A stretch of DNA of 59,955 nucleotides from Basidiobolus meristosporus CBS 931.73 (Eukaryota; Fungi; Basidiobolomycota). The stretch spans positions 1 to 59,955 of the forward strand of contig MCFE01000546.1 in NCBI GenBank assembly GCA_002104905.1, given 5' to 3'. The notes beneath the pieces are model-generated. The model did no database searches. It was not told the DNA's origin and saw only the letters and a program-made list of their open reading frames with translations. This document shows positions 1 through 59,955 of this stretch, one piece after another. Each line of letters begins with the position of its first letter. Within the stretch, counting starts at the first letter, position 1. The translations under genes were made by a program, and so were the position numbers.

Positions 1-32
1 TAATGGAGTTTCAAGATTGCAGAGGCACAAAG

Positions 33-381
33 TGTTGCAATATTCTGAGGAGTATTGGAAGTGATGTGGAGAACTAGAAGATTTACATGTTATTCACTTG
101 TAGATTTATTGATCAAAAGTATGGTATTTATACTTTTGATAAAGTAGAGGAAACAAACGTGTAGAGTTTGTTAAGGAAGGTCCCAAGAATATGTGTGCAA
201 AGTTTGGGGTCTTTTGGACGACTTTGAGAAAAATAATAATCTGGGTACCTGATAATTTGGTGAAAATATTCTAAGTAAATCCCGACAAGAAATCTAGTCA
301 GGACAGAATGCTAATCACAGAATAAGATCTATGTGACTAAGTTAGCATGAATATTTAGGTGACAATTCAATAATTACAACA
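33..381 (-). repeat. 3' LTR of family A
   Basis: TGTTGCAATA...TAATTACAACA, adjacent to the reverse-complement PPT. Confidence 0.95.
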
Positions 382-393
382 CTCCCACTCAAC
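382..393 (-). other. Polypurine tract of element A
   Basis: CTCCCACTCAAC on plus = GTTGAGTGGGAG abutting the LTR. Confidence 0.85.
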
Positions 394-2990
394 AAAATAT
401 TCATGAGTAATAAATACATATTGTGAGTGTGCAATCTGTAATAAGCGTATAAGATTTAACTGTTTTGCATACTGGACTAATATATTATCCAAAGGTGTAT
501 GCATTTGTGTTCAACTTAATAGAACAAGTAACTTGGAATTTAGTATGCATATCTACTTAGTAATATGCCTAAAAATCTGAATGATCTGATCATAATACTA
601 ATCATCAACTTTGATCAGTTGTACGGGCTTGAATAATAAGCTGAGTCTAATTGACAGATCGTAATAATGGTATATAGCCTCTGGGCTATCCAATGCTTCT
701 TATTTGAGCAAAATTGACCCACTTTTGGTCAAGTTAAGGTTTTGTCATTTATGGCAGATCTGGAGTTTCCTTATTTCCGGCCAACAGTCTAATCCATTTA
801 GACAACTTCACTGTGTGTCCATATTAGGCTCAGGGACAGTTACTTCCATCATATAGATGCTATATGAGGTAAAAAATAGTGACCTACTTTGGGTCAAGTT
901 AAGGTTTTGTCATTTACGCCTGATCCGGATTATCCTTGTTTCCTGGCACTGTGGCACATATAACATGGCCAAAAAAAAAAAAAAAAGAAGGTTTTTGCTC
1001 AACTCTGAGCTGGGATGGCCTGCTCCCACTTGAACCACGTCTGTTAGTGATTCAGATCCACAAATATGATCTAGAATGGTCATCTTTGTCTTCTTTAAAT
1101 AGCAATAACTTTCTTTGGACTGATTACTTCATATGCGGTAGATTCAAAGTCCATTTGCTTCTTGATTCACCCGGTTTGGTATTGGACAACACCATGGGTT
1201 GTTTGGTAGCTATTCTTAGAGTGCTTCTACTGATTTGGATTGATACAGCTGCTTTTGTCTTATCAGAATATACTTGTAGAATAGAGATTGGCGCTTTTCC
1301 AGAAGTGAGATTCTCCTTAACAAGGGCTTTGATTATCCTTATTCTCCTGATAGTTATTTTCAACCTTGAGCTCGGTTTCCAAGGCTAACTGATCTTCTCA
1401 GTGTCTTCAGAATCCATAAAAACCATCTGGTTGATCCTTGCACCTTTTTCTTTCAGCTCCATAGACAGCAGATATCAAGACTTCTGCACTAAATAATCTG
1501 TTCCAATATATACTACAATATCTAACAGATCCTGTTGAAGTTTCAAGGCTCTTCTGGGGTTTCTAGCTTGAGAGCTTCGTACAAGAGGCTCCATAGAACA
1601 TATCTGCATTGCCAGATAGTCCAAATATGGCTTACATAAGTTTTGGCACCATTTGGGAAGTACCCTAGTTTGCGGTAGTAGTATTTTCCATTTTTTCTTC
1701 TTTTCTTTTTCTGCTGATGACCCAGGGATAATTCCCTTTGTGGGGTGGTTCTGGACTTCCTTGCAGGTGGGACCACGGTGTTTTTGAGCACAAGAGTCTC
1801 CATGACATCATTGTTCCAGAATATCTGACTATTTGAGAGTGAAATAATCAAAATCGGCATCCACTTAGATCATTCATAACTTTTGATAGAGTTGACCAAA
1901 TTTGATCAAATAAACTGCATTTGATAGCTAGCTTCATCAATACTTCGGTATCAGACTCCAATATATCAGTAATTTGAGTTGCAGAACTTGGCGGTGACTT
2001 GATCAATCAAAATTCTTCTGATCTGATCCCGAGAAGTTAAATATCACCAAGTGTTTTCTCCCACTGTAATAAGTGATATATATATAACAAGTATAAAGTA
2101 CTATGTTATCTTCTGAGTGGCTCTTAGCTGTGTACTGACCAACTGTTGCTTGGTTGTATACTCCAATCAGGCTTGCAATTATATGCGTCACTCCTTTGGC
2201 TGGCGGTAGAATCTTCATGAGTTGATTTTGCTAAATTTGTATAATACTTTCTCCCACTGTTTTGAGACTTAAACAAAGTGATAGCACGTCTAACAGCTCC
2301 ATATTTAGCTCCTGGTACACTGGTTTCAGTATCAAAACACTTGATACAATTATAGCATTCTTCTAATGGATTGTGTAGTACATATCTGTACTCCAGGTGG
2401 ATATATATGTATTATATATCATTGGGATCCTTACAATTCAGGAAGCTTGTTTCTGAGATCTTTTTCCATCAGTAGATAGTCCAGAATGGCGGCTAACAGC
2501 TCCAGTATTTGCATTCTCAGCTGTATTTTGAGTGGCAATAGATTTTTGGTAAAATCCTCCTCTGGCAATCATTAATAATGATCTATATTTTTTTTTTGCA
2601 ATTCAGGATAATATCCTATCCAAGAGCTCGTCTAACAGTCAATTGGGGTCATATGAATACATATTGCAGTATATTTCATTGTAGATCTGGACCCTCAATT
2701 GCTGGAATTACGCAATTTTCTTCAGTAGTGGTAGAGCACCAACATACTATATTTCTTGACACAATTACATGCCAGTTTGATTGACTCTTCTTCATAACTA
2801 ACTTGGATAGTTACTGAAGGCATCTTTTGAAGGCAAGGCCTTCTTCTCCACAGCAATATCCTCATAAACATAGTCCTTTAGCAGCGGTAGTCTTCTTTAA
2901 CCTTAGCGGAGCAATAGTGCGGAAAGTCTTTCTCCAGACTAGCAGAAAAGGATCCAAAGCATAGTAGACACCAAGAGGACAGCAAGCTCG

Positions 2991-3002
2991 GGGCTCATAA
3001 CC
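2991..3002 (-). promoter_or_regulatory. Primer-binding site (internal half of tRNA-iMet, Copia type)
   Basis: GGTTATGAGCCC directly after the 5' LTR end on minus; same PBS as family B. Confidence 0.88.
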
Positions 3003-3351
3003 TGTTGCAATATTCTGAGGAGTATTGGAAGTGATGTGGAGAACTAGAAGATTTACATGTTATTCACTTGTAGATTTATTGATCAAAAGTATGGTATTTA
3101 TACTTTTGATAAAGTAGAGGAAACAAACGTGTAGAGTTTGTTAAGGAAGGTCCCAAGAATATGTGTGCAAAGTTTGGGGTCTTTTGGACGACTTTGAGAA
3201 AAATAATAATCTGGGTACCTGATAATTTGGTGAAAATATTCTAAGTAAATCCCGACAAGAAATCTAGTCAGGACAGAATGCTAATCACAGAATAAGATCT
3301 ATGTGACTAAGTTAGCATGAATATTTAGGTGACAATTCAATAATTACAACA
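3003..3351 (-). repeat. 5' LTR of family A
   Basis: Direct repeat of 33-381. Confidence 0.95.
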
Positions 3352-4366
3352 CAAAGTTCATAACCTGGTACCAGAGCTGAGTATACAGAGTATAGTGAAT
3401 TGCCTGAGAGTGGTGTACAGCTGTCAGGAGAAGTTTCTCTGTTCTGGATTAGTGCAACAGAGGTTGCTTTGTTGTAGGGCAGAAACAATTGCTTCCCATT
3501 TTCTTTATACTACCGCAATAGTCTTCCATGGCCATGAGTAGGAGGCAGAGACCAGGATCAGATGCTGCACAAAGAGCCAGGCATAAAGAAGATGATATGG
3601 CAGAGAGAATAGAGAGCTGGCAAGCTTCAAGTAGCTCCTAAGGTACTTCTTGTCATTCTTGGTAGCTTTGTGGGTAAAAAAAGTGAGTTTTGCCAGCTTT
3701 TTCTTCATAATTGATTGCATAAAAGGGACCATGATGAGTGGGCAGATACTCTAAAGGATCCTATTTCAGCTCCATAGAAGGGCTTAATTTCATTCACAAA
3801 GTAGAGCACAGCAGCAGATGGGCATATCCAATCAACACATCTTTTCTCAGATTGAGTACTCAGCACCAGCAGATAGCTTTCTCTCTGGAGGTTCAGTAGG
3901 AATGTAAACTATGGCTTCATTCTTGCAGTCATAGTAGTCTTGTTCTCAGGATGGGGAATGTTGAGCTCTCCAAGCAAGATAAAAGTTATTGATATAGACT
4001 GCTGGTATTGCCAAGCTTTCTGACATACAACTTACACTTCCTGAAGGGGGAGTCTTGGAGGTGGATAGCACAGTATAGATTGATAGTTGGCAACTAGAGA
4101 GCAGCACAGTAGGGGGAATCAAGTGGAACACAGGGCCAAGGAGTATTGATAATAGAAGAGATAAAGCTGATAGATGAGGTATTAGACTTGTTCCATTGGA
4201 TAGTGCCACATAGTGCCAGCCTGTTCATGGTGCTGGATCAATCTGGCACTCTACAAAACTATCTGGCACTATAATTTCTACCATGATGCCAGTGGTATGA
4301 TACAGTTACTGGTAATTTTACTCAATCTTACTTATGTTGCTCAGAATAGTGCTTTCCTTGCTTTAT

Positions 4367-5251
4367 TTACTCTTCATAATGCTCCAGACACATTTCTCTC
4401 AGTGGATGTCTTCTTGTATGAACATACTGTGCATTAATAAGTATCTTAACTATTTTACCTATTCTGCTGTTTTCTCCTATATATGACTTTCCTCTGTATT
4501 TACCTGCCAATATGCTGAATCTCTTCAGATATCTAAGTGTATGCTCTACCCTTACTCTGAAATGATTAAATATCTCATTGTAGAGCTTCTGCTTCCTGCT
4601 AAGCACACCATTCCTTGGCTTCCTATAAGTTGTAATACATCCTAATCTCTGATAATCCTCTCCTATATAGGCTAAGTCTGCCATACATTTCTCCCCTCTA
4701 CTGAATTCAGGATGAATCTCTACCCAGAGTGCTTTGTCAAGCCTACTTCCAGCAAATGGCCCACTAAACCATATGATGTTACCCTCAATGTCAGACAGTG
4801 CTTGAAACTTCACACAGTGTGCCTTGTACTCGCCAGAATAAAAGTGCCTCTGCCCTCTAGAAGGTCTGTTAGTCCTCACTGGGGAGGTATCCAAAATACT
4901 CCTGATATGGAACCCGTTGCTGACCACTCTGGGATATGGAAGTCTATTGGAGCTTCTGATCCTAGTATTCCAAGCTTGCTCTAAGTCATTCATACCCTCT
5001 GCAAGGTGGTTCTCCATTGCTGTCAGCTGGGAATGAAAGCTTCTAGGACTTTTGTTGCCATGGATGGTGGGATGAAACCTTGTAGGGCAATAGTTCTTGT
5101 AATAGCAGAGAAGCTTAACAAGGGATCTCCTTGAGTAGATTGGGGTTGATGGTCCACAGTACTTGGAATAGATCTCCTCTAGTGTGTCAAAAGGAAATCC
5201 AGTGGTAGTGATGGAATTGATGAGAAAAGACCATTCAGATGAGTAAGTCAT
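4367..5251 (-). CDS. DDE_Tnp_4-type (IS5/Harbinger-like) transposase, 294 aa, apparently intact
   Basis: Motifs ILDTS (D1), YSGEYKAHCVKFQ, GPFAGS, ADLAYIG (D2), RKP..LS..QKLYN, RVRVEH (E), LKRF. Confidence 0.92.
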   Translation of the reverse strand: MTYSSEWSFLINSITTTGFPFDTLEEIYSKYCGPSTPIYSRRSLVKLLCYYKNYCPTRFHPTIHGNKSPRSFHSQLTAMENHLAEGMNDLEQAWNTRIRSSNRLPYPRVVSNGFHIRSILDTSPVRTNRPSRGQRHFYSGEYKAHCVKFQALSDIEGNIIWFSGPFAGSRLDKALWVEIHPEFSRGEKCMADLAYIGEDYQRLGCITTYRKPRNGVLSRKQKLYNEIFNHFRVRVEHTLRYLKRFSILAGKYRGKSYIGENSRIGKIVKILINAQYVHTRRHPLREMCLEHYEE

Positions 5252-5610
5252 ATTAAAATTGATGGATGATTGTATGGAGGTGGTTTGAATTGATTTGGCG
5301 CAATCCGCGTTATTTATCTGATTTTTAATACATTATGGTTAAATCTCCATCAATTGCCATGTATCCCATCATTATGTTGCAAAAATCATCCGCAAACAAT
5401 GCCTTGGTACTTTTATTGATGCTTTAATCATAGGTCTATAATCAAATAGGAAATCTGCAATTGATGTGATCTGATCCGTGCCAACGCAATCCAAGATGCA
5501 TCATGCATAATATATGGAAAATTCAACAATCACATTAGTTTTCATATATATTTCATATAAGACCAGGTTGATGCCAATATACTGCTGTATAAGTATCCAA
5601 ATCCGTTGCT

Positions 5611-6885
5611 ATGGTCCCCATACCAAGCCTCAACTCATCTTTAGTGCAACCCAGACAAAACCCATCCCCCAGCTCACAGGCGCAGTCCAAACCGGAAAAG
5701 TCAATGTTGGATCCGTTTGAGTACTTGCCAAATGATTTTAGTATGGCCCAAGTGTCTATGATGAGCCTTCATACAGATATTTGGGCACTACTGATTAATC
5801 TAGCAGAACTAGATACCTCAGAGAGTAGACAAAGATGGAAGAATTTGAGTAGAAAGCTGTGGCATGAGTTCTACATCAAGATGCCAGCTGATGTATGTAA
5901 AAAGATATATAACGAGACAGGTATTGCAATCAAGAATGAGCTGAGAGTGAGGGGATTTGATGAAGAAGCCGCACAGGAACAATTTTGCGCGCAATTTGCA
6001 CAGTACAGGCCGGACGCATCCGTTTGTGCCTCAACTTTGGGAACCAAAGAGATTTTGAATGAGTTTTTGCCTTAAATGACTAATGTACCACGTGATATAT
6101 TAGTAGAGCTAAGTGGCTTCCAAGAGCAATATACACAGGACTCATCCAGGCAACAGCTCCAAAGTATCAGACAGAGGGTAAGTGAATACCTTGAGGAATC
6201 AGATGGTGAGCTTCAGGAGGAAGAATACAGACCGCAAGCAACATTGTCCATATTGCGCCAGCATGCCTTGCTGGATTCCCTACCATCTCTTACAACCACA
6301 GTGCGCCGGCGCACATCAGTCCAGACCATGCCAACACCCTTTACCAGAATGGCCTGCGTCAAGTCAATGCGCATTGGGTCAACGCGCGCACTTCAGAGCA
6401 AAACTACAAGAACTTGCCAAACTGCTCATTTAGACACAAGTCCATTGGAGTGGACCAAGTTGCATCAACATGCGGCATCACATTGAACTCAGCCAAGGGC
6501 CATCTCAACGCGTCAAGGCGTGCCTGCGCATGCTGTTTTGCCTGACCATCAGCAAGTTACTTCTGGTGAACTGACTGATGATGACCAACATGAAGTGCCT
6601 CAACCACCGGAGCCCTTGGCAAGTAAAAGAACGCGTCAGCGTGTGGCACTACAGGCCGGTTCAGTTGGTTCAGTTGGAGCAATTCAGCGTGGCCAAGCGG
6701 CAGCATTGCACTCATCAACTAGGAGGCAAAATACTGACTACAAATACACAAGTAGCCAAGAAGATAGTCAGCCAGGAAGTAGTATAGGTGTGCAAAGTGA
6801 GTCACTACCAAATGCTTCAGTAGTAATCCCTGTGAGAAAAAAACCAGAAGATGATGCGATTGCTTTGAATTGCTCACATTTGTGA
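5611..6885 (+). pseudogene. Second ORF of element P (about 424 codons, possible Myb/SANT-like segment), two in-frame stops
   Basis: ORFs 5611-6075, 6076-6486 and 6520-6885 are all in one frame, split by TAA (6073) and TGA (6484). QRWKNLSRKLW resembles a Myb/SANT/MADF third helix. The ATG context is conserved in the decayed copy near 50310. Confidence 0.7.
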
Positions 6886-7709
6886 TGATCCCAACAACCC
6901 TTTTTTTTTGCGATCCGAATCAAGCAATTGCAAATCAGTGATCATCAAATTTTTGATATAAGTAATATCAAGGTTGTCTCACATGTGAGACAGAACCCCT
7001 ATAAATAAACACCCTGCATATATATACGTCATCTGTAATACTAGTGCAGCTATTGGATCTGTTTTGCACCTACACAATTGCTGTTGTGCTAGCTATGACA
7101 TCTTGTCCAATCACTAGGATCAGGGATTTACTTGCTCAATGGGCAAAATGGGATATTTGATGGCAAATCAGGTAGCTTTTTCAGTAGTCAATGAGCCAAT
7201 TGGGGGCTGCCAGCTTCAGGATACTTTTGGACCAATTACCACTGAGATACCGTCCAATTGGAGTGAGGGTAACCAAAATGGTCAGTATCAGTGTAGTTTA
7301 TAGTGTGATACACATTTATTTCCATTTACATTAAAGAAACATATCCAAATACCGGATTTTACCTGCCATTATAGAGGTATCCAATTGCACACGTGATGCA
7401 AACATTACAAGTTGGTGCAATCATCCGTGCCAACCTCATCATGTCAGATTGTGCCATAGTGTGCAAGATTGTCCTGCATAGTGTAAAATTGTCCAAGAAT
7501 GATCCTGCCTTCTGGTAGCTATAATATTGCGCCCAATTGTTCTTTACAACCGCGGATTGTGCCACGCGCTCTGGCTTGGTACAATGGAACAAGTCTATTC
7601 TTTGTTCTAGAAATAGAAAAGCAATGAAGCTTAGTCAAAAGTATAGGGTACATAGGGTGTAGATATTATAAAAGGGCTGGGAAAAGGGTAGAGAAATGGG
7701 GGGTTTACG

Positions 7710-8350
7710 GAATGCAGTTACCCATACTGCTCCCATGCTCTTTAGAAGCTCTGTAGTTCACTTTCCTTTCATATTTGGCTCTGGTCCTTAAGGGTACAGT
7801 TCCTCCTACACATTGTTATGGTGCATAGTAACCATACCCCAATAGGACTTATGGATACCCACTTGCTTCATTTGCTTGTGAATAGCAGGAGTCAGCCATG
7901 TGATACTGAAATGCTTTTATTGTATGGATGCTAGTTTTACAGAATTCTTAATGCACTTTTATGGTGCACAGTGACCATACCCTAACAGGTTTTAAGGATA
8001 CCTTCCTGCTACTTTTACTTATGCCTAGCAGGAGTCATCAACCATTAGCTGAGTGGTAGTAAAGTGCGTTTATTGCTCATCATGCTAGCTTTACAAGAGT
8101 CCTTAATGCATTATTACAGTGCGCAGTAACCATACCTCAACAGGTGTTATGGATGCTCACTTGCTACATTACCATGTATCCATTGGGAGTCATCAATCAT
8201 CAGCAGCACACTAATAAATTTCTTTGATTTTATCACAATTGCTTGACCTGGACTCAGAAAGCCCTTTATTCATCAAAGGCAACCACACCCCCAGAAAGTA
8301 CTGTGAATGCTCACTTTACAGACCCACTTGTGTATTGTAGGGACTATCAA
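7710..8350 (+). repeat. Degenerate tandem repeat, unit about 143-155 bp, 4-5 copies
   Basis: Anchor GT(A/G)ACCATAC.. at 7828, 7971, 8126 and (degenerate) 8279. Confidence 0.65.
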
Positions 8351-9639
8351 TCAACAGCCACATAGGAATGGAATTTCATAGAACAGCTTGGCTTTGTTAT
8401 TGGCAGGCTCTGATGTGAAAATAACTGTACTATGTGAGCAATTTAGTAGCTGTCTACCCTAGTTGACTCCAAAGTATTCCCAGACATTATCCTCAAAATC
8501 AATATCAGCATCAATAGCTTGCTCTTTGATCACTAAGTCACAGCACCCAATGTGTAGTGGCCTTGGTTTTGTCTAGCCATCACAGAATGGAACCATGGTA
8601 TAGTCACAAGAGAGGCTAAAGTATAATATAATGAGGTTGGTGTATATAAAAGTAAAATAAGTCTACAGGACAGGAGAGAACAAATAGTTACACAGCACTC
8701 AGAGACACTGCATCAGGTACAGCACCAACACACTTAATAAGCCACCCATGTGGGTAAAGCTTCAGGACTGTTACTGGGGGACCAATACCAATGAGGAAGT
8801 TACCACTGCCATAGCAGCTCTTGTGCCCCAAAGGAGGACCAAGAGTCTACTATAGAGAAAGATAACAGCAAGAAGAGCAGCACATTTACCAATTCTGGTA
8901 GTAGTACCCTTGGAAGTTTGAAATATCTGAAGAGAACTGGGACAAAATAGCAGGTGATTCAGTAGTGCTGAGAAGAAAGCAAACCCTTTCAATTGAGCAT
9001 TTTCAAAACAAACTTCAGCTTAGATTGATGTTGCCTCATTATAGAGTACTCCAAGTGGTGTATTTAGATTATAGCATACAAAGGAGAGTTGGGCCTAGAC
9101 TGATAAGTTAACTGATAATCAAATCAATCACTTCTTGATCAAGTAGAGAAACAATAGAACAGCCAAGTGATGAAACAAAAATCCATGGTTACTGAAGACA
9201 AATAATTTTCCAAATGCAGTTTTGAGCTTTAGTAAAGTAACAGGGTATTAACAAAATAAAAATATGGTATAATATAGATGAAGTAACTCATTACTGGCTA
9301 GATGAATGTGGCATATGAGCAAGAAGCTCAGTAACCTCAAAGGGAAAGATAACAAGAATGGGCCATCAGCTTAGTCAGAATATGTATAAAAGTAGAGAAA
9401 ATGAATGTAATCCCTCATAAAACAAGAAGTATGGAAGCAGGCAGTATCTGAGTATATGCCAGGAGTGAAGGTAGAGAGCAAAGAGAATGAAGAAGGGGAC
9501 TAGGATGTTGAATAGGATGCTGAAGAGGAAGAGGGCAAGGAAGTGACCAAATACAAGAGGAGCATTAAGGAGGTGTTGTAGCAAACAAAAATGATGCTGA
9601 GCAAGTTGCTGCAATCACTACCAAGTGGCCTGTCAGACA

Positions 9640-10620
9640 TGTTTACTAAGCATTGTCAAAGGTTTGACAACAGCTTCTGGAATAGAGGACAACCTTGCAT
9701 CATGAGGTATTGCAACATATGTCCCAGGATATTAAGCAGATGAGGGGTGATATTGATATAGGACTAAATCTACAAAGAGCTTTCTTAACTACATCACTTC
9801 TTTAATAGCTTCACAGGCTGCCATATACTCTTCCCCTGTAGTGGAATGAGCCATGGTTGGTTGCATTGCTGAATTACAGAAAACTATGCCTTTACAGTAA
9901 AGGAAGGTGTATCCTGTGGTAAATCTTCTGACTTCAAAATTTTACCCCCATTCAGCACCAGAGGATTCCACAAGATCTAGTCCTGAATTCTCATAAGTTT
10001 ACTGTGAGCAGAAGTCAGCAGTTCCTCTTAGACATATAAAAATCCACTGAACTGCTACAATGTATTCAGATCCATAGTTCAGATTTTGCTGGCTGACAAC
10101 TCCCACTGAATGTTAAATACCTGGACATGTTACAAGCATGATATATATCAGACTGCTGACTATAGTTAGATAAGGAAAGTCAGGGCTATAGGATAGTCCC
10201 AAGCTTTCTTAATTTGGCTGAGCTTTGATCAAGTAAAGGTTTGTCTTCATTAGTATAGCTGCTGGTTTACAATTTCCCATTTGGTACTTCTTGAGTTTAC
10301 CATGAATATACTTAGACTGGCTTAGGGTGCTAATCTGGGTACTACTGTCTATACAGAACCATATCCTTAACTAGTAACCAAGTTCTCCTGAGTTAGACAT
10401 CTTGAACACCTTTGATAGGCTTTATTTAGTCTCCTCAACATCCCTTGGTTACTAGTAGCTACAATAAGCTCATCCACAAACAGAGCTAATGGAACTGGAT
10501 TTGCCCTTTCTGGCTTATGGTATACACTATAGCAAGCAGTACTTCTTTAGAAACTCAAAGATTCCAATCAAAATCTATCTGACAATTCCAGGCTCTTGGT
10601 AATTGTTTAAGACAATTTAA
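9640..10620 (-). pseudogene. Decayed Copia RT/RNase H remnant
   Basis: Fragmented SQSKYI, NCKP, FPY..VSSL.Y, TTGYTF, STT..EYMAACEAIKE motifs with many stops. Confidence 0.75.
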
Positions 10621-11689
10621 ATATTTTTTAAACTTGCAGACCAATGGAGGTTTTCCTAGTCAGCAAGCCCATCAGACTGGTTCTTGTACCACAACATTAC
10701 ATCATTCACCAGTAGATGGATTACTGGGCTCACTTGGTTCCATAAAGTATCCTTTGCATTTGTTCCAACAGGTGTTGTCACATTGTATATAGGGATTTGA
10801 CCAGGCTCATACATGGAACTGTTGTTAGGGGTGATAGGCTCAATATCCATCAGTGAACCTTCTTTGTCAGAGCTATCACACTGAGTGCCATATTCAAAAG
10901 GCTCAGGTGAGCCTAAAGACATCACAAACTCACCTGACTCAGTTTGTGCAAGGTGACAAGGACAGCCAGGTGCCAATATAGAGGTATCAACTGGCCAGCA
11001 AGATAATGTTAAACAGTAGTGACCAATAAATGGTCAAATATAACTTAGGTGGCAAAACATTGGCTGTGATCCTTTTAATACTTCCTATACTGTCTGCATA
11101 CTTCATGGCTGAGAGGCTTGCCACAATAGCCACATGGTCTTTTTTCTCTTCTCTTATGGCATTGAGTCAAAGTAGTCTTGTCCATGGGGCAAACAGTTTG
11201 CCCTTCAACAACATAACGCTATTATATCACTTTTTGGTCAATACTCATGTGAACTTAAGACAGTCTTGAATTTGAGACATTTCACCTACATAAATGTAAG
11301 ACTATATGATGGCTGGCTATAGTAAGCATTATAAATAAAGTGGTGGCACAACATACACATGTATATATAACACTATTTCCCCTTTGGTTTGACTCACTTA
11401 CATATATAGGCTGCCAAGAAATAAAGCAAAACTGTCTGGTTCCTAACCAAGCCCCACTGCTGATAGCAGCAGAAGAATGGTTCAACAACAGCTTACTTTG
11501 AAATTCAGTGCAACAAGTGGGGCTTCATCCAAAAAGGCCATGTTGACAGTGTGCCCACTCAAGGTAATACTGTAGACTCCTCAGGCTCTCAGTTAAGTAG
11601 GCAAAAGAGGATCTCTGTTGAGACACAAGCTGACTATTATGCTCAAGTCAATGGGAATGTAGTAAGGGTGTACCTTCTGCTGAAGACCA

Positions 11690-14150
11690 GCTAGTGGTCA
11701 TTGTAAAATCACCACCACCCATATTAGTAAGTATGTTGTCAGCTCATACCAAAGCATTAATGAAGCAATTAGGTGCTGTGGCAGATAGGATAGATGCAAT
11801 GGCCCAGAGAAATCAGAAAATAGTCCAGAAACCAGATGAGTAGATAATATATGTAGAGCAATAAATACCCCAGGTAGAGCATGGGAGGGAGACAATGTGG
11901 TATTTATACCAATACAAAAAAATCAAAACGCACTGTGGATCTGTGAAGCCATTGAGTGAAATAATGAAGAGTGGGCCAATATTCAAGAGACCGTAAGAAG
12001 TCTAGCACATCATCACCTTAAGGCCAATATACCATGGGACCATCAGGAACTCAAGGCCAAGCAGAATGAGCTTAACTTGTTCCATGAGCATTATCCTGGA
12101 CTCAAATGGGCAAACAGCTTTTGGGCCAGCATTAATTTGCCAAGAAAGTATCTTAAGAATAGCAGAAACTATAAAAGGCAGAAGAATAAGGGTGCTATGG
12201 TAAAGCCAGCAGCTTCCTCAAGAGCCCATGACAAGCAGGGCTAAAAGCTCCAAACAAACATGTTGTATCCAAGAGAGAAGTGTAATAAGCTCTTGAATAA
12301 GTTAACAGAACCTAGGTGACAAACAAGTGCGGAATCTTAGAATGTTAAGAGTGACAGAAATATTGACAGAGAAGTTCCGGTCTAATATTGGTCTTGTACA
12401 TAGCTGTGTTGGGCTAAGAAGGCAACAGAGTTGATTTGCTATGCAGGCTAGGTTTGGTGTTCTGGGGAGTGCTAGATATACTAGGCTTGGGTAGAAACTA
12501 GAACAGAATTGTTGAATTCTTAATTTTACTGTGGCACAAATTTAGTTTTGTTGAGAAATATACTATACCAAGAGATTCAGTAATCTTTATATATATTTTT
12601 CTAATCAAGTTGAATTGGTAAGCACTAAGAGACTGGACAAACTGAAATCTGTTGGGGTATTCATAGGTGAATAAGATAAATGAGAAATTGCATCATTAAT
12701 CAGCTGATATCTTGGCGGCTGATAAATGGTTGTATAGATCTTAGATGATAATCACTGGGAAAGGCTTAGCAGATCAGTTAAGAACATAATGACTACATGA
12801 AAAATGATCCAGTGTGACAGCTAAAACTAGATTCTGAGAAGTGATAAAATAAATCATAACTGGGATTAGTTATGTTTGGGTTTTTGAAAATCAGTTAGGG
12901 TACTAGATCTTCTAATGGAGTAAAATAGGCTAGGTTTCAATGCTGATGCACAACAAATTGTTAAAGAAACATAAGGTAGCTGGAAGAGTGCCAACAAGAG
13001 ACAAGCAAGCAGACACAGATGCACCAGCACAGCATTTGTCAAGAAAAAGGTGTAGTGGCTCTCAAGAGGCACCCAGTCAAAGTAGCAGTGGAGGACCTGG
13101 CAGTGATAAAAGCCAGTGGCTTTGTCAGGAGCCTATCACAACTATGGCTGAGAGCTCAAAACAAGCATAAAACAAACATCAGGTTGCCAGAATAGTGCCC
13201 ACAAGGTGCAAGCAGGCCAAAACAGATGCATTGGAGCAGAATATATCACGGAGAAAATGTAGTTCATTACAAGAAGCACTCAGACAAAGTAGCAGTGAAA
13301 GACCTGGCAGTGATAAAGGAAATGATAAAGGGAAAAATGTCAACACAAGCCTGACACAGGGAAGCATGCAAAAAAACTGCAGTTCTTGCAATTGACGCTG
13401 CATGCCTGGAACAGACTTAGTCTCATCATAGCTAAGAAGAATAACCAACAAGTGAGCAGCTGTTTTCACAAGAGTTGGAAGCTCAGACAGTTGAGCTATA
13501 CTCCAGCAAGATAGATAAACTTGCAGAGAATGGCATTCATCCACCACAGCTTCCAGATCCTCCATGGTCCGCAGAATGGAGATCCCACCAACAGACAAAT
13601 CTACAATGCCGAGAACTTGACAGACTGTCACAATTCCTTCAGTGGAATTTTATAACATTAATAGGCACACCAAGAGGTTGCAGCACATCTTCAAGAGCAG
13701 TGCTCAAGATAATGCACTTGAATATTGCAATTACTGGCAGATGAGGTGCTAAACCATGCAGTGCTGGCTGAAGACCAGCACATGTGGGAACCAGTGAATG
13801 ATCAATGGCATTAAGCCATTGAACTCCTGCCAAAATCATGGAAACAGAGCATTAGAACAGAAATAATTATTGAGTGGTGGATTTTAATGAAGTTACTTCT
13901 TGAGTGTGGGGTTGGGCTCACTCTTAGTATAGGGTGTAGGGACTTCTTTTGGTCAGTACAATTTGCAAGTGAGGTACAACCAAAGTTTCCACAGAACAAT
14001 ATCAATTGGTATGCACAAAAGTCAGAGAAACAGTTGGGTCAGGAAGTGAGGAGTGTGAATAAGAAGCAACAGCCAGTCAATGTACACAAATGTAGAAGAT
14101 GACCAAGCATCTGGGATCAGAAAGTGAGCACATTTTGCCACTTGTTTTTA
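11690..14150 (+). pseudogene. Family X repeated gene, copy 1 (interrupted about 12270-12965 by another repeat)
   Basis: Homologous to 17620-19760, 22030-22500, 23240-23898 and 30915-31620. Coiled-coil start, FHEHYPG block, 207-bp tandem unit, ..DVWEPVN.QWH C-terminal block. Confidence 0.7.
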
Positions 14151-14487
14151 ATGTGGGGAGTAGGGTACAGTAGTTTCTTGCTTTTTCCCATGAATTTTGT
14201 GCAAGTGGATGGAAAGTCATGAGGTATATTCTCAATCAATGTCAGAGCATATTTTCTTGATTTTTCACTTATGTCTTGCTCCCCTAGGGGCTTAAGCTCC
14301 CTGAGCTTAGACCAGACTACTTTATTCTTGCATGTGGTAGGCTCATGAGTATCTTACATAATTATCAATAACTGTGAGTATTTACTTCATCCTGCATAAG
14401 GATGAGTTTTGCATAGGTCCAGAGAGACTTGAGTGAATTAGATCTAAATTTCTTATACTTTTAATGAATATAAGTGTGTTGCTTCCT

Positions 14488-14760
14488 TCACTGCTCCTCA
14501 GGCTTACAAGGATAATTCATCTCCAGCTTCATCAAGTGTCCTGTTGTCACCCATGAAAACCTTTTCAACTGGAATTTTTTAACATTGGGTAAAAAGTTTT
14601 TTTGGTGTGTAAAGTGTTGAGCAGCTCCAGGGTCAACATATATCATCAAAGAATCCCTATTTGTGATCATACTCAGTGTAGATATGAATAGTGTATCCTC
14701 AGCTGTGAAGCACTTCCATATTCCGCCTTTTACTGCTGATTGCCTCTCTTTCTGAGGCAC
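14488..14760 (-). pseudogene. Decayed Copia protease remnant (different family from B)
   Basis: YVDPGAAQHFT resembles the Copia (W)YIDSGASQH active site. Confidence 0.6.
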
Positions 14761-15619
14761 TGGTCTGATGTGTGTCCTTTCCTTTTGTAGTAGTTTCCAT
14801 GCAGGCTACTATATCCTTTCAGGAGGCTTGAGTACCTTTTCTGTTGATTATTAGATTTTATTTAAGCATTTTGTTCTTCCTTCTTATTAGCACTTAATTC
14901 TCTTGATTTTTCATCCAGGAGCCTCACATATATGAAATCCAAGGTTACATCTTCACTTAAGGACTTTAGGGTCAATACAAGGCACTAACACTTGCCTGAA
15001 CTGATATTCAGGATAATAAATATTGCATCCCTATCAGTAGTGGATACACCCACGGATTCCATCTCAGCTATCTGCAGGGTATTTCTGTTAATCTGATTTT
15101 TCATTTCTTCTGTTGGTAACATAGTTGTGATAAGGAGTTTTCATCAAAGATACATTATTTTAGCTGCAGAACATGACTAAAATGTGTCTACTAGTGCCAT
15201 CCAGGAACTCTTTACCATTTTTGCTCTGCAGCATTGAATCAGCAATTTGCCTTTAACATTAAGGCAACTACAGTAGGAGGCACATAGTTCTTTTTCCAGT
15301 TACATTGAGGCTCCCTCTCTCATGCTTTCATTAGGGCATTTGTCTCCCATGACAATATCCCAAAGGCCTTGTACTTGTAGCAGCATCTTCATCTACACCT
15401 TCCACACTTGGTGTTGGATCCATCCAACTTTTTAGCAGAGGGAAAAGTTACAGTTGGAGTAGTAGTAGATATTGCAGGAAGTAACAGCTTGGGGCCCACT
15501 GCTGGTTTTAAGAATCTTGTAGATATTAATATTGATGGGGAGAACATTTAGATTATGTGGCTTCACTTCATGATATGTTGAATGTAAAGTAGTGTTTGTA
15601 CTTTTAGGTAGTCTTGGCA

Positions 15620-15849
15620 TATCAAGCATGTAGAAGAGGCTTAGGAGGATTGTTAAAGCATGTTTGTAAAATTGGGCCCACTTAGACTACTTCAAAAATT
15701 TCCATGTTCTGGACACCAGACATGTTGGCAAAAATAATTCAGATAATTCCAGCAAGGAATTAGGTTAGTAATCTCTCAAATTTGTATCTAATGGTGTAGG
15801 TGGCCAAGTCAAGTGAATACTTAGGTGGAATTACAAATTTCTTACAACA
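15620..15849. repeat. Diverged LTR fragment related to family A
   Basis: Ends GAATACTTAGGTGGAATTACAAATTTCTTACAACA, similar to the A LTR end. Confidence 0.5.
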
Positions 15850-16049
15850 TATTGATCATAAGGATCCAGCAATGAGGCAGTCACAATGCCAGCAACATGA
15901 AACTGATGACGCTTTACACAATCTTATAGCAGGTTTGTGGAAGTGATTTTCTGGTTTCACTTCCAAATAGGGTAAGTGAGTTGAATGCGCTCATTTGAGC
16001 TTGTGACAAGACTTGCATGGTATTTTAATGATCTCAATGCAATCTATAT

Positions 16050-16700
16050 CTATTTGAATGGACCTAACCAGCCAATAAATGCAAATAATTTATAAGGCAA
16101 GTAAGATGTCAGTGTTTAATGGCCTAGTTGCAGACCTCTATTGGTATTACAACAACAGCATAGTAACCTGATGCTAGATGTGTATAATGCCACTGTGCTG
16201 ATTTACCAAATGGGACTTCCATTTTCTACCTCCCCTTGCACCATTTATATGTGGCACTTTGGAATCACCCCTACTGATTTGCTTACCCAATACTACCATG
16301 GGCATTCCTCATATAGTATGAGTTAACAAAAAGTATAGTCTCCTGCTCACTAGCCCACATATACATGTACACCCACTGCAATAGACACACTACTATTTTC
16401 TCAGCTTTATAGCTTTTGGTATGATACTTTGAAGGCTACCATATATCTTACATTGCTGAAAATATATATATCTTGCAAGTATTTGCTTGGTTCCAACCAT
16501 TTTTGCCATGAATACCTCCAGAATATCTGCAAAATGTCTTTTTGTGTTGAGCAAATATATGCTTCTCCCTGCTGGATTCTAGTTCCACTTATAGATGCAC
16601 TCTGATTCTTGTTTGTGTGAAATCCACATTGTAATGTATAGATATTGGCTTATAAGCAGGTGCAATCCATCATATTTAAGCAATGTTTTCCAAATAACAA
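16050..16700 (-). pseudogene. Decayed CACTA/CMC-type transposase fragment (C-terminal part)
   Basis: Nucleotide similarity to 19870-20400 and to the 3' part of 42900-44800. Confidence 0.55.
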
Positions 16701-17331
16701 CTAGTTGCTAATCATATGCAACTCAGCTTACATTACTTAATTGCATGCCTACTAACTGAGTTGTTTAGACATAGGCTCCTACATTTAAAACTTTGCTATT
16801 GTTACTATATTATAAAATCTAGTACCCTTGTTGATTTTCCTTAACCCATGCGTAACTCATCCCAGTTATGGTTAATGTTACCCTACATCTCAATCTATCT
16901 TCAGCTGTCACACCTGATGAGTTTTCATGTGGCCATTGCACAATCAACTTATCAGCCATGCATTCCAAGTCATTAGTCATCTGAAACCAATAACTTGCTA
17001 GTTACCAAGACATCAGCCAATGGATGATTCAGTTATCATTTGTCATATGCACCTATCAGCACATAAATTGACTTCAATAAATACAGTCTATTGACGCTTC
17101 CTGATACAACTTGATCAAAAAAGTATAAAGCCTACTAAATCTTTGGGCTTAGCAGGTGTCTCAACAAAATTAAGATTCTGCCCTAGAGAGTCAAAATACT
17201 ATAGTTCTGTACTAGTTTCTACCCACACCCTGGATATTTAGCACTCTCAAGTACACTAAGCCTAACCAGCATTGCAAACCAGCTTCATTGCTCTTATACC
17301 CAAGCCCAGTCAAATACCAGACCTGTATTAT

Positions 17332-17545
17332 GTTGTAAGAATTTGTAATTCCACCTAAACATTCACCTGACTTGTAATTAGAGCATTACCTACATATTTT
17401 GGAGAATACTGACCAGATTTCTTGTTGGGACTTACATATAATATTTTCACCACAGTCTCAGGCACCTAGAATACAAAAAGTCTCAAAGATATGTAAACAG
17501 CCCCAAACTTTGCACACATGCACTTGGGACCTTCTGAAGCCTATG
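17332..17545. repeat. Diverged LTR fragment related to family A (opposite orientation)
   Basis: Reverse complement contains GAAGGTCCCAAG..GTGTGCAAAGTTTGGGG and GGTGAAAATATT..AAGTCCCAACAAGAAATCTGGTCAG, as in the A LTR. Confidence 0.65.
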
Positions 17546-17619
17546 TTATTTGGGTTTTATGCCAAGATCATTTAGAAGTATAGGCACTACTTTTGTATGA
17601 AATAAAGCATTGAGTCTAA

Positions 17620-19760
17620 ATCACAAAATCTACCTGCTCTCCCAATCACGTCCCTATGAAAAATTGTTGAGATGATCCAATCAAAGGCCATCACAAAGTT
17701 AAAGTCTCATGACTAAGAGGTACTGATTCTATCAGGGCACCATCCAGAGACCATTGAAAAATAATTGCACCTCAGATTTCACAAAAGACTTGGTCAAAAT
17801 CTTTTGTCACAACAATGCATAAGTGGCTTTTGATTGGTTCCTGACAATTTGCCCACTTTCTGATCCTAGACACTCTGGTGCCTCCTATATTTGTGTGCAT
17901 TGATTGGCTATTGCCTCTTTTTCACACTCATTACTTCCTGACTCAACCATTTCTCTTACTTTTCACGCGTACAAATTGATTTATTTCAGTTGAAACTTCA
18001 ATTATACCTCAGTTGCCAATTGTATTGACCTATACAAGTCCCTATACCCTACACTAGCATTAAGTCCAACCTCACACTCAACAAGTAGCTCCATTAAAAT
18101 CTACCACTAAATAAGTATCTCTGCTGTAACACTCTGCTTCCACAACCTTGGTGGGAACCCAGCAGCTTTATGCCACTGTTCATTCACTGGTTCCCACACA
18201 TCCTGGTCTTCAGCCAGCACTGCAAGGTCTAGCACCTCATCTGCCAGTCTTTGCAATAAATCCTTGCAATATACCAGTGCATTTTCTTGAGCACTGCTGT
18301 TGAAGAAGTGCTGCAACCTCTTGGTGTGCCTGTTAATATTCCAAAACTCTACTGATGGCATTGGGATAGTGTTTTGAGCTCTTGACATTGTAGCCTTGTC
18401 TGTCAGTGGGATCTCCACTCTGTCAGCAATGTAGGATGCGGAGGCTGTGGTAGACAAGTTGCCTTTTTGGCAAAATATTGCTCTGATGCATCTGTTTTGG
18501 CCTACTGGCCCCTTGCTGGCACTCTTCTGGCAACCTGATATTTCTTTTTTACTTGTTTTGAGCTCTCAACTGTAGTTGTGATGGGCTCCTGTAAAAGCAG
18601 CCATTTTTTTTTGCTGCCTGGCCTTTCACTGCTAACTTTGACTGGGTGCTTCTTGAGTAATACACACTTTTTCCTTGATAAATGCTGTGATGGTGCATCT
18701 GTATCTGCCTGCTTGTCCCTAATTGGCACTCTTCCAGCTACCTGATGTCTCTTTGATGCCTGTCTGGAGCTTTTGGCGCTGTGGTAGGGTAAACATACCT
18801 CCCACAGACAAGTTTATTGATATAGTCATTATGATATACTTATCCATATTTTATCTTATCAGTATTATCCCATTCTTCTTTTGCCCATATTATCAGTATT
18901 ATCCCCATATGATGTTTACCCTGATTAGTTATTAGCATTAGTTATCCCAGATGTTATTCAGCTTTGTGAATAGTATATGTATCTACATAAGGCAAGTACC
19001 CACGTCAGTACCCATGACACATGACCTAGGTCTGTGTTACCATCCCTACCATTTTAATACCATATATGGTATTTGTATGTTGAACAGGTTTCAGACTACT
19101 GATTCCTGATTGGTTGAATGTGCTGTGCCTTTTAGAACCTTCCAGGACACTCTTGGTATATTTTTAGCTCATAGTGATGTCATCAAGAATTCCACTGATA
19201 CCTAGAATCTTCTAGAACCATGTCATTAGTAATCACTTGGCAATCAGGAAAAGTATTTAAGGGAAAGCTATCCCTCCTCAATAAATCATCCCTTCTATCA
19301 GTAACACTTCTACCTTATTGATTAGCAGTTGATCACTGCACCTGCCTTTAACAGTACATCCCAGACCTGCCATCAAGGAGCTTTTCAGTGTAGTGCACAA
19401 GACACACAGGGGCCTTTGGAGACACTTGGAGCACCAAGGAAGCTAGAGAAGTAGGAGGTTTTACCATAGTGACATATTGACAAAGACACCAGTAGTTTAG
19501 ACCCAGAGGTTATTGCACCCATCAGACACCTCACACACCTTGAGTTGTGTAGCTTTTCCCAGGAGTACCTCTACACCACCACAGCACTGCTTGTAATGGG
19601 CTCTTGAGGAAGCCACCAGTTTTTAGCCATGGCACCCTTGTTCTTCTGCCATTGATAGTTTATGCTATTCTTAAGATACTTTCTTAGCATACCAATGCCA
19701 TCACAAAATCTGTCTGCCTGTTTGTATCCAGGATAATGCTCATGGAACAAGTCATCCTTA
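17620..19760 (-). pseudogene. Family X copy 2 (interrupted by solo LTR 18780-19583)
   Basis: ORF pieces 18107-18457, 18502-18729 and 19571-19774 are homologous to copy 1. Confidence 0.7.
18780..19583 (+). mobile_element. Solo LTR of family C (804 bp)
   Basis: Reverse-complement match to the LTRs at 55105-55908 and 57918-58721. TG..CA ends. 4-bp TSD GCGC/GCAC (one CpG-type change); the empty site matches the family X paralog near 12225-12255. Confidence 0.92.
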
Positions 19761-19869
19761 GATGAGGGTGTCACAATACTGGGTGCTTCAAATTATTAAG
19801 CCTCAACATAATCTTATGAAAGGATTGTACTAGTATTTGCTGAATTTACTGCCAAATAAAACTAAGGAC

Positions 19870-20400
19870 TTGACAGTGCTTTGATGGTCTTTGACAAGAA
19901 TACATGGCATTCTGACAGTCTGAATATTGCTACAGTTAATCAGGCCAACCTAATTGGCTAATACATCCAATTGCCTCAAAGAACCAGAAACTTGCTGGTG
20001 TTCTGACAGCCTCATTGTAAATCTTTACTGGCATTCTATCAACAGTAGAGGGGTCTATAGCCAGGTCTGTATAATCACTCTACCAATTGACCAAATGGTG
20101 TTTCTTTTTTCTACCTCCCCTTGCAAAATTTGTGTTTTCCACTGTAGAATCACCCCTTTTTATCAGCTTGCTTACTACTACCTTAGGTTGTTTGCATATA
20201 GCTCAAACCACAAGAACTATGCCTCTTGCTTACTAACCTGTACATATGTGTACACCAGCTGCAATTGCTATACTTTTATCCTCTTAGCTTCACAGCTTTT
20301 CAGTGTGACACTTGTAAAGCTTTCATATACCTTGTATTGCTGGTAGCATATACATCCAGGGTAGCAGTTGCCAGTCTGTGAAATAGATCAGTTAAATAAT
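19870..20400 (-). pseudogene. Decayed CACTA/CMC-type transposase fragment
   Basis: Homologous to the 3' part of 42900-44800 and to 16050-16700. Confidence 0.55.
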
Positions 20401-22029
20401 TTGCATGATTCTCACAGTTGGTGAAGATAGGATAACATCATCATTAAATATCAAGGCATATAGTACATTCCTAAGTTTTATTTTCCTGACTCTCTGGAGT
20501 ATGCTGGTAATGTTATTAAGACAAAGGGATCTTGCTGAAAAATCCATTGCATAGTGTTCAAAATAAATGCAGTCTTATGCTGATGATCCAAATGGACCTA
20601 GAATTACCAAGATGCATTCTTTATGTCTAACTTGATGAATACTTTTGTTCCCTATGGTATGTAGCTGATATCTTGGATTACTAGATTAGAAATTAGTCAT
20701 CTTGAAGAAGTGTATAGTGTAGCAGCTAATCTGGAACAATGCATAAACTATTCCTTCAAGTGGCTTGGTTTCTCTCAATGGCTGAATGAGTATCCAATTA
20801 GATTGATTTAAAATATGCTTGGAAGGCAGGGGTCAGCTCTTCTGCATTCAGCTGGGGGAAATAATCACTGGAATCCAATCAATTATAGGTGGCTAAGAAT
20901 CAGCAACTCCTGGATAGGAAACTGGTAGTCTACTCATGTGAGAGGGTCTTTGTTGTAAGCACAATTTTTCCTGGTTGTTTTTCCATTTCCATGTTGAGTA
21001 CTTTGACTGCATTGGGGGATAAAATACAGTTGGATGTTACACTATCAAGTAGTGCTACACATGATTGGCTATTCAGGGTGTGTGACTTAATGGCTTTTAG
21101 CACTATGGCTGGCAGTTTCTTATTGTGATATGCTGCAATTCTGGCTGGAAATTCTGTGAGCTTGCATTAATCATGAGCTGTAAGCTCTTCATATACTTCC
21201 TCATACCCTGTCATAACATTGGTTGAACTATCATTTAGAATCTGAGTAATCTTAGCCAATGGTGTAAAGCCTATTCTAGCATGGGCAGTTCATCTATGTC
21301 CCAGCTTTTCAACTATAAAGCATTTGTCATCAGCATATAGATAATTAGCTGTGGCAATTTGTTGCATCTCTGAGGTAGCTTCTAATTTGCTGGACTGCTT
21401 TTTGATACCTTTCCACTCACTAATGGAGTAATAGTATCTTCTGAAAAACTCATACTGCTTGGTAGTAGTTGGCTTATTCTTGGTTCTATAGTTGGCTTCC
21501 TTTCTATTTGTAGCTAGATCTTGAGTTAAGTTGCCTGAATTCTAGCCAACAGCTGCAGTTATAGTAATTGCAAGTGAACATATCACTCAGATCTTGTGAT
21601 AAGTACCTGTATAGTTGCATGCTTTAATAACATCATCATTACTCAGTAGCTGGTGTGAAAAATTTGAAAAAAAAGAGTAATAAGAAACATATTATAATTA
21701 CCAACTCCAGCTTATCTCAGTTGTCTTTGAAATCCATCACAGAAGTGTTTTATTGATTCTCCCTTTTGCATTTTGGCTTCCATAAGCCACTGTTCAGATG
21801 TGTTTTCTCAGGTGGATCTTCAAAAAGGCTGAAAAAGAGGTTTTGTGCAATTTTCAACACACTATTGGGGGGAATGCTCACCTCAACCCAGTTAGCATCT
21901 TGCATTGTGAGACAGAGAAATTGAAGTCTAGCAAAATTGGCATTTGGGACTAACTGGTGTGCAGCTAAGACAAAACTGATATTTTAAAGAAACTCAGTAG
22001 GATTCTTTATTTTATGAAAACTAACTTTG

Positions 22030-22500
22030 AAGATCCCATTGAAAGGCCATCACAATGCTTAAATACCATGACTAAGAGATATTGATGCCATCAGAATAAA
22101 ATGCAAAGATGGTTTAGAAAAAATTGCACCCCAGATTTCACATAAAACTTGGTGATAATTTTCATCAGAACAGTGTACATCTTGCTTTTGATTGGTTCTC
22201 TGACAATTCTTGTACTTTCTAGTCCCAGACACCAACTTGACTGCTACATTGTTATACATTGATTGGCTATTGCTCATTTCTTACACTCCTTACTTCCTGA
22301 CTCAAACAATGTGATTACTTTCATGCATACAAATTGGTTTATTTTCTTTGATTCATCAGTTGTAACTCAATTTCTAACTATACTGACCTATACATATCCT
22401 TGTACCCAACACTAACAATACACCCTACCACACCTCAATCAGTAACTCCATTGAAATTTACCATTCAATAAGTATCTGAGCCAAATACCCTTTTTCCATG
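22030..22500 (-). pseudogene. Family X copy 3 (3' part only)
   Basis: Matches 17690-18130 and 23270-23740. Confidence 0.65.
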
Positions 22501-22505
22501 ACTTT

Positions 22506-22890
22506 GGTGTGAAGGGTAATATACCTCTAGCAAACAAATTTATTCATATGACTATTGTGAGGCATGTACTCATTTTTTTCCTGTGAGTATTATCCCAGTT
22601 TCCTTTCCCCAAATCTAGAGTATTACTCCCATATAACTTTTACCCTGTTTAGTTATCAGCAGTAGCTAACCCATATGTTATTTAGCTTTGTGATCACTTG
22701 TATATATGTGCATTAGGCTAGCACCCATATCAGTATTCCCAACACATGACCCAGGTCAGTGTTACCCTCCCTATCACTTCAATACAATATATTATCTTGG
22801 TGTTACAGAAGTTTCAAACTACCAAACCCTGACTTGTTCAATATGCTGTATTTTTTGAACCTTCCAGGACTTTGTTAGAGTATTCTTAGT
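22506..22890 (+). repeat. Old, diverged 5' half of a family-C-like LTR
   Basis: TGTGAAGGGTAATATACCTC..CATGACCCAGGTCAGTGTTACC..GAACCTTCCAGGAC parallels the C LTR. Confidence 0.65.
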
Positions 22891-23239
22891 TTGTATTTTT
22901 ACATTTCTCTAGTATTTGATGAATTTGAGAATCTGGCTATTGACAAATAGCTTGCTAGCTTTGCTGCAGTTGCATGCCAACATTGGTACATTCTCTCCAT
23001 GGGAAGATGATTTGTGTTGTCATTGTTGTATGAATAAAGATAGCTTGTAAAAGTCAAGAAGTAACTCCCCTGTGTCTTGCACATTTAGGAACAATGCTGT
23101 CCATTATCCCTTGCAAAACCGTTTATCTTGCTGATTGCTTTGGTATCTCCAATATAAATAGTTATATGTACTTGGAGCTGATAGCCATTTACCAGTATTC
23201 CAATGCATAGCATACAAGACTCATGTAGAAGTTGATAGA

Positions 23240-23898
23240 GGTACCCATCCCCTATGAAAAATTATAGAGATTATTCCATCAAAAGGCCATCATAAAGCTA
23301 AAGTCCTGTGACTGAGAGGTACTGATCCTGTCAGAACACCATCCAGAAACCATTGAAAATGACTCCACCCCAGATGTCATAAAAAACTGAGTCAAAACTC
23401 TTCATCACAACAATGTATAAGTGGCTTTTTATTGGTTCCCTATCAGTTTGCTCACTTTGTGATCCAGGAAACTCTGTTGCCTCCTACATTTGTGTGCATT
23501 CATTGGCTATTGCCTCTTTTTCTCAGCTCCTTACATCCTTACTCAACCATTTCTCTTACTTTTCCTGTGTACAAATTGGATTATCTCTGTTGAAGCTTGA
23601 GTTGTACCTCAATTGCCAATTGTATTGACCTATACAAGTCTCTATACCATTCACTAACATTAGGCCCAACCCCACACTTGACAAGTAACTCCATTAAAAT
23701 CCACCACTCAATAAGTATTTCTGCAGTAATGCACTGGTGTTACAACTTTGGCAGGAACCAAATGGCTTTATGCCACTGTTCATTCACTGATTGCTACATG
23801 TCCCAGTCTTCAGCTGGCACTGCAAGGTCTAGCACATCATCTGCCAGTCTTTGCAATAAATCCTTGGCATATTCCAGTGCATTCTCTTGAGCACTGCT
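23240..23898 (-). pseudogene. Family X copy 4, 3' part (continues at 29583-29690 and 30915-31620)
   Basis: Joining across the CTTG TSD of the Gypsy restores GAGCACTGCTCTTG|GAGAAGTGCTGC, matching copy 2 near 18290-18315. Confidence 0.75.
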
Positions 23899-23902
23899 CT
23901 TG

Positions 23903-24270
23903 TGTTATGATCTGCCGCTTGAATGTTTAAGTTAGATCAGTTCTTAGTCAAAGCAATTAGTATATGTTTAGGTTATCAGTATATCAGTATTATCTATGAA
24001 ATCAGTAGCATTAGTCAGCAAATGAATCAGCAGATCCTTATCAGACAGAGATAGATATATTAAGTAGGATCTTATTGGGTGATGATGATGCCATCAAATG
24101 AGCCATCAGCCACAACCTACATTAGGAAATACAATTAGTCAGCAATTGATCTGGCAAAATGTATATAAGGAGCTGCTGGAACCTCAATAAAAATCAGTTC
24201 AAGTTTTAGTGAATACAATACTAGCTAAACTCCCTATTCCTCTACAACTCTTATACCAAGACTTGTAACA
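23903..24270 (+). repeat. 5' LTR of family G
   Basis: TGTTATGATCTG...GACTTGTAACA. Confidence 0.95.
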
Positions 24271-24271
24271 T

Positions 24272-24280
24272 TGGTAGCAG
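24272..24280 (+). promoter_or_regulatory. PBS of family G (tRNA-iMet 3' end)
   Basis: TGGTAGCAG one base after the LTR. Confidence 0.8.
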
Positions 24281-24328
24281 TGATAACCAGAAACCTCCCT
24301 CCTGAAGAAAGAAGAAACCACCCTCAAG

Positions 24329-25162
24329 ATGTCAGACAATCAAGAATGGAAGAATGCCATGCAGCAAATCCTGGCCCAACAGCAACAGCTACTCCAGATC
24401 CTCAGCCAACAGCAGCAAGGAATAACTACCATGGCTCAGAGCCAGCAAAGCCCTGTCAAGAGCAACTTTAGTGTGAAGGTCAACCGGTACCATGGCAGAG
24501 TCAATGAAAACCTGGGAACTTGGCTCTTTCAGATTGAAGAAGCTTTTAAAGCTCAAGGAATTGCTCCAGAAAGCAAGTTGCATTATGCAGCTTCTTACCT
24601 GGCAGATGCAGCTTTACAGTGGTACCACAACAAGATCAGGTCAGCTACTATGATGGGATGCTCTACAATCTCTACCTGGGATGAGTTTGTGTTGGAAATT
24701 CAGGATGCTTTTGAACCTCCACACCAGCAGACACTACTAAGAAGGAAGTTAAAGACACTCAGACAGAAAGGAATGGTGCAAGAATACATCTATGAGTACA
24801 GATGTCTACTTGGACAAATTGAAAGAATGAACCCCTTGGATCAAGTTGAATACTTTATTGATGGGTTGAAAGAAAGAACTCGCAAGGAAGTCAATTACCA
24901 AAGACCTCAGACTATTGAAGAAGCCATCAAGATTGCCATTGACTATGACTCAGCTATGTTTGGAGTTGGGAAGCTTACAGTGACTAATCAGAAAGGCTAT
25001 AATCATTATGAAAGAAGACAATCAGAAGCAGTACCAATGGAAATTGATGCTATGCAGAAGAATCCCTCCTCAGAAGAATGCAAGAAGAGAGGACTTTGCT
25101 TCAATTGCCACCAGCAGGGACATATTGCAAAGTACTGCCCTCAGAGAAGAAATGGACACTAG
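24329..25162 (+). CDS. gag: Gypsy Gag (277 aa; TAG is premature, from CAG)
   Basis: Retrotrans_gag-like core (LADAALQWY, LRQKGMVQEY), PMEID motif, CCHC knuckle CFNCHQQGHIAKYC. The paralog near 49148 has CAG and reads on into the protease. Confidence 0.93.
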   Translation: MSDNQEWKNAMQQILAQQQQLLQILSQQQQGITTMAQSQQSPVKSNFSVKVNRYHGRVNENLGTWLFQIEEAFKAQGIAPESKLHYAASYLADAALQWYHNKIRSATMMGCSTISTWDEFVLEIQDAFEPPHQQTLLRRKLKTLRQKGMVQEYIYEYRCLLGQIERMNPLDQVEYFIDGLKERTRKEVNYQRPQTIEEAIKIAIDYDSAMFGVGKLTVTNQKGYNHYERRQSEAVPMEIDAMQKNPSSEECKKRGLCFNCHQQGHIAKYCPQRRNGH

Positions 25163-25299
25163 CCAACAAGAACCTTCAACCATATTGAGTCCCATGAACA
25201 CAGTAATGTGGAAGATGAGCTTGAAGAAAACTTGGAACTCACCTTCCATATGACAGAAGAGTACTTGTGCCAAATGACTTCAAACTCAGGGAAGTTATT

Positions 25300-26034
25300 A
25301 GACTTGTTCCGTTGGATAGTGCCACATTGAGCCATGAGTGCCAAATGATGCCATAGTGTGCCAGAGAGGCCAAGTGAGCCTCTACCTGGCCACAGAGTGT
25401 GAAACATAGCTCTGCATCTTCATGCAAAGCAGCCCCTGTGTTTCACTCATTGTGTTGGAGAAAATCCATTTTTTGACCTTTTTTTTTTGGATCAATGTTG
25501 TGCAGGATGTGTTAGAGCAAAAGCAGATTGAAGATATGCATCTGGTACTCAATACCGATGGCACTCTGAATCTAGCTCCTGTAGCTTGTATCATGTCACA
25601 AAAATGAATGGCACTATCTTGGTCCACTGGTTCTATCTGGCACTATATTTAAATATTAGCCCTAAAGTAAGATCTATACAAAGCACTTATAGTGCCAGAT
25701 AGTACCAGTGGACCAAGATAGTGCCATTCATTTTTGTGACATGATACAAGCTACAGGAGCTGGATTCAGAGTGCCATGGGTATTGTGTACCAGATGCATA
25801 TCTTCTGTTCTCCTGTGCTCTTTCACATCCTGAGCTACATTGGTCCACAAAAAAAGGTCAAAAAATGGATTTTCTCCTGCGCAATGGGTGAAACACAGGG
25901 GCTGCTTTACATGAAGATGCAGAGCTATGTTTCACACTCTGTGGCCAAGTATAGGCTCACTTGACCTCTCTGGCACACTATGGCATCATTTGGCACTCAT
26001 GGCTCAATGTGGCACTATCCAACGGAACAAGTCT
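25300..26034. mobile_element. Foldback/hairpin non-autonomous element (F) of the P family
   Basis: Inverted arms 25300-25647 and 25688-26034 around a 40-bp spacer. Termini AGACTTGTTCCGTTG match the P TIR. Flanked by ATT/AAT. Confidence 0.93.
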
Positions 26035-26035
26035 A

Positions 26036-29000
26036 ATGTACTTGAATGGAGTAATCAATGGAGTACCTGCCAAGATCATGATTGACTCAGGAGCATCGCA
26101 TGAGTACATGTTGGAGCAATTTGCTTTGAAAGCTGGAATCAACTTGGAACCTACCAAATCAACTTCAGTTTCCACAGCTGATGGGAACTCCCACATAATC
26201 AACTGTAATACCCAGCCAGTAAGAATGAAGATCAATGACTATGAAGAAGACCTACAGGCTTATATATTTGGGAACTGCAAGTTTGACCTTGTACTTGGAA
26301 AAACCTGGCTATTTTGTTGTAATCCATCAATCAACTGGAGAACCCATGCTACTCAGATCCAAAAAGACAACAAGACCTATGAACTATTACCTGCCATGCT
26401 GGATTTCAACTTGGTCAATTCCAGTGTGTGTGAGACAAGTGAACTTAGCAAGACCCAGTTCTGTAGAGCACTTAGAAAAGGTACCGAGATGTTCCTCATG
26501 GCGGTATTACAGGAGGATTCCTCTACCCCAGCACCCCAGCAGGTCCAGACTCTCTTGAAGAAATATTCAGATGTGTTCCCAGATGAGCTTGTAAGCCTAC
26601 CACCAGTCAGAGACATGGATCATGCCATTGACACAGGAGATAGCCCTCCAGTGAGCAAGACACCTTACAGAATGAGTCCATTGGAATTGGAGGAAATGAA
26701 GAGACAAATTGATCAGCTATTGGAGCAAGGATACATCAGGCCTAGCAAGTCACCCCGGGGAGCACCAGTGCTTTTTGTGAAAAAGAAGGATGGAACACTT
26801 GGGATGTGCATTGACTACAGAGCCCTGAACTCAGTTACCGTCAAGAATAAGTACCCCATACCTTGGATTGATGAGCTTTTAGACCAACTTAATGGAGCCA
26901 CTATTTTCAGCAAGATTGACCTCATGTCAGGATACAACCAGATTAGGGTGAAGACAGAAGACATCCCCAAGACAGCATTCAGGACCAGATATGGACATTA
27001 CGAGTACTTAGTCATGAGTTTTGGCCTCACCAATGCCCCTGCAACATTCATGACGCTGATGCAGACTGTCTTTCAGGAGTACTTAGACAAGTTTGTGATA
27101 ATCTACCTGGATGACATATTGATATACAGCAAGACAGAAGAGGATCACATAGTGCACATTGAAAAGGTCTTGAAGAAACTAAGAGAGAACAAGCTATATG
27201 GCAAGCTAGCCAAGTGTGAATTCTTCAAGGAGCACGTTGAATATCTGGGACACATAGTGACTAGCACAGGAGTAACCTTAGACCCCAAGAAGGTGGAAGT
27301 AATCAAGAATTTGAAGCAGCCCCATAGCATATCAGAACTCAGATCCTTCCTTGGAATGGTTTCCTATTATCGGAGATTTGTCAAGTCATTTGCAAGTATT
27401 GCAGCCCCTTTAACTGATATCCTCAAGAAAGACAATACCTACAAGTGGGACATAGCTTGTGAGACTGCCTTCCAGACCCTAAAGAATGAACTTGCTAAGT
27501 TGCCAAGCTTAAGAATACCAGACTTCAGAAAAGAGTTCACTCTGTGCGCAGATGCTTCAGATTATGCAATTGGTGGAGTGCTGAGCCAAGAACACAAGGG
27601 AAAGGACTACCCTTTTGCCTTTGAATCCAAGAAACTGAACTCAGCAGAACAAAACTATCCAGTCCATGAGAAGGAGATGCTTGCTATAATACACTGTTTG
27701 AAGACATGGAGATGCTATATTGAAGGAGTCAAATGCACTGTGAAGACTGATCATGCCTCCCTCAAGTATATATTTACTCAAAAGGTACTCTCTAGAAGAA
27801 TGACAAGATGGAGTGAATACATTCAGCAATTTGACCTGGAGATTGTCTACTGTCCTGGAAAAAACAACACGGTTGCTGATGCCTTATCAAGATTAGATCA
27901 AGTTGCTCAACTCAACTTGGTGCATGAATCAGATTGGCCTAGCCTATTACCAAAGTACTTGGAGGACCAAGCCATTCCTAATGAGGTGGATGAAGATATC
28001 AAGAAGATAATCCGTGATGAAGCCAGCAAATTTGTTGTACAGAATGAAACACTCTACCAAATTGTTGATGGAAGCCCTATTGCCTATTGTCCTTATGTTG
28101 CTCGCCTGGATTTAATACATAAGCTACACAATGGATATGGACATCTTGGGATTGAAGGAACCTATAGCCTTGTAAAAGCCAGAGCATGGTGGCCCAGAAT
28201 GAAACAAGATATTGAGAAGCTAGTGAAAACATGCCCAAACTGCCAAATCAATCAAGGCCAGCCACAAAGAATTGCTGAACTCTTCCCTTTGGAGCCTTTA
28301 AGACCATTTGAGAGATGGGGAATTGACTTTATTGGAAGACTGCCAACTACCAGAAAATGCAACCGTTGGATCATAGTAGCAATTGACCATGCCACTAAAT
28401 GGCCAGTTGCTAAAGCTGTATCAATAGCCAGTGAACAAGAAGTTGCAAGTTTCATTTACCATGAGATCCTGATGAAGTTTGGATGCCCTGTGGAGATCTT
28501 ATCCGATAGAGGTGCAAACTTTATGGCAAAGACATTAGAGGCTTACCTGGAAATGCAGCAGATCAGACACTTGAAAACCTCGGCATATCACCCCAGAACT
28601 AATGGAGTCACTGAGCGGTTTAATGGATTATTTGGAAAAATGCTGACCAAGTATGCAAATGGAGGTGTCAGTAGATGGGATGAGTTCATAGACCAAGCAC
28701 TCTTTGCATGCAGAGTCAGAGTACACAACACCACCCAGCAATCACCATTTTACTTGGTTTATGGATGTGAACCAAGGATTCCAGGAGATCTCACACAACC
28801 AAAACTTACAGACACCTTATAAGATGAACTCAGTCAGCCAAGTAGACACCAGCAACTGGAACAAAGACGTCAAGAGGCACAGACCAAAGTATCTCAAAGC
28901 GCAGAAAAGATGAAGCAGAGATTTGATAAGACTATAGCACCAGAAGCATTGACAGTTGGGAACTTTGTATTGCTAAGAAACAACACTCGGAAGAAGTTTG

Positions 29001-29200
29001 AGCCACAATGGACAGGACCATTCAAGATCATCAGAGAATGTCCATTTGCAACTTACCAACTGGTGGACAAACAAGGTAATATCCGGGAAGACTTAGTGCA
29101 TAGGGACAGACTCAAGCGTGCAAGACTTGCTGATAATACTGAACCATCAAGATATTGGTATCACAAGAAAAGAGATTCAGGAGAACCCTCTCAACTTTAG
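26036..29200 (+). CDS. pol: Gypsy Pol (PR-RT-RNaseH-IN); one premature TAA at 28820-28822 after the integrase core
   Basis: [65 protein letters not shown]. The C-terminal GPF tail (28910-29200) is in the same frame. Confidence 0.95.
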
Positions 29201-29210
29201 TAGGGGAGAA

Positions 29211-29578
29211 TGTTATGATCTGCCGCTTGAATGTTTAAGTTAGATCAGTTTTTAGTCAAAGCAATTAGTATATGTTTAGATTATCAGTATATCAGTATTA
29301 TCTATGAAATCAGTAGCATTAGTCAGCAAATGAATCAGCATATCCTTATCAGACAGAAATAGATATATTAAATAGGATCTTATTGGGTGATGATGATGCA
29401 AGCAAATGAGCCATCAGCCACAACCTACATTAGGAAATACAATTAGTCAGCAATTGATCTGGCAAAATGTATATAAGGAGCTGCTAGAACCTCAATAAAA
29501 ATCAGTTCAAGTTTTAGTGAATACAATACTAGCTAAACTCCCTATTCCTCTACAACTCTTATACCAAGACTTGTAACA
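29211..29578 (+). repeat. 3' LTR of family G
   Basis: Direct repeat of 23903-24270, preceded by the PPT. Confidence 0.95.
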
Positions 29579-30049
29579 CTTGGAGAAGTGCTGCAACCTC
29601 TTGGTGTTCCAATTAATGCTCCAAAACTCCACTGAAGGTATTGTGATAGTCTTTTCAGCTCTTGATGTGGTAGCCTTGTCTGTCAGTGTGAGCTGTTGTG
29701 TTGTGTTATGATTAGTTTGGGGCATATTCTATAATGGTAGAGGCTAATTGACAATATAAATAACTTCCAGTATGCTAATACTAAAATAGCTTATTGGGAG
29801 TTTGATATACCAATAGAAGATGTAACTTTCATTAATATTCTCAATCTTATGCTTAAAATATACTATAGACAGTGATTCTCACTTCTGCAGCAGTGTTCTG
29901 ACCTTCTGTTGACTATTAAGCTTATTTACTTTTGAAGCAACTTTTCTTTGTTTGGAAGTCACTTTCCTTTCTGAGAAAATATATCTAGAATGGAAGTTCT
30001 GTGCTCCCCTTTAACCTTAAGAGGTATGTTGTAGAAGTCTCTCAAGGGG

Positions 30050-30245
30050 TCTCTCAACATAAAGGGGTGTCTAAAGGTATGTCTTTAGAGTAAAGGGGCT
30101 TCTTGTAGTGGTCTCTAAAGTGGACTTTACGCTGAAGGGGTGCCCAAAGGGGCTTCTTTAGAGTAAGGGGTTTCTTGAAAGGGCCTTTAAAGGGTTCTTT
30201 AGACTAAAGGGGTGTCTTTAGAGTAAAAGGTTTTTCGGAGGGGAC
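30050..30245. repeat. Degenerate short tandem repeat (AAAGGGG..TCTTTAGAGT units)
   Basis: Several imperfect copies of CTTTAGAGTAAAGGGG / AAAGGGG..TC; the minus strand reads as K/P/L-rich repeats. Confidence 0.6.
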
Positions 30246-30914
30246 TTTTCTGATAGAAAAGCGGTTGTTTTCTTGTAGAACTTAGACTGCATTCTTGTGA
30301 GCTTTGCAGTCTCTTTATTGTTGTGGTACCAATCAAAGTCAGAATACTCAAAAGTGAAAGTAATGCAGGGGAAGTCTTATAAGCTTTAAAACTGTAATTG
30401 TAGTGTGGAGATTCTGGAAAGAGAGGCCCCCTTATTGCTCAGCTGGGGAAGTCATAAATTGAGATTTCTGAAGGATCAAAGCTTTTGGGCAGTTGCACTA
30501 GCAAGACACATGATACAAAGCTAAAATCTTGCAGTGGCACAGAATGGACATAGGTGCAGCACCTGTGGAAATCTCACATGACATTATTGTCTGGTTCAAA
30601 ATTTGCATGCAATCAAAGTCACCAGAGTAATCCTAGCAATAGTAGCATAGTATACAATAATTGGACTCTTTTGGTCATAACTCCTTAAGCACTGCTTCAA
30701 ATGAGCTGAAATTTGAAACATGTGTTAGCTACTGCGTGTTCTTTATGACATAATTTTTTGAGTGGATTGCTTGTCAGGGTCTGGAGTTTTTGTCCTTTAA
30801 AGTTAGAATTTCTTGATCTTTCACTTGTGTGTTACAATAGCAAAAAAAGCGGCGTAAAGAAATGAGTGCAATATTGGTTTTGAGATATTGTAGTAATGAG
30901 ATACATTCCATTAC

Positions 30915-31620
30915 CACAGATCTTCACTCTGTCAACAATGAAGGACGTGGAGGCTGTGGCAGACAAATGACCTTTTTCAGCAAACTCATCTACCTTTCTG
31001 GAGTGTAGTTCAACTGACTGGAATCCATTTCCTGTTTGAATCCTGGATAATGCTCATGGAACTAGTCAAGTGCATTATGCTTGGCCTTGAGTTCCTGATG
31101 GTCCCAAGGTATGCTGGCCATAAGGTGATGACTTGCTAGACTTCTGATGACCTCTTGTGTATTAGCCCACTCTGCATTATTGCACTCAACAGCTTCAGAG
31201 ATCTTCAATGTTTTTTTGATTTTTAGACTTTGGTATAAACACCATATTATTGCCCTCCCACATGATGATAGGTTTTTCCGTGGGCTTTATCATTGATCAC
31301 TGTAGCTTTGCTTCAAAGACTGTACAGTGTTCCTCTGCTATTACACTGGGAAATGGCTCAATTCTTAGCTGTGACATTGAGCTACTTGAGTCCCTTCTTT
31401 GCAGCAAAGATACTGCTTTCTCTACCTGAGATATTAATTGCTCTACGCATATTATCCACTCATCCTGTTGCTGGACTATTTCCTGATTTCTCTGGGCTAT
31501 TGCATCTATCCTATCAGCCACTGCACCTAATTGCTTCATTAATGCTTTGGTATGGGCTGACAGCATACCTGCTAATATGGGTGGTGGTGATGTTGTCATG
31601 GCTGTGTATGTGAACATTGC
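30915..31620 (-). pseudogene. Family X copy 4, 5' part (coiled-coil and FHEHYPG block)
   Basis: ORF 31297-31617 matches 11700-11860; the FHEHYPG block lies near 31030-31060. Confidence 0.7.
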
Positions 31621-31629
31621 TGAAATTGA

Positions 31630-33420
31630 AAAGACTTACTAGAAGATATGATGTAATAGGCTAGGATACATTAGGGAACTGAAAATGGGCCAATTGGTGA
31701 AAAATCAACTTGTTTGCAAATTTAACTACTACATTGGCATCAAGTTAAATATCTTTAAGGGTTGCAAATATGCAAAAAAGCTAGACAGTATTCAAGGAGC
31801 TCAGGAGGTATAAATACCACCATAATATTGGCTATAGTACACTCAGTCTTATGGGGTCCATGAGAACCTGGTTTTTTTAGGGCCAAGAGATTCTTTATGG
31901 CTTTTGTTGATGAAATGATACAATTTCCATTTGTGTACTTCCTCAGGTTAAAGAATGGGGCTTTAGAGACCTTTAAGAACTTGAGGTACGTAGCAGAAAC
32001 ACAAACTGGATATATGCTGAAGGTACTTGAAAGTGGCAACTAATAAGATTACTGTCCTGGGAGGCTTACAAAGTACAACTCAAATACTGGCATACTTTGA
32101 GAAACCACTGTTGACATACTTCACAGCAAATTGGGTAGCAGAACACATACATGGGCCTGCATTAGAGATGGGAAATGTATGTAATATGAAAGCAAATGGA
32201 CCACAAGGTTTGGGCTGAATCTGTGAAAGCCAACAGGATGTAAATGGGTTTACAAAATCATTATCAACTCAAATGGTACCATTTGTAAATACAGAGCTTG
32301 ATTGGAGGCTAAAGGCTTTTCCCAGATCCAGGGACCAGACTTTGAGGAATGTGCTTACTCTGATAGCCAAACTGAAGTTGACTAGGACAGTCCTAGCAAT
32401 GACAGCTATGCACTGTCTATAACTGTACTATACAGCCATCAAAACAGTCATTCTAGCTGGGGATCTGCAGAAACTACACATATAGAGCTATCAGAAGGTT
32501 TTGTCAACCCAAATACCCCTATAATGTGGGCAGAATTAAAACTGTTATTAGGGCTTATACACTCACCATGAGGATGGTATAGCAAGATTGCCACATATAC
32601 AGTGGTGATAGGGTTCCCTTGCAGTACTGTCAAGTATACTTTATGTGTGAAACAGCTTAAAAAGGGAATGAAGATTTTTTGTACATATAGAGTAAGCAGA
32701 CAGTATCAGGAATTGAAGTCATATTTGACATTGATACATAGAAAATTGATACTACTGTAGCAGTAAGAGTAGTCTGTCAAGACACACAGAATTATGAACC
32801 TGATCAAATCATAGCAATGAAACAGATTTTTAGATATCCACAAGGTACCATAAGCATGGTACTGGAATACTCTGAAGCAATTAATTGGCTAGAACGTGAT
32901 GATTATTGTGATTCAGATTGGTGAAGGGATCATAACAAAAGATGCTCCAGGGCTGGGTAGGCATTACTTTATGCCAGTGCAGTTACAACTAGTGATTACA
33001 AGCAACAGCTAACAGTGGCCCTCTATAAAATGGAGGCACAGTATATGACTCCCTGTCAAGCAGCTAAGGAGGCTCTACAGTTACAGAAACTATGCCAGGA
33101 CTTGGATTTCATTTGAGATCAGCCAGCATGTATTTACCAGAAAAAAGAAAGCTGTATTTAATTTGTAAGTGATCCTGCTGATAATGCCAGAAATAAACAC
33201 ATATATTTACAGCACCACTTTGTGAGCAAAGCTGCTGAAAAACACTTAGTAGAGCTAGTTTACTGCCAAACTGACAGAATGGTGTTTGTATATTGATCAA
33301 ACCATTAGCCAGGCCACAGTTTCAGATTCTCAGAGATCAATTGGGATTAAGAAGTTATGTAGCTCCAGGAGAGAGCTGAAATATTAGACTATTTGATCTC
33401 ATTCAGCATCAAATCTTACG
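31630..33420 (+). pseudogene. Highly decayed Copia family-B pol remnant
   Basis: Recognisable RLG-IG, IN, KARL.AK, RT and RNase H fragments ending in a degraded PPT and LTR start. Confidence 0.75.
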
Positions 33421-33488
33421 GTTTTAACGCAGAAACCTGATGGTGGTCTAACTGATACCAGGTCTAAATAACCATCCAACCTGGATAG

Positions 33489-33857
33489 TGTTGCAATTTA
33501 AGACGTGATTTGGATATAAGGAACTTATCAAGAAATAGTGATAATAGTTGAACTGTTGTTTATTCATAAAGAAGCTCAGTATTTATACCTTTGTAGAAGT
33601 AATACAGCTGTAACACCAAGTAGGGAGGGTTTCACAATATTCAGGAGCATTCTGTAACAGTTTCAGGGTTGGTACTTAATCTTTGGTAATAGTGCTAATT
33701 TGATCCTGACTATAGGGGAATAGTCATAAGATCATATATCTGAAGAAAGTGGCAAAGTTGAGGCAGTTAATTAGTCCTTCAGTGACTAAAACTAGTCTAG
33801 AATTGTTAAGTAAATTTTTGGCTGCTGAATGATACCTAATAGTCCAATATTTCAACA
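33489..33857 (-). mobile_element. Solo LTR of Copia family B
   Basis: 369-bp match to 37218-37586; intact 5-bp TSD GATAG (33484-33488, 33858-33862). Confidence 0.93.
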
Positions 33858-33949
33858 GATAGCTACATATACCTGTTATTTGTTAACTGTTTATGTTACA
33901 GAGCAGGATACCAGTTAGTAACTTTCATGGCAAAGTGTTTTCATATCTG

Positions 33950-34545
33950 ATGCTCAGATGGTCAAGTTAGATCAGTTTTTAGTCAAATTATTTATTGTTT
34001 TGTTTGGCCTATGAGTATATCACTATGATCCATCAAGATAGTAGTATTTGCTAGCAGATAAGTCAGCAGATTTTTATTACACAGATATAGATATAAAATG
34101 TAAGATTTAATTGGGTTCTGATGATATGGCTATATGAGTCATCAGCCACAGCCTGAATTTTTAACTCCAATTAGTTAGCAATTGATCTGACAAACTGTCT
34201 ATAATGAACTGCTGTCACATTTATGAAGATTTTTTCAAATTTTAATGATTACAGTACTTGTTAAACTCCTCATTCCTCTGTAACTCTTATATTAAGATTG
34301 TAACATTGAGAGCAGCCATAACCAGAAACCTCCCTGCTGGAGAAAGAAGCAGCCCCCCTCAGGATATCAAAATATCTGGAATGGTAGAGTGCTATGCCGT
34401 AAGTCATGGTCCAACAGCAATAGGAACTCTTGATGCGCAGCTAGCAGTAACCAGAAATAGCTACCATGACCCAGAACCTGCAAAGCCCTGTCAAGAGCAA
34501 CTTCAGTGTGATGGACAACAAGTTTTGATGTGTAGAGGTACCTAT
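33950..34545 (+). mobile_element. Decayed family-G LTR, PBS and gag start
   Basis: Similar to 23920-24490. Confidence 0.75.
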
Positions 34546-35029
34546 GGCAGAAGTTGTTGAAATATTGGACTAATTAGTATTGTTCAGCAGCCAAATATTT
34601 ACTTGACAATTCTAAACAAGTCTTAGTCACTGTGGGACAAACCTACTGCCCTAACTTAAACACTGTCTTTGGATCTACAATCCTATTATTATTCCTCTTT
34701 AGGCAAAAGCAAATTAGTAGTTTTACCAATTATTTTGTATCCTAAAAAAGTCAAGAAAATGCCCGCAAAAATACCATCATAATATCAGGTGATTTCCAAG
34801 TTTCTCACAATTGACAACCTTCAATATCTCTGTTGTTAGCTGATGGGCAGGCAAGCAAACATATTCCCCAGGCGAAGACCAGGCCAACTAGCATCCATAC
34901 AAACTTTAATAATTAGCTGCTCATTACTCCCATCAAAAATTGTACTTGATATTTTGAACTAAAAACACCAGCTGAATCCTTGCAAAATATCATTAGAATA
35001 CCAGCAGAATATCAGCCAAAACTCAGAGT

Positions 35030-37217
35030 TTGATGTTTGAGATTTATTATTGTGGTACTAACCCTGTAATTGTTATAAAATGCTCCTGGGTGCTGAGAAG
35101 CCCTCCTTATTCAGTGTTACAGCTGTACTACTTCTACAAAGGTATAAATACTAAGGTACTTTATGAATAAACAACTGTTCAGCTAGCACTACTATTTCCC
35201 AATAAGCTCCTTATATCCAATTGACTTGTTATATTGCAACCGGTTACCAACCCCAAATGCATAGATTTATACTAAAAATGACTTCTACCATCAAACAGAA
35301 CAATACATGTATCTTCCCTGTAAAGGAGAGTTCTGATAGGAAGAACAGCAGACTTTTCAGAATCAAGATGCAATCCACCTTTAGAAAAGAGAGCTTTGCA
35401 ATATACTAGCAGGAAAAGAAGTTGAGCCTAAAGGAACAGCATAAGAAATGGAGGAGATTCAAGAGAAGGAGAGAAAGGTCTTTAATGGCACAAGAATCAA
35501 TGTACAGGGTTCCTTCATTGGAGAATATATGCTTCTAATACTGCTAAAGCAGGATGAGAATCCCTGGAGAGGATCTTTAGAGCAAAGTCAGTATTAAGCA
35601 AGCTTTCTTTAAAACAACAAATATAATGGGGAGAACTTGAGGTTGGGTAAAGAGAAATAAGAAAATGTGGTAAAAACTAGGAAAAGTGGTGTGTCAAAAA
35701 TATGGTAAAAACTATTAAAACCTAACTATCTGAAAACAATCAAAATGTGCGGTATAAGGGGGAGAACTTGAGGGGGTAAATTCCCAATAGCATAGTTAAA
35801 TTCCCAAAAGCATAGGCCAACTTGGCCTCCCTGGCACACTATGGCATTATTTGGTGCTCATTGCTCAATGTGGCACTATCCAGCAGTACAAGTCTAATGC
35901 TTTATTCAGCTTAGAGAGGCACCCAGGAAAGTGAGGTTAGCAACAAAACAAAAAAAAACCTGGTTGCTGTAACTACTGTAAGAAGCCTGAACACTGGGCC
36001 AGCAAATGCAAGAAGAAGCAAGCAGACAAAAAACAGAAACTAGAGCAAGCAGACCAGATAACTACAGATGAACAGTTATTTGTAACTGTACAAGAGAGTG
36101 CAAGCAACTGAAGTAATGAATGGTATATTAACTGGAGCATCAAAGCATATTCCAATATAACAGAGTGGCTCAGAAACTTAAAGACTATCCCTGTAAGAAA
36201 GGTTTATCTGGGAGACAACTCCTCACTGGAAGCAACCATCAGTGGGTCTGTACAGCTAAATATGGGTAATATTTCAGTGGCAATAACAGCAAAACTGACT
36301 GATGCACTACATTTGCCTATAATAGCCAAGAACCTACTCTCAGTCAGTGAGGTAACTACTCTGGGACTGAAACTTGTGTTTACATTGCTGAGTTGCTCCA
36401 CATTAGGTGAAAAAGACAAAAAGTAGCTTTGGGGATCAGAGATCACATCATATACAAGTTATAACTCAAGATCATTGTAACTGAGTAGGTCAACATTGCT
36501 AAAGCGGATGAAACTAACTGGATGACATGGCATAGGAGGCAAGGACTCAATGGGGAACCAAAATGAGACAATTGGTGAAAACAACTTGTTTTGGGCCTGA
36601 ATTACTCAACTTGGATCCAATTGAATGTCTGTAAGGGTTGCTATATGGCAAACAAGCTAGGCAGTGTTTTAGGAGCTCAGAAGGCATCAACACAACTAAA
36701 ATATTGGCTACTGTGCACTTGACATATCTGGGCCCAAGAGTGTCATTAGGAGCCCAGAGATACTTTATGACTTTTATTGGTGACAATACAAGATATGGAT
36801 GGGTGTACTTTTTCAAGACAAAGGGGTAGGCATTGGAGATGTTTAAGAACTTCAAGAATATAGTAGAAACACAAACCAGGTGTAAATCAAGGAATTGTTT
36901 GGTGACAATGGGGGGAAATATTGCTCAAGGAAATTTGCTAAATACAGCTAATCTACTGGCGTACTTCAACAGACTACTGTTCTACACACTACACAGCAAA
37001 ATGGAATACCAGCACATGCAAATAGAGCAGTAGTAGAGATGGGAAGATCTATGCTACATGATAAGGGTGAGGACCACAGGTTAGGGGCTGAATCTGCTTC
37101 TACTGCACTGTACATCAGGAATAGATGCCCAACAACAGCACTACATGTCTCTACACTCTTTGAACATATTCAGGCAAACAGCACCTGCTTATGTGCCAAA
37201 CCTCAGAATCTGGAACA
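35030..37217 (+). pseudogene. Old Copia family-B copy, left part (LTR end, gag, PR, IN remnants); right part at 41401-41965
   Basis: Reads ..LCAKPQNLE|QAIQSP.. across the GAACA TSD of the younger B insertion. Confidence 0.8.
35813..35895. repeat. Isolated terminal fragment of foldback element F
   Basis: CTGGCACACTATGGCAT...GTGGCACTATCC...CAAGTCT followed by AAT; matches 25955-26037. Confidence 0.85.
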
Positions 37218-37520
37218 TGTTGCAATTTAAGAAGTAATTTGGATATAAGGAACTTATCAAGAAATAGTGATAATAGTTGAACTGTTGTTTATTCATAAAG
37301 AAGCTCAGTATTTATACCTTTGTAGAAGTAATACAGCTGCAACACTAAGTAAGGAGGGTTTCTCAATATTCAGGAGCATTCTGTAACAGTTTCAGGGTTA
37401 GTACATAATGTTTGGTAATAGTGCTAATTTGATCCTGACTATAGGGGAATAATCATAAGATCATATATCTGGAGAAAGTGGCAAAGTAAAGCCACTAAAT
37501 GAGTCCTACAGTGACTAAGA

Positions 37521-39449
37521 CTAGCCTAGAATTGTTAAGTAAGTTTTTAGCTGCTGAATGATACCAAATAGTCCAATATTTGAACACTCCCCCTCAACTA
37601 AATAATTTCTTAATCCCAATTTCTCTCTAAGGATCTCAAACTGTGGCCTAGCTAGTGGTTTTGTCAATATGTCTGCCACCATTTTGTCAGTTGGGCAGTA
37701 AACCAGCTCTACTAAGTTATTTTCTACAGCTTCCCTCACAAAGTGATGCTGTATATCAATGTGCTTAGTTCTGGCATGATTAGTAGGATTTCTAGCTAAT
37801 GAAATATAACTTTGATTATCCTTGTAAATACATGTTGGTTCACCTGAATTAAAACCTAAGTCTTTGAATAATCTTTGTAGCCATATAGCCTCCTTAGTTG
37901 CTTGACATGCAGCCATATATTTGGCTTCAGTTGTAGATAGTGCCACAGTTGGTTGTTTCTTGCAATTCCAAGTAATAGCTGCACCAGCATAAAGAAATAC
38001 ATAGCCTGTGGTAGAGTGTCTGTCAATCAGATCTCTACCCCAATCTGAATCACTATAACCATCAAATTTTCGCCTATTAGCTGCTCCAGAGTATTCCAGT
38101 ACCATATTTATGGTACCTTGTAAATATCTGAAAATCCGCTTAACTGCTGCAATTTGATCTGATCCATAATTCTGCATGAATTGACTGACTATTCCAACTG
38201 CTACTGCAATATCTGGACATGTAGACACCATCAAGTACATTAGGCTACCGACCATTGATTGATAGGGAAAGTTTTGGTCCATATTTGAGCCGTTTTCATC
38301 TATAACTGGCTGAGATTTGCTTAATTTCAGGTTATTGTCCATAGGGGTTGCTACAGGTTTGCAATTTTCCATTTTGAAGCGTCTAAGAATGTCCCTGATG
38401 TACTTAGACTGATTCAGCACAATTTTCTGCGTAGGTATGTCAAATTTGACCTCAATTCCAAGAAAATAGCTCAATTTTCCAAGATCTTTCATCTCAAACT
38501 TGCTGAAGAGATCTGATTTCGTCTGTTTAAGTGCCTCTTGATCACTTGTAGCTATAATTAGGTCGTCCACATAAAGAACTAGGATGATCACACCCTTTTT
38601 GAGCTGTTTCACATATATACTGTGATCTGCAGTGCTACGAGAGAACCCAATTTCCTCTAGATATGTGTCAATCTTGTTATACCATGCTCTGGGTGCCTGC
38701 TTAAGCCCATACAATGATTTTCTAAGTTTGCACACCTTATGGGGGCTTTTTGGATCGGTAAAACCTTCTGGTTGCTCCATATATATAGTTTCTTGCAAAT
38801 CCCCATTTAGAAAGGCTGTTTTGACGTCCATTTGGTGTAAATCTAGGCTGTGTACAGCTGCCAGGGCTAGAACTGTCCTAATAGAGTTAAACTTGGCAAC
38901 CAGAGCAAATGTTTCCTTAAAGTCTAGTCCCTGGATCTGGGAATAGCCTTTAGCTACCAATCTAGCCTTGTACTTATCAACGGCACCATTTGTGGTTATC
39001 TTGATCTTGTAGACCCATCTACATCCTATTGGCTTTCTCCCATTTGGTAAATCTACCAGTTCCCACGTTTTTGCCTTGATCAGTGATTGGTACTCCTCCT
39101 GCATGGCTTGTTGCCACTTAGTAGCATCTGGACCTTGCATTGCCTGTTCCAGATTCTGAGGTTTGGCACATAAGGCAAGATAAGCTTCTTCATGATCATT
39201 GGATGTCTGCCACCAGGATCCAGGGGCATTTCTTATTCTGGTAGATCTCCTAACTGGGATAATCTGTTCTGATCTGGAACTGGTAGAAGTATCTTCCATC
39301 TCTGGCTGGATTTGGTACGTATCTTCTTCATTTGTGTTGATTGCATCATCAGGCAGCTGGCCAATGATTTCTGTGGCTTTCTGATCTGAATTCTCCTCAA
39401 ATACAACGTCCCTGCTCTTGATCAGCTTCTGAATCTCGCCATCATACAC
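37521..39449 (-). CDS. pol: Copia RT-RNase H part of pol (after a 1-nt frameshift); runs into the LTR because the TGA became TCA
   Basis: KYKARLVAKGY, QMDVKTAFLNG, LYGLKQAPRAW, LYVDDL, YSDSDW, RTKHIDI, VADILTKPL. Confidence 0.95.
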   Translation of the reverse strand: MYDGEIQKLIKSRDVVFEENSDQKATEIIGQLPDDAINTNEEDTYQIQPEMEDTSTSSRSEQIIPVRRSTRIRNAPGSWWQTSNDHEEAYLALCAKPQNLEQAMQGPDATKWQQAMQEEYQSLIKAKTWELVDLPNGRKPIGCRWVYKIKITTNGAVDKYKARLVAKGYSQIQGLDFKETFALVAKFNSIRTVLALAAVHSLDLHQMDVKTAFLNGDLQETIYMEQPEGFTDPKSPHKVCKLRKSLYGLKQAPRAWYNKIDTYLEEIGFSRSTADHSIYVKQLKKGVIILVLYVDDLIIATSDQEALKQTKSDLFSKFEMKDLGKLSYFLGIEVKFDIPTQKIVLNQSKYIRDILRRFKMENCKPVATPMDNNLKLSKSQPVIDENGSNMDQNFPYQSMVGSLMYLMVSTCPDIAVAVGIVSQFMQNYGSDQIAAVKRIFRYLQGTINMVLEYSGAANRRKFDGYSDSDWGRDLIDRHSTTGYVFLYAGAAITWNCKKQPTVALSTTEAKYMAACQATKEAIWLQRLFKDLGFNSGEPTCIYKDNQSYISLARNPTNHARTKHIDIQHHFVREAVENNLVELVYCPTDKMVADILTKPLARPQFEILREKLGLRNYLVEGECSNIGLFGIIQQLKTYLTILG

Positions 39450-39880
39450 TCTATACCCTTTAGTATCTTCACAATACCCAAGAAGATCCCTTTTCTACTC
39501 TTTGGTTCCAACTTTGAGCGTTTTTTGTCAGGGATGTGATAAAAAACATCACTGCCAAAGATCCTGAGGTGCTGGAGATCTGGTTTTTTGCCTGTATATG
39601 CTTCAAAGGGTGTAGAATCACGTAGTGCTGTTGTTGGGCATCTGTTCTTGATGTATACAGCGGTAGCAACAGATTCAGCCCAAAACTTGTAGTCCACTCC
39701 CTTATCATGTAGCATAGATCTTCCCATCTCTACTATTGTTCTATTTGCACGTTCTGGTACTCCATTTTGCTGTGGAGTATGAGGAACTGTGGTCTGTTGA
39801 AGTATACCAGTAGACAAGCAGTATTTTGCAAACTCCTTTGAGCAGTATTCTCCTCCATTGTCACTTCGTAGTACCTTCAA
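39422..39880 (-). CDS. pol: Copia integrase core fragment
   Basis: LRSDNGGEY, PQQNGVPERANRT; in frame with the upstream ORF across a TAA at 39881. Confidence 0.92.
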   Translation of the reverse strand: MKVLRSDNGGEYCSKEFAKYCLSTGILQQTTVPHTPQQNGVPERANRTIVEMGRSMLHDKGVDYKFWAESVATAVYIKNRCPTTALRDSTPFEAYTGKKPDLQHLRIFGSDVFYHIPDKKRSKLEPKSRKGIFLGIVKILKGIECMMARFRS

Positions 39881-40990
39881 TTAACACCCAGTTTGTGTTT
39901 CTGCCATGTTCTTGAAGTGCTTAAACGTCTCTAAAGCTTCATCCTTTGTTTTGAGGAAGTACACCCATGTATATCTTGTCTTGTCATCAATAAACGTCAT
40001 AAAGTATCTCTTGGCTCCAAAGGACAGTGTTCTCATGGGGCCACATATGTCTGAGTGTACAATAGCCAATATTTCGGTGGTATTGATGCCTTCTGAGCTC
40101 TTAAAACGTTGCCTAGCTTGTTTGCCATATGAACATCCCTTACAAACATTCAGTTTGATCAGAATTGAGTATTTTAGGCCCAAAACAAGCTGATTTTTCA
40201 CCAATTGGCTCATTTCCTGTTCCCCAATGTGTCCTAGCCTCTTTTTGTCTGCTTGTTTCTTCTTGCATTCTCTTGCCCAGTGTCCTGGCTTCTTACAGTA
40301 GTTACAGCAGCCAGGTTTTCTTTGGTTTTGTTGCTTTCCCTTCTTTTCTGTGTGCCTTTCTGAACTGAATAAAGCATTATCTTCAATTTTCTCTGCTTGG
40401 TCATTACATCTGAGTTCTTCATGGAGAAGTCTTCCTTTGACATAGTCTAAAGTCAAGTTATCTTCTCTGCTTTCAAAAGAAAGTATGAGTGGCTCATACT
40501 CGTCTGGTAGGCTGCAAAGCAGACAGAGTATCTTTTCTTCATCATCTACACCAGCATTAATACTGTAAAGTTCTTCTGCAAGTGTCTCCATTCTGGTAAT
40601 GAGTTGTAGCATGTCATCATCTGGCTTTTTTCTCATGTTGAAGAACTTTTGTTTCAAATAAAGCTTGCTTGATACTGACTTTGCTCTAAAGATCTTCTCC
40701 AAGGATTCCCATGCTGCTTTGGCAGTATTTGAGGCATGGATTTGTCCAATGAAGAAGTCTTGCACATTGATGCATATTGCATTGAAGGCCTTTCTCTCCT
40801 TCTCCTGAAACTTCTCCAAATCTTCTGCTGTTCCTTTGGGCTCAATTTCCTTTCCTGTTACTATGTTCCAAAGCTTTCTTTCCTCAAGGTGGATCTGCAT
40901 CTTGATTCTCCAAAGTCTGTAGTTCTTCCCATCAAACCTTTCCTTTACAGGGAAGATGTTGGTATTGCTTTGTTTGCTGGTAGAAGTCAT
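39881..40990 (-). CDS. gag: Copia Gag fused in frame to the integrase N-terminus (protease region deleted)
   Basis: FDGKNYRLW, CCHC CNYCKKPGHWAREC, then directly RLGHIG..CKGC..VHSDICGP. Confidence 0.93.
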   Translation of the reverse strand: MTSTSKQSNTNIFPVKERFDGKNYRLWRIKMQIHLEERKLWNIVTGKEIEPKGTAEDLEKFQEKERKAFNAICINVQDFFIGQIHASNTAKAAWESLEKIFRAKSVSSKLYLKQKFFNMRKKPDDDMLQLITRMETLAEELYSINAGVDDEEKILCLLCSLPDEYEPLILSFESREDNLTLDYVKGRLLHEELRCNDQAEKIEDNALFSSERHTEKKGKQQNQRKPGCCNYCKKPGHWARECKKKQADKKRLGHIGEQEMSQLVKNQLVLGLKYSILIKLNVCKGCSYGKQARQRFKSSEGINTTEILAIVHSDICGPMRTLSFGAKRYFMTFIDDKTRYTWVYFLKTKDEALETFKHFKNMAETQTGC

Positions 40991-41967
40991 CTTTAGAATA
41001 GATTAAGGCAATCGGGGCTCATAACCTGTTGCAATTTAAGAAGTAATTTGGATATAAGGAACTTATCAAGAAATAGTGATAATAGTTGAACTGTTGTTTA
41101 TTCATAAAGAAGCTCAGTATTTATACCTTTGTAGAAGTAATACAGCTGCAACACTAAGTAGGGAGGGTTTCTCAATATTCAGGAGCATTCTGTAACAGTT
41201 TCAGGGTTAGTACATAATGTTTGGTAATAGTGCTAATTTGATCCTGACTATAGGGGAATAATCATAAGATCATATATCTGGAGAAAGTGGCAAAGTAAAG
41301 CCAGTAAATGAGTCCTACAGTGACTAAGACTAGCCTAGAATTGTTAAGTAAATTTTTAGCTGCTGAATGATACCAAATAGTCCAATATTTCAACAGAACA
41401 GGCAATACAGAGTCCACATGCTGCTCTGTTGCAACAAGCCATGCTGGTGGGGTGCTTATCACTGATCAGGGTAAAATGTGGGAACTGGTATATTTACCCA
41501 ATGGGAGTAAGCCAATAGTATGTTGATGGGCCCACAAGATCAAGATAACCACAAATGGTCCTGTTGATTGGTAAAAGGCTAGATTTGTGGCCAAAGACTA
41601 TTCCCAAATTCAGGTACTAGAGTTTAAGGAAACAATTGCTCTGGTTGCCAAGTTTAACTCCATTAGGACAGTCTAGCCCTGGCAGCTGTACACAGTCTAG
41701 ATCAACACCAAATGGATATTAAAAGTGCCATTCTATATGGGAATCTGCAAGTCACTATATTCATGGAGCTACCAGAAGGTTTTACCAAGCCAAAAGGCCC
41801 CCATAAGGTGTGCAGACTTAGAAATTGTTGTATGAGCTTAGGCATGCTCGAACAGCAAGGTATTACAAGATTGATGCGTATATAGGGGAGATTGGGCTCA
41901 TTTGACGTACTGCAAGCTTCAGAATATCTGTGAAACAGCTTAAAATGGATGTGATCATCTTAGCTCT

Positions 41968-42890
41968 TGTTGAAATATTGGACTATTTGGTATCATTCAG
42001 CAGCTAAAGATTAGTTAAGCAATTCTGGACTAGGTGCTGTCACTGTGGGACTAAACTACAGCTCTAACTTTGACACTTTCTTCAGATCTATGATCTTATG
42101 AATATTCCCTTTAGTCATGATCAAGGTAGCACTATTACTAAGTATTATGTACTAACCCTGAAGCAGCTACAGAATGCTCCTGAATATTGAGAAACCCTCC
42201 TTACTTAGTGTTACCGCATTATTATTTCTACAAAGGTGTAAATACTGAGCTTCTTTAATAATGCACACCAGGTCAACTATTATAACTATTTCTTGAAAAG
42301 TTCCTTATATCCAAATCACTTCCTAAATTGTAACAGGTTATGAGCCCCCATTGCCTTAATCTTTTCTAAAGATGATTTTACTAGCAAACATAACAACACA
42401 AACATCTTTCCTGTTAAGGAGAGGCTTGATGGGAAGAACTACAGACTTTGAAGAATCAAGATGCAGATAAGCCTTGAGGAAAGGAAGCATTGGAATATAG
42501 TAAGAGGAAAGAAGCTGAACCCAAAGGCACAGCAGAAGAAGTGGAGAAGTTTCAAGTGAAGGAGAGAAAGGCCTTTAATGCCATATGTATCAATGCTCAG
42601 ATTCCTTCATTGGACAAGTCCACGCCTCAAATACTGCCAAAGCAGCATGGGAATACTTAGAAAAGTTCTTTAGAGCAAAGTCAGTATCAAGCAAGCTTTG
42701 TTTAAAACAAAAGTTCTTCAACATGAGGAAGTAGCCAGATGATGACATGCTTCACCTCATTACTGGAATGGAGACACTTGTAGAAGAACTTTACAGTATC
42801 AATGCTGGTGTATATGATGAAGCAAAGATACTCTGTCTGCTTTGCAGCTTACCAGACAAGTATGAACAACTCATACTTTCTTTTGAAAGC
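41968..42890 (+). mobile_element. Truncated Copia family-B copy (LTR 41968-42335, PBS, decayed gag)
   Basis: TGTTGAAATATTGG..TTGTAACA + GGTTATGAGCCC; inserted just before the YVDD region of an older copy. Confidence 0.85.
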
Positions 42891-42899
42891 TTTACCTCC

Positions 42900-44800
42900 T
42901 CTGAGCACAATGGCACCATTTAGCACTTATGGCCCAATATACCGCTATCTAACAGTAAAAGCTTGTTATATTCCACTGTAGAATTACCCCTCTTTATTTG
43001 CGTACCCACTACTACCTTGGGTATTCCACATTTAGTTCAAATAAAAAAAAACTATAGCCTCCTGCTTACTAACCTCTACAAATGTGCACACCTTCTACAA
43101 TTGGCATACTTCTATTACCTCATCTTTAAAGCTCTTTAGTGTGATCCATGCAAATTTGCCATATACCTTGTGCTGCTGGTAACATATACATCTTGTAAAC
43201 ATATGCTTGGTTGTTGCCACCTCTGTCATGAATACCTCCTGAATATCTGCAAAGAACTTCTTGGTATTGTGCCAATATATCCCTTTTCCCTACTGGACTC
43301 TAGTCCTCCCTTTTGGTGTGCTCTGGCTTTTGTTTGTGTGAATTCTGTATTGAATGGTGTAGAAGTTGGCTTGTGTCCATCAGAAATCCAGCATACATTG
43401 GTAGAGCTTTCCTGATAAAAACTAGTTGCTTGTTGCACCCAACCCAACATGGCATTACATAACTGATTACCCATGTATTGGGGCTGGTTAGCTTCTTAAT
43501 GCCATTGGCATAGATGTCTCCATGTGCACATTTGTCTTCAGTATTTTCTAACTCTTCCTGGCTGTCCTCTATGTGTCATCTCATCACATCAATGATGAAC
43601 TGAAAGGTAATATTCTTGATGAGATTGGGATATGGTAGTACCAGCAGCTTGACTTGTCTTCCTATCTCCCCACACATCTGCTCCAGAGGAAACTCCCAAA
43701 ATGTGAAGCAAGGCCCAATATTCTCCTCACACTGTGAAAGATGGAGTAGAATGGATACAGTAGTGGCAGAGATCTACATGCCCAGCTTTATGTTTGTAGT
43801 ATAGCTGCTCAAGTCCTGTCACAAGCTCCTTGCACAACGGCTGTAGATGTTTCGAGTTGGCATTGGTGATCCACTTCTGGAAAAACATTCCTACAATGAT
43901 CAAACATGACTTCCAATGCTTTCAATGCACTCTTGGAAGGAATGGCTTCAGAGCACCACCTGAATAAATACATATCCAGCTCATCCAGTCTTTGCATTTG
44001 TATTGTTGCATATGCATTTGAATATTAATTGAAGCCCATGAGAAATACTCAGGATAGTGGATACTCTGCAATATCTTGGCAATTCTTTCATATTTCTCCA
44101 GTATCTCAAAGGGCTCATTTAGCTTGAGATGCCCTAAGCACAACTTGGCCATCAGTGCAGGGATATTGTAGAAAAGCAAATGCATTGCACCCAGTGGAAA
44201 GCTTTTGCTCCAGCAGATACCCTCAATCTTAAGTATCTCTGGTTTCCAATTGATTCCACATTCTGACCAATGGCATATATATTGCCAAATTTACTGCAAT
44301 TGCATGCTGACTTCTGTGTGTTCTCTCTGTGGAAAGATGATGTCCTTAGTGCTGCTGCTTGGGTAATAATGACATGTGTGAGTTTTAGAGTAAATCCCCT
44401 GGATCTCACACATTCAACAGCAATTGGGTCCATTGTGCCCAGAAAGAGCTGCTATCTTGCTGATGGCTGGAGCATCTTCAATGCAGATAATAATATGTGC
44501 TTTTACATGATGCCCATTTACTATCATCCCACTGGAAAGCATATAAAGCTCATCCAGCAATGTGTACAGGTATCTATCCAGGTTGGACGGTGATTTAGGC
44601 CCAGATGCCAGTGAGACTACCATCAGATTATTGCTTTGTTTCCATATGATGGGTGGCAGATTCAGATTGATGAGAATCAGTGGCCAGCAGGATTTGCTAG
44701 TAGAGTGCTTGTTTATTAAGAAGCCAGCAAGTGCTTAAGCAATGGCATGGTCATAAATACCTTCAAGGTAGCCCTTGCTTCTTAGCTGTTTGTAATGTTT
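42900..44800 (-). pseudogene. Decayed CACTA/EnSpm (Transposase_21-like, CMC superfamily) transposase
   Basis: SGPKSPSNLDRYLYTLLDELYML..G..V...VKAHIII..EDAPAISKIAALSGHNG..CC matches the CACTA catalytic-core pattern (GPK.P..L..L.DEL, D.PA..K..G..GH.G..C). Confidence 0.8.
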
Positions 44801-45299
44801 GCCATACCATGATCTTTCATTGCAGCTTAAATCTATATCTTGATCTATAAATCCTAAAACTAATTTCTATCTATCTCCACTCAATACTGAGAAGCTCAGC
44901 TTAGTCAAAGGAAATCAGAATCCCTGTGTGTTACTTTTCTCACTGGGAGTAGGTTTACAGCAATTTAAGACACATACAGTATGTGAATTTGTTTTGTTGA
45001 TGTTACCCCTGCTCTATTACTAATATTATGCTGTATAGACTCAGCTGAGGTTGCTTTCAATGCAGAGTTGTATCTAAGATGCATCTATTATTTAGCAATA
45101 GTCTTCAAGTTGATAAACTACTTCTTTATACCACAGATATGCTGTGAAGCTCCAGAGTCAATATACCATTAATCACAGTGGTTACTTGTGCACTCTTTGC
45201 CAGTTTCAAACATCTCACTGCCTGTGGTTGTAGGTTTTCATGTTGGAGTTTCTGTTTTGATTTGTGTGTTTTTACTTGCATTATTTGGCCCAGCATCCT

Positions 45300-46590
45300 T
45301 GCTTCTCACAGTTATTGCAGTTAGAGGGTTTTTTTGGAATTGTTGCAATCACTTCTTATCTGTGTGACCTTTGGAGCTGAATAAAGCATCAACTTCAGCT
45401 TTCTGTGCTTAGTTATATATCTGAGTTGCTCTTGGAAATGCCTACCTTCAACATAGCCTTTAGGGCAGGTTTTCTTCTCTGCTTTCAAAAGACAGATTGA
45501 GTAGCTCATACTTGTCAGTTTACCTGCTAAGCAAACTGATTGTCATTTCCCCAGTATTTACAACAGTATTGATTCTGATGCAAACTTCTGCAAGTGACCC
45601 CATTCAAGTAATGAGTGGGGGCATGCCACTATCTAGCCACTTCCTCATGTTCAAAAACTTTCTTTTTGAATAAAGCTTGCTTACACACTTTACTCAGAAG
45701 ATCTTCTCTAAGAGCTTCCATGGTACTTTGCAGTATTAGAAGCACAAATTTGTCCCATGAAGGAATCTTGCCCATTGATAAATGTGACATAAAAGGCATT
45801 TTTCTCCTGCCCCTGAAAAATTTTGACTTTTTCTGCAGTTCCTTTGGGCTCAAATTTCTTAGTGGTTATCATATTTGAAAGTGCTTTTCCTCTGGGTGAT
45901 TTTGCAACTTGATTCTTTAAAAGTCTGCAGTTCTTTTGTTCTGTTATGATCTACCACTTAAATGTTTAAGTTGGTGTTATAAGTTTTGATAAACAAGTTG
46001 TAGAGGAGTAGAGGGGGGCTTCTTTACTCTCCAGGGGGAAGGCTTCCAGTTATTACTACTACCAAAATTACAAGTCTTGATACAACAGTTTTAGAGGAAT
46101 AGGGAGTGTAGCTAGTCTTACATTCACTAAATGCTGAACTGATTCTTAATACCAATGCTACTGGTTTACTACTTCTTGGGTGATGAAGATGCAATTGATT
46201 GAGACATCAGCAACAACCTGTATGGGAAATACAACTAGTCAGCAATCAATATGGCTTAATATATATAGGGACCTACTCAAATATCAATAAAAATCAGCTC
46301 AAGTTTTAGTAAATATAAGACTAGCTAAACTCCCTATACCTCTACAACTCCTATTGCAAGATTTGCAACAGTTCAAACCTTACCATTTCAGCAAAGATAT
46401 TTGTTTTGTTTGGTTTACTAGTATATTTGCTGTTAGAATAGACTAAGGCAATTTGGGCCCACAACCTGTTGTAACTTAAGAAGTGTTATGAATCTAGGGA
46501 ACTTATCAAGATATTTTGGTATTACTGGATTTGACTTTAGACTATGTCAAAGGAAGACTTCTCAATGAAGTACTCAGATATAATGATCAA
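45300..46590 (-). pseudogene. Decayed Copia family-B 5' end (LTR end, PBS, gag), interrupted by a family-G solo LTR
   Basis: Reverse-complement gag similarity; PBS-like GGTTGTGGGGCCC near 46459-46471. Confidence 0.7.
45942..46370 (+). mobile_element. Rearranged family-G solo LTR with an internal inverted LTR-end/PBS segment
   Basis: TG..CA ends with 4-bp TSD GTTC. About 45975-46160 is a reverse complement of G LTR-end, PBS and leader pieces. Confidence 0.78.
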
Positions 46591-48920
46591 GTAGAAAAAA
46601 TTGAGGATAATGCTTTATTCAGCTCAGAATGACACTCAGAGAAGAAGGGAAAGCAACAAAGCCAAAGAAAACCTGGTTGCTGTGACCACTGTAAAAAGCC
46701 AGGACCCTGGGCAAGAGAATGCAGGAAGAAACAAGCAGACAAAAAACAGAAACCAGAGCAGGCAAACCATATAACTACTGATGAACAGTTATTTGTAACC
46801 ATACAAGAGAGTGCAAGTAACCACAGTAATGAATGGTATACTGACTCTGGAGCATCACAAAATATTTGTAGTATAAAGGAGTGATTCAGAAACTTGAAGA
46901 CTATACCTGTAAGAATGGCTTATCCAGGAGATAACTCTGCTCTGGAAGCTACTGCCAGTGGGTCTATACAACTAAATATGAGTAATGGCTCAGGAGCAAC
47001 AACAGCAAGACTGACTAATGTACTTTATGTACCTGGAATAGCAAAGAACCCACTCTCAGTCAGTAAACTAACCGCTCAGGGACTGAAATTTGCTTTTACT
47101 AAGATGATCTGCTTGTTACTGTGTGAAAATATACAAAAATTAGCTTTGGGAATCAGAAATCATAATATATACAAGTTACAATGCAAGATCATTGTATCTG
47201 AGTATGTCAACATTGCTGAAACTTATGTAATCAACTGGGAGACATGGCATAGGAGGCTAGGTCACATTGGGGAACAGAAAATGAGCCAATTGGCAAAAAG
47301 CATGTTGTTTTGGGCCTAAAGTACTTAATACCAATCAAATTGAATATTTGTAAGGTGTTCATATGACAACCAAGCTAGGCAATGCTTCAAGAGCCCAGAA
47401 GGCATCAATACCACCAAAATACTGGCTATTGTACACTCAGACATATGTGCCCCATTAGAACACTGTCTTTTGGAGCCAAGAGATACATTATGATATTTAT
47501 TCATGGCAAAACAAGATATACATGGATATACTTCCTCAAAACAAAGGATAATGCTTCAGAGACATTTAAGCACTTGAAAAACATGGCAGAAATGCAAACT
47601 GTGTGTAAGTTGAAGTTACTATAAAATGACAACGGAGGAGAATACTGTTCAAAGGAGTTTGCAAAAAACTGCTCATCTACTGTATACTTCAACAGACCAC
47701 AGCTTCTCATACTCCTCAGTAAAGTGGAGTAGCAGAATGTGCAAATAGAACAAATGTAGAGATGAGAAGATGTATATTGCATGATAAGGGAATGGACTAC
47801 CAGTGTGGGCTGAATATGTTGCTACCGCAGTTTACATCAGGAACAGATACCCAGCAACAGCACTACACAATTCTACACCCTTTGAAGTATATACAGGCAA
47901 GAAACCAGATCTTGAATACCTCAAGATCTTTGGCAGTGATATTTTTTATCACATCCCTGACAAAAAACACTCAAATTTGGAACCAAAGATTAGGAAAGGT
48001 ATCTTTCTTGGGTATTGTGAAGATACTAAAGAGTATAGGGTGCATGATAGCAATATTCAGAAGCTAATTCAGATCATAAAGCCACTGAAATCATTGGCCA
48101 GCTACCTGATGATGCAATTAACACTAATGAAGACAAAACATACCTAATTCAGCCAGATACAGATGACAATTCTGCAAGTTCCAGAACAGAGGAGATTATC
48201 CCAGTTAGGAGATCTACCCAAATAAGAAATGCCCCTGTATCTTGGTGGCAGATATCCAATGATCATGAAGAAGCTTATCTTGCCTTATGTGCTGAACCTC
48301 AGAATCTGGAACAGGCAATGCAAAGTCCAGATGCTACTAAGTGGCAACAAGCCAAGCAGGGGGAGTACCAATCACTGATCAAAGCAAAAATGTTGGAACT
48401 GGTAGATTTACCAAATGGGAGAGAGCCTGTAGTATGTAGATAGGTTTACAACATCAAGATAATATCAAATGGTGCTGTTGATAAGTACAAGGCTAGACTG
48501 GTGGCTAAAGGCTATTCTCAGCTCCAGGGACTAGACTTTAAGGAAACATTTGCTCTGGTTGCCAAGTTTTACTCCATTAGGAAAGTTCTAGCCCTGGCAG
48601 CTGTACACAGTCTAGATCTACACCAAATGGACATTAAAAGAGCCTGTTTAAATAGGGACTTGCAACAAACTATATATATAGAGCAACCAGAGGGTTTTAC
48701 CGGTCCAAAAGACCCTATAATGTGTGTAAACTTAGAAAATCATTGTATGGGCTTAGGCAGGCACCTTGAGCTTAGTATAGCAAGATTGACACATACCTAG
48801 AGCAAGATGAGTTTTCTTGTAGCACTGCAGATCACAATATATATATGTGAAACAGCTCAAAAAGGGTGTGATCATCCTAGTTCTTTATATGGATGACCTA
48901 ATTATTGCTACCAGTGACCA
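46590..48920 (+). pseudogene. Decayed Copia family-B gag end, PR, IN and RT start
   Basis: ORF pieces 46894-47319, 47803-48147 and 48501-48800 match B Pol. Confidence 0.85.
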
Positions 48921-48924
48921 AGAT

Positions 48925-50045
48925 TGCCATTGACTAGGACTCAGCTATGTTTAGAGTTGGAAAGCCCACAATGACTAATCAGAGAGGCTACAATCACTAT
49001 GAAAGAAGACAATCAGAAGCAGTGCCAATGGAAATAGATGCTATGCAGAAGAATCCTAACTCAGAAGAATGTAAGAAGAAAGGACTTTGCTTCAATTGCC
49101 ACCAGCAGGGACATATTGCAAAGTACTGCCCTCAGAGACAAAATGGACACCAGCCATCAAGAACCTGTAACCATATTGAGGCCATGGAGCATAGTAGCAT
49201 GGAGGATGAACTTGAAGAAGACTCAGAACTCACCATCCATATGACAGAAGAATACCTATCCCAGATGACCTCAAACCCAGGAAAGCTATTATACTTGAAT
49301 GGAGTAATCAATGGAGTACCTGCTAAGATCATGATTGACTCATGAGCATTGCATGAGTGCATGTCAGAACAATTTGCTTTGAAAGCTGGAATCAACTTGG
49401 AGCCCACCAAGTCAACTTCAGTCTTAACAGCTGATGGGAACTCTCACATAATCAACCATATTACTCAGCCAGTAGGATGAAGATCAATGACTATGAAGAA
49501 GATCTACAGGCCTGTATATTTAGGAACTGCAAGTTTGACCTTGTACTTGGGAAAACCTGGCTATTTAGTCATAATGCATCAATCAAGTGGAGAACCATGC
49601 CACTCAGATCCAGAAGGACAACAAGACCTATGGGCTATTACCTGCTAGACTAGATTTTAACTTGTTCAATCCAGTGTGTATGAAACAGGTGAGCTTAGCA
49701 AGACACAGTTCTGGAGAGCACTACAAAAAGGAACCCAGATGCTCCTCATGGCAGTATTAGAGGGGGATTCCTCTACTTCAGTACACCACAAGGCCCAGAC
49801 TCTTTTGAAGGAATATTCAGACGTATTTCCAGATGAGCTTGTAAGCCTATAACCAGTCAGAGACATGGATCATGCCATTGAAACAGGAGATAGCCCTTCA
49901 GTGAGTAAGACACCTTACAGAATGAGTCCATTAGAGTTGGAAGAGATGAAGAGACAAATAGATCAGCTACTGGAGCAAGGATATATCAGACCCAGCAAGT
50001 CACCTTAGGGAGCACCAGTGCTTTTTGTGAAGAAGTAGGATGGAA
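48925..50045 (+). pseudogene. Family-G Gypsy fragment (gag end, protease, RT start), uninterrupted at the gag-PR junction
   Basis: ORF 48947-49345 reads [31 protein letters not shown]. Confidence 0.9.
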
Positions 50046-50234
50046 CACTGGCATCTTGAGGTAGAACCTGTGTCACAGTTTTCTACTAGGATTCTTCCAT
50101 TGCAGTCAACTCTCTGAGGTATCCAGCTCTACTAGATTAATCAGCAATGCCCAAGTATATGTATGAAGGCTAAAAATAGACATTTGGGGCATACTAAAAT
50201 CATTAGGCAAATACCAAGCCAGATCCATCATTGA

Positions 50235-50695
50235 TTATTTTGGTCCAGACCATGCTTGTGAGCAGGGAGATAGTTTTTTGCTGGGTTGAACTAAAGATGA
50301 GTTGAGACTTGTATAGGAATCATAGTGACTGGAATACTTAGGCAGCAATATATAGGCATCAACCTTGTCATATATGAAAACAATGTGGTTGTTGAATTTT
50401 CTGTATGTTCTGCATAAAACATCTTGGATTGCATTGACATAGATCAAATCACATCAATTGCAGATGTCCTATTTGATTATAGAGTTGTGAGTTCATCACC
50501 AATAAAATTATCAAGTCATTGATTGCAGATGATTTTTGCAACATAATGTTGGATACATAGCAATTGATAGATATTTGATTTTAATGAATGGAAAATTATA
50601 TACATTAAGCTGATTGCTCCAAATCAATTCATATACATGTATTTGATCTTGTACCAATTTTGATATGACTTACTCATCAGAATAGTTTTTTCTAT
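50235..50695 (-). mobile_element. Decayed fragment of element P (divergent intergenic region plus both start codons)
   Basis: Reverse complement of about 5225-5690, with CpGs converted (e.g. TTGCGGATG to TTGCAGATG). Confidence 0.85.
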
Positions 50696-51049
50696 GTAGT
50701 ACCCACTATTTGCCCAAGAGTTTGCTGCAGAGTCCTACCAAAAGTCCCTCAGTGTACTCCCTATGATTCCCCCACACATCCTCCCTCCTATTCCTGCCCT
50801 TATTTAGTTAGAGCACTTACCATAATAGTAAGTTGCTCACATGCCTATTTTATAACACATTATCTATTATCTAAGCCCTCCAGGTGACATATATATATCC
50901 AATTGAACCAAGTGAGAGAACAACAAGATTTGGACAGAATAAACACAAGTCTTTATTACCCTGCTACCTCCTATTGGAAGCTATTCTGAGCCAAGTGGTA
51001 CTGACTTGACCTACAAGCTCTCCCACTCACCAAGAACAGTCAGTAATAA

Positions 51050-52610
51050 CCCACATATTTGGTGTTGTCTCTGCAGAAATAAGCATAAGTGAGGTAATGA
51101 CAACTACAATCCAACTAAAAACATACAAGGGAAAGAGAGAGAAAGCCCTTGAGTGGTTCAATAAGTTTGATAGAGTTGCGGTTGATACAGGATGGGACAA
51201 TGTTAAGAAAGTAAGGGAGTTTGCAAAATATATGGATGGGTCAGTATGGCCATGACATTATTGGTTGGAAGTTGCAGTTAAAGACAACTGGGATGCACTA
51301 GAAGAAGCCTACAAGATGAGCTAGAGAGGAGGCAAAGGAACCTGTAGTAGAGGTTCTGTCAAAGGAAAGAATGTGGAATTAGGTGAAGAAGTACGGAATG
51401 AGCCTTGTGAAGAAGTGTTGATGCAAACAAAGAATGTTAGTATATCTTCCCATGGCCTATTCCCCATAATGAAGGCTCTAGAGCAAACCAAGGTAAACCT
51501 CCCAATAACCATTTACTGGGATGTGCCCCAGCTCTAGTCAAGGAACTGATAGAGGGATTGAAGTGTTAACAACCATTTATGTCAACCAGACAGTCCTACA
51601 AGAACCAAATAAGGGTCTATGTGTAAAGGTATGTATAGAGAATAAGAAGATTCTTGCCCTTATCATCACAGGATCCTCTGTGTTGATCATGTCAGAGTCA
51701 TTAGCAAATATCTAAAGTTAGATATAGTCCCCAATGACACCATATGGGTATGGCTAGCAAATGACTAAATGGACACAACAGTAGGTGAGGTGCCAAATTG
51801 CCCCATTTGGCTAGGCAACTTGATTATACACCAAGATGTTGTGGTTCTACCCATAGCAGCTAATGAATTACTCATTGGCAAGAGTTGGTTTATCCAACAT
51901 ACAATTGACATACTCTACAGTGCATCTGAGCTCAGGTGGGATACCAAGAGTATCCTACTGACTCATATCACCAATGAGAGCAAGGAATGTAGCAACAGTG
52001 TGATTACCAAAGTGGTGAAACCATTGCAGTCTCTGATTATCACACAAAAGGTGATCAAGATACCACTAACCAGTGAGATGGTGATCTCATTAGAGACACT
52101 AATAGCTTATTCAACAGGTGGAAGAATGATAATTGCAACAAAGGTATTCAAGCAACTGGAAGGAATCTTGATCCCTAAAGTATGGATACTGCCAAGATTT
52201 GAACCACAAAGTCTGAAGTGCGTAGTGTTTAACAACAGGCAACACATGGTAACATTGCCTAGAGGAGTGCCATTGTTTAACCTAGAGGAAGTTGATGGAA
52301 ACAACCTAGGACCACCTACAAACAAGGAACCAGAAGAAGAACTCCCCATACTAGAGGTGGACCCCAGTCTACCACCTGAGTTACAAGACAAGCTCCTAGA
52401 AGGAATATGCCTGCCTTCCTAAGTATTCTCTAAGAACCAAGTAATTGGTCATATAACTGTGGTATATCACCAAATCCACCTTGCCAACAAATACCCCAGC
52501 AAGCAAAAAGCCTATAGGAACTTGAAAGTTGACACAGACTATATCAAAGAGACAATTGAAACTTTATTAAAAGACAAAATCATTACAGAGAGTCATTCTC
52601 CATGGGCCAC
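51050..52610 (+). pseudogene. Decayed Gypsy element of a further family (gag, PR, RT start)
   Basis: gag-like WFNKFDRVA..GW; degenerate protease LALIITGSSVLIMS; RT start HQIHL..PSKQKAYR..IETLLKDKIITESHSPWA. Confidence 0.75.
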
Positions 52611-53135
52611 ATGGGGATCTGCCAGAAACTATATATATGGAGCAAACATAAGGTCTTACCAACCTAAAAGGCTCGTACATGGTGTGAAGACTTAAAAATC
52701 TGTTGTATGGGCTTAAGCAGGAACCTGCAGCATAGTATAACAAGATTTACACATGTCTACAAAAGATTAGGCTCCTTCAAAGCACTGCAAATAGCAGTTT
52801 ATGTGTGAAATAGATTAAAGATGGAATGATTATGCTGGTACTTTATGGGGACAGCCAAACAATTGCCACAAGTCACAGGGAGCCACTTCAACAGACAAAA
52901 TTAGATCTTTTCCGCACATTGATCTCAGAAATTTGAGCTTTTGTTTGAGTTAAGGTTAGATTTAACATGCCCACACAGAGAGCTGTACTACATCAGCTTG
53001 AGTATATCAGTAAAATCTTAGATGCTTCAAAATGGAGAATTGCCAGCCTGCACCAACCCCTATAGACAATAATTCAAGGATGAGCAAATATCAGCCAATT
53101 TTGGGAGAAAACAGCTCAAATGTGGACCATGATTT
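52610..53135 (+). pseudogene. Decayed Copia RT fragment
   Basis: LKNLLYGLKQ, MLVLYGDS and NCQPAPTP remnants. Confidence 0.7.
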
Positions 53136-53540
53136 TGTTGAAATATTGGACTATTTGGTAGCATTCAGCAGCTAAAAATTTACTTAACAATTCTAGACTA
53201 GTCTTAGTCACTGTAGGACTCATTTACTGCCTTAACTTTGCCACTTTCTCCAGATATATGATCTTATGATTATTTCCCTATAGTCAGGATCAAATTAGCA
53301 CTATTACCAAACAATAAGTACTAACCCTGAAACTGTTACAGAATGCTCCTGAATATTGTGAAACCCTCCCTACTTGGTGTTACAGCTGTATTACTTCTAC
53401 AAAGGTATAAATACTGAGCTTCTTTATGAATAAACAACAGTTCAACTGTTATCACTATTTCTTGATAAGTTTCTTATATCCAAATCACTTCTTAAATTGC
53501 AACAGGTGATGAGCTCCGATTGCCTTAATCTATTCTAAAG

Positions 53541-54716
53541 ATGACTTCTACCAGCAAACAAAGCAATACCAACATCTTCCCTGTAAAGGAGAGGTTTGAT
53601 GGGAAGAACTACAGACTTTGGAGTATCAGGATGCAGATCCACCTTGAGGAAAGAAAGCTTTGGAACATAGTCACAAGAAAGGAATTTGAGCCCAAAGGAA
53701 CAGCAGAAGATGTGGAGATGTTTCAAGAGAAGAAGAGAAAGGCCTTCAATGCCATATGCATCAATGTGCAAGACTCCTTCATTGGACAAATCCATGCCTC
53801 AAATACTGCCAAAGCAGCATGGGAATCCTTAGAGAAGATCTTTAGCGCAAAGTCAGTATCAAGCAAGCTTTATTTGAAATGGAAGCTCTTCAACATGGGG
53901 AAGAAGCCAGATGATGACATGCTACAACTCATTACCAGAATGGAGACACTTGCAGAAGAACTTTACAGTATTAATGCTGGTGTAGATGATGAAGAAAAGA
54001 TACTCTGTCTGCTTTGCAGCCTACTAGATGAGTATGAGCCACTCATACTTTCTTTTGAAAGCAGAGAAGACAACTTGACTTTAGACCATGCCAAAGGAAG
54101 ACTTCTCCATGAAGAACTCAGATGTAATGATCAAGCAGAGAAAATTGAAGATAATGCTTTATTCAGTTCAGAAAGGCACACAGAAAAGAAGGGAAAGCAA
54201 CAAAACCAAAGAAAACCTGGCTGCTGTAACTACTGTAAAAAGCCAGGACACTGGGCAAGAGAATGCAAGAAGAAACAAGCAGACAAAAAACAGAAACTAG
54301 TGCAGGCAAACCATATAACTACTGATGAACAGTTATTTGTAATTGTACAAGAGAGTGCAAGTAACCAAAGTAATGAATGGTATATTGACTCTGGAGCATC
54401 ACAGCATATTTGTGGTATAAAGGATTGGTTCAGCAACTTAAGGACTATTCATGTAAGAAAGGTTTATCTGGGAGATTACTCTGCATTGGAAGTTACCGCC
54501 AGTGGGTCTATACAACTAAATATGAGTGATAACTCAGGGGCAACAACAGCAAAACTGACTGATGTACTCTATGTACCTGGAATAGCTAAGAACCTACTCT
54601 CAGTCAGTAAAGCAACTACTCAGGGACTGAAATTTGTTTTTACTAAGCTGTGCTGCTCAATATTGAGTGAAAATGGACCAAAATTAGCTTTGGGAATTAG
54701 AGATCACAATATATAG
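53541..54716 (+). CDS. gag: Copia Gag-protease (premature TAG)
   Basis: CCHC knuckle, WYIDSGASQH, VLYVPGIAKNLLSVS. Confidence 0.92.
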   Translation: MTSTSKQSNTNIFPVKERFDGKNYRLWSIRMQIHLEERKLWNIVTRKEFEPKGTAEDVEMFQEKKRKAFNAICINVQDSFIGQIHASNTAKAAWESLEKIFSAKSVSSKLYLKWKLFNMGKKPDDDMLQLITRMETLAEELYSINAGVDDEEKILCLLCSLLDEYEPLILSFESREDNLTLDHAKGRLLHEELRCNDQAEKIEDNALFSSERHTEKKGKQQNQRKPGCCNYCKKPGHWARECKKKQADKKQKLVQANHITTDEQLFVIVQESASNQSNEWYIDSGASQHICGIKDWFSNLRTIHVRKVYLGDYSALEVTASGSIQLNMSDNSGATTAKLTDVLYVPGIAKNLLSVSKATTQGLKFVFTKLCCSILSENGPKLALGIRDHNI

Positions 54717-55104
54717 AAGTTACAATGCAAGATCATTGTACCTGAGTATGTCAACATTGCTGAAACTGATGAAACCAACTGGGAGACATGGCATAGGAGG
54801 CTAGGACACATTGGGGAACAGGAAATGAGCCAATTGGTGAAAAATCAGCTTGTTTTGGGCCTAAAATACTCAATTCTGATCAAACTGAATGTTTGTAAGG
54901 GATGTTCATATGGCAAACAAGCTAGGCAATGTTTCAAGAGCTCAGAAGGCATCAATACCACTGAAATATTGGCTATTGTACACTCAGACATATGTGGCCC
55001 CATGAGAACACTGTCCTTTGGAGCAAAGAGATACTTTATGATGTTTATTGATGACAAGACAAGATATACATGGGTGTACTTCCTCAAAACAAAGGATGAA
55101 GCGT

Positions 55105-55908
55105 TGTGGTGGTGTAGAGGTACTCCTGGGAGATGCTACACAACTCAAGGTTTGTGAGGTGTCTGATGGGTGCAATAACCTCTGTGTCTAAACTGCTGGT
55201 GTCTTTGTCAATATGTCACTATGGTAAAAGCTCCTGCTTCTCTAGCTTCCTAGGTGCTCCAAGTGTCTCCAAAGGCCTCTGTGTGTCTTGTGCACTACCT
55301 TGAAAAGCTCCTTGATGGCAGGTCTGAGATGTACTGTGGAAGGCAGGTGCAGTGATCAACTGCTAATCAATAAGGTAGAAGTGTTACTGATAGAAGGGAT
55401 GATTTATTGATGAGGGATTGCTTTCCCTTAAATACTTTTCCTGATTGCCAAGTGATTACTAATGACAAGGTTCTAGAAGATTCTAGGTATCAGTGGAATT
55501 CTTGATGACATCACTATGAGCTAAAAATATGCCAAGAATGTCCTGGAAGGTTCTAAAAGGCACAGCACTCTCAACCAATCAGGAATCAGTAGTCTGAAAC
55601 CTGTGCAACATAGAAGTACCATATATGGTATTGAAATGGTAGAGATGGTAACACAGACCTAGGTCATGTGTCACGGGTACTGACGCGGGTACTTGCCTTA
55701 TATAGATACATCTACTGATCACAAAGCTGAATAACATCTGGGATAACTAATGCTAATAACTAATCAGGGTAAACATCATATGAGGATAATACTGATAATA
55801 TGGGCAAAAGAAGAATGGGATAATACTGATAAGATAAAATATGGATAAGTATATCATAATGACTATATGAATAAACTTGTCTGTGGGAGGTATGTTTACC
55901 CTACCACA
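55105..55908 (-). repeat. 3' LTR of family C
   Basis: Adjacent to the reverse-complement PPT TCCACCCCCCAC. Confidence 0.95.
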
Positions 55909-55986
55909 TCCACCCCCCACTTGAGCTAAAAAGTTCCCTGAAACTTTTTAGCTAACCACTGTAAGTTTGGAGAACAAAGTGCTCTC

Positions 55987-57843
55987 TCAGTCTTCCTCAA
56001 TGAAGCCACCTGTCCTTTCTTGAGATAGAAATCTACATGATGTCATTGATCGGATATTGTTTGAGTCCACACCACAGAAGGTGGCTGTTAGTCCTGGGCT
56101 CTCTGAGTATATAGTATACCATGCTGAACCATCTGGGTAGTTCACTGCAGTTGCTCTTGCTTTTACTTCCCATGGTCTTCCAAGAAGTAATTCAAAGTTA
56201 GCCTTTGCACAAATGAATACTGGGATCTCATGGGGTATTCCTTCAATGATGAGAGGGAAGCTGTGAATAATTCCTAAAAGCTTTGATTGCCCTGAGTTGG
56301 CATCCTTCATGCTCCAATTGATATTGGTGTCTATGGGCAATAGGTCTTTGCATGGTAGTTGTTTCCAAGCCTCCAAAGGCATCACACATATCTCAGATCC
56401 ACTGTCTATATGACATAGGATTTCTTGATTATGCACAGTTCCTGTAGCTGTTGCAGTTGCCACTGAGTAGTAGTGTTTCTGGCTTTGATGCAGCTTACTG
56501 ATATCTTGGCTTCCTTGAGCTGTCCTGACCTGGTTGCCTTGAGTTGCTTCAATTGGATGCTTTCTTATTCTGATATGCTCATCCAGAGTCTTTCTTACAG
56601 ATGGTGATACACTGAGTAGCTCTCCAACCTTGATTGATATGTTGCTTCCTAGTATATGACTGGTCAGAGCCTCTGGGGTACCATTTTGCTTGACTCTAGG
56701 CTGCATGTGGTAGTTGTTGGCCTTGGCAGACTCTTGTAAAATTAATAGGGGTGATGCTTTCTTCTCAATCACAACTTCTGGCTCACATCTTGGTACTTTT
56801 GTTGCTGGGCCTGGATTAGCCATTTTTTCAGGATGGTGTCTCTTTGAAGCATAAATTGAAGCTATATGATCTTGGGCCTCTCTGGGGTCCTCATAGTCAA
56901 AGTTCAGAACTTCAGCTGGATTGAAGTAGTCAGGATCTTCTTCTTCATGGAGGTGAACCTTTCTTGTTTGAGAGGTGACTTGCTTGTAGTGAACTCTCAT
57001 TCCTCCTTGTCCAAATGCTGTGGATAATTTGTCACCATGCTTACTGACTATGTATCCCTGAGGACTATATAGGACATCACCTGTGGATAGTAATGACTGA
57101 AGCTCTTGGCAATTTCTCTTGGAATGGTTGGCAGAGTCACACCACATGCATGTATATTTGACTTCTTTCTCTACTGGCTTCTGACCATATGCTTTGCTGG
57201 CAAGTAGCAAAGAGAGTTTCTCTAGTTGCTGTGTCAGCTCCTGAATTTGAGTGCTTTGATTGCTGGGATCAAGTATGTCTTGGCTATCTTGGTTTTGTTC
57301 TGGGCTTGAAAGAAGCTTTCTGATTGGTGAGGTTTCTTCAGGGGCAAGTAGAATCTGCTTAGCTAACTGAAATGCAGGCAGTGAACTCATAGCTTTCACA
57401 GTAGGATTGTTTTCAATCCTTCTCACCAGGCCTTCTGGTAGTGCTCTGAGCAGATAGGCAGATAAAGTCAGATCAGTGATAATGCCTTGGGCTTTCAGTG
57501 ACTCTCCAATTTGCTCAAGGCCACTCAAGTATTCTTTCAATGGTAGCTGCTTAAACTTGCTATAAGCAAAGTTCTCCAAGTCTTGAAGTGTGTAGTCAAC
57601 TTGTCTCTCTCCATATTCATCAATCAAGTAGCTCTTCAAGAGGGTCCAATTTGTCAGCAGATCATTTCTTTCATATAATGAGAGCATAATCTCATCAGTG
57701 CTGTAGGGGGGCATCTCTTCAGCCATAATGGCCTCAGGTATTTTGTGGGCTCTGCAGAAAAGCTCCCACCTCTTGATGAAAGCTTTAACTTTGGTTCCAT
57801 CAAAGAAAGGAGTTCCTTGCATTCCTGGTAAAGGTAGATCCAT
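55987..57843 (-). CDS. gag: Intact Gag-aspartic protease polyprotein (618 aa), no RT/RH/IN
   Basis: N-terminal PFFDG..V..F..RWE gag motif, CCHC-like CMWCDSANHSKRNC, DUF4100-like ISIKVGELLSVSPSVRKTL, protease CHIDSGSEICVM..LLLGRPW. Confidence 0.9.
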   Translation of the reverse strand: MDLPLPGMQGTPFFDGTKVKAFIKRWELFCRAHKIPEAIMAEEMPPYSTDEIMLSLYERNDLLTNWTLLKSYLIDEYGERQVDYTLQDLENFAYSKFKQLPLKEYLSGLEQIGESLKAQGIITDLTLSAYLLRALPEGLVRRIENNPTVKAMSSLPAFQLAKQILLAPEETSPIRKLLSSPEQNQDSQDILDPSNQSTQIQELTQQLEKLSLLLASKAYGQKPVEKEVKYTCMWCDSANHSKRNCQELQSLLSTGDVLYSPQGYIVSKHGDKLSTAFGQGGMRVHYKQVTSQTRKVHLHEEEDPDYFNPAEVLNFDYEDPREAQDHIASIYASKRHHPEKMANPGPATKVPRCEPEVVIEKKASPLLILQESAKANNYHMQPRVKQNGTPEALTSHILGSNISIKVGELLSVSPSVRKTLDEHIRIRKHPIEATQGNQVRTAQGSQDISKLHQSQKHYYSVATATATGTVHNQEILCHIDSGSEICVMPLEAWKQLPCKDLLPIDTNINWSMKDANSGQSKLLGIIHSFPLIIEGIPHEIPVFICAKANFELLLGRPWEVKARATAVNYPDGSAWYTIYSESPGLTATFCGVDSNNIRSMTSCRFLSQERTGGFIEED

Positions 57844-57895
57844 GGTCTTGATAATTTGTTCTTTCTTAAGTCTTCTAGGGGCAGTTCAGTCAAAC

Positions 57896-57913
57896 CCCCC
57901 ACGTTGGGTGCCA
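57896..57913 (-). promoter_or_regulatory. PBS of family C (tRNA-Lys-like)
   Basis: TGGCACCCAACGTGGGGG resembles the canonical Lys1,2 PBS TGGCGCCCAACGTGGGGC; 4-nt spacer after the LTR. Confidence 0.8.
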
Positions 57914-57917
57914 AATA

Positions 57918-58721
57918 TGTGGTGGTGTAGAGGTACTCCTGGGAGAAGCTACACAACTCAAGGTGTGTGAGGTGTCTGATGGGTGCAATAACCTCTGTGT
58001 CTAAACTGCTGGTGTCTTTGTCAATATGTCACTATGGTAAAAGCTCCTGCTTCTCTAGCTTCCTAGGTGCTCCAAGTGTCTCCAAAGGCCTCTGTGTGTC
58101 TTGTGCACTACCTTGAAAAGCTCCTTGATGGCAGGTCTGAGATGTACTGTGGAAGGCAGGTGCAGTGATCAACTGCTAATCAATAAGGTAGAAGTGTTAC
58201 TGATAGAAGGGATGATTTATTGATGAGGGATTGCTTTCCCTTAAATACTTTTCCTGATTGCCAAGTGATTACTAATGACAAGGTTCTAGAAGATTCTAGG
58301 TATCAGTGGAATTCTTGATGACATCACTATGAGCTAAAAATATGCCAAGAATGTCCTGGAAGGTTCTAAAAGGCACAGCACTCTCAACCAATCAGGAATC
58401 AGTAGTCTGAAACCTGTGCAACATAGAAGTACCATATATGGTATTGAAATGGTAGAGATGGTAACACAGACCTAGGTCATGTGTCTCGGGTACTGACGCG
58501 GGTACTTGCCTTATATAGATACATCTACTGATCACAAAGCTGAATAACATCTGGGATAACTAATGCTAATAACTAATCAGGGTAAACATCATATGAGGAT
58601 AATACTGATAATATGGGCAAAAGAAGAATGGGATAATACTGATAAGATAAAATATGGATAAGTATATCATAATGACTATATGAATAAACTTGTCTGTGGG
58701 AGGTATGTTTACCCTACCACA
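57918..58721 (-). repeat. 5' LTR of family C
   Basis: Direct repeat of 55105-55908. Confidence 0.95.
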
Positions 58722-58841
58722 GCGTTGGAGACATTTAAGCACTTCAAGAACATGGCAGAAACACAAACTGGGTGTAAATTGAAGGTACTTTGAAGTGACA
58801 ATTGAGCAGAATACTGCTCAAAGGAGTTTGCAAAATACTGC

Positions 58842-59729
58842 TTGACTACTGGTATACTTCAACAGACCACAGTTCCTCATACTCCACAGCAAAATGGAGT
58901 AACAGAACGTTCAAATAGAGCAATAGTAGAGATGGGAAGATCTATGCTACATGATAAGGGAATGGACTACAAGTTTTGGGCTGAATCTGTTGCTACCGCT
59001 GTATACATCAAGAACAGATGCCCAACAACAGCACTATGTGATTCTAAGCCCTTTGAAGCATATACAGGCAAAAAACCAGATCTCCAGCATCTCAAGATCT
59101 TTGGCAGTGATGTTTTTTATCACATCCCTGACAAAAAATGCTCAAAGTTGGAACCAAAGAGTAGGAAAGGGATCTTTCTTGTGTATTGTGAAGATACTAA
59201 AGGGTATAGAGTGTATGATGGCAAAATTCAGAAGCTGATCAAGAGCAGGTACATTGTATTTGAGGAGAATTCAGATCAGAAATCCACAGAAACCATTGGT
59301 CAGCTGCCTGATGATGCAATCAACACTAATGAAGAAGATACATACCAAATCCAGCCAGATATGGAAGATACTTCTACCAGTTCCAGATCAGTACAGATTA
59401 TCCCAGTTAGGAGATCTACCAGAATAAGAAATGCCCCTGGATCCTGGTGGCAGACATCCAATGATCATGAAGAAGCTTATCTTGCCTTATGTGCTGAACC
59501 TCAGAATCTGGAACAGGCAATGCAAAGTCCAGATGCTACTAAGTGGCAACAAGCCATGCAGGGGGAGTACCAATCACTGATCAAGGCAAAAACGTGGGAA
59601 CTGGTAGATATACCAAATGGGAGAAAGCCAATAGGATGTAGATGGGTCTATAAGACCAAGATAACCTCAAATGGTGCCGTTGATAAGTACAAGGCTAGAT
59701 TGGTAGCTAAAGGCTATTCCCTGATCTAG
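58842..59729 (+). pseudogene. pol: Copia family-B integrase core and RT start (stops on both sides)
   Basis: PQQNGVTERSNR, KYKARLVAKGY; near-identical to the reverse complement of 38930-39820. Confidence 0.92.
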
Positions 59730-59955
59730 GGACTAGACTTTAAGGAAACATTTGCGTTGGTTGCCAAGTTTAACTCTATTAGGACAGTTCTAGCCCTGGC
59801 AGCTGTACACAGTCTAGATTTACACCAAATGGACATCAAAACAGCCTTTTTAAATGGGGATTTGCAAGAAACTATATATATGGAGCAACCAGAGGGTTTT
59901 ACCAATCCAAAAGGCCCCCATAAGGTGTGCAAACTTAGAAAATTGTTGTATGGGC

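Follow-up and report, generated by a model that had tools for sequence, protein, structure and literature searches.

The window analysed here, which is the whole stretch of 59,955 nucleotides from contig MCFE01000546.1 of Basidiobolus meristosporus, harbours a young LTR retrotransposon that carries every cis signal and has an intact Gag-protease open reading frame as its only gene; pol is missing. The element is 3,617 bp long and lies on the minus strand at positions 55105-58721. We regard it as probable that this is a trans-dependent Gag-PR element of the Gypsy type, a view that draws on the integrity of its ends, on the architecture of its protein and on comparison of the reading frame with those of its relatives.

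Results

The two LTRs, each 804 bp long and bounded by the TG..CA termini TGTGGT..ACCACA, occupy 57918-58721 (the 5' LTR in the sense of the element) and 55105-55908 (the 3' LTR), both on the minus strand. They differ at three sites (LTR positions 30, 48 and 569, counted on the plus strand), which amounts to 99.6% identity. A target-site duplication, GCGT, flanks the element on the left (55101-55104) and in a matching copy on the right (58722-58725). The corresponding empty site is found at about position 39936, where a 96%-identical Copia paralogue is uninterrupted (GATGAA-GCTT-TAGAGAC); because this paralogue reads straight through the site, both the insertion and the 4-bp duplication can be accepted as real. 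The primer-binding site (PBS), TGGCACCCAACGTGGGGG, is located 4 nt inward of the 5' LTR at 57896-57913 on the minus strand and occurs once in the window. The polypurine tract (PPT), AAGTGGGGGGTGGA, abuts the 3' LTR at 55909-55922 on the same strand, and one base upstream of it there is a hairpin formed by a perfect 13-bp stem and a loop of 4 nt (55924-55953, minus strand); the 81-nt 3' untranslated stretch containing this hairpin has a folding z-score of -1.9. An Rfam scan of the window returned no family, and ARAGORN detected no tRNA genes in it.

LTRs with TG..CA termini, a target-site duplication, a PBS and a PPT together correspond to the structural definition of an LTR retrotransposon. 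The first-pass annotation had listed the same signals, with LTRs about 99.6% identical, a Lys-type PBS and a 4-bp duplication, and all of them are present; the PBS agrees with the published tRNA-Lys1,2 PBS TGGCGCCCAACGTGGGGC at 16 of 18 bases, the reference being a published sequence and not the host's own tRNA-Lys. The sense strand of the 5' LTR additionally contains a TATA-like TATTTAAG at 58240-58247 and an AATAAA at 58216-58221, which are candidate promoter and poly(A) signals, respectively. TATATA and AATAAA motifs on the plus strand suggested the opposite orientation of the element, which is ruled out, as the PBS, the PPT and the reading frame fit the minus strand only.

Of the 2,009 bp of the internal region, 1,857 bp belong to a single reading frame. 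The distance from the LTR to its ATG is 75 nt, and its stop codon is separated from the PPT by 64 nt, in agreement with the earlier figure of about 65 bp. The frame (55987-57843, minus strand) begins with an ATG in the context ACCATGG and encodes a protein of 618 aa that comprises a capsid-like Gag, a CCHC zinc knuckle and a retropepsin, without reverse transcriptase (RT), RNase H or integrase (IN).

The N-terminal part of the protein (aa 1-166; 57346-57843, minus strand) is predicted by AF2, hhalign and Foldseek to be a helical capsid-like domain. The AF2 pLDDT is mostly above 85 within this domain, with means of 86 over the N-terminal 300 aa and 77 over the whole frame. In hhalign, the N-terminal part matches a Ty3_capsid Gag encoded in the window with a probability of 76% and an E-value of 2.4e-5, and the top Foldseek matches are dArc1, PNMA2, Arc and Copia capsids, all of them weak (E 0.015 or worse). 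Capsid homology of this part is thus moderately supported by profile and predicted fold. The gag motif noted earlier holds in this sense of a capsid-like domain, and not as a member of a Pfam Gag family, since a Pfam scan of the 618-aa frame finds none.

The zinc knuckle, CMWCDSANHSKRNC, was read directly from the sequence at aa 232-245 (57109-57150, minus strand), and its residues C232, C235, H240 and C245 show no or almost no variation across the alignments of relatives. It is followed by a DUF4100-like helical segment at aa 371-428 (56560-56733, minus strand), which had also been remarked on in the first-pass annotation; the match exists, and it is a weak one, reaching 23.4 bits against the Pfam cut-off of 27.9, with two of the relatives (P0005 and P0025) giving the same weak match. 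The retropepsin domain with its conserved post-protease tail extends over aa 455-600 (56044-56481, minus strand) and was recognized by Foldseek, in which the protease part matches the RVP domain of DDI1 (E 5e-8) and HIV-1 protease (TM 0.78). Its motifs are DSGS at aa 480-483 (56395-56406) and LLGRPW at aa 553-558. Residues D480, G482 and G555 are invariant in alignment A2 (20 sequences) and invariant or nearly so in alignment A4, and all clade-conserved residues are kept in the focal protein. Both the CCHC knuckle and the DSGS protease site proposed from the first reading were therefore found, the latter within a matched retropepsin fold. The reported absence of RT, RNase H and IN was likewise borne out: the interior is mostly the one frame, and Pfam detects no pol domain in it. 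Searches with the focal protein against PDB sequences gave nothing meaningful, and NCBIfam gave no match.

An exhaustive search of representative proteins yielded 688 relatives of the focal protein at E<=1e-3, the closest of which, at 24-31% identity, belong to Kickxellomycotina fungi or to soil metagenomes. At >=50% identity, the protein libraries contain no member of the focal family. No match was obtained in a protein homologue search with the full frame in the range of 340-1081 aa, and the focal protein had no locus in the JGI metagenome collection or in the IMG/VR viral collection; a locus search of metagenomes with a closer sub-alignment of the relatives (A3) gave 80 loci. Long relatives (P0011, P0017, P0005, P0025) carry RVT_1, RT_RNaseH_2, Integrase_H2C2 and rve behind the protease. 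This domain order suggests a Ty3/Gypsy-type (Metaviridae-like) placement, which is borrowed from the full-length relatives, the element itself having no RT or IN. Among the Ty3/Gypsy-like traits, the focal frame displays the CCHC knuckle and the D-S/T-G retropepsin motif, and the capsid fold to a moderate degree.

Is the focal frame a remnant of a longer one? In a profile built from 19 relatives with the focal protein left out, focal residues 3-611 align to nodes 70-769 of 773. The ends of the relatives point the same way, as 88 of 145 terminate at positions corresponding to aa 590-650, the mode being 613-620. In one subfamily, the metagenome loci have pol in the -1 frame, and a slippery TTTAAAA or GGGAAAA precedes the gag-pro stop by 5-9 nt; because pol is expressed there by a -1 frameshift past that stop, gag-pro is the natural unit in this subfamily. 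Six two-ORF Ty3/Gypsy loci from soil metagenomes (L003, L005, L011, L012, L013 and L023) resemble the focal element in encoding Gag, CCHC knuckle and protease and in ending ORF1 at the same aligned position, whereas their pol in the -1 frame and the slippery heptamer before it are both missing from the focal element, to which they are about 20-24% identical. The comparison shows that the focal frame is the whole native gag-pro reading frame of its clade rather than a truncated stump, and that pol alone is gone. This end-to-end colinearity with the native gag-pro frame of the clade is newly found here. The profile alignment does not reach the last approximately seven codons, the stop among them, and the deletion junction may have generated these. 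At the end of the focal frame there is no slippery heptamer (X XXY YYZ), and the -1 frame opens just 4 codons ahead of the stop. Across that stop, the +1 frame can be read for 38 codons, a length that chance would permit.

Pol-deleted derivatives recur among the relatives. One set consists of at least five diverged copies (75-92% identical) with a common break just after the protease, and other deletion derivatives have assorted junctions (e.g. L016 and L052). Two further loci, L015 and L079, were considered as pol-less relatives and left uncounted: their contigs lose homology soon past gag-pro, and no LTR is visible.

Within the 60-kb window, only one copy of the focal family has an internal region, and this interior matches only itself. 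A solo LTR of 804 bp at 18780-19583 (plus strand), flanked by GCGC and GCAC, is 95.8% identical and shows that this LTR family had inserted at an earlier time, in line with the initial remark that the family has persisted. The supposed older LTR at 22506-22889 (plus strand) did not hold up as a family member: it is 73% identical over approximately the first 380 bp of the LTR with the remainder unalignable, which puts it under the usual family threshold of 80% identity and makes it a distantly related LTR fragment. No autonomous partner sharing its LTR ends or PBS exists in the window, where the Lys PBS is present once, and the metagenome and viral collections yielded none either; the Gypsy element at 23903-29590 is unrelated to the focal frame by tblastn.

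The insertion interrupts a Copia element within its integrase region; the left part of this host element (gag, protease and the start of integrase) occupies 53133-55104, and its right part (integrase, an SH3-like domain and the start of RT) begins at 58722 and runs off the window at 59955, both on the plus strand. The window as a whole is a dense nest of repeats. The initial impression that nearly every other transposable-element reading frame in it is broken was overstated, given that the Gypsy element at 23903-29590 retains a 953-aa pol frame. Searched against the protein collections, the window's Copia RT and Gypsy pol have best matches of about 50% identity only, spread over plants, Closterium, rotifers, Mucorales and unnamed metagenomes. 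A second young non-autonomous LTR element, of the non-coding kind and with identical LTRs, is present at 33-3352; because there is this other young element without its own enzymes, trans-mobilisation appears to be active in the genome.

From the LTR divergence of 0.37%, the focal insertion is roughly 0.1 to 2 million years old, depending on the assumed mutation rate. The expected number of substitutions in the reading frame since then is about 3.5, and under neutrality the probability of no stop codon is about 0.83. The intactness of the frame is uninformative on selection because of this high neutral expectation.

Discussion

How could an element of this composition have reached its present site? 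Movement by its own enzymes is ruled out because it has no pol, and the dependence on outside RT and IN that had been suggested from the first reading is accordingly supported. We infer that the element was mobilised in trans and that pol was lost before the present insertion. Transcription would start from the 5' LTR, and the RNA would be translated into the Gag-PR protein, which might then assemble particles and cleave itself. Reverse transcription would be primed by tRNA-Lys, an autonomous relative outside the window providing the RT in trans, and IN from the same relative, likewise acting in trans, would perform the integration that leaves the 4-bp duplication, in this case through a recent insertion into the Copia integrase region.

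The chances that the element belongs to a propagating pol-less lineage are about even. A bolder version of this idea can be put forward only tentatively, namely that it is a member of a Gag-PR lineage which propagates itself in a eukaryote other than a plant, is 'semi-autonomous' and has been streamlined by selection to exactly the native gag-pro frame and the cis signals; such a lineage would make and mature its own particles, depend on a partner for RT and IN alone, and perhaps dampen or compete with that partner. The boundaries of the internal region, with 75 nt between LTR and ATG and 64 nt between stop and PPT, would rarely come out this tidy from two random deletion breakpoints.

A simpler origin, which we consider possible and on the whole unlikely, is that of a one-off defective copy that lost pol by template switching in one round of reverse transcription, was integrated by the proteins of its parent, has stayed in place since and left no descendants. 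It would account for the young LTRs, the target-site duplication and the intact cis signals equally well, and the intactness of the reading frame, for its part, carries no information in the matter. The single copy with an internal region in 60 kb and the assorted junctions of the relatives' deletion derivatives are also what such an origin would lead us to anticipate. It sits less comfortably with the unusual tidiness of the breakpoints, which leave gag-pro complete to about seven residues of the profile end and the stop within 64 nt of the PPT, and with the related family, whose derivatives with a break just behind the protease are able to amplify.

Internal deletions are common in LTR elements after insertion, and nothing in the window is incompatible with the element having arrived as a full-length autonomous insertion whose pol was later deleted in place by illegitimate recombination or replication slippage. 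We nevertheless judge such a history improbable. Three differences in 804 bp leave little time for it, and random loss has no reason to spare the entire ORF1 together with the PPT; for two breakpoints to fall in windows of about 60 nt within some 5.8 kb, the probability is in the order of 1e-4 by a rough estimate, which is not a computed test.

In principle, a protein made of Gag alone or of Gag-PR might poison the particle assembly of a partner, as in Fv1 and Ty1 p22, and the first-pass annotation had raised the idea of a capsid-based restriction factor. Co-option of the Gag-PR gene as a restriction factor in the manner of Fv1, enJS56A1 or Ty1 p22, or for another host function, with maintenance by host selection, would be in keeping with the intact frame and the full set of clade-conserved residues. 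The idea found no support and is very improbable: near-identical LTRs, a target-site duplication, a PBS, a PPT and a location inside a transposable element are the signature of a recent insertion and not of a fixed host gene, too little time has passed for selection to become visible, and no orthologue was found. Domesticated gag or gag-pro host genes are not expected to have all of these signals intact and young, as the focal element does. An assembly artefact, in which repeat collapse would have fused a gag-pro part with an element's 3' end, is hardly credible even in so densely nested a window, considering the clean and matched target-site duplications, the end of the frame at its native position, and a putative junction that contains no repeated sequence in an interior matching only itself in the window.

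Gag-PR elements that borrow RT and IN stand midway between autonomous and fully parasitic retrotransposons, and bear on the strength of Gag's cis action on the RNA that encodes it and on the evolution of helper-parasite pairs. The focal clade is a poorly described Gypsy group whose nearest named relatives are found in Kickxellomycotina fungi. If many copies in the genome were to share the junction, the phenomenon would extend to a new clade, with a compact, apparently intact test object of 3.6 kb.

Comparison with known systems

Gag-derived restriction factors such as Fv1 and Ty1 p22, and domesticated gag-pro genes such as PEG10 and RTL1, consist of Gag or Gag with protease and have no RT or IN. 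These are either host genes that have become fixed or products of internal translation, and they lack functional LTRs, PBS and PPT, in contrast to the focal element, a recent insertion that has all of these. LARD and TRIM elements are, like the focal one, non-autonomous LTR elements moved in trans, but they are devoid of coding capacity, and the intact 618-aa frame sets the focal element apart from them.

Closer counterparts are found in plants. In Arabidopsis thaliana as well as in A. lyrata, non-autonomous deletion derivatives of ATHILA have gag and protease only, as in the focal element, but they reach high copy number and have a known autonomous partner, whereas a single copy of the focal element is seen and it belongs to a different clade (PMC11735389). 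The wheat Fatima subfamilies RLC_famc1.4 and RLC_famc1.5 also contain only gag and protease ORFs, and a complementing subfamily supplying RT and IN was proposed by the authors; Fatima differs in being a Copia-superfamily element with thousands of copies and subgenome-specific proliferation, compared with the one copy seen of the Gypsy-type focal element (PMC6097303). In sugar beet, 28 GAG/PROT-only families have been described, and TR-GAG elements are known from Coffea, Arabidopsis and Triticeae; such elements have been termed 'semi-autonomous' (PMC13570524). Both types share with the focal element the short non-autonomous form, the PBS and PPT, and the retention of the structural gene with loss of the replication enzymes (PMC13570524). 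TR-GAG elements in the strict sense have a GAG ORF only, so that the complete retropepsin places the focal element outside that group (PMC13570524); its internal region, with gag and protease and without RT, RNase H and IN, corresponds to the GAG/PROT-only type. All described cases of TR-GAG elements and of the sugar beet GAG/PROT-only type are from plants (PMC13570524). The earlier remark that gag-only elements are described mainly in plants thus stands as far as the documented cases are concerned, while the kind itself is less unusual than was implied, GAG/PROT-only families being known in several plants. The focal element is, accordingly, a well-formed single example of an already documented type, ordinary to moderately interesting in its own right.

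A young insertion with its full set of cis signals

The retrotransposon at 55105-58721 is a recent insertion that has all cis signals and a complete gag-pro and lacks replication enzymes. Its LTRs (55105-55908 and 57918-58721) are direct repeats of 804 bp that start with TG, end with CA and differ at three positions, each a transversion, and GCGT adjoins the element on both sides. The element breaks the reading frame of a Copia-type integrase, and in a second copy of the host Copia family (37214-41398, about 96% identical and inverted) the insertion site is uninterrupted (GATGAA-GCTT-TAGAGAC). This empty paralogous site demonstrates the insertion and its 4-bp duplication. The two Copia copies lie at 37214-41398 and 53133-59955, and the ORF of the first is in three pieces (369, 152 and 642 aa).

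The primer-binding site (PBS), purine tract and ORF are consistent with the minus strand only. On that strand, the PBS TGGCACCCAACGTGGGGG lies 4 bases inside the 5' LTR and matches the published tRNA-Lys1,2 PBS, TGGCGCCCAACGTGGGGC, at 16 of 18 positions (PMC1084362), while the purine tract AAGTGGGGGGTGGA directly adjoins the 3' LTR. The stretch between PBS and tract contains a single ORF of 618 codons (55987-57843, minus), whose ATG, in an ACCATGG context, follows the LTR after 75 nt and whose stop leaves 64 nt to the purine tract. On the sense strand, about 25 nt separate a TATA-like TATTTAAG from a putative AATAAA signal. Pfam finds no RT, RNase H or integrase in the element, and its internal region of only 2,009 bp leaves no space for them. 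The first-pass annotation of a young LTR element with an intact Gag-protease ORF and no pol thus describes the LTRs, target-site duplication, PBS, purine tract, ORF and domain content correctly, apart from minor points. On the upstream side of the polypurine tract, a single base away, is a hairpin (55924-55953, minus) of 13 perfectly paired bp and a 4-nt loop, and the 81-nt 3' untranslated stretch has a predicted fold of -24.5 kcal/mol (z -1.9).

Relatives and predicted fold of the Gag-PR protein

Among 1.84 billion representative proteins, searched exhaustively with HMMER, 688 are relatives at E<=1e-3. Full-length identity to any of them does not exceed about 31%, and the family itself is therefore missing from that library. 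The top named relatives come from Kickxellomycotina fungi (Smittium, Furculomyces, Dispira), the others being metagenome or Logan proteins. Four long relatives (P0005, P0011, P0017, P0025) have RVT_1, RT_RNaseH_2, Integrase_H2C2 and rve downstream of the protease, which marks the clade, by its annotated domains, as Ty3/Gypsy-like.

The AlphaFold2 model (60-sequence alignment, mean pLDDT 77) comprises a helical domain (aa 1-166), a CCHC knuckle with a small domain (aa 230-300), a disordered linker, a helical segment (aa 390-425) and a beta domain (aa 455-600). The predicted beta domain has structural matches in HIV-1 protease (TM 0.78) and in DDI1, whose retroviral-protease-like domain it matches at E 5e-8. 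The closest PDB structures to a separate model of residues 1-300 (pLDDT 86) are the capsids of dArc1, PNMA2, Arc and Copia, all weak matches (E 0.015 to 1.3). In a profile comparison, residues 18-143 pair with the Ty3_capsid region in the Gag of the Gypsy element in the window (probability 76%, E 2.4e-5). The gag motif proposed earlier corresponds to no Pfam Gag family, and these matches give it moderate capsid homology; the proposed DUF4100-like region, which scores below the Pfam threshold, is the modelled helical segment. Every invariant or nearly invariant position of the clade is kept, including C232, C235, H240, C245, D480, G482 and G555, and the DSGS-E of the protease is normal for a group whose active-site consensus is D-x-G-S-E. 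The models show the gag-pro folding as expected, into a predicted capsid protein, nucleocapsid knuckle and dimeric aspartic protease.

Is this gag-pro complete? The majority of relatives stop a few residues beyond the point that aligns with the ORF end here: 88 of the 145 whose alignment reaches the protease end terminate at equivalents of residues 590-650, and their ends peak sharply at 613-620 (618 here). In a profile built from 19 such relatives, with the present protein left out, residues 3-611 correspond to nodes 70-769 of 773, an alignment that includes the conserved post-protease block. Comparison of 80 related loci from soil metagenomes revealed one subfamily with pol in the -1 frame, overlapping gag-pro by 19-67 nt, and a canonical slippery heptamer (T TTA AAA or G GGA AAA) 5-9 nt upstream of the gag-pro stop; another subfamily of relatives has gag-pro and pol fused in a single frame. 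These ends and frame arrangements indicate that gag-pro is a natural translational unit of the clade. As far as alignment can tell, the element carries exactly this unit, its last seven or so codons being either native or deletion-made. No slippery heptamer was found at the end of its ORF, where the -1 frame opens just 4 codons upstream of the stop. In the overlap loci (L003, L005, L006, L008, L011, L012, L019, L023, L024, L026) the heptamer is conserved, encodes a conserved C-terminal D-P-L-K motif and has the appearance of a site for programmed -1 frameshifting in a fungal-type Gypsy clade.

Lineage or single event

What could be the origin of an element of this kind? Membership in a propagating, selected Gag-PR lineage falls a little short of an even call. 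From the tidy boundaries we infer, by judgement rather than by a computed test, that such a lineage is favoured: a complete ORF1 and then just those 64 nt to the purine tract is an arrangement that two random breakpoints would rarely give. It is favoured also by a related metagenome family in which five or more diverged copies, with mutual identities of 75-92%, share a break just past the protease. In these copies (L049, L064, L069, L076 and L080, compared with L048; Ga0307514 / Ga0307511 contigs) the deletion starts at reference positions 2318-2322 and just a short pol fragment is kept (reference positions 4458-4693); one of them, L069, has an LTR-like pair around an element of about 4.6 kb. 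Judged from these shared junctions, they are a multi-copy pol-deleted derivative.

The other junctions of two further loci (L016, L052) signify that one-off deletions occur too among the relatives, and a one-off product of reverse transcription is a less probable, though serious, origin for the present element. The window holds no further copy of the ORF and a single occurrence of the Lys PBS, and no close relatives were found in JGI metagenomes and IMG/VR. The integrity of the ORF says nothing on selection, since about 3.5 substitutions are expected in it since insertion (from 3 LTR differences per 804 bp), a stop codon would arise from only 5.4% of the possible changes, and the neutral probability of no stop is thus about 0.83. 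Loss of pol in place, by deletion after insertion, is improbable, and co-option of Gag-PR or an assembly error would each be far-fetched.

In the most likely mechanism, the element's 5' LTR would drive RNA synthesis, the RNA would be translated into Gag-PR and packaged, and tRNA-Lys would prime its copying, with RT and integrase from an autonomous relative elsewhere in the genome performing copying and integration. Trans-mobilisation in this genome is made plausible by a second young non-autonomous LTR element (33-3352) and by a solo LTR of the Gag-PR family. The former has identical 350-bp LTRs (33-382 and 3003-3352, TG..CA), a 5-bp target-site duplication (CAAAG) and no ORF above 150 aa. Its PBS-like GGTTATGAGCCCCGAGC (2986-3002, minus) recurs with 2-3 mismatches adjoining Copia LTRs at 41010 and 42336, which suggests that the Copia family of the window mobilised this element as a non-coding derivative. 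The solo LTR (18780-19583), already recognized in the first-pass annotation, is of the same family (95.8% identical) and records an earlier insertion; the 'older LTR' proposed at 22506 amounts to a 73% match across just about 380 bp. The suggested role as a restriction factor finds no support.

Two copies of a repeat of about 650 bp, 84% identical (17652-18302 and 23250-23902), lie near the two LTR relics of the Gag-PR family, and the second copy ends precisely at the 5' LTR start (23903) of the Gypsy element (23903-29590). The Copia and Gypsy proteins of the window have best matches that are about 50% identical and taxonomically mixed. An intact 294-aa ORF (4367-5251, minus) encodes a DDE_Tnp_4 (PIF/Harbinger-type) transposase domain (E 2.5e-20), and downstream of it three consecutive ORFs (5611-6885) lie on the opposite strand.

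Comparison with known systems

The element is genuine, and the first-pass annotation observed it accurately. Novelty lies in the clade, a Gypsy group that is little described and has relatives in fungi and soil metagenomes, and possibly in the host; the element would gain in interest if a multi-copy Gag-PR lineage under purifying selection held true genome-wide. Non-autonomous LTR elements with only Gag and protease are already documented in several plants: a deletion derivative of ATHILA is present in high numbers in Arabidopsis (PMC11735389), wheat Fatima subfamilies with only gag and protease ORFs are proposed to complement a subfamily bearing RT and integrase (PMC6097303), and 28 GAG/PROT-only families of sugar beet are discussed together with TR-GAG elements (PMC13570524). 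The present element falls under their structural definition and would work like them, and the window has one copy of it; copy number and a partner are what make the plant elements lineages. A domesticated gene is rejected because the cis signals are young and intact. From strict TR-GAG elements it differs in having a protease, and from LARD and TRIM elements in being protein-coding.
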